This document shows, piece by piece, positions 1-64,000 of a stretch of DNA of 64,000 nt. Source of the DNA: Mytilus edulis (lineage: Eukaryota); contig NC_092346.1 in assembly GCF_963676685.1 (NCBI RefSeq), positions 27,962,001 through 28,026,000 of the forward strand, written 5' to 3'. How positions within the stretch are numbered: the stretch's first letter is position 1; each line of letters opens with the position of its first letter. The position numbers were made by a program, and so were the translations under genes. Under the pieces are notes generated by a model, which did no database searches, had not been told where the DNA came from, and saw nothing but the letters and a program-made list of their open reading frames with translations.

Positions 1-73
1 AGAATAACTGAAGTGCAACAAAAAAACAAAACGGCAATGCGACACACACAGAAACGAACTTGGTACAAAGTCA

Positions 74-3000
74 TCATTTAAAGATCCTTTGGATATCCAT
101 AACAATTACAAATATAACAGGAGCAATCAGTATAGCGACGCCGACAATACCAATATTTCTCGAAGACTTTCGCGGATCATATGCAGATGTTTTAGTGGCT
201 TTGTACGATTTTGTTTCCTTCCTGTTTATAGAAATTGCATTCCTCAACAACTCAAGTTTTTCATATAGTTCTTCAGCTGTCCAGACAGTGCTATTTATCT
301 GCAAACAGTTTGCACATGAGCACTCGGGACATCTATCTGCTACTGTTGGTGTTAGAGTGGATTTTAGCAAGCCGGTAGTTGATGGTAGAGTTGATTCCGT
401 TGTAATTTCTGTAGTCACAGATGGTGTGTAGCTTGTAGATGGCGAATTAGTAGCTGCCGTTGTGTCGGTTAAACACTCTGAAAATTAGACATTTGTTGTA
501 ACGTAGATCAAACCCTGCATAAACTGCAAATGTACAAATGGAACCCTAGTATTCTGATGGACAATGAATATTCTTAAATGATTTAATATTTTTTACCTTT
601 TATCTTTTTCAAAGAACATGTGTGGTGATGGAATGGATAAGTTCCACTTGGTTGATTATAATGAAGGTTGTTCCCGAACACTGAGATTATAATTTCAAAA
701 TTCAAATATACGCCAGCAATATACAAATGTTTATAAATTATTATTTTTATTTCATACCGTTTTTATATATAATCTTTGAATTACAGTTGTATGTCATTTG
801 GCTTTTAAGTAGGACAAATTAGTTGTATGCACCCTCCATATCACATGTGTACACCAACAATTGCTGTGTCTCAAATGTCTTTCGATTTTCTAACTTTGTT
901 TTGTTTATAAACAATTTATTTAAAAAAAAACAAGGGGTCCATTGCAACGTTTTTAGCTCAAAATATCTTTTAGAAGGAATATTCATGTTTAAAGAACGAC
1001 CATAATGCACCTTTTTTAAGTGAAAATATTGCTCCCTTAGATTGATTACTTTTGTTCACCAAAATGATGAAAGTAAAGTACTCTTTCCTCCATATGTACA
1101 TCAAAAACTTGTTTTTAAGTATATGTCCATTTGCCTTAAACTGAATGTCATATACTAAAAATATCAATGTCGTATCTATATAGAAAAAGAAAGATTATTA
1201 TGATTTAAAAAATAAGAAAACTATACAGCATACACAAAATAACGTTGGAGTATGCATAAAATTATATTTGTCTGACTTAACTGCTAAACTACATGCTAGT
1301 AATTGAAAGATTACATATACAACGGTATGAAATAAGAATAATAATTTATAAACATTTAGATATTTCTAGAAATAAATCTAACACATGCAATATTGTATCA
1401 CATAGCTTCAAAACTTGATTTGCTTTGCTTGTCAAAATTTTATTTTATTTATTGTGGCATTACAAAAAAACACTCACCGAATTTTGAATTTACCATTAGT
1501 AACACACTTGTGTCACGTGCAGAACAGGATCTGCTTACCATTTTGCACCTGATATCAACCCAATTTAACTGGGATTTGTTATGCACAGTCTTCAGGTTTC
1601 AATGCAAAAACAACTGTAGTAAACTGTTTTTCTGGGGTTTTTTCTTCGTTTTCCTTTTTTTGTCGTTCACTTTAAAAAAAAATATTATCCTTTTAGGGGT
1701 GTCAATTTACTGAAGCTAATATATGAATTTTCTCTCATGCAAATGCAATAACCCCATATTACTGATATCTTACCTATCTTATATACGCTCAAACTCCATG
1801 AACCTCCACACGTTTCACCTGGATTTCCACCACAGGCCATATTACAATCATCAGGGTCTCTTTGTACAAAACTGGCATTGTTAGTAACATTTGTACAAAA
1901 GCACTGGTACCAGGCCTGTAATAAATCGTCATGTTGATTTATAAGTAAACATATTAAACATTAGCATATGCGACTTTGGCTAAATGTATAGCTTTGCGTG
2001 TTTTATTTATTCTTCCACGAAATATTTTAGATTGAAATAAGTGAAATAGAAGGCAAATCATAAAGGTTAAAAAAAAGCATAGCATATAACTAAAACAGCA
2101 TAGTCTTGCTCAACTGTTTAGTTATTTTCGGTTATGTTTTATCTACAACGATTGGAAACTTGCCTTACAACATATTTAAGATGAAAACATACAAGTGTGA
2201 CATATAAATAAAGGCAACAGTAATATACTGCTGTTCGAAAGTCATAAATCCGGGCTACAAACTAAAACCGTGAGAAACACATTACCTATAAGTGGAAAAC
2301 AACGAAACAACATAAACACTAAAGTGCAACTAAAAACAAACGACAATATGTTACACACACAGAAACAAACTATAAGATAACAACTGCCATTTTCCTGACT
2401 CGGTACGTATCCTTGTCAGAACATATTTGACAATGCTTCTTTTTTTTTTTTAAATTATATAGTTTTAAGGTACGAAATATCTTCACATTCGTTTGAATGT
2501 CAAAAAGACTTAGTTTAAAGAGACGTTAGCTTCGAGATCTAAAATTGTTTTTTTTTTTGTTCAATCGTTAATGAAAGTGAAATAGTGAAAGAATGATTTG
2601 CTTTTAGGAGCCTGTTTCGTTCAATTTTTGTCAAAATAAGCTAGGAAAAATCGCCGATGAATTATTACGACCTCATCGAATCCGTACTTATGTGACCTTC
2701 TATTGAACCCCTTAGCTAGAGAATTGTTACGCATGAATTAAGCATGTTCGGTTATTTAAAGGACAAGAATCTCAAAATAGACAGTGAAACAACGGTTAAC
2801 CATTTGGTTAACTGATTCGATATACGAAAGCTTATCATTCTTATACAGGTAAAAACGATGAGTAACATTTATCTTTAACATATAATTATAAATCAAGAAG
2901 ACCTTGAAAATTCCAATTGCACACGTTCGCTATCTATCTATTTATATCGATATGTATGTTTAATTCGGGTTATACTAGTATGAATGTTGGCAGTCTCAGA

Positions 3001-3863
3001 TGTCATCTTGATGGGTAATTAGATCGCCTCTAGACTAAAATACACCCGGAACGTGATACAAACCATCGAGCCAATGAATGGTAAATTGTTTATTTTAGAC
3101 TTTTCATAATTTAAATATACGTTATAGTATGTTATAAATCTTGAATTTGAATTCAAATTGGTTAACATGAACTTTGCAGTTAATACCCCTTCAAACATAA
3201 TCGGCTTCATATTGTAAAACAGATAAATACTGATGGGTAGATATAATGGAATGCCGTCCTCCACCTTTTTATAATAAACTCATATCTGTATAGTTTCTTG
3301 AAATAATGATGTTAAACGATAGATGTTAGTGAGATGTCCAATGTTGTAAGACTTCTTATTTTTGATGTTGTTTTAAGCTACAATAGGCATTTGTTTATGC
3401 TAGTATGTTAGGAAGGTTTTTTACGTAATGATTCCATATGTTTTCTGTAGTTACCTTATTAGACTATAAACTCAAATAAGACTCTTATAATGATCTCTTA
3501 ATAAATTTAAAGTCAAAACCAATCTTTATTGGTGTAGATCAGGCCATGTTACAAATAATATCAACATTACGGGAATTGCCTTTGTGTGATCCGATTGGTA
3601 AACAATATGTATCAAGCTCTTCCATTAGCCAATCGGAAGTATAAAAGCAAAAACAACAGAACCAACTGATTGCTGTGTGGACAAAGAATTGGAAGTTAAA
3701 AATAGTCTTTTAACACATACCTGAGTTCCCATGTAAGTAGCGTCATTCAAAAATGAACAGCAATGTGATTCACATAAATCATTGGTCATATAGGAGAGGT
3801 CAAGTTTTCCGTATGGTAAGGTTCTTGTCGCTTGGTCATAATAACATCCCATGTACTGTTTTC
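74..3863 (-). CDS. WSC-domain single-pass membrane protein, paralog 1 (three coding exons found; N-terminal exon not located)
   Basis: Exons 3863-3721 (GKQYMGCYYDQATRTLPYGKLDLSYMTNDLCESHCCSFLNDATYMGTQ), 1915-1774 (AWYQCFCTNVTNNASFVQRDPDDCNMACGGNPGETCGGSWSLSVYKI) and 477-74 (Ser/Thr-rich stalk, CSCANC, helical segment, hydrophobic IGIVGVAILIAPVIFVIVMD, stop). All junctions are GT-AG with compatible phases 1/0/1. The YxGCY, CFC, CxGxxxExCGG and VY motifs fit the WSC domain. Exon structure matches paralog 2. Confidence 0.9.
2516..2930. mobile_element. Old non-autonomous DNA transposon remnant in WSC-1 intron (Kolobok-like ttaaAG start)
   Basis: Begins ttaaagagacgttagcttcgagat. A homologous block lies in the same intron of paralog 2 (about 55089-55483). 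Right end not clearly recognisable. Confidence 0.45.
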
Positions 3864-4689
3864 CTGTAAGTATTATGACAATAGTTAACCCTTGGTACAA
3901 ATCACGTATACCGATTAAGAATTGATAGTTCATGGTTACCAACAAAAATGAGGAAATTTTATTAGCTCCGAAAGAAGCGAAAACAAGTGTGTCGGCAGAG
4001 TAAGCGTTTACACCTATGCAGAAATATCCACCCTCAATCAAAATGTCACAATTAGACAAGTGATATTTTTCAAAACGGTAAGGACTTTAATGCACCAACC
4101 TAACACATAGCTATATTATATACCATTCGAAAGCTTATTATCTGTTCTTTTTTCATTGTCCGGTCGTAAAAGCATCGTTAGTGAAACTTTCGTTTAATCA
4201 AGGTCAAAGGTCAAAAATAAAGATTTAAAAATTTTGCAATAATTAAACAAATTGTCCTTTTCTAGTTCTTCTACGATGAAATTTTCCACAAAGATTATCT
4301 GAGCCTTAGAATCAGAATACAGTTCTTCCAAATAAAAAACAAACAGTATGAGGTTACTAGGATATGTGCAATATTCAAGAAATATTGCACATATCCTAGT
4401 CAATGGCAAAATCAAAAGCTCAAAAGAATGGATAACAACTGTCATATTCCTGACTTGGTACAGGCATTTTCGTATGCAGAAAATTGTGGATTAAACCTGG
4501 TTTTTAATTTAGCTAAACCTTTCACTTGTATGACAGTCGCATTACGTTTTTCCCATTTTCAGATGATTTTGAAGAATAATATAGGAAACCTGCACTTCGA
4601 TTGGTCGATTCTCCATCGATCATCATTGTCAAATATCGAAGTCAAGCAATAAGGTAGAATGAACTGTCTTTTATGGTAGCCGGATGCGT

Positions 4690-4867
4690 TCATTTCGCCT
4701 TTTCGCTTTTTCGTGTTTTCTCCTTTCACTTTGCATACGCGAAATCGGGAAATCGAGAAATTGAGAAAGCAAAAACGCGAATACACGAAAGCAAAAACAC
4801 GACAGCGAAAACACGAAATGAATTTTTCGATTTCGCGTTTTCGCTTTCTCGCTTTCTCGATTTCTCG
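4690..4867. repeat. Fold-back cluster of 7-8 nt tttcg/cgaaa motifs
   Basis: tttcgc-type motifs, then gcgaaa/cgagaaa motifs, then tttctcg motifs again, in alternating orientation. Confidence 0.6.
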
Positions 4868-5262
4868 CCCACCAAAAGGTCTTCAACACAGCGAAAAAAG
4901 CCCACATCTGGAGGTGGACTTTCAGTTGGTCCCTAAACTCAAAATTTTACTAATTTAATAAAGTTTAAAAGACGTTAGAGTACGATATCAGAATAGGTAA
5001 CAAAAGCAACTAATTAATTGTTTAAGCAAAATGACAATGATAAACTAAACAAAAAAGGACTACTGGCAGTTACGGACATGGTGAGGGTTTTATAAACTTA
5101 CAAATACAAATACTACGCGAAAGAGGTAGGGCAGGGGAAATTTACAAAAGGTTCTTTTTAGCGTACGATTGTGCGTGACATTCCCTCAATACATTTGGGT
5201 CTGCAGACAAACTCTCTTCATTAAAATATTATAATCGAGGCACTCATGGGAGAAACAACGTA

Positions 5263-5412
5263 TAGGCCTAGGACCATTACACTTCGGCGTAGACAATCGC
5301 ACTTCAGCGGGACCATCGCACTTCGGCGTAGACCATCGCACTTCAGCGGGACCATCGCACTTCAGCGGGACCATCGCACTTCAGCGTCCTCATCGCACCT
5401 CCGAGTCCTACA
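5263..5412. repeat. Subterminal 19-20 bp tandem repeats (gaccatcgcacttc...) and right end of a TIR element
   Basis: Ends ccgagtcctaca, the reverse complement of tgtaggactcgg at 14799-14810. Duplicate copy at 15720-15850. Confidence 0.75.
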
Positions 5413-6365
5413 AACGTTAGAGACAGAAATTTATATATTACTGAAAATGTATTACACCAGGGTTTTCGATATCACTAACTAGTGAAAACATTTACTAAAT
5501 TTTATCATCAGTACAAGGACATCATTCGTATATATAACACAATATGCAGACATCTTATACGTTCAGGTATTTCACATCCAATCTTTTACGGTTATATACT
5601 TTACAAGGCACAAAAATGTCAGTATTCACCTCAAAGGCTAACAAAACATTCAAACAAACTGATTAAGAACGGATATAATTACGATACTGTTATTAGTCGG
5701 TAAAGATAGCATATTTTGACTTTAATATTGATTCACTAATAGGGTCTTTGCATCGGAAATAAGCACATTTATTTTAAAACCAGTGTTAGCATGGTACGGG
5801 TCATGTTCTTCTCATATATCTTATATGATGGTATAATACTAAACCCCTAACGGTAGGGATTGTGCCTGATATTCATATGAAGAAGATATAATCTTTCAAT
5901 CAGTTTTATTGAGGTCTGGAGCTTGCATGTCAGTAACTGCTAGTAGTCTGTTGTTATTCATGTATTATTGTCATTTTGTTTATTTTCTTTTGTTACCTCT
6001 TCTGACATCGGACTCGAACTTCTCTTAAACTGAGTTTTACTGTGAGTTTTGTTGTACGTTTGTTTTTACTACATTGGCTAGAGGTATAGGGGGAGTGTTG
6101 AGATCTAAAAAAACATGTTTAACCCCGCTGCATTTTTGCGCTTGTCCCAAGTGAGGAGCCTCTGGCCTTTGTTAGTCTTGAATGATTTTTTAAGTTTAGT
6201 TTCTTGACTATGATTGGGAGTTTAGAATGACGTCCATTATCACTGAACTAGTATACATATTTGTTTAGGGGCCAACTGAAGGACGCCTCCGGGTGCAGGA
6301 GTTTCTTGCTGCATTGAGGACACATAGGTGCTCTATGGTCGGGTGTTGTCTCTTTGACACATTCC
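5413..6365 (+). mobile_element. Penelope-like retroelement 3' fragment (RT C-terminus plus tail), degenerate
   Basis: Encodes KTFTKFYHQYKDIIRIYNTICRHLIRSGISHPIFYG. The duplicate at 15851 continues the KRDDFSF-type RT thumb region seen at 14620-14798. Confidence 0.7.
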
Positions 6366-6659
6366 CCTTTACGAACAATTAAACTTACTTGATAACTTGA
6401 GTATAACTAGTTTTGAGATGCAATATTTTTTTCTATCTGTATGACTTATTTTACCGACTGGTTTCTATAAATCGAGCTTTCTCTAAAACTTCATAACGGT
6501 CGGACTGCATGATGTATTTCAATTGTTTGTTTCAATTTCCTGTTCTTTGGAAAAAAGAAATAATATCTGCCGTAAAAGATGTTCTGACTATTTTTCGCGT
6601 GCAAAATCTTTTTCTTTTGACACTGTACTAACTATGTAACTCTTTTAATTCAATATTAA

Positions 6660-7212
6660 GGGGGTTCGCGGGTCTAAATCATTTATATAGGATTTCTCTA
6701 TATTTTTCTATAAATTAACTTTATCTTATAGTTAATAGAAAAATAAAATAAAAAAGTGGGATCACCGTTCATTTGCGCTCACAATCTGCCTTCGAAAGAA
6801 GCATACATTTTTGTAAAGGTGTTTTTTTTCTGTTGAAGTAATAGGAGAAATAAAGGTAATATCGAAAAAAAAGAAAGAAATTTATTACAGAAATCGCTCA
6901 AATTTTACAATAATTTAGTTTAAGTACAGCTTATATGGAAATTATATTAAAAAATATAGGTCACCGATGAGTTAAATAAGATATTTCAATTTTAAAGCCA
7001 AAAAATGGCATTTTTCCACCAAAGGGAGATAATTTGGAACTTTTTCAATGATGTATACATTTTAAAAGTCATCTGGGGCCAACACAAATTGTTTGTTTTG
7101 AATGATTTCTGTACCATATAATAAGTAACAACTACAAAAGGTAACAAATAAAATTTGAAATGAAAAACAAATTTTTATTTTTTTTCTGAAATTTTTATAC
7201 CCTCGAGCCTCC
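6660..7212. mobile_element. Kolobok-type MITE, 553 bp
   Basis: TTAA duplication at 6656-6659 and 7213-7216. Imperfect TIRs GGGGGTTCGCGGGTCTAAA / TTTATACCCTCGAGCCTCC with RR..YY termini. Empty site caatattaagtctgtg (TTAA at 17116-17119) in duplication copy B. Confidence 0.85.
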
Positions 7213-8374
7213 TTAAGTCTGTGTATTTTAAAAAATTCGTACAAATCAAAACAAAATATTTTAATTGATAACACAATACAGCGCAGGTGTTTCCTTTCAT
7301 GTTATTAAAGCTAGAGTTTCGAATGAAAGAGTTGAAATCATCTCTTAATATATCTTACGGAGGCCTTTATTGAATATATATGTGTCTGAGATGACAACAG
7401 ATATATTTATCGTAACTACATTTTTTCCAATTTACTCGATTGTGGTATCGGCAAATGGCACTAATATACAGATTGCTATGTGCATAAGCAACATTGCCAG
7501 TCGTAAAGGTAATCGATGTTCGTGCAGCTTATCTTTAGGTGTGGTAATGTGAAGCATTATTGGTGTCGATTGTTGTTGGCTTTTTTTTACTGTTTGTTTA
7601 TGGTACTGTAAGTTTTTGTTCAACTTATATTTTTTTTTAATAGGCCGAAAAAGTAAAAAAGTCATTTCTTATCATTTTATTCTTAATTCCATTTCAAACC
7701 GGAGTAAATCATGAAAAAACGTTGATGACGACACGGTCACTTGACAAAATTATGTGTACCAGCTGATAAACAAAACAACGTCAGCCAATCAGAATACGTG
7801 TGCGTTTCCCTCAGTTTTAGTTTGTTACCCCGATTTTGTTTTTTCCATAGATTTACGAGTTTTGAACAGCGGCATAATTCTATTGCCTTTATTTATGTCC
7901 AAAATTTAATTATTTTTTAATAACACTTTGAAAAAGTACTAATGAAAAAAGTAAAATAACAAAAACACCGAACTCAAATGGAAAAAAATGAAAGCTCAAA
8001 CATATCAAACGAATGGAAACCTTCGAAATATAAGTGTTTGTTATTATTTTCACACAAAGTTTTATATATCATGCTTTTAAAATCCCCGAATCGTTTCTTT
8101 TTTAAGACAAATTATCATCATTTAAACCATGTGGAACTTAATACTTCGATTAGAGTATTACACAATTTTATCATTGTTTTAATCCATCATCTATGCATCT
8201 TTTTCATGGTTATAGTAATTGTAAATTTTTCGTAGAAATTACTATAAGACAATAATATTCAAAATCCTTCATATCCTGGTATGCCTTAAATAGAACCAAA
8301 AACACTTTAAAAGTCTCGAGAAATGTCTTCTTTTAACAATATAGTTATCAAAGGTACCAGGATTATAATTTAGT

Positions 8375-8418
8375 ACGCCATACACGCGTTTCGTCTACAT
8401 AAGACTCATCAGTGACGC
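8375..8418 (-). ncRNA. Minimal type I hammerhead ribozyme, core intact
   Basis: Minus strand reads GCGUCA CUGAUGA GUC-UUAUGUA-GAC GAAA C GCGU GUA UGGCGU: helix I GCGUCA/UGGCGU, CUGAUGA and GAAA core, GUA cleavage triplet. Confidence 0.8.
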
Positions 8419-9919
8419 TCATATCAAAATATTTAATAAGCCACACAAGTGCAAAGTTGAAGAGCATTGAGTATTCTAAACTCCAAAATATTGTGCCAAA
8501 TACGGCTGAGGTAATCTATGCCTGGGATAAGAACATCCTTAGTTTTACTCGATATATACAAAGTTTTGTAAACAGGAAATTTATAAAAATGACTACATTA
8601 TAGATATTCAATATTAACAAGGGTATCATGTTCAAAATAATCACAAATTATGTTATTAAAGCCTGTTGCAGCCAGAGGGACAAATATGTCAATAAGTTTA
8701 ATTGTTGTGTCCCTTTAGAATTAACATTCCGAAGATGGAACCGTGTTTTATTTTTTCAAATTGGTCCCCCAGGTTAAAGTATTAGAACGTGTCGTCATTT
8801 ATCGATTGGGCGTGTGTTACCTAACCTGACATCGGACTTGGACTTCTTTTGAACTGTGTTTTACTGTGCGCTTTGCTCTGTGTGTTTCTTTTTTCTACAC
8901 TGATCAGAGGTATAGGGGAGGGTTGAAATTTCACAAAACATGTTTACTCCAGCTACATTTTTGCGCCTCTCCCAAGTCCCTTTCTTAATTTGGTATATTC
9001 TTTTTCATTTAAGTTCATTATTTTTTTAGTTTTGTGTGACGTCCATTTTCACTGAACTAATACATAACTCTAATAAGGGAACAGCAAAGAACCAGCTCCT
9101 GGTGTGGGATATTCTCGCTGAATTGAAGACCCTTTAATTTGGTGGTCTTTAGCTGGTATCTTCTTTTTGGTCAGGTTATTGTTTCTTTGAAATATTTCTC
9201 ATTTCAATTCTAAATTTTATATAGAATTAATTGCAGCAAAATAATTTCTGTCTCCAAATGATTTGACTATTTTTTGTACTTTTCTCTCGCAAATATGTTC
9301 AAATTTCCATTAAATTTTATGATAAAATGTAAAATATGTTGTTTCTGTGTATTTTTTCGTTTTCTTTAGCAGTGCTATCCATCAAACACTGCTATTGCTA
9401 ACATATATATTTTCCTGTAGTATCGAGCAAATATTGGCCCTTGCATGTGCATTTTTACTTTTTTTTTCTTGTTCAACTCATTGGTCATCTTGTTGGTATC
9501 TCCAATGTCCAGTTATTTTCAATGTGCGTTCGATTTAATGACAAAGCTGTGAAGGGGGTTATGCGTTCAAATATATTTCTATTATGAAGTACTATATACG
9601 TTGAACCACAAACGTAAAAATCATTCAATCGCGTAGTGGAATCAACTGTTTTTGGATTCTTATAAATTCTATATATAACTTTTGGACTAGTTTAAATCTC
9701 GGTCTATTTCTGAAATTTATTCTTACATACTTTTGATTTTTTAACCCTTTATGCTAACATTGCCTATGTAAATTTTAAAATTCGAGTAGGGTCTTGAGGA
9801 AACGATGTTAGTCCGTCGATAAAAGTCTGACCCGTGTTAGGAGAGAGTCATATCTCTTGATATGGTTATATTTATAAATTAAATGTTTACAAAATTTTGA
9901 AAAAATAAAGTATAAGAAT

Positions 9920-10042
9920 TTTGCGAGAGAAAAGTACAAAAAATAGTCAAATCATTTGGAGACAGAAATTATTTTGCTGCAATTAATTCTATATAAAATT
10001 TAGAATTGAAATGAGAAATATTTCAAAGAAACAATAACCTGA
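9920..10042 (-). repeat. Exact 123-bp inverted copy of 9171-9293
   Basis: Reverse complement of tcaggttattg...ctctcgcaaa. Absent from duplication copy B. Confidence 0.9.
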
Positions 10043-10179
10043 TCACTGAAACACTGAGGCTTTTTTTTCCTCAGACATAGATTACCTTAGCTGTATTTTG
10101 CAAAACTTTCAGGAAATTTGGTTTTCAATGCTCTTCAACTTCGTACTTCATTTGGCTTTTTTAACTTTTTTGGATTCGA

Positions 10180-10222
10180 ACGTCACTGATGAGTCTTTGT
10201 AAACGAGACGCGCGTCTGGTGT
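10180..10222 (+). ncRNA. Degenerate hammerhead ribozyme copy
   Basis: ACGUCA CUGAUGA GUCUUUGUAAAC GAGA C GCGC GUC UGGUGU: GAAA is mutated to GAGA and helix II is mismatched. Confidence 0.65.
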
Positions 10223-13200
10223 ATATAAAAATTTAGTCCTGGTATCTATGATGAGTTTATTTGCAACTTAAAGACACCCTTGTAGATTTCGAAAAAGAGC
10301 AGACTAACTCCACTACAAGGAAGCACTCGCACCCGCAAATTGGAAAGGGATTAAAATAAGTTGCAAAACTTGTTTCCCAATCCACTATAAATAAATATGT
10401 TAAAAACTAAAAATAAATATAAGGAAGAAAGTGTATGAAAACAATTACGAAAATCCTTTAATAAAATTCAGAAAAAAATGTGTGTTTAGTTCATTTGTTA
10501 GAAAGGTTAAAAAAGATATCAATTTTGAAATAAAGCCAAAATGGAGCTACCAATGACAGAATAGTCGTAAATCATTAGATGTAGCCATGTCGATCAACAG
10601 GAATAATAGAATATTTCATAAATCACTTACCAATTCCATACACGGTCAGTTTATCTTGATGGTGAAGAACAAAAAGTAAAACAAGATACTTCAGTAGACC
10701 ATACATTTCTGTCTTATATGTAAGATAGATACATAACATATGCTTTGTACATGCTTCGGTCCTGCATGCAAAGGGTTTATCATGACTTTTCAAAATATTC
10801 TTTGCGCAATCAATTTTAAGCATGCCATTGGTTAATTGACAATAATGACATTGCTCTGTTTGCTTAATAAGAAACAATTACAAAAATAGAACATCTTTAG
10901 AGTTGGTTGCAACCTTCTTATCAACATGTCTTCAAACGAAAACACATGTTTCTGACACAGACGTCTACAATCAATTTTGTCTTTCAAATATTCAATTAAA
11001 TAAAATAACGATGCATTGTATACATAAACTGTTAAACTAATTCAGGTACATTTTACTTTTTAAAACTTTTGTTCTTATCATTGATTCTTGATTATAAGAA
11101 CCTAGTATGATTTGTTTATGCAACAAAACTCGTCTAGTAATTTCCAAACTTGACAAGCTGTGAAATTCTACCCTTTTAGACAACAAAAGAAGCTATGTTG
11201 GTTTTGTGAATATTACTTTTACTGTGTAATCGTTCTTTGGTAATCCATTTGACGTTGGTCCGTACTTATGCATCCCATCATTGTGTTATTATGTTTTAAG
11301 ATTTATATGTTTACGTATCTTCTGGGTCCCATGGGCCAGATGTACAAATATTACATTGACAAATATTATGATTATATTGTAAATATACACACTGTCACAA
11401 TAATACACAAAATCGTTTTCGTATTCGTATTCGTTATTACGCTATGATAAAGTTGTGTATTTTTGTATTTTATTATTATGAGTGTTCTTGTCTATTTGTC
11501 TTTTTGTCCTTCTTTGTTGATATATTTGTTTGTATAGTGATTAAGATTATCACACAACAGTTGCATAAAGTTCCATTATATTGACAACGATGTGTGAAGA
11601 AAACGGGAGTTTCTCGCTACATTTAAGACCCATTGGTGGCCTTCGGCTGTTGACTGCTCTATAGTTGGGTTGTTGTCGCTTTGATACATTTCCCATTTCC
11701 TTTCTCAGTTTAATTTTTATACATAATAGGTAAAAAAAAGTGTGGAAAATATATTTATATTAATAAAAGATAGTTGCATCCCATTATCTTGTACGAAGAT
11801 GAAATATGGTTTGAATAAAATTTTGGGGAAGGTTAAAGGGTTGAAGTATAGCATGGGACTTGGGATGGAGGGAGCTAGCTCCTGTTTTTATTATATAAAC
11901 TATTTTTTAAAACGACCAATCGTGTAGTACCGAGCTCATTTTAAAATTGTTCGGAACTGCACTTTTATTTTAACTAAATATGGTGTAGATTGACCCTCAG
12001 AAGGATGCACACCTTAAAAAAGGTCATGTTCCAATTGACGCTACCATTGTTTGCCTCTTTCTTCGAATGAGACCCTTCAAAAGCACGAAAATGTTGTAAA
12101 CCCTGAAAAATATCCTGGATTTCAAATTTGCTTTAAGTGTTTTGTGGTAGCACAAGAAGCATATATCGGTTTCTTTTTTTCTATTTAGTAAAATGTAGCT
12201 TCATGAAACGCATACAAAAGGTATAAGACCTTTTATTTCATTTATCCCCTGGTTTGACTAGGAATTTAAACATTAGAGAGAAAAGCAAGAGTGTTTTACA
12301 GGATTAAGAGTTTACAGTTATATGACATATATTTCGTAAATACTTCAATAGACAAACAATTCAAACGATGCACAGCACCTCTTGTGTTACTTGTTGGTCA
12401 TCATAATAACTTTACAACTTATACAGGTTTTGGTGATCAACCAAATGTAATTGCGCGCAACGGTTAGAATAGTATGACTTCAAGATTTTTCTTGGATCTA
12501 ATCTCACTGAATGCATCTGCACTATTTATTGATGAATTTCTAATTGATGACTCTTGCGTTTGTTTGGACTGTTTTCCTGTCACGTAGTATTTTAATTTTA
12601 GCGATATTTTTTAACATTGTCATATAAGCAGAACATTAAGCTAGCCATAAGCCATGTTCACCCAAGCATTTCTCTTGAAATGCCTGTTCGAGGAATATGG
12701 CAGTTGTTATCAAATAGTCCGTTTCTATGTATGTTTGCGTTTTTGTTTTTGTTGCAGTACAGTGTTTCTGTTATTCTGTTGTTTTCGTCTTATATTTGTT
12801 GTGCTTCCCTCAGTTTTAGCTTGTAACCCGGATTTTTTTTCTACAGCGATTGATGACTTTTTAACAGCTGTATTCTACTGTTGCCTTTATCTAAAGTACG
12901 TTACTGATGTATCAAAGGTAACTTTTTCTGTGTTCTTCTTTGTTTTAAAAATTTATAATCTTTATTTCAAGAATACAAATGGCTCTGAGAGTTTTGAACC
13001 ATGGGGAACTATGGTAGTCTCTACCTTCTTTTTTTATATTCAATTTGTCAATAACCAACTTTGTAATAACTAAAAATTAATAATTTTCTCATTACTGACA
13101 TAGACAGAAATAAAATGAATTCAGAACAATGTAGGAAATAGTATGCCGTACTAACAATAGGTGAAAATGAATATGAATGTTCCATCTGATTTTTTTATAT

Positions 13201-13809
13201 ATTGTTTGTCATCTTGCTTTTTTCAAATGATGTGACCCTTTATAGTCAGCCTAAAGATTGGTTGATAATGTACATCTCTCGAATTAAAAAATAGAAAAGG
13301 AAATATAATTAAGCTGTGCTTTTTAGAATAAAATCGTTTATTCATACTCAAATTACGTTATTTGTCAAATTCTCCCGTTAAATCATTCAAAGTTATTTTA
13401 AAGTTTAAATATAGTTTGAGCGCTTTTATTTAAAATCTATTCCTTACTCTAAAATTACCTGATAAATATCCAACAAACTTTAATAACAAATTAATCCCAC
13501 CAATTTTTCGTTTAAAATCTTGTTATTTCATTGTTTTCTGCTCTTTATCTAATCATATCTTTCGTTTACTAATTCTATCTTTTTTTTATCTTATGGTTTA
13601 AGGGTGCTGTTTGGTATCTTCTCCACATTTTTTAGCCAGATACATTCTAAAATGAACGTAGCGCTATGCGTAGTATCTGTCAGATTTTTGTGAAAAGATT
13701 ATATGAAATAATTATTCTCATATGATTTGCATATAAGGGAATATGTTGATATGATTGGTCGAGAGAACTTCCGGTAGTTGATATTGACGTTGGCTATTTT
13801 TCGATAGAC

Positions 13810-13990
13810 GACGTTGACCGAACTTCTTTTCGTTACCAATGTAATCCAGATGACGGCGATAATAACACCGACGTTACCAAATTTATTTTTACTGCACGTT
13901 AATCGTTAAAAATAAAATAAGACGTTGACCGAACTTCTTTTCGTTACCAATGTAAACAAGATGGCGGGATAATAACACCGACGTTACTGC
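13810..13990. repeat. 111-bp period direct repeat (about 1.6 copies)
   Basis: gacgttgaccgaacttcttttcgttaccaatgtaa at 13810 and 13921, both followed by gataataacaccgacgttac. Confidence 0.8.
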
Positions 13991-14619
13991 ACTTTAATCC
14001 TTAATCTTTAAACAAAATAACAAAAACAAAAACATTCGTTTGAATGATAAGAGTTTTTGTAGTTTATTTTTTATTAGATTGGAAATTTTATGGAGTAACA
14101 AATAAATTCATGCGCCAGGCCTATTCAATGACACAAATATAAAATTTACGTGCGATAGATTACGAGTGTGGAAATACATTTTCCAAGTCTCCAGTTTTAA
14201 AGAATTAAAAGGATTAAACGCCTTTTTAAAGGAATTTATTGGTGTATAAACTGGACCAAGTCACCCACAAACATATCATAAAAGTCATTTCATTTAGATA
14301 GAGGAAACTACTCATTTTATTTTCAAGATACATAACAATACGTAGCCTTTTTACAAATGTAGTTGTTAAACACTTCAGTTTTCGTTATTGATAATTCGTG
14401 AAGAACCCGGCATTTTCATAGATATATCCCATTTTAATCAACTGAACAAATACTTATTCTGGACACTGGTAAATTTAGACTTTATTAGACAAAATATATT
14501 CGGGCATATTTCTTGACTTATTTCTTAAGGCAGTTTGTCTTTTATCTAACACAGATCTTTGGTTGATAGCTAGGACAGAATAAAGATGACAAGTTAAATC
14601 CTCATATAATTACATAATA

Positions 14620-16825
14620 CGATAATCTATATCATTAACGGGAAGCTTAATACAAAATTTTATGATAAAAGAGATGATTTTTCATTTCCTGTCGTTAAGT
14701 CTCCATTGTTAGACGGTCACGTTCCCTTGTCATCATCTTATGGTGTTTATATATATCAACTCTTACGATTCGCTAGTGTATTTAACTAATATTAGATTTG
14801 TAGGACTCGGAACCGCGATGGTACTCCGAACCGCGATGGTCACGCTTAGATGCGATGCTGAAGTGCGTGCTTTATCATGCCGAAGTGCGATGGTGTCATT
14901 GTAACCCTATCTTGTTGATAGCTACGCCGAAGTGCGATGGTGCTAACGTGGAAGTGCGATGATCTACACAAATCTCATTTGCTAAGCTTTTCTTGTCGAT
15001 GTTTAAGTCAATGTAAAATAAAGACTGAATTTGAAAATGTGTCAAAGAGACAACAATTCGAACAAAGAGTACAAAAAATACAACCGATGCCAACCAAAGG
15101 GTCTTCAACACAGCGAGAAAAGCCCACACCTAGAGGTTGAATTCACTTGGTCCCTAAACTCAAAAGTTTATTTATTAAAAAAAAAAAGTGAACGTCATAC
15201 TAAAAATTCTTTACATGAAGATAAACTATAACTTCTTTACATAAAGATAAACTAAAATTTAAAACCATAAAAGACCCACAAAGTCCAGAGGCTCCTGACT
15301 TGGGACAGGCGCAAAAATGCGGCGGGTTTAAACATGATAAGTGAGAAATCAACCCCGTCCCCTATAATTCTAGCCAATGTAGATTTAACAAAAAAACATG
15401 AATACACACAAGGTAAAACTCAGTTTAAAAGAAGTTGGAGTACGATGTCAGAATAGGTAACAAAAGCAACTAATTGTATCAGCAAAATGACAATGATAAA
15501 CTAAACAAAAAAGGACTACTGGCAGTTACTGACGTGGTGAGGGTTTTATAAAACTTACAAATACAAATACTTCGCGAAAGAGGTAAGACAGGGGACATTT
15601 ACAAAAGGTTCTTTTTAGCGTACGATTGTGCGTGACATTCCCTCAATACATTTGAGTCTGCAGACAAACTCTCTTCATTAAAATATTATAATCGAGGCAC
15701 TCATGGGAAAAACAACGTATAGGCCTACGACCATCGCACTTCGGCGTAGACCATCGCACTTCAGCGGGACCATCGCACTTCGGCGTAGACCATCGCACTT
15801 CAGCGGGACCATCGCACTTCAGCGTCCCCATCGCACCTCAAAGTCCTACAAATTTTAGGGAGAGAAATTTATGTATTACTGAAAAATTATTACACCAGGG
15901 TTTTCGATATCACAAACTAGTCAAAACATTTACTAAATTTAATCATCGGTACAAGGACATCATTCGTAAATATAACTCAACATGCAGACATCTTATACGT
16001 TCAGGTATTTTACATCCAATCTTTTACGGTTATATACTTTACAAAGCACAAAAATGTCAGTATTCACATCAAAAAGCTAACAAAACCTTTAAAAAAACGT
16101 ATTAATAAGGGATATAATTACGATACTGTTATCAGGTCGTTAAATATTGCATAGTTTTACTTTAATATTGATTCATTAATAGGGTCTTTGCATCGGAACT
16201 AAGCACATTTATTTTAAAACCAGTGTTAGCATGATCCGGGTTATGTTCTTCTCATATATCTTATGATGGTATAATACTAAACCCCTAACGGTAGGGATTG
16301 TGCTTGACATTTATATGATGAAGTCATAATCTTTCAATCAGTTGAAATGAGGTCTGGAGCGTGCATGTCAGTTACTGCTAGTAGTCTGTTGTTATTTATG
16401 TATTATTGTCATTTTGTTTATTTTCTTTTGTTACCTCTTCTGACATCGGACTCGATCTTCTCTTAAACTGAGTTTTACTGTGAGTATTGTTGTACGTTTG
16501 TTTTAACTACATTGGCTAGAGGTATAGGGGGAGGGTTGAGATCTCAAAAACATGTTTAACCCCGCTGCATTTTTGCGCTTGTCCCAAGTGAGGAGCCTCT
16601 TGCCTTTGTTTGTCTTGTGTGATTTTTTAAGTGTAGTTTCTTGACTATAATTGGGAGTTTAGTGTGACGTCCATTATCACTGAACTACATGTAGTATAAA
16701 TATTTGTTTAGGGGGCCGCTAAAGGACGCCTCCGGGTTTCGGGAGTTTCTTGCTGCATTGAAGACACATAGGTGTCCTTCGGCTGATGACTTCTCTATGG
16801 TTGGGTATTGTCTCTTTGACACATT
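14620..16825 (+). mobile_element. Penelope-like retroelement RT 3' fragment, interrupted by a TIR element
   Basis: NGKLNTKFYDKRDDFSFPVV...SYGVYIYQLLRFAS before 14798 resumes as ERNLCITEKLLHQGFRYHKLVKTFTKF after 15850. Confidence 0.8.
14799..15850. mobile_element. Non-autonomous TIR DNA element with subterminal tandem repeats (superfamily unresolved)
   Basis: Termini tgtaggact...agtcctaca. Inverted subterminal repeats (aagtgcgatgg / ccatcgcactt). Splits the RT frame. TSD unclear. Confidence 0.7.
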
Positions 16826-19800
16826 CCCCTTTATGAACAATTAAACTTACTTGATAACTTGAGTATAACTAGTTTTGAGATGCAATATTTTTTTCTATCT
16901 GTATGACTAATTTTACCGACTGGTTTCTATAAATCGAGCTTTCTCTAAAACTTCATAACGGTCGGACTGCATGATGTATTTCAATTGTTTGTTTCAATTT
17001 CCTGTACTTTGGAAAAAAAATTATATCTGCCGTAAAAGATGTTCGGACTATTTTTCGCGTGTGGTACCTTTTTCTTTTGACACTGTACTAACTATGTAAC
17101 CCTTTTAATTCAATATTAAGTCTGTGTATTTTAAAAAATTCGTACAAATCAAAACAAAATATTTTAATTGATAACACAATACAGCGCAGGTGTTTCCTTT
17201 CATGTTATTAAAGCTAGAGTTTCGAATGAAAGAGTTGACATCATCTCTTAGTGTTTCTTACGGAGGCCTTTATGGAATATATGTGTCTGAGATGACAACA
17301 GATATATATTTATCGTAACTACAATTTCTTCCCATTTATTCGATTGTGGTATCGGCGAATGGCACTAATATACGGATTGCTACGTGCATAAGCATCATTG
17401 CCAGTCGCAAAAGTTATCGGTAATCGTGTGGCTTATCTTTAGGTTTGGTTATGTGAAGCATTATTGGTGTCGATTGTTGTTGGCTTTGTTTCTTGTTTTT
17501 TTCTGTTTGTCCATGGTACTGAAAGTTTTTGTTCAACTTATATTTTATCGAATAGGCCGAAAAAGTATTAAAGTCATTTCTTATCATTTGAATCTTAATT
17601 CCACGTTAAACCGGAGTAAATCGTGAAAAAACGTTGATGACGTCACGGTCACATTACAAAATTATGGCTTATGAGCTGATAAACAAAACGACGTCAGCCA
17701 ATCAGAAGACGTGTTACGTCCAAAATTTAATTATTTTTTAATAACACTCTGTGTTCCGCAATAAAAAAAAAGAAGAAAAAACTAAAATTGAAAAATTGAA
17801 AGCTCAAACACATCAAACGAATGGAAAACCTTCGAAATAGAAGTGTTTGTTATTAATCTCACACAAAGTTTTATATATCATGCTATTAAAATCCCCGAAA
17901 CCGTTTCTTTTATAAGACAAATTATTATCATTTAAATGATGAATAAACCATTTGGAACTTTAATTGGCTTAATACTTTGATGAGAGTATAACACAATTTT
18001 ATCATTGTTTTAATCCATTATCTATGCATCTTTTTCATGGTTATAGTAATTGTAAATTTTTCGTAGAAATTACTATAAGACAATAATATTCAAAATCCTT
18101 CATATCCTGGTATGCCTTAAATAGAACCAAAAACTCTTAAAGTCTCGAGAAATGTCTTACATCTTATAACAATAGTTATCAAAGGTACCAGGATTATAAT
18201 TTAGTACGCCAGACTCGCGTTTCGTCTACATAAGCCTCATCAGTGACGCTCATATCAAAATATTTATAAAGCCAAACAAGTACAAAGTTGAAGAGCATTA
18301 AGGATCCAAAATTCCAAAAAATTAAGCCAAATACGGCTTAGGTTATCTATGCCTGGGATAAGAAAATCCTTAGTTTATCTCGATAAATACAAAGTTTTGT
18401 AAACAGGAAATTTATAAAAATAACCACATTATTGATATTCAATCTTAACAAGGATATCATGTGCAAAATAATCACAAATTAAACCTGTTGCAGCCAGAGG
18501 GACACATATGTCAATAATTTTAATTGTTGTGTCCCTTTAAAATAACATAACGAAGTTCGAACCGTGTTTTATTTTTTTCAAATTGGTCCCCAAAGTTAAA
18601 AAAATAATTTATTAGAACGTGTCGTCATTTATCGATTGAGGTCATTGTTGGGAGTGTGCTACCTAACCTGACATCGGACTCGGACTTCTTTTGAACTGTG
18701 TTTTACTGTGCGCTTTGCTATGTGTTTCTTTTTCTACATTGACTAGAGGTATAGGGGAGGGTTGAAATCTCACAAAACATTACTCCAGCTGCATTTTTGC
18801 GCCTCTCCCAAGTCAGAAGCCTCTGGCCTTTGTTAGTTTTGTATATTCTTTTTCATTTTAGTTCATTATTTTTATTTTAGTTTTGTGTGACGTCCATTTT
18901 CACTGAACTAGTACATAATTCTAATTAGGGGACAACCGAGAACCAACTCCTTGTGCGGGATTTTCTCGCTGCATTGAAGACTTATTGGTGGTCTTCAGCT
19001 GATATCTGCTCTTTGGTCAGGTTATTGTTTCTTTGAAATATTCCTCATTTCAATTTTCTATAGAATTAATTGCAGCAAAAGGGTCAAAATGATTTCTCTC
19101 TCCAAATGATTTCACCACTTTTTATACTTTTCTCTCGCAAATACGTGCAAATTTCCATTAAATTTTATGATAAAATGTAAAACATGTTGTTTCTGTGTAT
19201 TTTCTCGTTTTCTTAAGCAGTGATATCCATCAAACACTGCTGTTGTCATTGGTCATCCTGTTGGTATCTTCTGCAATGTTCAGTTATTTTCAATGTGCGT
19301 TTTGATTTAATAACAAATCTGTGAAGGGTGTTATGCGTTCCAAAATTAACAAGAACACATTGTCTGTACCAATCAGGTAATCTAGATCGTACGCTGTTCG
19401 TTCTTGTATGTTTGTATGTGTTCCTTTCTACTGTTCAGTACTTTGTACATGTTACCCGCTATAAGTATTTTTATATAACAATAAAGATGCCTATACAAAT
19501 AAAGATAAGTGTGCATCGATATCATCTAAACACTGGGATACACATGATTTTCTGTTTCTATGTATTCTAATTCGTAATAGGTAACTTGTGTTTTGCGGCA
19601 TTCAAAATAAATAAATTCAACTGGAATCATCACACATCGTGTTTAATGTAAATTAATAAGATAAAAGTAAAATCACAAAAATACTGAACTCCGAGGAAAA
19701 TTCAAAGACATAATCAAAAGGCAAAATTAAAAGCTAAAACACATTAAACGAATGGACAACTACTGTCATATTCCTGACTTGGTACAGGTATTTTCGTATG

Positions 19801-22800
19801 TACTAGAAGACTTCAACGTTGACGGTTAGAAGTGCAATTATGTTGTTATAGGTAATCATGGGCGCGGTTACTGCGATGTCATTAATGAAGAAGGCCCATA
19901 TTTTAGAACATTTACAATAACAATGAATAAGGCAACCTAAATCATCTATTCAAATGACGAAACGCGCGTCTGGCGTATTTACTAAATTTAGTCCTGGTAT
20001 CTGTAATGAGTTTATTTTCTACATTTTCCATTAAAAAATAACTTATGATGATTTTATTTATAAGACATCCAGCAAGCAGATAGTCACAATTTATTTTTTT
20101 AACGAATCTTCTGCTTTCGCCCCAAAATGAGTTTATATAAATTGTAATATTCTAAAGCACGTATTTTGTTAGATTGGTATCGTCATTAATAAAAAAAAAA
20201 AAAAAGAAGATATATCACACAGTAATGGTGATGGCGAAAAATAAATATTATGAAGAAAGGGTATGAAAACAATTACGAAAATCCTTTAAAAAAAATCAGA
20301 AAAAATATTTGTTTAGTTTGTTTGTTAGAAAGGTTAAAACAAATATCAATTTCAAAATGAAGCCAAAATGGAGCTACCAATGTCAGAAAAGTCGTAGATC
20401 ATTAGATGTAGCCATGTCGATCAACAGGAATAATAGAATATTTCATAAATCACTCACCGATGCCATACACGATTAGTTTGTCTTCTTGGTGTAGAATAAA
20501 AAGTAAAACAAGATACCCCAGTCGACCACACATGTCTGTCTTATAAGTAAGATACATACATCAAATATGCTTTGTACATGTTTGGGTTTTGCATGCAACG
20601 GTTTGATTATCATGAATTTTCAAAATATCCTTTGCGCAATCAATTTTAAGCATGACATTGATCTGTTTGCTTAATAAGAAACAATTACAAAAATAGAACA
20701 TCTTTAGAGTTGGTTGCAACCTTCTTATCAACATGTCTGCAAACGAAAACACATGTTTCTGACACAGACGTCTATAATCAATTGTGTCTTTCAAATATTC
20801 AATTAAATAAAATAACAATGCATTGTACACATAAACTGTTAAACTAATTCAGGTACATTTTACTTTTTAAAAAACTTTTGTTCTTATCATTGATTCTTGA
20901 TTATAAGAACCTAGTATGATTTGTTTATGCAACAAAACTCGTCTAGTAATTTCCAAACTTGACAAACTGTGAAATTCTACCCTTTTAGACAACAAAAGAA
21001 GCTATGTTGGTTTTGTAAATATTACTTTTATTGTGTAATCGTTCTGTGGTAATCCATTTGACGTTGGTCCGTACTTATGCATCCCATCATTGTGTTATTA
21101 TATTTTCAGATTTATATTTTTACGTAACTTCTGGGTCCCATGGGTCAGATGTACAAATATTACATTGACAAATATTATTATTATATTGTATATATATACA
21201 CAATGTCACAATAGTACACACATTCGTATTCGTATTCGTTATTACGCTATGGTAGAGTTGTGTATCCTTGTGTTTTATTTTTATGAGAGTGCTGGTCTAT
21301 ATGCCTTTTTGTGCTTCTTTGTTGATATATATTTGTTTGTATAGTTATTAAGATTATCACATACTGTTGACTGCTGAAACCGTACAGTTGCATAAAGTTC
21401 CACTATCTTGACAACGATGTGTGAACAAAACAAACATACATAATAGGTAAACAAATTGTCAAAAATATATTTAATATTAATAAAAGATAGTTGCATCCCG
21501 TTATCTTGTACGAAGATGAAAATATGGTTTGAATATAATTTTAGGGAAAGTTAAAGGGTTGAAGTATAGCATGGGACTTGGGGTGGAGGGAGCTAGCTCC
21601 TGTTTTTATTATATAAACTATTTTTTTTTAAAAGACCATTCGTGTAGTACCGAGTTCATTTTAAAACTGTTCGGAGCCCTTTTATCTTTTACTAAATATT
21701 GTATAGATTGACACTAAGAAAGATGCGCACATTAAAAAAGGACATGTTTCAATTGTCGCTACCATTGTTTTGCCTCTTTCTTCGAATGAGACCCTTCAAA
21801 AGCACGAAAATGTTTGTAAACCCTGAAAAATATCCTGAATTTTAAATTTGTTTTAAAGTGTTTTGTGGTTGCACAAGAAGCATATATCGGTGTCTTTTTT
21901 ATATTGAGTAAAATGCAGCTTCATGTAACGCATACAAAAGGTATAAGACGTTTTGTTACTTATATCCCCTAGTTCGACTAGGATTTTAAACATTACAGAA
22001 AAAATCAAGAGTGTTTTACAGGATTAAGAGTTTACTGTTATATGACATATATTTCGTAAATACTTCAATAGAAAAACTATTCATACGATGCAAAGCGCCT
22101 CTTGTGTTACGTGTTGGTCATCATAATAACTTAACAACTTATACAGGTATTGGTGATCAAACAAATGTAATTGCGCGCAACGGGTAGAATAGTATGACTT
22201 CAAACTTTCTTTTGGATCTCATCTCACTGAATGCATCTGCATTATTCATTGATGAATTTCTCATTGTTAAGTGTTCTTGCGTTTGTTTGGACTGTATTAC
22301 TGTTACGAAGTGATTTAAATTCAGAGATATATTTTAACATTGTCATATAAGCGGAACGTTTGGCCAGTCATAAAACTAGGTTTACACCACCATTTTTCTT
22401 AAAATGCTCTGTACAAGCTCTGGAGTATGGTAGTTGTTATCAAATAGTTCGTTTCTATGTGTATTTGCGTTTTTTTTTGTGTTTTTTTGTGTGTTTTTTG
22501 TTGTTGTTGCAGTACAGTGTTTGTGAAATTCTGTTGTTTTCCTCTTATAGTTGTAGTGTTTCCCTCGGTTTTAGTTTGTAACCGGGATTTGTTTTTTTCT
22601 AAATCGATTGTTGACTTTTGAACAGCTGTATACTACTGTTGTTTTTATCTAAAGTACGCTACTGATGTATCAAAAGTATCTCTTTCTGTTTTCTTCCTTG
22701 TTTTAAAAATATCTAATCTTGAATACAAATGCCTCTGAGAGTTTTAAACGACGGGGTACTACGGCTGTTCCTTACTTATTTTTGTTTTGTAATGAATTTG

Positions 22801-22836
22801 TCAATAACAAACTTTGTAATGACTGAAAATTAATAA
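15090..22836. repeat. Segmental direct duplication, copy B
   Basis: Collinear with 4868-13083. Confidence 0.92.
18206..18249 (-). ncRNA. Hammerhead ribozyme copy (paralog of 8375-8418), helix II mismatch
   Basis: GCGUCA CUGAUGA GGC-UUAUGUA-GAC GAAA C GCGA GUC UGGCGU. Confidence 0.7.
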
Positions 22837-23515
22837 AAGAGGTACGATTAAGTTATCTTTCGAAGTTGGTTTATAAGAACATCGATCAAGATTATATTTA
22901 CCTGTTTTTTGGGCTATTTCCTGTTTTGTCTGTCCGTATTTTTCGTTTGTCCAGAAATGTTTGTACTAGTATAAACAAAGAAGATGTAGTACAATTGCCA
23001 ACGAGACAGCTCTTCACAGAACACCAAATGACGTAGAAATGATTAATAACAACTATAGGTCAAATTACTGTCAATTTTTTTTCTTTTTCATTCGAACCTT
23101 TTTTACGTAATTTCATACAAAAAGGAGACAAATATTTTTTTTTTATTTGGAGCGAATTTCGTTCTTACACTAACGATACAAACAGTTCAGCGTGCACACG
23201 TTTTGATCATTTGTTTCTAACATACTTTTGCAAACTTTGCATAAACTTTGACAAACTACACACTCGCTGCTAATGCGTCTTCTGTTTGCTCACAAACATG
23301 TTGTTGTACTGTTACACCACTGTCTTAGGTTAGGGGAGGATTGAGATCCCGCTAACATGTTTGACCCCGCCACATTCTGTATGTATGCATGTGCTTGTCC
23401 CAAGTCAGGAGCCTGTAGTTCGGTGGTTGCCCTTTGTTGCTGTGTTATACATATTTGTGTTTCGTTCATTTTTTTTTACATTTATTCAGCCGTTAGTTCG
23501 TTTGAATTAATGTTG

Positions 23516-24434
23516 AGACGTTACGCGCGATGTTCGTACCTCATTGGAAATTCGGTGTAGTTGGCAAGATGCAAGTCCAAAATATGTAATTTTGTGATAT
23601 CATATTCATTGTTATTGTACGTATTTTAAAAAATAACGATTTTTAAAAAATAACGATTTTTAAAATAAAAACGAAAAAAATTATTGTTGAAACTATGTTT
23701 TATGCTGCATACGACAAGCTTCTTTTTTTAAAAACGACGATTTTTAGGTTGTCCCGCGTAACATATTTCATTTATTGTAACCACTAAACTATGTTTTTCG
23801 TCAAAACTATTTGATATTTTGAAAAACGTTTTTTTCCATTATTAAACAGAATGGTTCCTTCAGTCGTTTGTGCATTTTTTATGACGTTATGATGACGTCA
23901 TTGAAAAAAACGCGTTCCATACTACAAGGGCAAATCTGTCCCATGGGGAAAAAAAGTGGGATTCCAGATTTGAGAATCAAAAAACATTTATCTAAAATGA
24001 AAAAAATAGTATTTGTATTTACTACATCAATGTTAATTTGCTTAATTTTATGAATTTAAAGACAAATATCCTAAAAAATGATATATCATGGTAATTTATG
24101 AGCGATTTTTCAAAGGCTGATAAGGTTGTCGCACCGCCATTTTTTGACGTAAAAACGAACTCAACTCAAATTTACGTCAATTGTTTGCTTATCACTGCTC
24201 TTATAATGGTAGAATTTTATGATTTTTAAAATGTTATTTTTCTTAATTTTTCAAAAAACTAAAATACATCAATTTTCGATAAGTAGTTAAAAAGCACCGT
24301 CGATTTTGCGGAGTCTTACAAGAATGTCGCACTTGCTTAAAAACAACGTTTCAGCAGAATATTTGGTTTGAACGTTACGAAATATTCGCGACGTTGTGTT
24401 ACGCTTGCATGTACGAACATCGCGCGTAACGTCT
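23516..24434. mobile_element. MITE-like element, 919 bp, perfect 24-bp TIRs
   Basis: AGACGTTACGCGCGATGTTCGTAC at 23516 and its reverse complement ending at 24434. Inserted into a common dispersed repeat (tcgtttgaatt...ttacatttgtg). Confidence 0.85.
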
Positions 24435-25669
24435 TTACATTTGTGATTTTGGGGTCTTTTATATAGCTGACTATGTGGTAGGCTTTGCTTATTGTCGAAT
24501 GCCGTACGGAGACTTATAGCTGTTGATTTCTGTTTAATTTGGTCTCTTGTGGAGAGTTGTCTCATTTGCAATCATACAGTACCACATCTTCGTTTTTATA
24601 CCAACCCTGCACTATTCTTTATTTGTTTGTCCCAGGTCAGGAGCCTGTAGTTTAGTGGTTGTCGTTGGTTCATGTCTCGACCCGTAATTGATATTTTGCA
24701 AATTGTTTTGTTATGTAGAATAAGGCCGTTAGTTTTTTTCGTTTGAATTGTTCACACTTTTCATGTCGGACCTTTTACAGTATCAGGTTTTTGTCATTGT
24801 TGAAGGCCTTACGATTGTGTATAATTGCTTACATCCACTTCATATTTGAACTCCGGTGGATAGTTGTCTTATTAGCAATCATATCCCATCTCTTCGTTTT
24901 TATATTATATACCTGACTTCTAAACTTGTGTTTTCCTTAACAAGCATGAAATATTTGTCACTGGGCGTTAACAATTAGCAACAAAACAATCAATCAATTT
25001 AAAGTTGTGTCAAATAAGAGGAAAACCATTTGATATTTATTGATTTGTTGGGGACGGTGACAGAAGGATTTCATATATATGAGTATGGTTGCCTGGTAAG
25101 AGCTGAAAAATAGGCACGATTAGCGACAGATTAAAATGAATAATTATGCCCTCTCTTCCTTTCCCCATCCTTTATCCATAAATTTAAACTGACCACTACG
25201 GAATATCCCAATAGTGTTGAAAGTAGCGTTTAACACCAATCAATCAAAATCCCTTACCTAGAATATAAAATAATCGTCCCTTAACTGTTATTGTCCGTGT
25301 AGTTCATATAAATTTATTAATGTTATTTAGACTAAACGACGCTATGTGTGTTATGTGCCTCTGTCGTCTAAACAACCTATCAAAACAGAAGAGGTGGAAG
25401 AGAGCCAGAAGATCTTCCCAATGCAAAAACAAAAAACAGAAATGGACTTCTTATGGCTCACTACCGAAGAACAAAAAAAAACGCGCCCCATTTACATGAT
25501 TTAAAAACGCCTTGCCCCTACCCTTTTCTCCCAAAAATTGGCATTGTTAAATAATCAGCATTAAAATGCTATTGTACCTACTTTATTACATGATCAGGGA
25601 CTAATGACATTTATCTCTAAGTCCAAGCATACAGTAAATTATTATAATATGAATATGTTTCTTGTTTTA

Positions 25670-27428
25670 GGGAACAGTCATTATTTACCAGCTGGGGGGG
25701 GGGGGGGGTTGGATAATTTTTTGGGGGGGTCAAAATATTTTTGGATGAACATATTGGGGGGGGGGGGGTAAAAAAATGTTCCATTATTAAATGGGGGGGG
25801 GGTCAATTTTTTTCAAACAGAATTTTCAACAACTACAAAATTTTATGTTCTCCTTTCTTGACACTGTGGAATTGCTTTTTATATTTGTTATCTTGGTTCA
25901 TGTATACATGCTTCTAATATTAAATAGGTATAATTGGATTTATAGCATCAATGACTAGCACAAGAGGATATATATATCACATGGGAAGTTAAATAGATAT
26001 AAATTAGTTTGACAAATATCTGATGTATTTATGACTGTGGTTCTGCATCAAAAATAAATACTGACATCTGATTAGTATCAGATAAGTGCGATAGGATCAA
26101 GCAATAATCTTTGCCTAATGCTACATTTAATCTGAATGTCTCACCCTTTTAATACATAATAGAGCATGAAATAGTGACCTTTTCCAGCTGCCCGGCCATC
26201 CCTACAAATCAGTTACATAGTAAGTGGCCTCTTTGGGAGATACTATTGACTTTAAGCAATTTGTTTATCAACACAGTCTTATTTTAATTAAAGATGGATA
26301 GAGAAAAGAAGGAAAATGCTAAAATATTTCAACGTAAGCCTTATATAGAAAAACGATTTTAAAAAGAAAACTTCAAACAAAATATTGTGAAAATGATATT
26401 CGGATTTCTCTCCAAACATGCTCTACATTTTTTGAAAATCGACAAAAATTAAATGGATACATGTATGAAGCACAAAACTCCAAGTTTGATTTTCGTTCTC
26501 TGCTGGCATTACTTGCTGTTTTACATCATCTTGAGTGCAGCACACTTATATAATTCCAAAATGCTTTTGAGATTTATTCATCTTTTTTTGAACATCAACC
26601 AGATAAAAATGTTTTTCGGGACAAGATATTGGATGTTGATAAAGGACTAGTTTGTTGTTATTCCATGCACCCTTTTGATAAAGTAACATACATTTCGTTG
26701 CGGCAGTGTAATGTTTCAAAGAAAGAATTGTTTCATAATTTGACAGTATCAAATGATGAATTTACATTTACTTCCAATATCAATGGATTACAATACATAT
26801 GTAAAAATACAGTTGAGAATGAAACAAATAACATTGATATTGATCAGGTTTGTAACATAGGGGTAAAACTTGCAAAAGCTCTCTTTGTTTTATTTGAAAA
26901 AAATGTTTTCACACACACAGCCAAGTGTCTCATCCTTGAAAATGTATGTGACAGTGTTGAAGAGAGATACTGGGCGTTGTATGAAAGCAGTCATGAATGT
27001 TGGAGACAGGGAGCTTAACTAGAGTGTCGAGATGAAAGTGCGAAAGATTCAGATGAAAGTAAAAGTAACAGAGAAATGAGTGATCATATGGAAGATGTGA
27101 GTGAAAGTGGTGAAGAAGTTGTACAAGAATAGGTTAGTCATGTTTATAGTTGTTTATATCTAAAACTTGTGATGTTGTGTAAATATGTTTATAAATGCAT
27201 GTTTTCATCTTACAATAAAAATATGCTGTTAATTAAATGGTTTAAATCATTGATAAATAATAGCACCAGATGGGGGGGGGGGGGGGGGGGTCAAAGTTTT
27301 TTATTTACTACATTTGGGGGGGGGGGGGGTCATTTTTAAATTTACAATATGACTGGGGGTACATTTTTATTTTGTTCATTTCGCTAAAGAATCCCCCCCC
27401 CCCCAGCTGGTAAATAATGACTGTTCCC
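25670..27428. mobile_element. PIF/Harbinger-like non-autonomous element, 1759 bp, with G tracts
   Basis: TIR GGGAACAGTCATTATTTACCAGCTGGGG... at both ends. TTA on both flanks (25667-25669, 27429-27431). Superfamily assigned from the TSD and termini only. Confidence 0.75.
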
Positions 27429-28568
27429 TTAATAACCACATTTGATGCTATGCATGAGTCACCATCAGGACAGAAATTGGGTTTACATAGAGAGAATAAT
27501 ATGCAAAAAATGGACATGGGGCGGGACCAAACCTATAGATAACATAATAAAGAAATGATGAAATATAAAGAATGCGTCGATTGTTTTTTGGTTGCCAAAT
27601 AGCCAGTAACAAATATTTCACGCATATTTTAGCACAAATATAATAGAGATCAAAGGATAAAGAATAGAGTGAAAAGTGAAATGGCAAAAACTAAAAGATA
27701 TAAAATTATAGAAACTGTCTTTAATCTGAACCCCCCCCCCCCCTTCCCCCCTAGACACAGACGTTTTGGATTCGCCCCTGTTAAGTGTATCTTATAATAT
27801 TATACATTTTGTACGGGTCTAAATAATTGCTAAACGTACAATCCTATAATTTAGTGAAAAAAATCATTAGAGATTTGTATCTAATTATATTATATATTGT
27901 GTCACAAAATAAACTTGTATACCCCCTCCCCCTCCCAATGCAGTATTGAAAAGTAAATCGTTTAAAAGTCCTGAAGAAAAATATATTTTGAATACTTATT
28001 TATACAAAGACATAGGTATATTAATTATTGAACTACTGTGGGGCTTGAAAAACAAATGCTGGGATTCGGAGATGTGAACAGTAAAAAAAACTCAGCAACG
28101 AATCCTAAATGTAAAATGATTTGCGGCATAAGACATGAGAGCACATATTATAGATAGTCCAAAATGTGAGGGTCACGCCTCAGTATACAGTTTATGTTCT
28201 ATGTCATAGGACTATTGTTGTAACATGGGTTAGTAACTGGTAACTAGTAATTAAAGAATTAGTACCGGAGTATCACAGCTGTCGTAATTAGGTGATTTTT
28301 TTTCTACATAAAGATGGGGCTTAGTCCAAATAATTATAACGTTCTGGAAGGCTTTTTACCGGCTCCTTTTTATGTTTGCCTTCCTGCAACGTCTCTGAGG
28401 ATCAAGAAAAGAAAAAATGATATAGCATCAGAGAACATCATGATAACATGTATCTGGACTTAGAGAGGAGTGTTATAGTAGTCTCAGTTTAAATGCAATA
28501 TTTTTTATTTAAATGGTATAATTTGTCATTCAAATACAATATTATAAAATGTGTTGTAGTAGTCTCAG

Positions 28569-28916
28569 ATTTAAATGAAAAAATATACCATTCAAATAAA
28601 AAATATTGCATTTAAATGAAGAAATATACCAACTGAATAAAAAATATTGCATTCGAATGACAAGTTATAACAATTGAATAAAAAATATTGCAATTGAATG
28701 ACAAATTCTACCAATTGAATAAAAAATATTGTATTTGAATGACAAATTATACCATTTGAATAAAAAATATTGCATTTAAATGAAAAAATATACCATTCAC
28801 ATAAACAAAATATTGCATTTAAATGAAGAAATATACCAGTAAAATAAAAAATATTGCATTAAATTGAAGAAATATACCAATTAGATAAAAAATATTGCAT
28901 TTAAATGAAAAATATA
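28569..28916. repeat. 41-bp AT-rich minisatellite, about 8.5 copies
   Basis: The tattg(c) marker recurs at 28604, 28645, 28686, 28727, 28768, 28811, 28852 and 28893. An inverted unit lies at 28488-28541. Confidence 0.9.
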
Positions 28917-29832
28917 AAATGTTTGCAACTAATACCATGCCATAGTACACAATCATTAAACATTGATAGCAGTAGCCAACCAGACAATAGAATAGGCGCG
29001 AATCCATGATTGTACCTTAGAGGATTCGAGAGGGAACAATTATTTGTTGTAAGCATTGGCCCAATAGACAACACACGTCTGTGCCCACTTTGTTTAAATA
29101 ATAACATTTACGTCAACTCTTAAATACAACTTTTTTCTTTAGATTAAATTTAACAGTAAACATTGCATAATCTATGTATACATGTCAAATCATCAATGAT
29201 AACAAACTTCCTTAACATACTTTTTATGTTTTCTCAAAAAGACACAGGTAAAGTTGGCAATCAGTAGAAAAATATATTATACCGGTAAAACCAAGACTTG
29301 ATTTTGAATTTGTTTCGAGAAAGACCAAGATAAGTCGGGATCATTAGGACCAATTAGCAAAACGACTTTCAACAGTTTATTTTCAGGTTTGTGTCATCTT
29401 GATTAACAAGAAATTTCTTGATAGTATTAGAAGTATGTTTTAATATTAGTATTTGTTGTATGCAATGTTGTATGTGATGACTTAACTCGTCAAAATGTTT
29501 ACCAAAAATATAAATAATGGCAAACGTAGTTTACCGGTGTTCAAAGGTCATAAATCAATTGAGAGAAAACAAGTCTTGATTACAAACTAAAACCGATGGA
29601 TTGGCACAACTTTTTTGGAATTTTGGATACCCAATGCTCTTCAACGTTGTACTTGTTTGGCTTTATAACTATTTTGATCTGAATCTTATGTAGATGAAAC
29701 GCGCGTCTGGCGTATTAAATTTTAATCCTGGTAGCCTTTGATAACTATTTTACAATAGTCGATCATAGTCATTTTACGCTATGTGGTCTGAACCAAAGCC
29801 CTGTGCTGAAGGCCGAACTTTAAATGCATTAT

Positions 29833-30660
29833 CAGGTTGGGAACAACCCTCCAAATGAATAATCCCTAAAATGAGTCACTGTCCTCAAAGTAAAAAAATA
29901 TTACAAAATTGTTAGACATGTGTTGCCCATATATAGAAAAACCAATTCCCCCCTCTAAAATGGAATAGATGTTTTGTCAAAACATGTTAAATAGAAAAAA
30001 ATATGTTTGAAAAGAAATCTATGCCCCTCTCAGCCCTTGGATGGTGTAAACTTCCCAAAAAAAACGTGTATGGTGTAATGGTGTATGGCATACGGTGCAA
30101 TGGTGTAAGGTGTATGGTGCTATGGTGTATGGTGTATGAGGAATGGTGTAATGGTTTATGAGGAATGGTGTGATTGTGTAACGTGCGATCGGAAATGGTG
30201 TGAATGAACATTGTACGACATTTCATTGGTTGAAATCGAAGTTCTTTTTATTCTAATTTTTCGGATTGTAAACATAAACAATAACAAAAATCTTAATATT
30301 TGAAATTTAATTGCATTATTGGTAATTTCGGATCATGTAGATAGAATGGGGAATGGTGTATGGTGTAATGTGTATGGTGTATGGTGCAAAGGTGTAACGT
30401 GTATGGTGTAATGGTACAAGATGTATGGTTTAATGGTGTATGGTCTAATGGTGTATGGTGTTAGTGGGAAGTTTACACCATACAAGGACTGTTAATACAA
30501 GATAGATGTATAGTTCTTTGGCAAAAGATTCTTCAAATAATATAAATATGTGCCCTTTTGTACCAAAAAGTGTTATTTTACAAAAAAATACTTTATATCA
30601 CTTAAAATGTACCCCTATTAAAAGGAATATTTATTACATTGAGGGATTGTTCCAATCCTG
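29833..30660. mobile_element. TIR element (CAGG termini, ATTAT flanks) hosting a nested element
   Basis: caggttgggaacaaccctc / gagggattgttccaatcctg, with attat at 29828-29832 and 30661-30665. Confidence 0.65.
30031..30491. mobile_element. MITE with 27-bp TIRs and internal tggtgta repeats
   Basis: cagcccttggatggtgtaaacttccca / tgggaagtttacaccatacaaggactg, two mismatches. Confidence 0.8.
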
Positions 30661-32538
30661 ATTATCACTTTGATGGAGAATTGTCTCATTGGCACTCATA
30701 CCACATCTGATTTATATATATAAAGTGCCTAAAAGACAAAGAACAAAAATGAGAACACTGAAAGAAAAGAGACCCCTAAGAACCAACATATAACACAAAA
30801 AAACTAAAATGTCCAGACATCAACTAACGGCTTGAACACAAAAAGCTGGAGGCGAAAACAGGTGTTCTGGAAGAGTGAGCAGTCTCTGTTTCTTGCAAGA
30901 CAGCTGTAATGTTGCTAGTTATAATGCGATGAAAGAGGAACTACATCTATGACAATTCAATGGAGATAATTTAAAGCAGTTGAAATAAATATTCATTATT
31001 TCTTGGTTAAAAGGAAAGAAAAAACACTTCATCAGTTGATAAATTAAAGAAATGTCATAGTACAAGTGGTAAATCATGTTTTATACCATGTTCTTTATGT
31101 TTACAAAAAAAAAAAAATTAAATCGCTCGCCCTTACTTTTCAAGTTTCGCCTAAAAAATTTGCAAATTAATTTTTTTCATCAAAATTTTCGAATTACTCG
31201 CTCGCCCAATTTTTGGAGTCGAAAAAACAGTAAAACAAGAAATTAAATTGGTGTGGCCTAGTAATAGAATAGTCGACACAACATGCAAACTACAGAACCG
31301 CAACGAACATATTCCATCAACGAGTAAGTAATTAATTGATTATCAATTACAAAAAAAACCCAAACATAATGTATGTATATCTTGTTTACATATTTAGTTG
31401 TTATTTTATACAAATTCTTTTTTAACAGACAATTTGTAAAAATAATATATATTATGCTTATATATACTTCTTAGCGTATTTGCATTACTCAAATATTCGC
31501 TTAACTTAACCACTTTTATATATTTTTTTCATGACAAGGACATTTTATGGGAAAAAATTAAAAGCTTTCCGATGATTTTTGTCGTGTATAGAAAATATGA
31601 AACACTTTTTTCCCTCTCAAACTGCACTAATTTTTATTCCTTTTAGGCAATAAATACCACCAAATCATAGTACGTCACATCAAATTGCATACGAAAAAGG
31701 GTTGAACACAAATATTCTCTTGAATCAGACAGTTTCATTGCAGAAAAAAGCTACTGGGTCATAGACATATATCTTGGGTGGTTCAAAGCACCAATATTTT
31801 TGTATTTGAAGTTTGTATAGAATATTTGAGAAGCTTGAGGTGTTACATGGTTACTAAAGCTTGCACACATGTAAAAAAAGGTGTAAATTTGATTGGTTAA
31901 CTTCCAGTGATGGTTATTTCTTATATGCAATGAAATGTTATTTAAAATTTTGAACATAGTACTGGACAGGATAAACTTTACTCATGCCAAGCATTTCTTT
32001 ACTTGAAACAAAGATAAATTCTGCACATTTTTTTTAAAAGTGCAAATTTAACAAAGACTAATTGGGGAAAATAAATAGTGGTGTTACACCTTAAGCTGCT
32101 TTTACTTGACCAAGTACCACAATATCCCACCATTTAGTCGGTTATCAGTTGAGAATTTATATACTCCGGAATGAAGTCAGTTGTAGGAAAATAGACTATT
32201 GGTTGTGTTAACAGTGTACCAATGTCTCGAATTACAGATATTTTACCCTAGGTCAGGGAAGGCATATGACTTTAAACCTGATATTTTTTGCCTAAAATCA
32301 AATTACAAGTGTCGTCGATCTATCATTTTCTATCTAGTTTTGATGTCACTGTCACATATGAGAACGGATATGTCTTATTAGTTCATGTGTTTGCCTTTTT
32401 TTTAGTCAGTATGCTGCTTTCCGTTTAAATAACACTCTTATGTGTTTCTTACTTTTTGTAAGGGTTAAGTGTTTATATGAGCAATTGGTGTTCGTGCTTT
32501 TAATTGGGCGTATTGCGTTTCCCCTAAGTTCTTAATAC

Positions 32539-33338
32539 TACGTTTCCGGTAACTTAAAGTATACGACTCCAGAGTTTGTATTTATTACTTTTCCGGAAAT
32601 TTACCTGGTAGTAAATTTTGAAAATATGTTAGATAAATTATTTATTTTTAATTTTTATACAAAAAAGGTTCTGATCTTATATCTACAATCTATTAGATAT
32701 TACCAGAACAAAAATTCGGAAAATGGCTTACACATTTCTTTGGTTTGACTTACTTGCCAAACAATACGATTGAAGAATGCTTTGTAGAATTAATACTGAA
32801 CAGATGCTCCATCTGACGATAAATGCATGAAGTTTGGAGATTACATATTGGAATTTTACATAGATGGCAATTCGAGATTTCTACCAACCAATGGTGCCGA
32901 GTTTTTTCATGCCCACTAAAACGAGTAGTTTGACGCTAGCCATCGTATCATTTTTTTTGTCTTTGTCTATGTGCTATTAAAACTGCAAACAACATCATCG
33001 TAAAGATGAGAACTGTATCTATTAAAGCACCCGTTCGAAGATATGAAAAGGAGAATATGGACTTCCTTAATGAACAAAACACACAAACTGTAAACGGTGT
33101 GAATGTACTACTTTGGACTTTGTACGACGTGTTGGCTACACATCTTATAATGGCTTTGCTCTCTTCGTTCAACAGGTATTCATTAATAATTTTCCCGAAA
33201 AGGTAGTAATTTATTTTTTCCGGAATTGTTACTATTTTCCCGGAAAAGTAAGGTATTTATTTCAGGACACTAGACTTATTTTCCCGGAAACGTATTTGTT
33301 TTTTTCCTGGAAAAGTAATGCCAATTTCCGGAAACATA
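32539..33338 (+). mobile_element. Defective Mutator-like (MULE) element with transposase remnant
   Basis: Termini gtttccgg...ccggaaac and subterminal ttccggaaa repeats. Broken frame KWLTHFFGLTYLPNNTIEECFVELI...KFGDYILEFYIDGNSRFLPTNGAEFFHAH (about 32721-32917) resembles the MULE transposase C-terminus (TNNxxExFH). Confidence 0.7.
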
Positions 33339-33939
33339 AAACGCCGTTTAATTCACTAGTTAATGCATTTTAGTCTTAAACAGTTATTTTGATTCTAACA
33401 TTTTTAAAAACGCTCAACAACAAAAAATACTTAGTCATTTTCAGTCTTCAGGTCAAGTTTGAGACTTATCAACTGCGTTGAATTCAGAACTGTTCATCAA
33501 ATTTGCTAACAGTAAAATTCAAACTGTTTACATTGTAGTAGCTTTAAATTCAATTTAATATGTTGTTTATGTCTAAAAGTAAATAACATCTACTGAAGAG
33601 TCGGAACATAGACTGAACGGATCTATTATAACTGCAAGGCAATTGTCTAAACAGCACTAAATTTATTGCATTAGATTAGTTTGAAGTTTAATATGAAAGA
33701 CTGAATAATGACTTGATAATTCACCGTTCAGTCTTTGAAGAACTGTTTAGATCGAAATAACAATTTCTGATCACAACTTGTTTACTAGTATAATTGTTTC
33801 GTTTCTTTTGGCACATATTTTCTTTTATCTTATATCATACAATTCGTGTGTTATTTGTTTAATAATGATTGGAAATCAAAGATTGTTGACACTATAGTTC
33901 AATGCCAAGAGAGTGATTGATAATGTTCACCATAAAGTA

Positions 33940-34290
33940 TAAAAAAGAAGATGTGGTATGATTGCCAATGACACAACTATCCATAAAAGACCACAATGAC
34001 ACAGACACCAACAACTATAGGTCACCGTACGGTCTTCAACAATTAGCAAAGCCCATACCGCACAGTCAGCTATAATAGGCCCCGATAAGACAATGTTAAA
34101 CAATTCAAACGAGAAAACTAACGGCCCTATTTATGTAAAAAAATGAACGAAAAACAAATATGTAACACATAAACAAACACAACCACTGAATTACAGGCTA
34201 CTGACTTGGGACAGGCACATACATAAATAATGTGGCGGGGTTAAACATGTTAGCGGGATCCCAACCCTCCCCCTAACCTGGGACAGTGTT
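33940..34290. repeat. Abundant dispersed repeat (gatgtggtatgattgccaatgagacaac family), probably retroelement 3' tails
   Basis: Related copies at about 46740-47220, 61900-62260, 23300-24600 and 60500-60620. Confidence 0.7.
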
Positions 34291-35202
34291 AAAACAATTT
34301 TACAAAATAAATTACGAAAGATAACTAAAAGGTCTTTCTCTATATCCGATTTTACTGTTAAAACTACACACCCGCATAGATATACATACCATATAGGATT
34401 ATTTCAGTTGTTTAAATATTTTGCGGGTTAATTCATAGTCGGAAATCTTTTATCGCTGCGTAAGATTTTACATTATCGGGTGCACTAGTTAATACTATTG
34501 ATCTTCTTCACGATCAAGTATCGTCAAGGAACACTTCCTCATAGCGACATGCCTTAACTAACAATAACGTTATTGTATCTATGATTTTATAACCAACATT
34601 AATGGTATCGATCATTCATTTTTCCCATATGGGAAGTCTGGATCAAATACATTCACATGGTCATTTAGAAAGAAAAAAAACCATTTATTATTTTTAATGT
34701 GTTTTGTTTGTTTGTTTGTTTGTTTTTATTCGATTGTAAGTTGCCAAAAACTAATAAAGCAGAGAAAACACAAAGAAGCTTTCTGAATACTCGATTAGGA
34801 GTAAAATTCATAAATACAATGAGGTGTGGGCTATACGTTCATCAGACAGCAACTAAAAAAAAACAAATCCGGGTTATAAACTAAAACCGAGGGAAACACA
34901 TCAACTATAAGAGGAAGGTAACGGAACAACATAATAAGTTCACCAAAGACAGCTACAATCTTCAGGTAAACAATCAGTTTTCAACAATAAACAAGTTTCT
35001 GTACAATGTATTGAGCTCTTATTCGCCTCACATCTAAAAAAAAACCCAATAAAGTATAAAGAGTGAATAAAATTAATTTTTACAATTGCTTTTTAAGATG
35101 TGAGTATCTTTAAAATATAGCTAAATCGTTCTTATGATCCAGAAAATATTCAAACTTCACTTTCTTTTCTTGATTTCAGAGAATAGTAACATTTTAATTA
35201 GA

Positions 35203-38200
35203 ATGGTGGGAATTTCTTCCGCGATTTTGAACTGCATTCCGGTTGAAATATTAGTTATTCTCCATACAATCTCAGTAATGACACTGATTCCAGTTCAGTC
35301 ATATTATTTGATAGACAAAACGGCAAAGCAGCATAATCAAGCTCATATTTTAAAAGACTCGGAATCAGCTTGTCATGTGTCAAATGAAACCAGTACTAGT
35401 CATAGGAACGACTCAAGTGATATAATACAAAGGGAAGCAGCAGAGAACTTAATGTACTTAAGTTTATGCGTAACAATTGTTTCAGTAATTCCGATATTTT
35501 TGTTTGGGTACCTTTCAGATGTATATGGACGACGACTAATGTGGATTGTATGCGCCTGTGGTACACTGGCTAAAGAAATAATTTTACTGCTTACGGTAGT
35601 ATACGAACTTCCTACTTGGGTGTTGTATTTTGGACAAGTTATTTTTGCATTGACTGGCACATATAGTGGAGCAATGGTTATAATCTTTGGAAGTATTTCC
35701 GACACAACAGAAGAGGGTAAAGACAGGAGTTTCCGGATTACCGTTGTACAAGGAACAGGAATGCTAACATCAGCAGTTACAACTTTCGGAATGGGTTTCT
35801 GGATTTTCGAGGAAGCGTTTAAATTTCCAATCATAATGACATTGTTTCTAACTGCTATCAATCTCGTTCTGGGATTTCTTTTGCTTCCACAGAAAAAGAA
35901 ACCTGCAACCAAACTCAAGACAGTTCTTGCTCCTTTTAAAATATATATTGATGCAGAGCCAGATCGAAGACGAAAAATGTTTCTGTGCTTATCCGTATTT
36001 CTGGTGTTATCTTCGTGTTTGGTTGGCAAACTTGGATATCAGAAATTATTTCTCATGCGAAATCCGCTTTGTTGGAACGTTCTACATGTCCAAGTACTAC
36101 GTGCTATGCAAACACTATTTAACACCATATTTGTCATTGGGATTGTCCGCCTACTCCTGCGCATTACGTCAGAGAGTATTATTTTAATCTTTGGCATAAT
36201 TTCTACAGTTTCATACTTGATTGTGTTTGGTTTCTCGATGAATGACTTGATGGTATATTCACGTACGTATAAGAAGCCCTTCAATTTAATTTATGAAGAT
36301 AAGCACGATAACAATGGTAATTTAATAAAAAAAAAAAACAACTGGAGCAGAAATTGTCAGTTTTTCTCTGAAACTGCAATGCGACATGTATCAGATCAAA
36401 ATTTTATAAAACATGTATATTAAGTCCTTTAAAAAGGCCCAGTTGGATGCAATATTGATGCAAGTAGAGATAAAATTTATATTTAATCATTTCTCTCTTT
36501 TTCATCATAACAGATGAAGTGAAAGAAACAAATATTGATGAAATATTCCCGGGTTACATTTTTTATCATTTGGAAGGTACACTAAGGAATTGTCGGTCTC
36601 ACAGATGTAATATTACTCTACTTAAACTTCGTTATGAATTTCACCGTGAAGATTTAGTGATTTGATCCGAACAACTGTAGTAATACTTGTGTAGACAAAC
36701 CGCGCATCTGGCGAACTAAATGTTAACCTTTTTGTATATAATAACTTTTTACAATTGGAATAATTACAAATAAATACACAAAAAAGAGCAGCTAAACATT
36801 GAAAGGGAAACATAAGGGTTCAGGTTTTTTTTAATATTCACCTATTTAGTATTAAAAATACACGTATGACATCAATCGAACAGAAAATATACAAAAAGAC
36901 ATTCATATATTATTTTTAAAGAAACAATTTGATGTACACCATAGTTTCAAGTAACGTTAATAGGAGTTTTGAAGAAGCAGACAAATGTCTGGTCTGTCAC
37001 ATATGAGAATAACTTATTTTATTTGTCTGCTCAAATATATTGCTTTAATCATGGAAGCAGTATAAATGGCTGCTAAAAGTTTATTGTGTGCAGGTTTTTA
37101 CTGCACTTACCTTTTTCAGATGTGCTAGCAGGTTGCATGTCAATTTCAGCGTTTCCTATGCTAAGAGCCATCATGTCAAAACTAGTTGGTTCTGATGAAC
37201 AAGGTAATTGGTTCTTTATTGATTTATGGGGTGTTATTTTATTGAAGTAACTACACAGATCTGCATAGATTGTTGACATTTTAGTTATTTTTAATTATTT
37301 AGCAAGCAATGAGTTCCGTAAAACCTTGAAATAAAAAAATGCATTTAAGTTTAAGAAAATGAGGAGATGTGGTATGATTACCAATGAGACAACTATCCAT
37401 CAAAGTTAGAATAAATGAAGTGGATGTAACTAGTTTATTTGATGTAAATGTCACAATTAAAAAAGATAAGATAGTAATGCTTCAATAAGGTCACTTTTGG
37501 GGCCTTGCTAGAAGAGGTAAAAAATCATAAGTAAAATAAACCAAGAAACCTTTTGAAAAGTTTGATAATTTAGCATTAAAAAATCACTATGCATACAAAT
37601 ATCACTGCTGATGGACGTTCCGTCCTCAAAGATATCAACAGTCCAGTAGTCTTCTGTGTTGGCATTAAATTTAAATTATACGGTCAATGTCTGTATGAAT
37701 TCTACTTTATATAAGTTAATAAACAAGTAGTAGAATAGTAGAGATACTTAATTGGTATCCATTGAAATGCCGATTGTCTATCCAACAAATTCAACCATTA
37801 TGTTGATGATCAAAAAGTCCAGTACTTTGATGATATCATCTTCTGTGTAAAAAGATTTTCCATATTGATATAACAAAAAGCTCTGTTAAATGTGACAATT
37901 TAGTCGATCTTTCTATTGATCATTGGTAATAAAAAGGAAAATAACCCCAAAAAATAACTTTAGCAAATGGCAAATTCATATACCCAAAGTGTAAAGAGAA
38001 AAAACCAAAGTTTGATATATAACTGTGTGTAATTGAAGATTTTGGAATAGATCTTTAGACTTTTTCAGAAATCAAAAAAACAAAATTATGAGTTAAATTT
38101 AGTTATTGTTTATTTTGTTATAGATATTCTTTTAATTATACATGTTTGTGGAGCACAAACAAGCATCGGTGTTGTGTGATGTATTGGGACATGAAACAGG

Positions 38201-39745
38201 ATGTTAAAACTTTTTTTTCAATTAAAATAACAAATTCATTTTGTATACACTTTGTAATTGAAATATGTGTATTTAAAGCATTCTTATTTTATTGACAGGA
38301 TCCGTCTTTGCAAGTATGGCATGCTTAGATGAACTTGTTGCAGCAATTGCGCATCTTACTTACGGGAAACTATACACATTTTCTGTGGCTTGGTTTCCAG
38401 GATTGATTTTTGTAGTGATGTCGGGTTTGTCAATCATTACACTATTTGGAGCTATGTAAGTGTAGAAAATTATGTTGAACTTAAATTTTTGTTTCTCATA
38501 AACAAAGACATGACCGAATGAAAAAAAAGTTGAAACGCAAAACAGGAGGGAATCATACCTCCACAAGACCAAAAATACAAATGAGCTTCTACCAAAGTAA
38601 TTGTGATTGAAATCAAATTCTTCGCATGATTGACGTTTTGAGATGCCTTTAATTAAAGTCATAAGAAACCTAAAGTTGAAAAAAAATCATGCATATGTTT
38701 TTTATAACTAAATGGATAGTTTTCATTATACAACTTATGTACATATACTTTTTTCTGAGGAAAATTCTTTAATTTGTCCACATTTAGAAGAAGTTTATTT
38801 GTTTTTAATTGCTTGCTTCCAGGAAGCAATTCGCCGACATATTTTCCGTATGCATAGTGACCTGAGCGTAACCCTCCTCGTAAAATTCCGGCGGTCGCAA
38901 TACGCATGGATCTGTCATTAAAATAAACAATTATTTGATTGTACATGTTAAAAACGTGCTCAATACCCATGCTTTTTGTTATTTATTTACTATAAGGTGA
39001 AAATCGGTACACTTCGGCTTTAAAACACGGCACTTAATGAGCAGCCATATTTGTTAAATCATAACAGACAGAGAGAAAAAAAATTGACGATTATACGATA
39101 TATTTGCGTAAAAAATGCCAAAATCGTGCACAGAGTTCTAAGTTTATGATATATATTCATGCACTGGTTCAAGAATTGGATAAACATTATTTTTCACTAC
39201 TCACTGGTTTCATATGACTTTAAAGAAGTTACACAGTGGTCTAAATTCACACACTTTCATAGAACTTTATAGGTCATAAAGACAGTTACATTTGGATTAG
39301 ATTGTCCCCTGAAAATTTCCCTAACTTACGAATTAATTTTTTTTTTTTAACAAAAAAACATAATATTCAAGGTCGATTTCAGAAACGATGTCTAAGACTT
39401 TAAGAAATATCTCAAATATTGAAAAAACAAAATCCACCAAAATATTTTGTCGTGGCAGATACAAAACATAGAAAAATATTTTATATAGACATCATGTATT
39501 ATGGATCGGATCCAGGATGTTTAAGATCGCCAAATACTGTAAAATAAAATTCTCAAATTTTCTCAACCAGGCAATTTTGTTGTTGTTATTGAATCATAAA
39601 TAAATATTATATATATATTCTTGATAATTGTAGAGTCCTTCATGGTTGGATGCACAAAGATCCAAATGAATCAGTTAAAGCTTTAAGCTACATTAATACT
39701 TCAAGTTTTTCAAGTGATACAAAGGAAACAGGAAATGTCATCTGA
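35203..39745 (+). CDS. SLC46-family MFS transporter (proton-coupled folate transporter / SLC46A1-A3-like), 470 aa
   Basis: Exons 35203-36262, 37120-37203, 38299-38455 and 39634-39745, all GT-AG, totalling 1413 nt in frame. MFS motif A GYLSDVYGRR. SLC46-type FLMRNPLCW and PMLRAIMSKLVGSDEQGSVFA...FPGLIF segments. The acceptor at 35178-35179 implies an upstream non-coding exon. Confidence 0.92.
38657..39219. mobile_element. Kolobok-type MITE in the last intron of the SLC46 gene
   Basis: TTAA at 38653-38656 and 39220-39223. TIRs AGTCATAAGAAACC / GGTTTCATATGACT. Confidence 0.85.
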
Positions 39746-41437
39746 TTTTTATGAATAATAGATGCTTTATTAGATCCTGGTATCTATGATGAATTTATTT
39801 ATTCCCTATTTCGTGTAGTACAAGGTTAAAAGAATTCTACATCATTCCATAAAATCAGAAAAGTATTACGAACACACAATTCTGTTGAAGATAATTTAGA
39901 TGCATTATTCAGAATCTTGCATGTTTTTTTTTTCAAATATCAAATTGTGCACATCAGGAACAAAATGTAATAAATTTTGACCTCATTTCATGATGATGCA
40001 ATTATCAATAATATGTTAGCATGCTTAGTACAATATTTGGTTATTATACATTGGTATGTACCGACCATTCATCTTTTGTAAAAAGAGTGGGACAGAAAAC
40101 TGTTTTCTTAGGAAAATAATTGTTTCCGACTTCGATAAAACATAACAATATCATCATTATTGCTACTTCTAGATGGCCTATCAAAGTTTGAATACTTAAA
40201 TAATTCATAATTCAATATCAGATTGGTTCACAACCTATCATACTTTATAAGTATAATAGTTACAAGGAGGATACACATTTGTCTTTTCTTCTTACTTCTC
40301 AAATTATTCTTCAGAATTTCTATTCTGAAACAATCATACTGCCCCTGTCCCTTTTAGGTAGAGTGGAATATTATTTAAGACAACTATTCTGTTGTCAGTT
40401 ATCATATGTGCGTTCTTAAATTTTCAAGGTCGTGCACTATCGAAGTTTGAATACTTAAATTTAAATAATTCATATAAAAAATCACATTGGTTCACAAACT
40501 TCATTTCTTTGAATTTCACCGTTAAAGCATTTGTTTAAAAAAAATATCTGTGTTTCAATAAAACAGGAATTGAAGTGTTTACGGATTCAAATAAATAATA
40601 AATTATCATCTGAAATCGTTTAATAACGAACAAACTCCGGATTTTAATTTACACGATTATGCATTATTTCCTATGAGCAAGCTCTCCAAAGTTAGAAAAT
40701 AGAATTAAAATTGACCCACACCATGTTTATTAATCTTCTATTATTGCTTTCAAATACATTTATCGAACTGTTTGTTGCATACATATACATATATATTATT
40801 AACTCAATTTATATTTCATGTTTTTTGTCAAATGTATTTCTATTTTTATTTTCTTGTTTATTGTTTATTGCAATTGTGTGATAAAAAATCAATGTAATTA
40901 TGCCTATAATGGGTCCACTATTGAAAATAAAAATTTTATCTCATCTTATCTGTATGTAATCAGTACCATCCATATATTTGATTTTCAAAAGTTTGTGATA
41001 TATGCTATTTTTTGTATATTCATGGCTTCAGTTTCCATTTATACCATAAAGTATTGACACTAATCTACCAAATGAGCAAATGAAAATCGGGTGTCATTTT
41101 CAATTTTTTTTTCGTAAAATTCATGTGATATGTAAATATAACGGAATTTGACGAGACAGTCATCAAAGTGAGAGGGTTAGCGCTATAAAACCAGGTTTAA
41201 TCCACCATTTTCTACATTTGAAAATGCCTGTACCAAGTCTGGAATATTACAGTTTTTGTCCATTCGTTTTTTATGCGTTTTGTTATTTGATTTTGCCATG
41301 TGATTATGGACTTTCCGAATTGATTTTCCTCTAAGTTCAGTATTTTTTTGTTATTTTACTTTTTTCAATAACAAAATCCGTTAGACCAAAAACATTAATA
41401 ATTCCCCGACTAATGCATGGTGTGGTAAAGAATAAAC

Positions 41438-41698
41438 TTGATTGATAGATTGCTTGTGTTTTAACGCAACTTTTAAGCGCCACTTTTGGGCAATTTCGTG
41501 GCGGCAAAATCTTATTGGTGGAGGAAACCGGAGTGCCCGGAGAAAACCACCGACCTTCGATAAGAAAACTGACCATACTAGTCAATTTAGATTGGATTAG
41601 AGAACACCCACACGACGGGGTTCGAACTCACAACCCCAGTGTTGACTAGCTAGTAATTACAGTAGAAGAACTACATAGACAAATTGACCACCTAGGCC
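41438..41698 (-). mobile_element. tRNA-derived SINE with V-type central domain
   Basis: B-box GTTCGAACC (41619-41627, minus). Conserved GGTTTTCTCCGGGCACTCCGGTTTCCTCCACCAATAA. (CAAT)n-like tail. Confidence 0.85.
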
Positions 41699-42808
41699 TC
41701 TAAAGAATAAGAATTAGAATTAGAACATTTATTGAATTCGATTAAAGGGCCCGTTTCCGAGCATATACTAATATGATATTAATTATACAGTATTTTTAAA
41801 GATAAATAATTACATTAATAATCAATAATTAAATAACTATACTCCATATACTGGATGGTGTTTGAAAATAAATAAAATAGAATAGTAACCCTCTCTCATA
41901 CATACAAAAACTGTATAACTGCTTAATGTATAATTAGTTTTTGGAATGCAAATTTTCTCTATTTTAAAACAAGTACTTATAAATCTTGACACTGACATAT
42001 TTACATTTTTAGACTCACATAATATCAACCGAATAATTTTTTCATTTCTTGAAAAATAAGGGAAGTTTTTACATTGGATACTTGCTTCATTAAGAATTAA
42101 AAACAAAATTATATGCAGTGCATGCTATTAAAAAATGATATAAATATATGGAATGTCATACAGAAAACATACATTACACAATCTTCATATTCCTATAAAT
42201 CCACAATGAAGGCTATGTTAATCTAAAAAAAAAAAAATCTTGCTTACTAGCTTTCATCTTTGAAAATCCACAGGTGACAAAATGTCCCCAATTAATCATA
42301 TCTCGTTTTATCTGGAACGTTTGTAGTAAATATTACATGACAAATTCGAAATTCGAAATAAGTTATATGTGTATATTCTACAAATTATAAAAATAACAAA
42401 TAACTAAATAGAAATCCAACCCTTTCGCTGTCTGTTTATTGTTTGTCACTGTACCGGATATAAGATTCTATTGAAAAAATATTTGCCGGGGTAGTTTAGA
42501 CACAGCGTGATTGCGAACCAGCACCTCTAGATAGGAGAACTATAAATTGATGCATAACTATCCATTGGTTAATAGTATTATACAAAACATGCCACTTTTT
42601 CGTTAATAAACGGGTGCTACAAGAAGAGAAGGATCTGTTCACCATTGAAATACAAAAAAAATGTAGAAAGAGTCGATTATGCAGGAATAAGCAGAAGGAA
42701 GTCACCGATTTTTTATGATTTTCTTTTTTAGGAAAGACGGATACAGCTTGTCTTCCTTATATAGTTGAATTGGTTGTCTTATCATACCTACAAGGTTATT
42801 CTATCTCT

Positions 42809-45800
42809 TTACAAAAACTGTGAGGTAAAAAGTTTCAATTTCAAGTTGTCAATCTCAAATGGAATTTGCTTGTCATTTTCTAGATTAATGTATGACAATT
42901 GTTCGAGTTCAGTTGGAATTTTGCAGCTATCAAGGACAACTAAAATCAGAAAATCTGGTCTTTTCTGCATAATATCCAAAATAAATGTCTTCAACAATGG
43001 CCATTCACGCTCTAGGAAGGAACCGCTGAGAAACATCAGTGTGCTGCGACTAGTATGAACGGCATTAATGGCATCAAGAATGATGGAGCTGTACAAGTCA
43101 TGATCCACACATAAAGGCCTTCCTGTGAAAATAAATATCATCAAACGTTAATACAATTAAGAGTAGAAGACTACTATATGACAGTTGTTATTAAGGTCAA
43201 GGATCGGTAAATGAACTAGTCCATAGATTTAAAAAAAAATTAGAACTCAACTAGATATTGAAAATATACATCAGAAAATGTAAAAAAAAAAGTATATGTC
43301 ACCGACTTCGTTTTCAAGAAAAATCCATTTTTCATATTAATTTTCAAATTTTTGATTTTAGAAAAACAAGTTTATTCTCCTGGAAGTAACATACTTTCTG
43401 TCAAATTTAACGTTGACGTTGTCCCATCGAAAGGTCGCCGGGTGCAATTTTAACATTGTAAAATCTGGTCAAAGAGACGTAATTCGTACAAAACGTCGCA
43501 ATATTTCGCGGAATCCGCTAGACGGCGTTCATTTACTGATACTTGACCTTAATTCGTTTCATGTGTTTGAGCTATCCATTTTGCCATTTTTTAAGTGACT
43601 TGCCGTCTTGAACTTCGAGTTCGGTATTTTTTTTTGTTATCTTACTTTTACAATTTTATAGAAAAACTGTCAGAAAATACTTAAACAACAGAAAAAGAAA
43701 ATAATATCCTACCTTTAAATCGAACAAAACTGAAGGTCAGCGAAAATTAAGTCTCTATTTTGATCTCAAACTAGAACTACCATTAGAACTAAAACCGAAT
43801 TTTAATAATTTTTCATAGAAATGTTTTCTAGCCTTCGATTGTGACAACCTACGGAATACGGAAATAAATGAAAGATTATAAGTTTTTTTCTGCCTACTAA
43901 CTTTCATGTGTTTTACATGTACTTGGTGTAGTATGTTGCAATGAATTTATAACTGTTGTGATATCTAATACTTTTACATTATATATTAAACAAGACGATA
44001 ATACAATCATGTGTTACTAAATATTTACCCCTTAGAGCAACATCGTCATCAAACAACTTTAAAGATAGCTGATTAAGTATAAAACTGTTGATCCATCCAA
44101 CATCATGTTTTCCTGTGATTGCTGAAAAGTCGTACTCGAATGAAGTTGGTGCTTGAAATTGTTCTACATTTTCATTGGTACATTGATCTCTCTCTTTGAT
44201 GACGTTGTCAATATTTGCTTGGGTATATACCAAAGGAGCATCTTCTGATCGTTCAAACGTATATTTCAGCAACCCTTCTCTGATGTTCGTTGAGAGGAAT
44301 GGTCTGGAGATAAGTTATGAAGCCACAAAGTTTTGTCAAGTTATATTTTACCAGATCAGATGTTAAAGCCTCACGTATTAAACCTATATTTTCATAATTC
44401 CTGACTACGTACGTTAAAATATGAAATATGTCTCTATATTCTTGCTTTCCTTGCAACATATACCAACAAATATTTGTGATATTTTTTGGATTTTCTTTCT
44501 TGGTTAATAAAAGAGCCCTCGTTGCCCACGCAGCAGCCGTTTCATATTCTCCTAAATCAAACAAAATGCTCCCAAATCTATTAGCGATTGCAAATGATTG
44601 ACCTTTGAGATGAATAGTTGTATTTACATGATCTAAAGCTTCGTTGATGTATTCCACATCTTTAACAAATTGTTTTCCAAAATTTTTACACTGAGGAAAC
44701 TTTGCAAGGTACTGACAAACCTTAGCTAAATCACAATAATCTGATGTGATAAAGTGCTCTTTCAAAAGTAGAATGCCATCTTCCCTGGCGTTTAATAGAA
44801 ATGTCTTACATTTTTCCTGATCTCCTGACTTTTCAAGTAGATCAAACATTGAAATGTAAACATTGTTTCTCGTTTTATACTCAGCTAAATGTGTCTTTTG
44901 GTTTAAGTCAATAGCGGTTGTAAGCAATGTTACTGCTTTTTCTAACATGCCTAATTTACATTGTTTAGTGGGCTCATATTTTGACAACATCCATAATGCA
45001 TCCCCATATCGATGTAAACTTATTTCGTCGTTTGGGTAAATACGTACAGCATTAATAAACCCTAGTTTCGGATCATTTTGCATCGCTTCAAATTCACCTC
45101 TTCCATTTTCAACGCTGCTCACGTCAATCTTCAAACCATCACGTGAGTTTTCCTTTCTTGATATCAAGATATGTGCAATATAGGCGTACGATCGAGCTCT
45201 GTAAAAGGTATACTCTTTTACATCTTCGGGTAAATCTATAACAACTTCTAAAAATAGGCGACAGGAATCATTGGTCAGTTTAGTTGATTTACTCTTCGTA
45301 TCTGCGTCCGTATATTGTCGGTAGGAACTGTAGAGTCTATTACAAGCCATAGCATGGTAAAATTTCCAAATAGTTATTTCCGATTTAGATACAGACAAGT
45401 TTGTAAGCCTCTCGATTCCCTCCTTTAAAAAAGCAACGCCATTTCGACGTTTTTCTAGCAAATGTTCATTCAAAAGCTGTTCAAACTTTGGATTGAGTAA
45501 ACACTGGGGATTAAATGCATACTGCGCTGCATTTTGAAGACGTGTTTTTCTTTCACCTCTGGCATTGCTTAGTTCTACAATCAACTGTTTGGAAGCATCG
45601 TTTAAACTAAACCGCGCTTCCTTTTCGTAGTTATCAAAATCTTCAAACATGTATACATAGCCTTGCTCTAATAAACAATTAGCAATTTCCTTATTGTCAT
45701 CAAAGGTATTGCTTGTTAAAATTGTTTTGATATCATCATCGTACTTTTTCGCTTCTTCATCCAGCTGGATTTTCCTATGCATTTCTGCAAGGTCTGCCAG

Positions 45801-46061
45801 GGTGTTCAGGTGCTTTGGATAAGTTTCTAAGCTGAGTTTTAACTTTTGTATATTCTTTTTCAAATAACTGCGACGTGACAAACGATTGCCAATTAGATTT
45901 TCCATGAGAGTGATAGCTTGTTGTACAATCTCATTTTCCTTTACTTTTGCATCTTCTAATATTTCCCTTCTTTTTTCTATTTGACGTGCGTCTCCAATAT
46001 GCATTAAGTTCAGATTAAGTCTGTACAGTCCTGGACAAACTGTAATTGTAGGTTCTAACAT
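42809..46061 (-). CDS. TTC22/IFIT-like tetratricopeptide-repeat protein with C-terminal TIR domain (one frameshift near 44273)
   Basis: The 602-aa ORF has CPGLYRLNLNL, YPKHLNTLADLAEMHRKI and IANCLLEQGY, similar to the TTC22 N-terminus as recalled (LPGHFHL, HPGNLNAWANLA, AARCLAEQGY), plus TPR-like helices. Removing 1 nt continues the frame to FEYDFSAITGKHDVGWINSFILNQL (TIR box 1). A phase-1 intron (44028-43123) joins exon 43122-42809 (DAINAVHTSRSTLMFLSGSFLEREW...IPTELEQLSYINL). Repaired length 781 aa. Confidence 0.82.
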
Positions 46062-46867
46062 TTTTGTTGGAGTTGTATCAATTTAAAAACATTTCTTCTA
46101 AAAGTGAAAAAAAGTAAATTTTGTTTAATGGCTTATGTATATACAGTTTGTACTTTGGTCGAGAGTTTTAGTGAGATAACAGGAAACATTCATCCTAGCG
46201 ATGGCACCGATATTGTTATATTTGAACTTCATACTTTCCCCACAGTTTATGTTTTATTTGGGTGTTGTACTATAAAGTTATTTTTTCTCTTACTTAAATT
46301 TTTTACTGTAAGACGATGTGAAGAAAAAGTTTGTACAAAAAAATAAACAATAAATAAGGATACATCAATAAAAACGGTATCACAATCCAACCACTTTTAT
46401 ATTTTCTAACAAGCAATTAAAAAATTTGAATAACCCTGGTAGGTCATCGAGATGGAAGTTTGTTTAAAGATATTAAACATAGTACATGTGTTTGGTTTTA
46501 TCAATGTCTTTTGTACATCGGTACATAATTGTTCCCTTTTCATGGGATAATTCTGACCTAGTTGTTGTTGATAATTCGTTGGTGAATTTCCTTAGTGCCT
46601 ATTATTTTTATTTGTACAGAGTCCTTTCCTATTAATGTGTTTGACAATATCTGGTACAAAAGACACATCGTCCTTTCGTATAAACACAAACATTAGAAAT
46701 TTACAGAATGGATCGTATCAAATGAAATACATGTGTTTATATAAAAAAAAGAAGATGTGGCATGATGGTCCATGAGACAACTCTCAATAAGAGATAAAAT
46801 GACACAGAAATTATAAACTATTGGTGACCGTACGGTCTGGAACAATAAGCAAAGCCCATACCACATA

Positions 46868-47068
46868 CCGTAAAGCGGGTTGTTTTCGCTGATGTAAAAT
46901 TGCACGATTTTCATTGAATAAGGTATATGAAATATTTTGGCGGATTCAAAAGTTTTAACAGCACCTTTGCATGTACACGTTTAAATTGGCGGAATTTATT
47001 TTGGCGATATTGTTCTATCCGCGAAAAAAAGCGAAAATTTACATCCCGCGAAATAACCTGCTATACAA
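46868..47068. mobile_element. Tc1/mariner-type MITE (TA flanks)
   Basis: ccgtaaagcgggttgttttcgc / gcgaaataacctgctatacaa, flanked by TA. Splits a dispersed repeat. Confidence 0.65.
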
Positions 47069-50029
47069 TACGATAGTCCGCTGTGAAAGTTCCCAAAATG
47101 AACAATGTAAAATAATTCAAACGAGAGAAAACAAACGGCCTAGTTAATTTAAGTACAAAAAAACGAAAAACAAATATGTAACACAACAACAAACGACAAC
47201 CACTGAATAACAGGCTCCTGTTTTTTTTTTTTTTTTACTTTACCATCTTCCTCTGATTAAAACAAGAATTTTACACTAGTAATTCAAAGAAAGTTTCTTT
47301 CTTCTGAAACTCACGGTACATATCATTGTTACATAGTTAGGCCCTTTCATGTCCTTTAACTTTTTCTAGTTTTTCCAGGTGCAGATGTTTATCTGTACTG
47401 ATAGTACATTTAATTTTGTAGTGTAACACGACCATAACTTTTACTTGCTACTGATGATTTATTTCCTTCATTTTTAAAAGTCTACGAAGCTAAGGTTTCA
47501 ACTCCCTCAGGCAAAAATAAATTTGCCATATTATTATATATTTTTCCTTTTCGCTTTAATTGCTTCAATTTCTGTGTCATTTGGTCTCTTGCAAAAAGCT
47601 GTCTCATTGGCAATCATACCATTTTTTTAAATCAAATATTTTCCGTACTAATACATACAAGATTTTGCTTTGAGCGAACCGGATAAAGCGACCAATATTA
47701 AAGATTTCAGACGTATCTTATGTTCTTTATCAGTGTTTAGTCATCAACAATTGTTATTGAAAATTCTTCCTCATATTTTATTCTTATCAATGACAAATTA
47801 AATTTTTTAACCTGTCAAAATACCGAGCAATTTGGGTTTTATCTACTAGTACTTTACTCTCTGTTTTTTTTTTTAATAACTTCCCTTTTTGAATTTCGAC
47901 AAGAAGAAAAGCACAATAGCGTCATGTATGCGTGTAAATCGGAAGAAAATATACAATTTTGAAAAAATATTATTGCAATGGGTTGAATAGCTTTCAAGAT
48001 TGTTATTATAACTTATGGAACATTAAAACTCACTAATTGAGTCTATTTGATTGAAGAATATATAAGGAGACGTCCATTTGATATTCAGTGATGATGAGGA
48101 CACGAGGATTTTGAAAATGAATATCCTGAGATAGAAAGAGTAGAAAATGAATATAACTTTGCCCAAGACAGTATTCAAATAATCATTATTCGGAAACACA
48201 ACTGCATGAAATAATTGTGAACAAAAATGAAAAAAGTAATAATGCAAAGCTTCAAAAAAAGATAAAATGTCCATTCGCAAAATCTTCCTGCCTCGTCCCT
48301 CAACGAATATCAAACATTCGTGTCCTAATGGTTGCATCCAATGCCTCTTCTTTACTCTGATATAAAAATTATCTGATACGATGTTGTATATTACGGGTGC
48401 TTTTCGCTGATAAACAAAAGGAGCATTTTTTTATTTTTGTACTATGAATTCAAAAATTAGTGCATGCATTTATTATTGCGATTTTGTCATTTAAGACCTA
48501 AATGCGATTTTATTTTTACTATTTGGTGATAAATTCTGTTTAATTCATATCAAATATTTCAAAATGCGAGTTTAAATTTTTGCGTTTAAAACTTTGTCGC
48601 ATTTTTTCGCAATAATAAAAATCTCGCAATAATTTGCACTATGTCATTGAGGAACTTTGTTAAGGCTGATGATAAAAAACTTTGTTATAATAGACAGGAT
48701 TAAAATTATTAATCTGTTCAAAAATGCAGGACAATGTTGAAAAATGTTGTATTTTTTATTATGAAAATTTCATGTGGTTTTGCCTGATTTTATATTCTCC
48801 TTTTACTAGCCCTATTTAAAATAAGCGATCTGTCATCTGTGGTTACTATCAGATTATTGTACAAAAATAATAGATATATTATTAAACAGATTGCATTGGT
48901 CGATGGGAAAGTTTAACTTTTATTCGTTTGAATTGAATGAGTCCTCGAATATTAGTTATAAATCTGCAATTAAGAAATACACATTTGTATTTATTTCTTT
49001 TTACTTTTTGAAAACCTTTCTTGATGTTGCCTGACGGTGTCCCTATCGCGATCAGCGGTTGAAAGAATAAAATAAAGGATAGACACTTTAATTTTTATCT
49101 TATTTGAAAAATAAATGGTTAAATGTATATTATATTTTCATTTTTAAGTTATATAATACTTACTTTACTTATCAAATCTTCCATTGCCTGTTTGTAGTAC
49201 GTATGACCTATACTTATCAAGTTATTTTAAACAAGTGCAAAAGATAATAATTTTATATTTGTTTTTATATTAGATGCAATAGGACACTATGGTATGCAAT
49301 GATAGTTCAAAAAGTTATCGCTATCTGTAATTTCTATTATTAGAAGGTTGAATATGATACTATTTAATGTGGATTGATATTTGGTTTTTTGTTGAAAAGA
49401 GAAGGAGAGATTCTTTTTACTATTATTCTTTTTAGTATGAGAGAATTGCTTTGCTGAAAGTATATTTACACTGAATACTGTAAATTGATATTTTTTGTCT
49501 CTTTTAGTTGATCTTATATAACCTTGTTAACCGAAAATGTCTTTGAAGAAATGAATGATAAACAATGTGATTGCATTCAAGTTATAGAAAAAAAATGCGA
49601 TATGACTGCGAATGAAACAACTCTAGAATGTGTACTAAATTGATAACAAAACATTTTAATCTATTTGACGGCATTTTGTTCAAAGTTATGGTTGTTTCTG
49701 AATTTTCATAACATCTAACCAATTGGTTTATTGTTCTATATAAGAAGGATGTGTTTGTCACAAGCAAAAACCCCATGCCGTATTTGGCACAACCTTTTCA
49801 ACTTTTGATCCTCAGAGCTGTACAACTTTGTCCCCCCTTTTTTTGACTTTCGAACTTTTATATCTGTTTGGACGAGGCGCGTTTTTGACGTAATGAATTT
49901 TAAACCTGATGCCTTTTCTTATCTATTATTCATGTGTTTCTATGCCTAATACGTTCTGCTATTTATTTGTATTGTCGTCCTGTATTATTATGTTGTCATT
50001 TTAATGTTATATTTAACAATGCCACCAAA

Positions 50030-50465
50030 GTGCGAGGTTTGGCATGCCACAAAACCAGGTTCAACCCACCATTTTTTCTTTAAAAATGTCCTGTACCAAG
50101 TCAGGAAAATGGCCATTGTTATATCATAGTTCGTTTCTGTGTATGTAACATTTTTACGTTGTGTTTCCGTTGTTTCGTTTGTTTTCTCCTATTTTTGAGT
50201 GTGAATTCACATTACTATAAGACGTGTCACGGTACTTTTCTATCCCAAATTCATGTATTTGGTTTTGATTTTATATTGGTTATTCTCATCGGATGTTGTC
50301 TAATGCTTAGTCCGTTGCTGTGTGTGTTACATTTTAATGTTGTGTCGTTGTTCTCCCCTTATATTTAATGCGTTTCCCTCAGTTTTAGTTTGTTACCCCG
50401 ATTTTGTTTTTCGTCCATAGATTTATGAATTTTGAACAGCGGTATACAACTGTTGCCTTTATTTA
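50030..50465. repeat. Abundant dispersed repeat (taaataaaggcaacag family)
   Basis: Related copies at about 2206-2405, 7799-7895, 12600-12890, 22340-22650, 53025-53180 and 1-60. Confidence 0.7.
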
Positions 50466-51370
50466 TTGAATTTGTATTTACATTGTGTCATAGAACAAAT
50501 TTATTCGTTCAGTATATGTTCACTTGGGTTCATATATCCTTTGATTGAGTTTATCCATTTCAATTGTTTTTTATAGTGTGTCTTTCTTTCTTTGTTGTGA
50601 TGTAATTGGTTATCAAATGCCTTTTTACTACCTTAATGACTTAAACAGTTAATAAAGAAAATACAATGTTAAGAAAGTTCGTATTTGTGATACTCCTTGA
50701 ATACTTCCTGGATCCATCACTGCAGTGAGCATAAACTTTGTTCTAGTTTTAGGTTTTTCAGATTATAAACCATTCGCATACATTCATGCATTTGATGTTT
50801 AGATGATATAAATGCAGGAGTAGTAAAACAAGTCACTAAAGTAAAAATAAAGCATGAGAAAGACTAGATTCGAGTAAGAAAAGTTTTTAAAAATGCTTAT
50901 CACATTATATAAGTGTTCATAAATCTTGATATGTATCTTTTGGTGCTGCATGAAATCTACATTGAACGATATACGAGTGTTTGATTTATGTTCATTGGCG
51001 CTTATTGTCATACTTTCATGATTTGAAATGGGTCATACGCCTCTTCAACGATGAGTTGGTCTGCCATTAATGTATATCTTTCACAGATGACCAGATATTT
51101 TTTAATTTGACAAGCCAAAATCCACTCACTTTTAGCGATTTCAACTAAACGTGTTCACTATCTGACCAATATTTTTTTGAATTCAAATTATGTTGAGGCC
51201 AGTTGAAATTTAAAAACTTAAAACCTCAGAGTAGTTTATTTCAGACAATTAAAGATAACATGTGTACATTGGTATTTTGTGTGTTCCACGCGATGGTTAA
51301 TCTATTTACTCTCTGATGGTTCCAGCTCAGATCTATAAGAAAGTATGTTCATATCATTGCACACAATTAA

Positions 51371-52846
51371 AAAAGAGGGACGAAATACACCAGAGAGACA
51401 GTCAAACTCATAAATCGAAAATAAACTGACAACGCCATGGCTGAAAATGAAAAAGACAAACAGACAAACAATAGTACACATGACACAACATACAAAACTA
51501 AAGAATAAGCAACACGAACCCCACCAAAAACTAGGGGTGATCTGAGGTGACCCGGAAGGGTAAGCAGATCTAATACTAAGGCTTTTCTACCTTAGGCATA
51601 GATTACCTTAGCTGGATTTGGCAAAACTTTTTGGAATTTTGGTCCTCAATGCTCTTCAACTTCGTACTTTATTTGGCCTTTTCAACTTTTTTGGATTCGA
51701 ACGTCACTGATGAGTTTTTTGTAGACGAAACGCGCGTCTGGCGTTTATACAAAATTTAGTCCTGGTATCTATGATGAGTTTATCCACATGTTGCACCCGT
51801 CGGGTTGCTTCTGTGATAACAAATCCGGTAAATAGTCTAATTATCTAGGTCACATTCATGAAAGGGAAGGGGAATGTAGTTAAGACGTTAGGAATATATC
51901 CGATATCCGATATCATTTGTGAAACGGTTATTCCATAATGGTCAACCAACTCGTGATGGTGGCGTCCATAAAATATACGAAGGGATGATTTCAATCTCAC
52001 CATTTGGAACTCTTGATTTAATAGCTTCTTTGTGAGCAGTAACCCTCTATCCAGAAAATCATGATAGGAAATACAATCACGGGAATATCGTATCAATTGG
52101 GAAATATATACCCCGTATGCAGATGCTGCTGGAATGTTTCTACTTAGAAATGGAAAGTTCATAATTAGAAAGCTGAAATCATCTCTTTTGTTGTAAAGTT
52201 TTGTTTTCAACCGACCCTCATTGTCAATTTCTAAATGTAAGTCAAGATATGAGACCGACTTAACTGTATCTGTAGTATCCTTTATCTTTACTTCGATGGG
52301 ATGCATACGTTCAAGTCACCAAACTTTGAATTAGTGAAAGAACATCATCTATATAGCGGAAAGTGGAGTTAAAGGACATTGCTAACATCTTATCTTTCTT
52401 CCTAAGAAGTTCCTGTATGAAATCAGCCTCATAATAATAAAGAAACCAGTCGGCAAGAAGAGGGGCACAATTTGTTCCCATTGGAATGCCGACAGTCTGT
52501 TAAAAAAACCATCCTCCGAACGTAACAAATATGTTGTAAATCAAGAAATCAAGCATCTTGATAATGTCAGTTTCATAGAATTTTTTGTTTGAATCAAAGT
52601 GATCCTTTACAAAGTAGGATTTATCCCTCCCTAAGACAAGATACTTGTATCTACGTTGACCATTCTTTTTTTATGAAACAAAGCAATACCAACTCTTTAA
52701 ATTTGTCTTTTAGTTTGGAATGTGGAATTATTTGTGTATAGTGTAGAAATGTTAAATGTTTTAATACTATTACAAGATGAAAGAGAGTTAGATTGTATGT
52801 ACTCTAAAAGATCTTTGAAATTTTTAAGTATCCACATCTGATTCAC
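51371..52846 (-). mobile_element. 5'-truncated Penelope-like retroelement (RT pseudogene)
   Basis: Broken frames give VNQMWILKN, GIPMGTNCAPLLAD, FRYIDDVL, SYLDLHLEID...KRDDFSF...YGVYISQLIRY. The RT thumb runs to the ORF end with no downstream GIY-YIG, compatible with Naiad-type permuted or EN-less elements. Confidence 0.9.
51701..51744 (+). ncRNA. Minimal type I hammerhead ribozyme, intact
   Basis: ACGUCA CUGAUGA GUU-UUUUGUA-GAC GAAA C GCGC GUC UGGCGU, with palindromic helix III loop and GUC cleavage site. Lies in a ~210-bp insert (51572-51783). Confidence 0.85.
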
Positions 52847-53194
52847 TGATTAAATGTTTAACTTTCATTTACAATAATTGTTCTACAAGAAATATATAAA
52901 TATTCTTATTTCATGTATTTTACAATATTCTTCGATTCTTAAATATAAAGATACTGTGACTCAACTACAATTTCTCTTTCCCCAACTAAGTAGTTTTTAT
53001 ATATGGTTCAACAAATGTATACGCAGGCAACAGTAGTATATTGCTGTTCGATTGAGAGAAAACAAATCCGGATTACAAACTAAAACTGAGGTAAACACTT
53101 CAATTATAAGGACAAAACAACGACACAAAAGAAACAATGAAGAGCAACAACAAAAAAAACTGCAATGCAACACATAGAACTTGGTACAAAGCCA

Positions 53195-56100
53195 TCATTT
53201 AAAAATCCTTTGAATATCCATAACAATAGCAAATATAACAGGAACAATCAGTAGAGCGATGCCGACCATGCCAATATTTCTCGAAGACTTACGCGGATCA
53301 TATGCAGATATTTTAGTGGCTTTGTACGATTTTGTTTCCTTCTTGTTTATAAAAATTGCATTCTTCAATAATGTAAGTTTTTCCGCTAGTTCTTCAGTTG
53401 TCCAGACAGTGCTATTTATCTGCAAACAGTTTGCACATGAACACTCGGAATACCTATCTGCAACTGTTGATGTTAGCTTTAATTTTAGCACGTCGGTGGT
53501 TAATTCTGTAATTGAATCCGTTGTTATGTCTGTAGTCACTGAGGGAATGTAGCTTGAAGATGGCGAATAAGTATCAATCGTCGTGTCGGTTAAACATTCT
53601 GAAAGTTTAGAGATTGATATTTAATGTTAAACATTGACACTTCAAACTTCAAACATTTCAAAATGTGCAAATGGAACCCAAGTATGTGGATGGACATTAA
53701 ATATTATTTTCTGAAAGAACGCAGGTTATAAACATATCGAATATATAAACTGGGAAATTAAATAATGGAGTACTTTCCATATTTACCTCGACATAGACAT
53801 TAACAGCTTTTGTAAGGTGTTTAACTTAGGGTGAATGTAAATCTTTGTTTGTTGTTCGTCCATGTGCCTTAAAACGAATTTCATATAATACAAATTTAAA
53901 TGTCGTATCTATATATATGCTAATAAGGATATATATTATGATTTTCAAACTATCCAGCGAATACAGAAGATATTGTGGGTTTACACTAAAAAGTAAAATC
54001 ACAAAAATACGGAACTCAGAGGAAAATTCAAAACGGAAAGTCCCTATTCAAACGGCAAAATCAAAGGATAAAACACATCAAACTTATAAATTCGAACTTA
54101 TCTTCAAAATGACATACTTAAAAGAGTATACCTAAAAACGATATGAGATAAAAATGATAATTTATAAACATTTGGATATTTCTGGAAATTAATTTAATAA
54201 AAACATGCAAATTTTAATTGCAATACCTCAAACTTGCTTTGAATTTTTATTTTTTTTATTTATCGTTGATGAATGGAAGTTAGTCGTGTAAACATTTTCT
54301 TTTTTTTATTGTTCAGTTAACAAAGAGGACGATCGATGCATGTTTTAGCTTTTGATTTTACTATTTTATGAGGGACTTTCCGTTTTAAAGTTTCCACGGA
54401 GATCGGTGTGTTCTGTTTTTACACACTTGTGTCAGATGCTCTGCTTACTCTTTGGAACACTTGATATATCCCCACATGTTGCTGGTAATTGTTTAGCTCA
54501 GTCTGAAGGTAGAAAACTTTTGTTTCTCTTTTCGTCGTTTCTTTTTTTTCCTTGCCCCTTTGAGTTTTAATTGTCCGTTTTTGAGGTGTCTATGTGCTAT
54601 GAATAGTATATAAATATTCACAAATATCCATCCAATAACCCTATATTACTGATATCTAACCTATCTTATATACGCTCAGTCTGTATGAACCTCCACACGT
54701 TTCACTTGAATTTCCACGACAGTTCATATTACAATCAGTAGGGGGTCTCGGTAAAAAATTGTCAGTGTTAGTAACATTTGTACAAAAGCACTGGGAATAT
54801 GCCTGGAATGAATCATATTTATTAGTAAACATATTAACATTTGCATGTATGATATATTCTCATGTTATTTCTCATTTATTTGCTAATACTTGAAAATATT
54901 TTCATTTGATTTCTTAGTAACATATAAGAATCCTTACAAAATATTATATCTTACAACAGAGCATCTGAAATATGAAAACTAAGAAAGTGTGACAAATCCT
55001 TGTTATTACATATTTGGAATAAACTGTTGTTTTAAAAGTATGAAACATCGTCATATAATTTGTTTATATATGTCCAAAATAGTAGGCGTAAAGGGTTAAT
55101 AGCTACGAGATATGACAATATTAAAATATGATTTTTGTGAATCATTACCGAAAGTAAAATAGTGAAAAAATGATTCGCTTTTAGTAGCGTTTTGCGTTTT
55201 AATTTTGTCAAAATAAGCTTAAGAAAATCGCTGATGAATTATTCAGATCTTATTGAATCTGTATTCACATGACTCTCTTCTTAACGCATTAGTTAGAGAC
55301 AGTTTAGCATCAATGAGGTGTTTTCAGTTATTAAATGTACACCAATGTCAATATTGAAACAAGGGTAAACCATTTGATCGACAAAAACTCATTCTCTTAC
55401 AGGTAAAACGATAATAAACATATATTATTGACCTATTACATGAAATCAAACAGACCTTGAACAATCCAATTGCACACGTTTGCTATATATATATATATAT
55501 ATATATATCTATAAGAGTAAAATCACAAAAATAATGCACTCCGAAGAAAATTCATAATGGAAAGTCTCTAGATAAATGAAAAAAATTGAATGCACAAACA
55601 TATCAAACGATTCGACAACAACATTCTTATTCCTGCTTTGATACATGCATTTTATAATATAAAAATGGTGTATTAAACCTGGTTTTATAGCTAGCGAAAC
55701 CTCTGACTTGTAGGACATTTGTAAAAAATTCTATTATATTGACAACGATGTGTTAACAAAACAAATAGACATGATAGTTAAAAAATATAAAAAATGACTT
55801 TCTAACAGCGGTATACTACTGTTGCCTTTATTTAACAGTAAAAGTAATACTTATAAAGTCAAATAAAAGAATACTATAACACGTTATGAAGATGACAAAC
55901 AACGTCAGTACACAGACTCTATACTTCAAGACCATTGTGTATTATTATGAAGTTATCACGGATATTTGTTATATTGGTACCTTATGGATTTGATTAGAAA
56001 AAAGGACTATATTTATGTTAATAAGAAAAATAAAAATATAAATTGGAGAAAAGATCGACATTTTCTTTTCACACATTATTACCAGCAAAGAAAAGGGCAA

Positions 56101-56385
56101 ATAGGTATGATATCTAGAGGCAATTTTATGAATTCTAATTGATAACAAACAAAATTACAAACTAAAAATAATCATCATGCAAATCTAAAAAAATGTATCT
56201 AGGCCTACGTACATATTTGGTTTAATTTTCAACATGTACCTGAGTTCCCATGTAAGTAACGTCATGCAAAAATGAACAGCAATGTGTTTCACATATATCA
56301 TTAGTCATAGTTGGAAGGTCAACTTTTCCGTACGGTAAGGTTCTTGGTGAAGCTTGGTCAACGATACATCCTATGTACTGTTTTC
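53195..56385 (-). CDS. WSC-domain single-pass membrane protein, paralog 2 (N-terminal exon not located)
   Basis: Exons 56385-56240 (GKQYIGCIVDQASPRTLPYGKVDLPTMTNDICETHCCSFLHDVTYMGTQ), 54802-54661 (AYSQCFCTNVTNTDNFLPRPPTDCNMNCRGNSSETCGGSYRLSVYKI) and 53598-53195. GT-AG junctions, same phases as paralog 1. Confidence 0.9.
55484..55508. repeat. (TA)n microsatellite
   Basis: Uninterrupted TA run. Confidence 0.9.
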
Positions 56386-57424
56386 CTGTAAGTATTATGG
56401 CGATAGTTAACCGTTATAAAAATCATGTAAATCGACAAAGATTATATCATAGTAACAACAACAATAAGAGAAGAAAATTATAACAGCTCCGGTGAGTGAC
56501 ATTTTTAAAAGCTTCTTAGTTAAAGACTTAAATGCACCAAACCTCACACTAACCTATGTTATAAATTATTTGATCGGTCGTGAGAGAATCATACGGTGCT
56601 ATTCTCAGTAAATCAAGGTCAAAGGTCAAGAATAAACATTTTTGCAATGATTGTTTGAGAAAATGTCATTTTCTACTTCTTAAACAATGAAATTTTCCCA
56701 AAAAGATAAAATGACCCTCAAGGAAAGAAACAATGAAAAAAAATTGAGGTAAGAGGCCGATTTTCTCGAAAATATTTCTCGAAAACTGAATTGTAAACAA
56801 GTCCTACAAAAAGTAAAAAATGCATCAAAAGCAAAATAATCTTACGCGATCGATATTTCTTTGCTAAAAATCAAACGAATGTATGGTTATGGGGGTCATA
56901 AACATGTTTTCATAATTTCAAGATGCAACTTAAAATGCTAACGCTAACTTGACCCCAGTAAACTTAAATTTCGACCAGCAAATCACCAATTGATGCCGTC
57001 GGAGTTTAAACTACATTAGTAATCTCCTAAATATAACGCCGTTACTTGGTGTCTGCCATTGATGGTTAACTTTTTTCCCATTTTCAGATAATTTTGCAAA
57101 CCCTCTGCTCATTTTCAAAAAACTAGATATGAAACGTCGCCTTCGATTGGTCGATTCTCCATCGACATTCAATGGCAAAGAGCCAGGTCTAGAAATCAGA
57201 CAGAGTTAACTGTCTTTGTAGTATCTTGTCTCCATGGGATAAAATAATTCAACACACTTTTCAAAAGGATATCATCTATAAAGTGAAACGTGAAGTTAAA
57301 GGCTAATAATAGCTTTTTTTTACACCGATGGGTCAACGACCCTTATAATCTTAACCAATACGTCTTCTTCACGTGAATTCCACTGTCTTTCATAATTAGT
57401 TATTAGATTTGGTACATATATATG

Positions 57425-57672
57425 ATATCGTGTACTTGGCTGGGGACTATGGTGAGACCAAGTAACGAGTCGACGAATAAGCTGGACTTCAAATTTTACT
57501 TCATTCAATTCTTATTACAAGGTCATGCTACTACTGTCTGCACTGGCAGACGACAACTAACAAATCATTTATATCTAAAAACCTGTTCCGTCTTTTCCCT
57601 GGTCGTCCTCCACCATATTGTGTACTTGGCTGGGACACTATGGTAATACCAAGTAACGAGTCGACGTATAAA
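57425..57672. repeat. 190-bp period tandem repeat; second unit interrupted and resuming at about 60619
   Basis: gtgtacttggctggg...ccaagtaacgagtcgacg at 57430 and 57620. tattacaaggtcatgctact (57513) matches tattacagggccatgctact (60619). Confidence 0.75.
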
Positions 57673-57761
57673 CTGTTTTTATTAATTTTTTATTTTTTTA
57701 TTACTTTTTTTTTGTATGTAGATTAGACCGTTGGTTTTCCCGTTTGAATGGTTTTACACTA

Positions 57762-60500
57762 GGACATAATGACTAATTGTCTGGAGAGGCAGTAAAACAA
57801 CGTCTGCATGGTTCGTTTGATCGTATAATCTCAACTCAATACAGTAACATGATACATAACAAATAGAAAAACGTTAACAAAAAATATGATGACGTTAACA
57901 ATGTAAATGGAAACGGCGTTAAAAATAGTGTTTTAAATGTTTGACGCGTAAGTTAAACTGTCTCAAAATCACCGACATACTCGGGGCCACCAAATGCAAT
58001 GTCCCTTAACTGTGATATATAGTGACATGCGGAAAGAACAAAAATAGATTTGTCTCACAAATAAGAAAAATATTAAATTATTAAATTGAATTTGACAGTT
58101 TTTTCACAAATAAGAAAAATTAACAAATCTGTTCACACACGTTAGTTTCATCGTTTGATTCGTCTCAGATAACAGTCCATGATGTTGACTTCTAATTGGT
58201 AATAACGTTTTCTGCCTTTTGTTTAACCAATTCCATGTTGAAGCGGCAGCGGACGGAAGTATTGTTTCCATGGTGACTTAGCTGTGTTCTTTCCATTTGC
58301 GGGTGTATTACACTTTCCCCCGTATTTATCTACAACTTCCGACTGACTCTTTGTGTGATCGCTTCCTGAAACTCCCAAGCATTTTAAGCTCAAAATCTTT
58401 TCCAAGTTGCCAGCAACAGCTCTGTGGTCATTTAAAATGTTCATTATGGCAGATTGATTTGTACCACTTCTTCCGTTCCTAGTCATAACGGGTCCGGACA
58501 AGAGATAATCAATTCTCGATTTTACTGCGGTTGGTTCATCTCATCTGATTTATTCTTCAGCTATTGACCAGTAATAATCTGCGCCAATCAAAAAGGATAT
58601 GTTGAACTTGTCCTCTGCAGATATCGGATGTGCGAGTCGTAATTCATGCAAGTATTTCAGTGCTTTGACTTCCTTCCGTGATGTCATGCGAATAGAGGCG
58701 GCAATTTTTGGTACAATGATTGCTTCAATCTCTATTTTGTTATCCTTAACCGTTACAATATATCAATTTTTGCTTTTGCAAGATGACGAACCTGTCCTTC
58801 ATTCCCTCCAAATCCATTTATTTTAAGTGCAATCTTTTCGGTGGACTCAATTTCTAATTTGTGCGCTAAATCTACAGTTATGAATGAGTTCTGTACTTCT
58901 TCGTCAAGTAAGATATTTGTCATGATCGATCGGTTATCGGACCAAACTGGTGTTACGGCAGTTTTCAGTAACAGAAAAATGCAATAATGCGTTCGGCTCT
59001 AGTTTCCATTACGGCAGTATGTGCTACGGTCTTGGCTGTGATATTCTCGTTTGCGGTCAAGCTCTTTGATTCTGTGGTATCTACATGTATATTCGTGTGA
59101 TGTCTCTTTCAATCTACACTGTCGGCAGTTAAATTTAGATTTACAGTTAGCTACTCTGTGATTTACTAAACAGTTGAAACATTCTCTTTTTTGTTTTACA
59201 ATTTCTATGCGTGTCACAACATCTTTTACGTTTTCACAAGTATTCGAATGATGCGGTTCTTCACAAAATTTCTGACGTGTCACCATTGACTGTTTTTTGT
59301 TTTTGACGTTCGTTGTTCCGGCAATAAACGCAGTGGTCGGTAAAATTTCTAAGTCTTCATTACTTGGACATATAGACTGTCCTGCGACCTGTACGCATAC
59401 TTCCCTCTTAATTGCTTTTCTCAATGATTAGATGTCCCAGTCGTCGTTTCCACGGTCTTGGATTATGTTTTTTCGTACATCGGACGGAAACTTATCGTAT
59501 ATTTTAGGCGTAAGAATGGCTCCTAATGTACTCTCGTTTGTTCCTAACGATTCTAATCCGCGTATGCTACATTCAATTTCAACGGAAAAGTTTCTCAAGC
59601 TGTCTGCGTTTGACCTTGGCGCTGGCAAATCAATCAAATTTTGTATATATTCGTTCGTGATTTTGTGGTTCTGACCAAACATCTCTCTCAGTATTGCTAC
59701 GGCTTGATAGTAATTTGACTTGTGAGTGGTAATCCGGCGATACATTGCGCGGCTATTCCCTGAATTTTGCAAATACATAAATTTCTGCACGTCTGTTTAT
59801 GTTTGGTTATCATGTATTGTTGATTGATACGCATCCAAGAAAGGTTACCAGTTTAACAAATTGCCATTAAAATATGGTAGATTCAATTTTGACGATCTGT
59901 ATTGCATATCATTATTCTACATGGGATGTGGAGTTGATAAAAACAAAATCTGATGCATTTGGATTTAATTTCTGATTAGAGCTAATTTCATTTGATTTGT
60001 TCTTCTGTTTTGAACTTGATGAATTGCGTACTTTTGTCAAAATTCGTTCTATATCTAAAACAAACCGATCTGATTCTTTTATCTCTGCTTCCATGTTCTC
60101 CTCTGCAATCTCCTCTAAAATTTCATTATCATGTCCCGAAAGAATATCCCTCTTCTTTTACAAGGTTTCACATAGGCTTTCTATTTCGTCGCGTTGTGTT
60201 TTTTCTTTCTCTAATTCCTCTTCAATCTTTGATATGTATCTCCTTGCGGCTCCTCGATGGCCCACTCTAATGGCCTTCTTCTTTGTCGTTCTATCCTCTG
60301 GTCACGGCACCAATATGACGGATGGGTTAACTAAAAGTCTGGTCAGGCAGTAAAACAACGTCTGGTTTGTTTGATCGTATAATCTCAACGCAATATAGTA
60401 ACATGATACATAACAATATGATGACGTTAACAATGGAAATGGAGTTAAAAGTAGTGTTAATGTTTGACGCGTAAGTTAAACTGTCTTCAAATCACCGACA
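57762..60500 (-). mobile_element. Bel-Pao LTR retrotransposon, internally deleted and degenerate
   Basis: LTRs at 60316-60500 (TG..CA) and about 57762-57977. PBS at 60301-60312. gag remnants (AIRVGHRGA, PYFNG, Cys/His knuckle CFNCLVNH..CRQC), protease-like ILLDE and KSPWK. RT, RNase H and integrase core not seen. Confidence 0.88.
60301..60312 (-). promoter_or_regulatory. Primer-binding site complementary to the tRNA-His 3' end
   Basis: Plus strand GTCACGGCACCA equals the 3' end of metazoan tRNA-His(GUG) plus CCA, 3 nt from the 5' LTR. Confidence 0.8.
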
Positions 60501-63056
60501 GTGTGAGCCTAGGCTCCGTGTTGAAGGCCGTATCTTGACCTATAATCGTTTACTTTTATACATTGTTATTTGGATGGAGAGTTATCTCATTGACACTCAT
60601 ACCACATCTTCCTATATCTATTACAGGGCCATGCTACTGCACGGGCAAACGACAACTAACGTAATAGTTTATATCTAAAACATTTTCAACCTTTCCGGCA
60701 TAGAAGATAAATTGTGTGAGGCAATCCAGATAACCAAAAGACCCCAAAATAGAAATATGACAATGTTAGAATTTAATTCAAAAATAATTAAATTCAGTTA
60801 TTGTAATTATATAACTTGGTATGCCTATTATTGATTTAAATTGACGGTGTGTTCGATTCATTTTATACTGGTCACTTTAATATGCTAATTAGTTTAGCCC
60901 GCGAAATGTTAGTCCGTGCAATTTACCTCGTGTGGTTTGGTCATTTGAATTCAAACCTTACACGGAGCTTGACCAAAGCTATAGAATTTAAAACACAGAA
61001 GAAAAGATGAGTATTCTTTTTTAGTTTTAGAATTAAGCAACATTTTATAAAAAATAATAGCTCAACAATTTTAACTGTTAATCTGGTTTTTCTTTCTTCA
61101 ATAATTTTAATTTTTTAAATGCTTTAAATAGTCGTGAACTTTTTCTTTGGTGTTATAACTGAATTTAAATTCTATCATTGCGTAAATTGTCAATCTTTTC
61201 TTGGATATTATTTTATATTTATATTTGTAAATTGAGTAGATGGTTATACTTATTGTGCGAGTTGTTATATCTAATTGTTTAACTGTCTTAATACGCTAAT
61301 GAACATTTACCATGTTATTTATTCTTAATCCAAATCCAAATCTTGCAGCGCGAAGTAACCGGCGAGTAAGCCATATATTAATTTCAACATAAATGTATAT
61401 ATAAATTCTTTTTAGTCCTAAATATGCATGAAATAGCTGCCACTGGACATAAGAAAACAATCTATGAATCTAGGTATGGCAACGAATGCTATTCACATTC
61501 AATGCATTTTGAACTTCAGTCCTGAATGAGATTGGTTTACAGATTTCACTGTATAAATATTGTAACTGATATACAGATATGAGTTTACTTTACTTTTATA
61601 CATACAAGTATTTTAATACAGTTATCTGACATATTTAATTGTTTGAAATTTCTGGAATAAGAATAATGTTATATTATTTTCATTGTTTTTCAGTGCAACA
61701 GGTATTTTAGTCCAGTAGAATAATTGTTAAAAGGTTGTTGTTTATCTTTATTTATAAGCATTCACTATACATGCTATATAAGAATAAGAATATTTCATTA
61801 AATGTTAATGAAAAGGGAACATTCTAAAACTATCATGACAATACAAAGACAGATGACATATTTCAAAACTTTTCTTGTCTCTCTTGGTACAACTGATTTT
61901 TATAGTTTGTTCTTATGTTGTACTGTCACAGGTCAGGGGGGGGCGCTTGCTAACATGTTTAACCCCACCACATTTTGTATGTATGTGCCTGTCCAAAGTC
62001 AGGAGCCTGTATTCAGTGGTTTTCGTTTGTAGATGTGTTGAATATTTGTTTTTCGTTCATTTTTGTACATAAATTAGGCCGTTAGTTTTCTCGTTTGATT
62101 TGTTTTACATTTGTCATTTCGGGGCCTTTTATAGCTGACTATGCGGTATGGGCTTTGCCCATTGTTGAAGGCTATACGGTTACCTATAGTTGTTCATTTC
62201 TGTATCATTTGGTCTCTTGTGGAGAGTTGTCTCATTGGCAATCATACCACATCTTTTTTATACACACACACAAACATATACATTTGTATGTAAAGAGTAA
62301 TATTTCATATTTTGTTTCTTTACATTCAAATGTTAATAAAGTTTTACTTTACATTTTCAATATACCAACTGATGCTCTGAAAAAAGGAATAAACAAAAAT
62401 CGTCATGTTATGTGACTTTGGACGATAGAATTTCATGAGAGTGGTTGACATTTTCATGCTTTAAGCTTCTATTTTGACCAAAAAACTTAATATGGAGGAT
62501 TGAAATTGACTAACAAGATGTAAAAGAAGCAAAATAAACAAAAGCTATAACCCAAATGATTAAAACAAATATACATATATTTTATTAATTTTTAAAGAGA
62601 GGCAACAGTTTTTCCAGAGTAGTAAAAAATTACCATTTTGAAAATTTGCTATTTCTTCGTTGTTATTATGTGTATTGATAAAAGTGAAACTGTTTTGAAA
62701 ATGTCTTCACAATGCCTTTAAAATGAGGTCAAGTTTTCTTAGAAAAAAAAAAAAAAAAAAAAAAAAAAAACAATAATTATTTTCTTATATGACTTTCGTT
62801 ATCAATGTGATATTATCATTATGAACATACTTGAAATATCTGCCACTGGACATAGACATCCACAATCAAGCATTTGCGGTTTTTTCTACTTTGGTTATTG
62901 CCATTGTATCTTAATACTAATTAGTCAATGGTAAAAATTGAAATATTTGTATTTCAATATTGATTCAATTGTTTGATTAAGGGATGTAACATTTACAAAT
63001 GATATACTATTTTACTAATGTATTGACTAACATTGTTATTATTTGTTTAAGCCAGT

Positions 63057-64000
63057 ATGCCGAGAGGAAAAGGGGAGAGGGTGCTGCCGAACCGTGCTGT
63101 ACGTAGGCAAAATCAAATACAACTACCGGTAAACAGAAGGCTTCGCCCAAAGAGAGCTGAAATTGTAAGACAAAATATAGCCATTCCACAACAGCCGTTA
63201 ATACCACCACAACAGCCATTAATACCACCACAACAGCCATTAATGCCACCACAACAGCCATTAATGCCACCACAACAGCCATTAATGCCACCACAACAGC
63301 CATTAATGCCACCACATCAGTTATTGCCACCACATCAGTTATAACCACAACAGCAGTTATTACCACAACAGCCGTTTGTACCACTACAGCCAATTCTACA
63401 ACCACAACTCATTTGAACTTCAAACTTCCTCTGCAGCCCACTGAACAACAAGTTCCTGATCAGGGATGTGTAAACCCAGGGCAGCCCACAGCTCGTAATT
63501 CTGTACAAAACGGTGAGATTTTAGTTATACCTACTAGTAATGATGTTGATGTGTTTGTACCACAAAAAATTATAAACCAAATATGGAATTTAGAATATGT
63601 TGATTTGGCACAATTACTTTACAAAAACATTTTGTTTCAAATATTGATCAACCGAAAAAAGTGCTCGGTTTTGATGAAGATGGAGACATTTTAATTGACA
63701 GAAACAAATATTCAAAAGTAAATCATTATCTAACTTAGGTGAGTGGACTGAAGGTTTTTTTGTTTTTTTTTTAAATTATATGAAAATTTTATTGCAAAGA
63801 TTCCCGAAATTGGCAAATGAATTGATTAGCTACATGACGATTATAAGGGGGTGTACCTTTTGAGAACGGTTATAAATTTGACATGCATTTCGACTTAGAA
63901 AAGCTCGTGATCATATGCGTGCATGGGACGTCATTGATGGGCTGCTATTGGCTTCAGTTTATTGCAGTAGGCATAAATCATGTTCCACAGACATCTTTTT
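63057..64000 (+). mobile_element. DIRS/Ngaro-like tyrosine-recombinase retrotransposon ORF1 (gag-like) remnant, runs off the window
   Basis: Broken frames VPQKIINQIWNLEYVDLAQLL, EWTEGF, PKLANELISYMTIIR and FDMHFRLRKA...WD match my recollection of this ORF1 family. No RT or YR in the window. Confidence 0.6.
63186..63378 (+). repeat. 21-bp coding minisatellite (PPQQPLM)n, about 9 units
   Basis: ccaccacaacagccattaatg repeats in ORF 63057-63344. Confidence 0.92.

Follow-up and report, generated by a model that had tools for sequence, protein, structure and literature searches.

The minus-strand locus between 46061 and 42809 of a 64,000-nt stretch of Mytilus edulis contig NC_092346.1 (GCF_963676685.1; this whole stretch is referred to here as the window) raises the question of whether it encodes a complete protein in which a tetratricopeptide repeat (TPR) solenoid is joined to a TIR domain. 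The first-pass annotation of the window held that three open reading frame (ORF) pieces, joined by a 1-nt repair and a phase-1 GT-AG intron, yield a protein of 781 amino acids with a TTC22/IFIT-like N-terminus, a C-terminal TIR domain and no obvious transmembrane segment. The three pieces are found as described and were searched individually, and a Kyte-Doolittle 19-residue scan identified no transmembrane segment (highest mean: 1.23), in agreement with that annotation. The features of the locus are as follows:

46061-44253, minus strand: ORF piece 1, 602 aa (ORF list)
44272-43979, minus strand: ORF piece 2, 97 aa (ORF list)
43144-42809, minus strand: ORF piece 3, 111 aa (ORF list)
46062-46097, minus strand: 5′ untranslated stretch, from the likely acceptor ttttag (46100-46098) to the ATG (sequence)
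44265-46061, minus strand: coding stretch of residues 1-599, predicted all-helical TTC22/IFIT-like TPR solenoid (ORF, homologues, AF2 model and IFIT5, Atlas and hhalign matches)
44253-44264, minus strand: out-of-frame tail I-Y-V and premature TGA (L002 comparison; X1, X16 and X15 contigs)
44029-44263, minus strand: linker and first half of the TIR domain (YDFSAITGKHDVGWI...DDDVALR), out of frame relative to the start codon (ORF, TIR alignment, HMM)
43123-44028, minus strand: phase-1 GT-AG intron, 906 nt (X16 contig 17 joint, X15 loose ends)
42812-43122, minus strand: second half of the TIR domain, from the BB-loop region to the C-terminus (Pfam, bridging HMM, alignment)
42811-42809, minus strand: TAA stop
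42745-42808, minus strand: 3′ untranslated stretch, extending at least this far (X15 RNA contig 9, X16 contig 17)

The proposed intron is confirmed by RNA. Its donor (G/GTAAAT) lies at 44028/44027 and its acceptor (TTTCACAG/) at 43124/43123, while the 244 nt from 44272 to 44029, amounting to 81 codons plus one nucleotide, place it in phase 1. In RNA contig 17 of X16, precisely this 906-nt interval is skipped, bounded by CT..AC on the plus strand, and X15 contigs show loose ends at 43123 and 44028, each of which reads into the opposite exon. The predicted transcript link between the TPR exon and the exon at 43122-42809 is thereby supported by the RNA contigs of two studies. Furthermore, contig 9 of X15 is spliced and covers 42745-43123 with no differences from exon 3 of the window, and X16 contig 17 extends to 42700. 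Within the intron, RNA depth is zero at 43636-43986, and a high-copy dispersed repeat occupies about 43168-43635, where X1 depth reaches about 800-2400. At the other end of the gene, X16 contig 23 agrees with the window as far as 46098 and continues with unrelated letters; 28 letters of this loose end are absent from the window and have six dispersed matches elsewhere in the genome, and as such an upstream 5′ exon could not be placed. This loose end probably represents a repeat or a chimeric contig.

The proposed 1-nt repair between pieces 1 and 2 proved to be wrong. A tandem paralogue located 59 kb away (L002; 94% identical) is open across this region (its frame spans 722 aa, and exon 3 is open as well) and contains a 65-nt segment which the window lacks between 44265 and 44264, where the junction reads GTTGCTGAA/ATATACGTTTGA. 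The full-length homologues in the alignment of this part also have the approximately 22 codons of the missing segment. RNA of X16 has 71 letters where the window has six, and the X15 RNA loose ends at the deletion site encode KALLESIDKR. The deletion leads into a premature TGA at 44255-44253, such that the product ends after 602 aa, ahead of the TIR domain, and the 781-aa protein is not borne out for this locus. An in-frame C-terminal TIR domain is absent from the window copy and present in both L002 and the orthologue P0002. A candidate mini-intron bridging pieces 1 and 2 was also considered, but the sole good GT..AG pair in the vicinity (44351-44304) would remove 48 nt, which preserves the frame, and it therefore cannot repair the shift.

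The same deleted junction is found in a separately assembled Logan DNA contig (X1 contig 3), which covers 43695-44442 with no differences and no gaps over 748 nt and has a depth of 5.5 at the junction, like that of its flanks. None of the X1 contigs listed carries the 65-nt insert. X1 may derive from the individual behind the assembly, and the deletion is known from the assembly and the X1 contig. As the two share the junction, the copy ends after 602 aa and the TIR domain is not reached. It could still be argued that the gene is intact, and that an error of sequencing or assembly has broken the frame of a working 781-aa TPR-TIR protein, since the sequence on either side of the break is well conserved, dN/dS relative to the tandem copy is 0.31-0.57, and exon 3 of the window type is transcribed and spliced in X15. 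The gap is, however, 65 nt rather than one, X1 reproduces it exactly, and a 1-nt repair would leave about 22 of the residues found in the homologues missing. This explanation is very improbable and has already been largely refuted.

We consider it likely instead that the locus belongs to a family of cytosolic TPR-TIR proteins expanded in mussels, and that this copy, disabled by a real 65-nt deletion in its linker, represents a young pseudogene or null allele. In an intact member, a TTC22/IFIT-like TPR solenoid of about 600 residues would be followed by some 60 linker residues and then by the C-terminal TIR domain, which the phase-1 intron interrupts. In the window copy, the deletion shifts the frame within the linker, and residue 602 is the last before a stop that lies about 224 nt ahead of the final exon junction, so that at most a TPR-only protein could be made. 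A stop situated well before the last exon junction is the usual trigger of nonsense-mediated decay in animals generally, and the mRNA of the deleted copy should be exposed to this process.

Pairwise comparison of pieces 1, 2 and 3 with L002 gave dN/dS values of 0.31, 0.57 and 0.32, respectively, suggesting that most of the divergence between the two copies arose under constraint. Values below one are also compatible with a copy that still serves as a TPR-only protein. Such a role, in which the 602-aa product is made and used in the way of vertebrate TTC22 or the TIR-less acorn-worm proteins, for example in competition with full-length paralogues for a ligand, is rather unlikely. The ORF is complete from ATG to stop, its TPR part is constrained (dN/dS 0.31), and hemichordates have TTC22-like proteins that lack a TIR domain (P0108 and its relatives). 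However, the position of the stop is that which usually triggers decay, all RNA contigs over the site contain the 65 nt, and the TIR pieces further downstream have stayed open and conserved, which fits a recent lesion better than a settled short form. The RNA mostly shows the form of the intact tandem copy rather than that of the window: most variant letters in the X16 and X15 contigs are those of L002, and among the RNA contigs none was seen that spans the junction as it stands in the window. The X22 raw RNA reads yielded almost nothing on the exons.

The M. edulis genome holds 18 matches to the TPR part, at no fewer than 14 loci, and ten to the TIR exon. The coding stretch of residues 1-599 has homologues at 92% in M. 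edulis and 82% in M. galloprovincialis (803 aa, with a TIR domain), while a paralogue group at 33-35% identity carries a Pfam TIR domain. The Mytilus models annotated as "TIR domain-containing protein" (P0002, P0005) have a part order identical to that of the window gene. Outside the mussels, a profile of the N-terminal part found only 135 relatives among 1.84 billion proteins, with bivalves first, followed by TIR-bearing "TTC22-like" proteins of lancelets and starfish and TIR-less ones of acorn worms; profile matches range from P0076 (e-value: 7e-12) to P0111 (e-value: 4e-6). Comparison with the deuterostome TTC22-like proteins by hhalign extends over TPR and TIR parts alike (e-value: 1e-39; probability: 100; 695 columns). 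Those of Branchiostoma (XP_019643233; P0076) and Patiria (XP_038075920; P0096) have the same order of TPR solenoid, linker and C-terminal TIR domain, and share with the window gene a CPG motif near the N-terminus, as well as matching motifs further along (HLNTLADLA versus NLNALANL; LEQGYA versus AEQAYA). Both full-length homology and shared motifs of the TTC22-like TPR-TIR family are thus present in the N-terminal solenoid, and by sequence comparison the family is homologous end to end with the lancelet and starfish TTC22-like proteins that carry a TIR domain. The latter differ in that the window copy is frame-shifted and the TIR domain of its clade is degenerate, with weak Pfam scores.

An Atlas feature search placed TTC22 first (score: 0.97; 212/256 features), with IFIT clusters next. 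Together with the profile and hhalign matches to TTC22-like proteins and the structural match to IFIT5 described below, this upholds the TTC22/IFIT-like character first assigned to the N-terminus. Vertebrate TTC22 proteins form the nearest named Atlas clusters, and NCBI names the deuterostome relatives after them. These clusters differ from the window gene in their length of 496-569 aa and in the absence of TIR from the three Pfam families listed per cluster. Word searches for vertebrate TTC22 that started from P0076 and P0108 led to lancelet and hemichordate proteins only, and the tie to vertebrate TTC22 is drawn from the Atlas feature score and the NCBI names only.

The AF2 model of the 602-aa product (pLDDT: 72.9) has about 30 helices, and the predicted fold has the IFIT-like architecture of a TPR clamp spanning the whole protein. 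Among solved TPR proteins compared with VIA-align, IFIT5 was the best match (4hot_A; Z: 23.6; 425 of 476 residues aligned; rmsd: 8.7), followed by IFIT1 (Z: 18.1-18.7) and, as the next family, LGN (Z: 17.1); the IFIT2 representative reached Z 12.3-13.9. The IFIT1 and IFIT5 matches take in nearly the full length of both proteins, each an all-helical, clamp-like solenoid, albeit at 12-13% identity and an rmsd of 7-9 Å across the IFIT alignments. The IFITs differ from the window gene in having no TIR domain and in the absence of a match at the sequence level: no IFIT was found among all PDB sequences with phmmer and profile A2 (e-values up to 10) or with profile A3 (up to 1). The PDB searches with the pieces and two family profiles matched only generic TPR proteins, over residues 450-530, with no TIR chain among them. 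IFITs have been reported only from jawed vertebrates, and lancelet and acorn-worm TPR proteins are their closest invertebrate BLAST matches, yet fall outside the IFIT family (PMC3688568).

In intact members, the solenoid may bind a ligand or partner and the TIR domain may, by analogy, relay a signal through TIR-TIR assembly. It is unlikely, if conceivable, that these members sense RNA 5′ ends in the manner of IFITs and start NF-kB/IRF-type signalling through their TIR domain. The whole-length resemblance to IFIT5 in its ppp-RNA-bound form, that to IFIT1, the IFIT clusters among the nearest Atlas neighbours and the BLAST affinity of the lancelet and acorn-worm proteins to IFITs all point in this direction. 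However, the low identity and high rmsd, the failure of the HMMER family profiles to find an IFIT chain in the PDB, the low score of IFIT2 and the placement of those invertebrate proteins outside the IFIT family argue against it, as does the fact that peptides are the usual ligands of TPR solenoids. A broader proposal, which we regard as quite improbable, is that the TPR-TIR proteins of molluscs, echinoderms and lancelets retain the ancestral bilaterian TTC22/IFIT form, a nucleic-acid-end clamp wired to a TIR domain, from which vertebrate TTC22 and the IFITs descended by loss of TIR; mussels would then possess a polymorphic, fast-turning sensor set, with the window locus as a recently disabled allele.

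The homology of the C-terminal part to TIR domains, as first annotated, is supported by Pfam, a bridging HMM and alignment. Exon 3 of the window matches TIR_2 (PF13676; 22.4 bits; e-value: 1.8e-4) below the 28-bit cut-off, and the paralogues P0005, P0008 and P0009 pass PF01582 (23.9-24.8 against a cut-off of 21.3). A bridging HMM derived from relatives that match Pfam TIR strongly gave 38.3 bits for exon 3 and 28.8 bits for the first half, which also aligns with the TIR N-halves of relatives. Exon 3 furthermore matches the TIR-STING chain of oyster, 6wt6, albeit weakly (e-value: 0.96). The AF2 model of the orthologue P0002 displays a b-a-b-a-b-a-b-a-a pattern at residues 667-801, but with pLDDT values of only 25-57; Foldseek on the full-length P0002 model returned TPR proteins only, the search being dominated by the TPR part.

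Alignment indicates that the TIR domain of the window clade is divergent and that neither the BB-loop Pro-Gly nor the conserved Glu has been retained. The BB-loop motif CIADRDFxPG of relatives reads RPLCVDHDLYSS in the window, and WCQFE, WCLYE and WCEYE in relatives correspond to WPLL--K in the window and WCLL--K in P0005. The Glu after the W-C motif is presumably the catalytic residue at the position of SARM1 E642 and of its counterpart in plant TIRs, and the conserved catalytic Glu of NAD-cleaving TIRs (SARM1, plant, bacterial) is absent from the aligned window clade. NAD cleavage would be unlikely in this clade because both features are lost. That the TIR domain is nonetheless an NAD-cleaving enzyme, making the protein a self-contained sensor-effector like prokaryotic TIR/TPR defence proteins, is extremely unlikely. 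The relatives P0022, P0025, P0076 and P0092 do retain the Glu in WCxYE, and a preprint reports an anti-phage Tir/Tpr pair from bacteria (bioRxiv 10.1101/2023.05.26.542521). However, neither the window nor the rest of its clade has this Glu, and the bacterial system consists of two genes, the likeness to it being one of analogy.

The TPR-TIR architecture is not new: records of Mytilus, scallop, lancelet and starfish already annotate it. The locus is a further member of a known but uncharacterised family. The ecTIR-DC families of bivalves reportedly go back to the TIR survey of Gerdol et al. in 2017. The reference list of PMC6321704 gives, as ref. 30, the survey in which such families were defined. 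A 'TIR-TPR' class is listed in the legend of Fig. 1 of an oyster immune-gene census (PMC4346834) and in the abbreviation list of an Aplysia study (PMC9334734); as far as these entries describe it, the bivalve class resembles the window gene in being cytosolic, in lacking a transmembrane segment and in joining TIR to TPR repeats. No paper pairing TTC22 with TIR was found in the literature searched, and the co-mentions of TTC22 and IFIT were gene lists.

The locus itself carries little weight, as its broken gene has an intact duplicate nearby; such a pair is in line with what the same oyster census (PMC4346834) reports on immune gene families, namely that they duplicate in tandem and diverge. 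The presence of one homologous TPR-TIR type across bivalves, echinoderms and lancelets is a firm and testable link, and in the predicted models the family solenoid resembles IFIT5 and IFIT1 above any other solved TPR protein. Should an intact member bind RNA ends or assemble with the TIR domains of MyD88 or TLRs, the family would be a candidate invertebrate cytosolic sensor-adaptor, and this would bear on the origin of TTC22 and the IFITs.

Three open reading frames (ORFs) lie on the minus strand of the window gene (42809-46061):

46061-44253, minus strand: ORF piece 1, 602 aa, ATG start
44272-43979, minus strand: ORF piece 2, 97 aa
43144-42809, minus strand: ORF piece 3, 111 aa

A splice donor, G/GTAAAT, follows 44029 and an acceptor, TTTCACAG, precedes 43122; together they delimit an intron of 906 nt (43123-44028), which is in phase 1 since the 244 nt from 44272 to 44029 comprise 81 codons and one base, and whose removal joins ...DDDVALR-G to RPLCVDHD.... 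Exactly these 906 nt are skipped in contig 17 of the RNA run X16, with CT..AC ends on the plus strand, and contigs of X15, an RNA run from another study, break off at 43123 and at 44028, where their loose letters continue into the opposite exon. In both runs, RNA depth is zero over the intron's unique portion (43636-43986). The phase-1 intron placed here by the first-pass annotation is thus borne out by contigs of both runs, and transcripts do link the TPR exon to the exon at 43122-42809. A high-copy dispersed repeat is located within the intron (43168-43635), where the summed depth of the DNA run X1 is ~800-2400 relative to ~6 in the flanks; raw reads of a further RNA run, X22, fall only on this repeat, their loose ends running to other loci. 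X16 contig 23 departs from the window at 46098, where the coding exon has its 5′ end, at a good acceptor (ttttag); its 28 loose letters have matches at six scattered genomic sites, none of which is close to the window gene.

Between pieces 1 and 2, where a 1-nt repair had been proposed, the actual difference is 65 nt. Approximately 22 residues (ALLESIDKRNPSNTLLYSRIQR in M. edulis) of the full-length homologues aligned across the break are absent from the window, and 65 extra nt are carried precisely between window positions 44265 and 44264 by a paralogue in the same genome:

G000:C3:27945625-27948800: L002, intact tandem paralogue, outside the window and 59 kb from the window gene, 65 nt present, exon 3 open

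The missing segment is also present in RNA, X16 having 71 letters where the window has six, and X15 loose ends translating to KALLESIDKR. The deletion is real DNA in at least the X1 individual, since an X1 contig (43695-44442) matches the window across the deletion junction, with the same depth as its flanks; the assembly may have been made from this same individual. From the window ATG, translation runs for 602 residues to a TGA (44255-44253), which lies ~224 nt 5′ of the last exon junction. Stops this far before the last junction typically target an mRNA for nonsense-mediated decay, a general rule which is predicted to hold in the mussel. The locus does not, therefore, encode the intact 781-aa protein first envisaged, as this copy ends at 602 aa owing to the 65-nt deletion, and the window copy itself is most likely non-functional.

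The solenoid stretch of L002 (C3:27947001-27948800) shares 94% identity with the window and has an open frame of 722 aa. Most variant letters of the X15 and X16 contigs are those of L002, which indicates the intact type as the main source of the RNA seen. Exon 3 of the window's type is represented by one spliced X15 contig (42745-43123; zero differences), and among the RNA contigs seen none carries the deleted junction of the window. The dN/dS ratios between the window gene and L002 are 0.31 for the solenoid, 0.57 for the linker together with the first half of the TIR and 0.32 for exon 3. Most of the divergence between the two copies arose under constraint, the lesion thus probably being young or still segregating. 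Their unequal synonymous divergence (0.076 in the long exon versus 0.29 in exon 3) is suggestive of gene conversion or of a mosaic history.

The C-terminal TIR domain assigned initially is supported by sequence homology. Exon 3 of the window scores below the cut-off against Pfam TIR_2 (22.4 bits) and paralogues of the window gene exceed that of PF01582, while a bridging HMM, trained on C-terminal sequences from relatives whose TIR matches are strong, recovers both exon 3 (38.3 bits) and the exon-2 piece (28.8 bits). A full-length model of the Mytilus orthologue P0002 shows a low-confidence strand-helix alternation at residues 667-801 (pLDDT: 25-57), which may be a TIR fold. No transmembrane segment is present, as originally noted. 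Conservative relatives retain YDFFVSHS, CIADRDFxPG and WCxYE in the alignment, whereas the same sites in the window's clade read YDFSAITG, RPLCVDHDLYSS and WPLL--K, a replacement which indicates that the BB-loop Pro-Gly and the Glu have been lost. The Glu following WC is required for NAD cleavage in enzymatic TIRs, such as SARM1 and those of plants, and the TIR of the window's clade differs from these in its loss.

The window gene was searched piece by piece. Pfam matches to TPRs in the first piece are confined to residues 491-523 and are all sub-threshold. The AF2 model of its 602 residues (14-sequence alignment; pLDDT: 72.9) comprises ~30 helices, for which generic TPR solenoids lead the Foldseek matches by E-value and IFIT5 and IFIT1 by TM-score. 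By VIA-align, IFIT5 ranks first (4hot_A; Z: 23.6; 425/476 residues; rmsd: 8.7), followed by IFIT1 (Z: 18.1-18.7) and, as the next family, LGN (17.1). An unfiltered search of representative structures gave a maximum of 17.1, its IFIT representative, IFIT2 chain 4g1t_B, scoring 12.3. TTC22 clusters lead the ESM Atlas feature search (0.97; 212/256 features), with IFIT clusters following, but family sequence profiles searched against all PDB sequences retrieved no IFIT. The IFIT-like character initially ascribed to the N-terminus thus stands in predicted fold and language-model features, the solenoid resembling IFIT5 and IFIT1, and not as demonstrable membership at the sequence level. A study of IFIT evolution found that the closest invertebrate BLAST matches of IFITs are lancelet and acorn-worm TPR proteins outside the IFIT family (PMC3688568), a placement that agrees with the likeness seen here.

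A profile of the N-terminal region matched only 135 proteins (E up to 0.001) among 1.84 billion representatives, with family members in the following sources:

Mytilus: N-terminal profile match
Scallops Mizuhopecten and Argopecten: N-terminal profile match
Solemya: N-terminal profile match
Branchiostoma, P0076 (XP_019643233; E: 7e-12) and a second relative, P0092: NCBI name 'tetratricopeptide repeat protein 22-like'
Starfish Patiria and Acanthaster: NCBI name 'tetratricopeptide repeat protein 22-like'
Acorn worm Glandiceps: NCBI name 'tetratricopeptide repeat protein 22-like'

Pfam TIR domains also occur in the proteins from lancelets and in that from Patiria (TIR_2; 2e-17 to 2e-5), and none were found in the acorn-worm relatives; lancelet genes of the TTC22-like type number at least 20. 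When the mussel family was compared with the deuterostome set, profile against profile (probability: 100; E: 1e-39; 695 columns), the match covered both solenoid and TIR, indicating that the fusion is old and shared and was not invented in bivalves. In the 1.37 Gb M. edulis genome, 18 solenoid matches occur at no fewer than 14 loci, on contigs C1, C2, C3, C7, C8 and C9 and several in tandem, along with ten TIR-exon matches. Novelty cannot be claimed for the locus, as orthologues are already annotated in public records, as TIR domain-containing or TTC22-like proteins, and a 'TIR-TPR' class is listed in an oyster immune census (PMC4346834). The term likewise occurs in an Aplysia study (PMC9334734), and among the papers searched none brings up TTC22 alongside TIR. 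The window gene is a further member of a known, uncharacterised family, here as a broken copy.

Additional features can be observed elsewhere in the window. A tandem duplication (4962-13083 and 15422-22836; period ~10.4 kb) comprises five blocks at 85-91% identity. Two similar 114-aa ORFs on the minus strand (74-418 and 53195-53539; ~85% at the DNA level), 53 kb apart, each begin with a Thr-rich stretch, contain a CxCxxC motif and end in a hydrophobic tail. A 429-aa ORF (35134-36423, plus strand) with many hydrophobic stretches resembles an exon from a gene for a multi-pass membrane transporter, and two minus-strand ORFs (51845-52306 and 58999-59790) resemble retroelement remains, the latter with a CxxC...H...C zinc-knuckle-like stretch.

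The analysis demonstrates how the family is built, that the intron is spliced out, that 65 nt are deleted and that two TIR motifs are lost, and a working of the intact members can be proposed alongside these results. These proteins would be cytosolic, with a solenoid that may bind some ligand or partner. Fold likeness is what speaks for a sensing of RNA ends as by IFITs, a role that is possible but improbable. Signalling or regulation would proceed through TIR-TIR assembly, and for the TIR of the window's clade a scaffolding or regulatory role is likelier than an enzymatic one.
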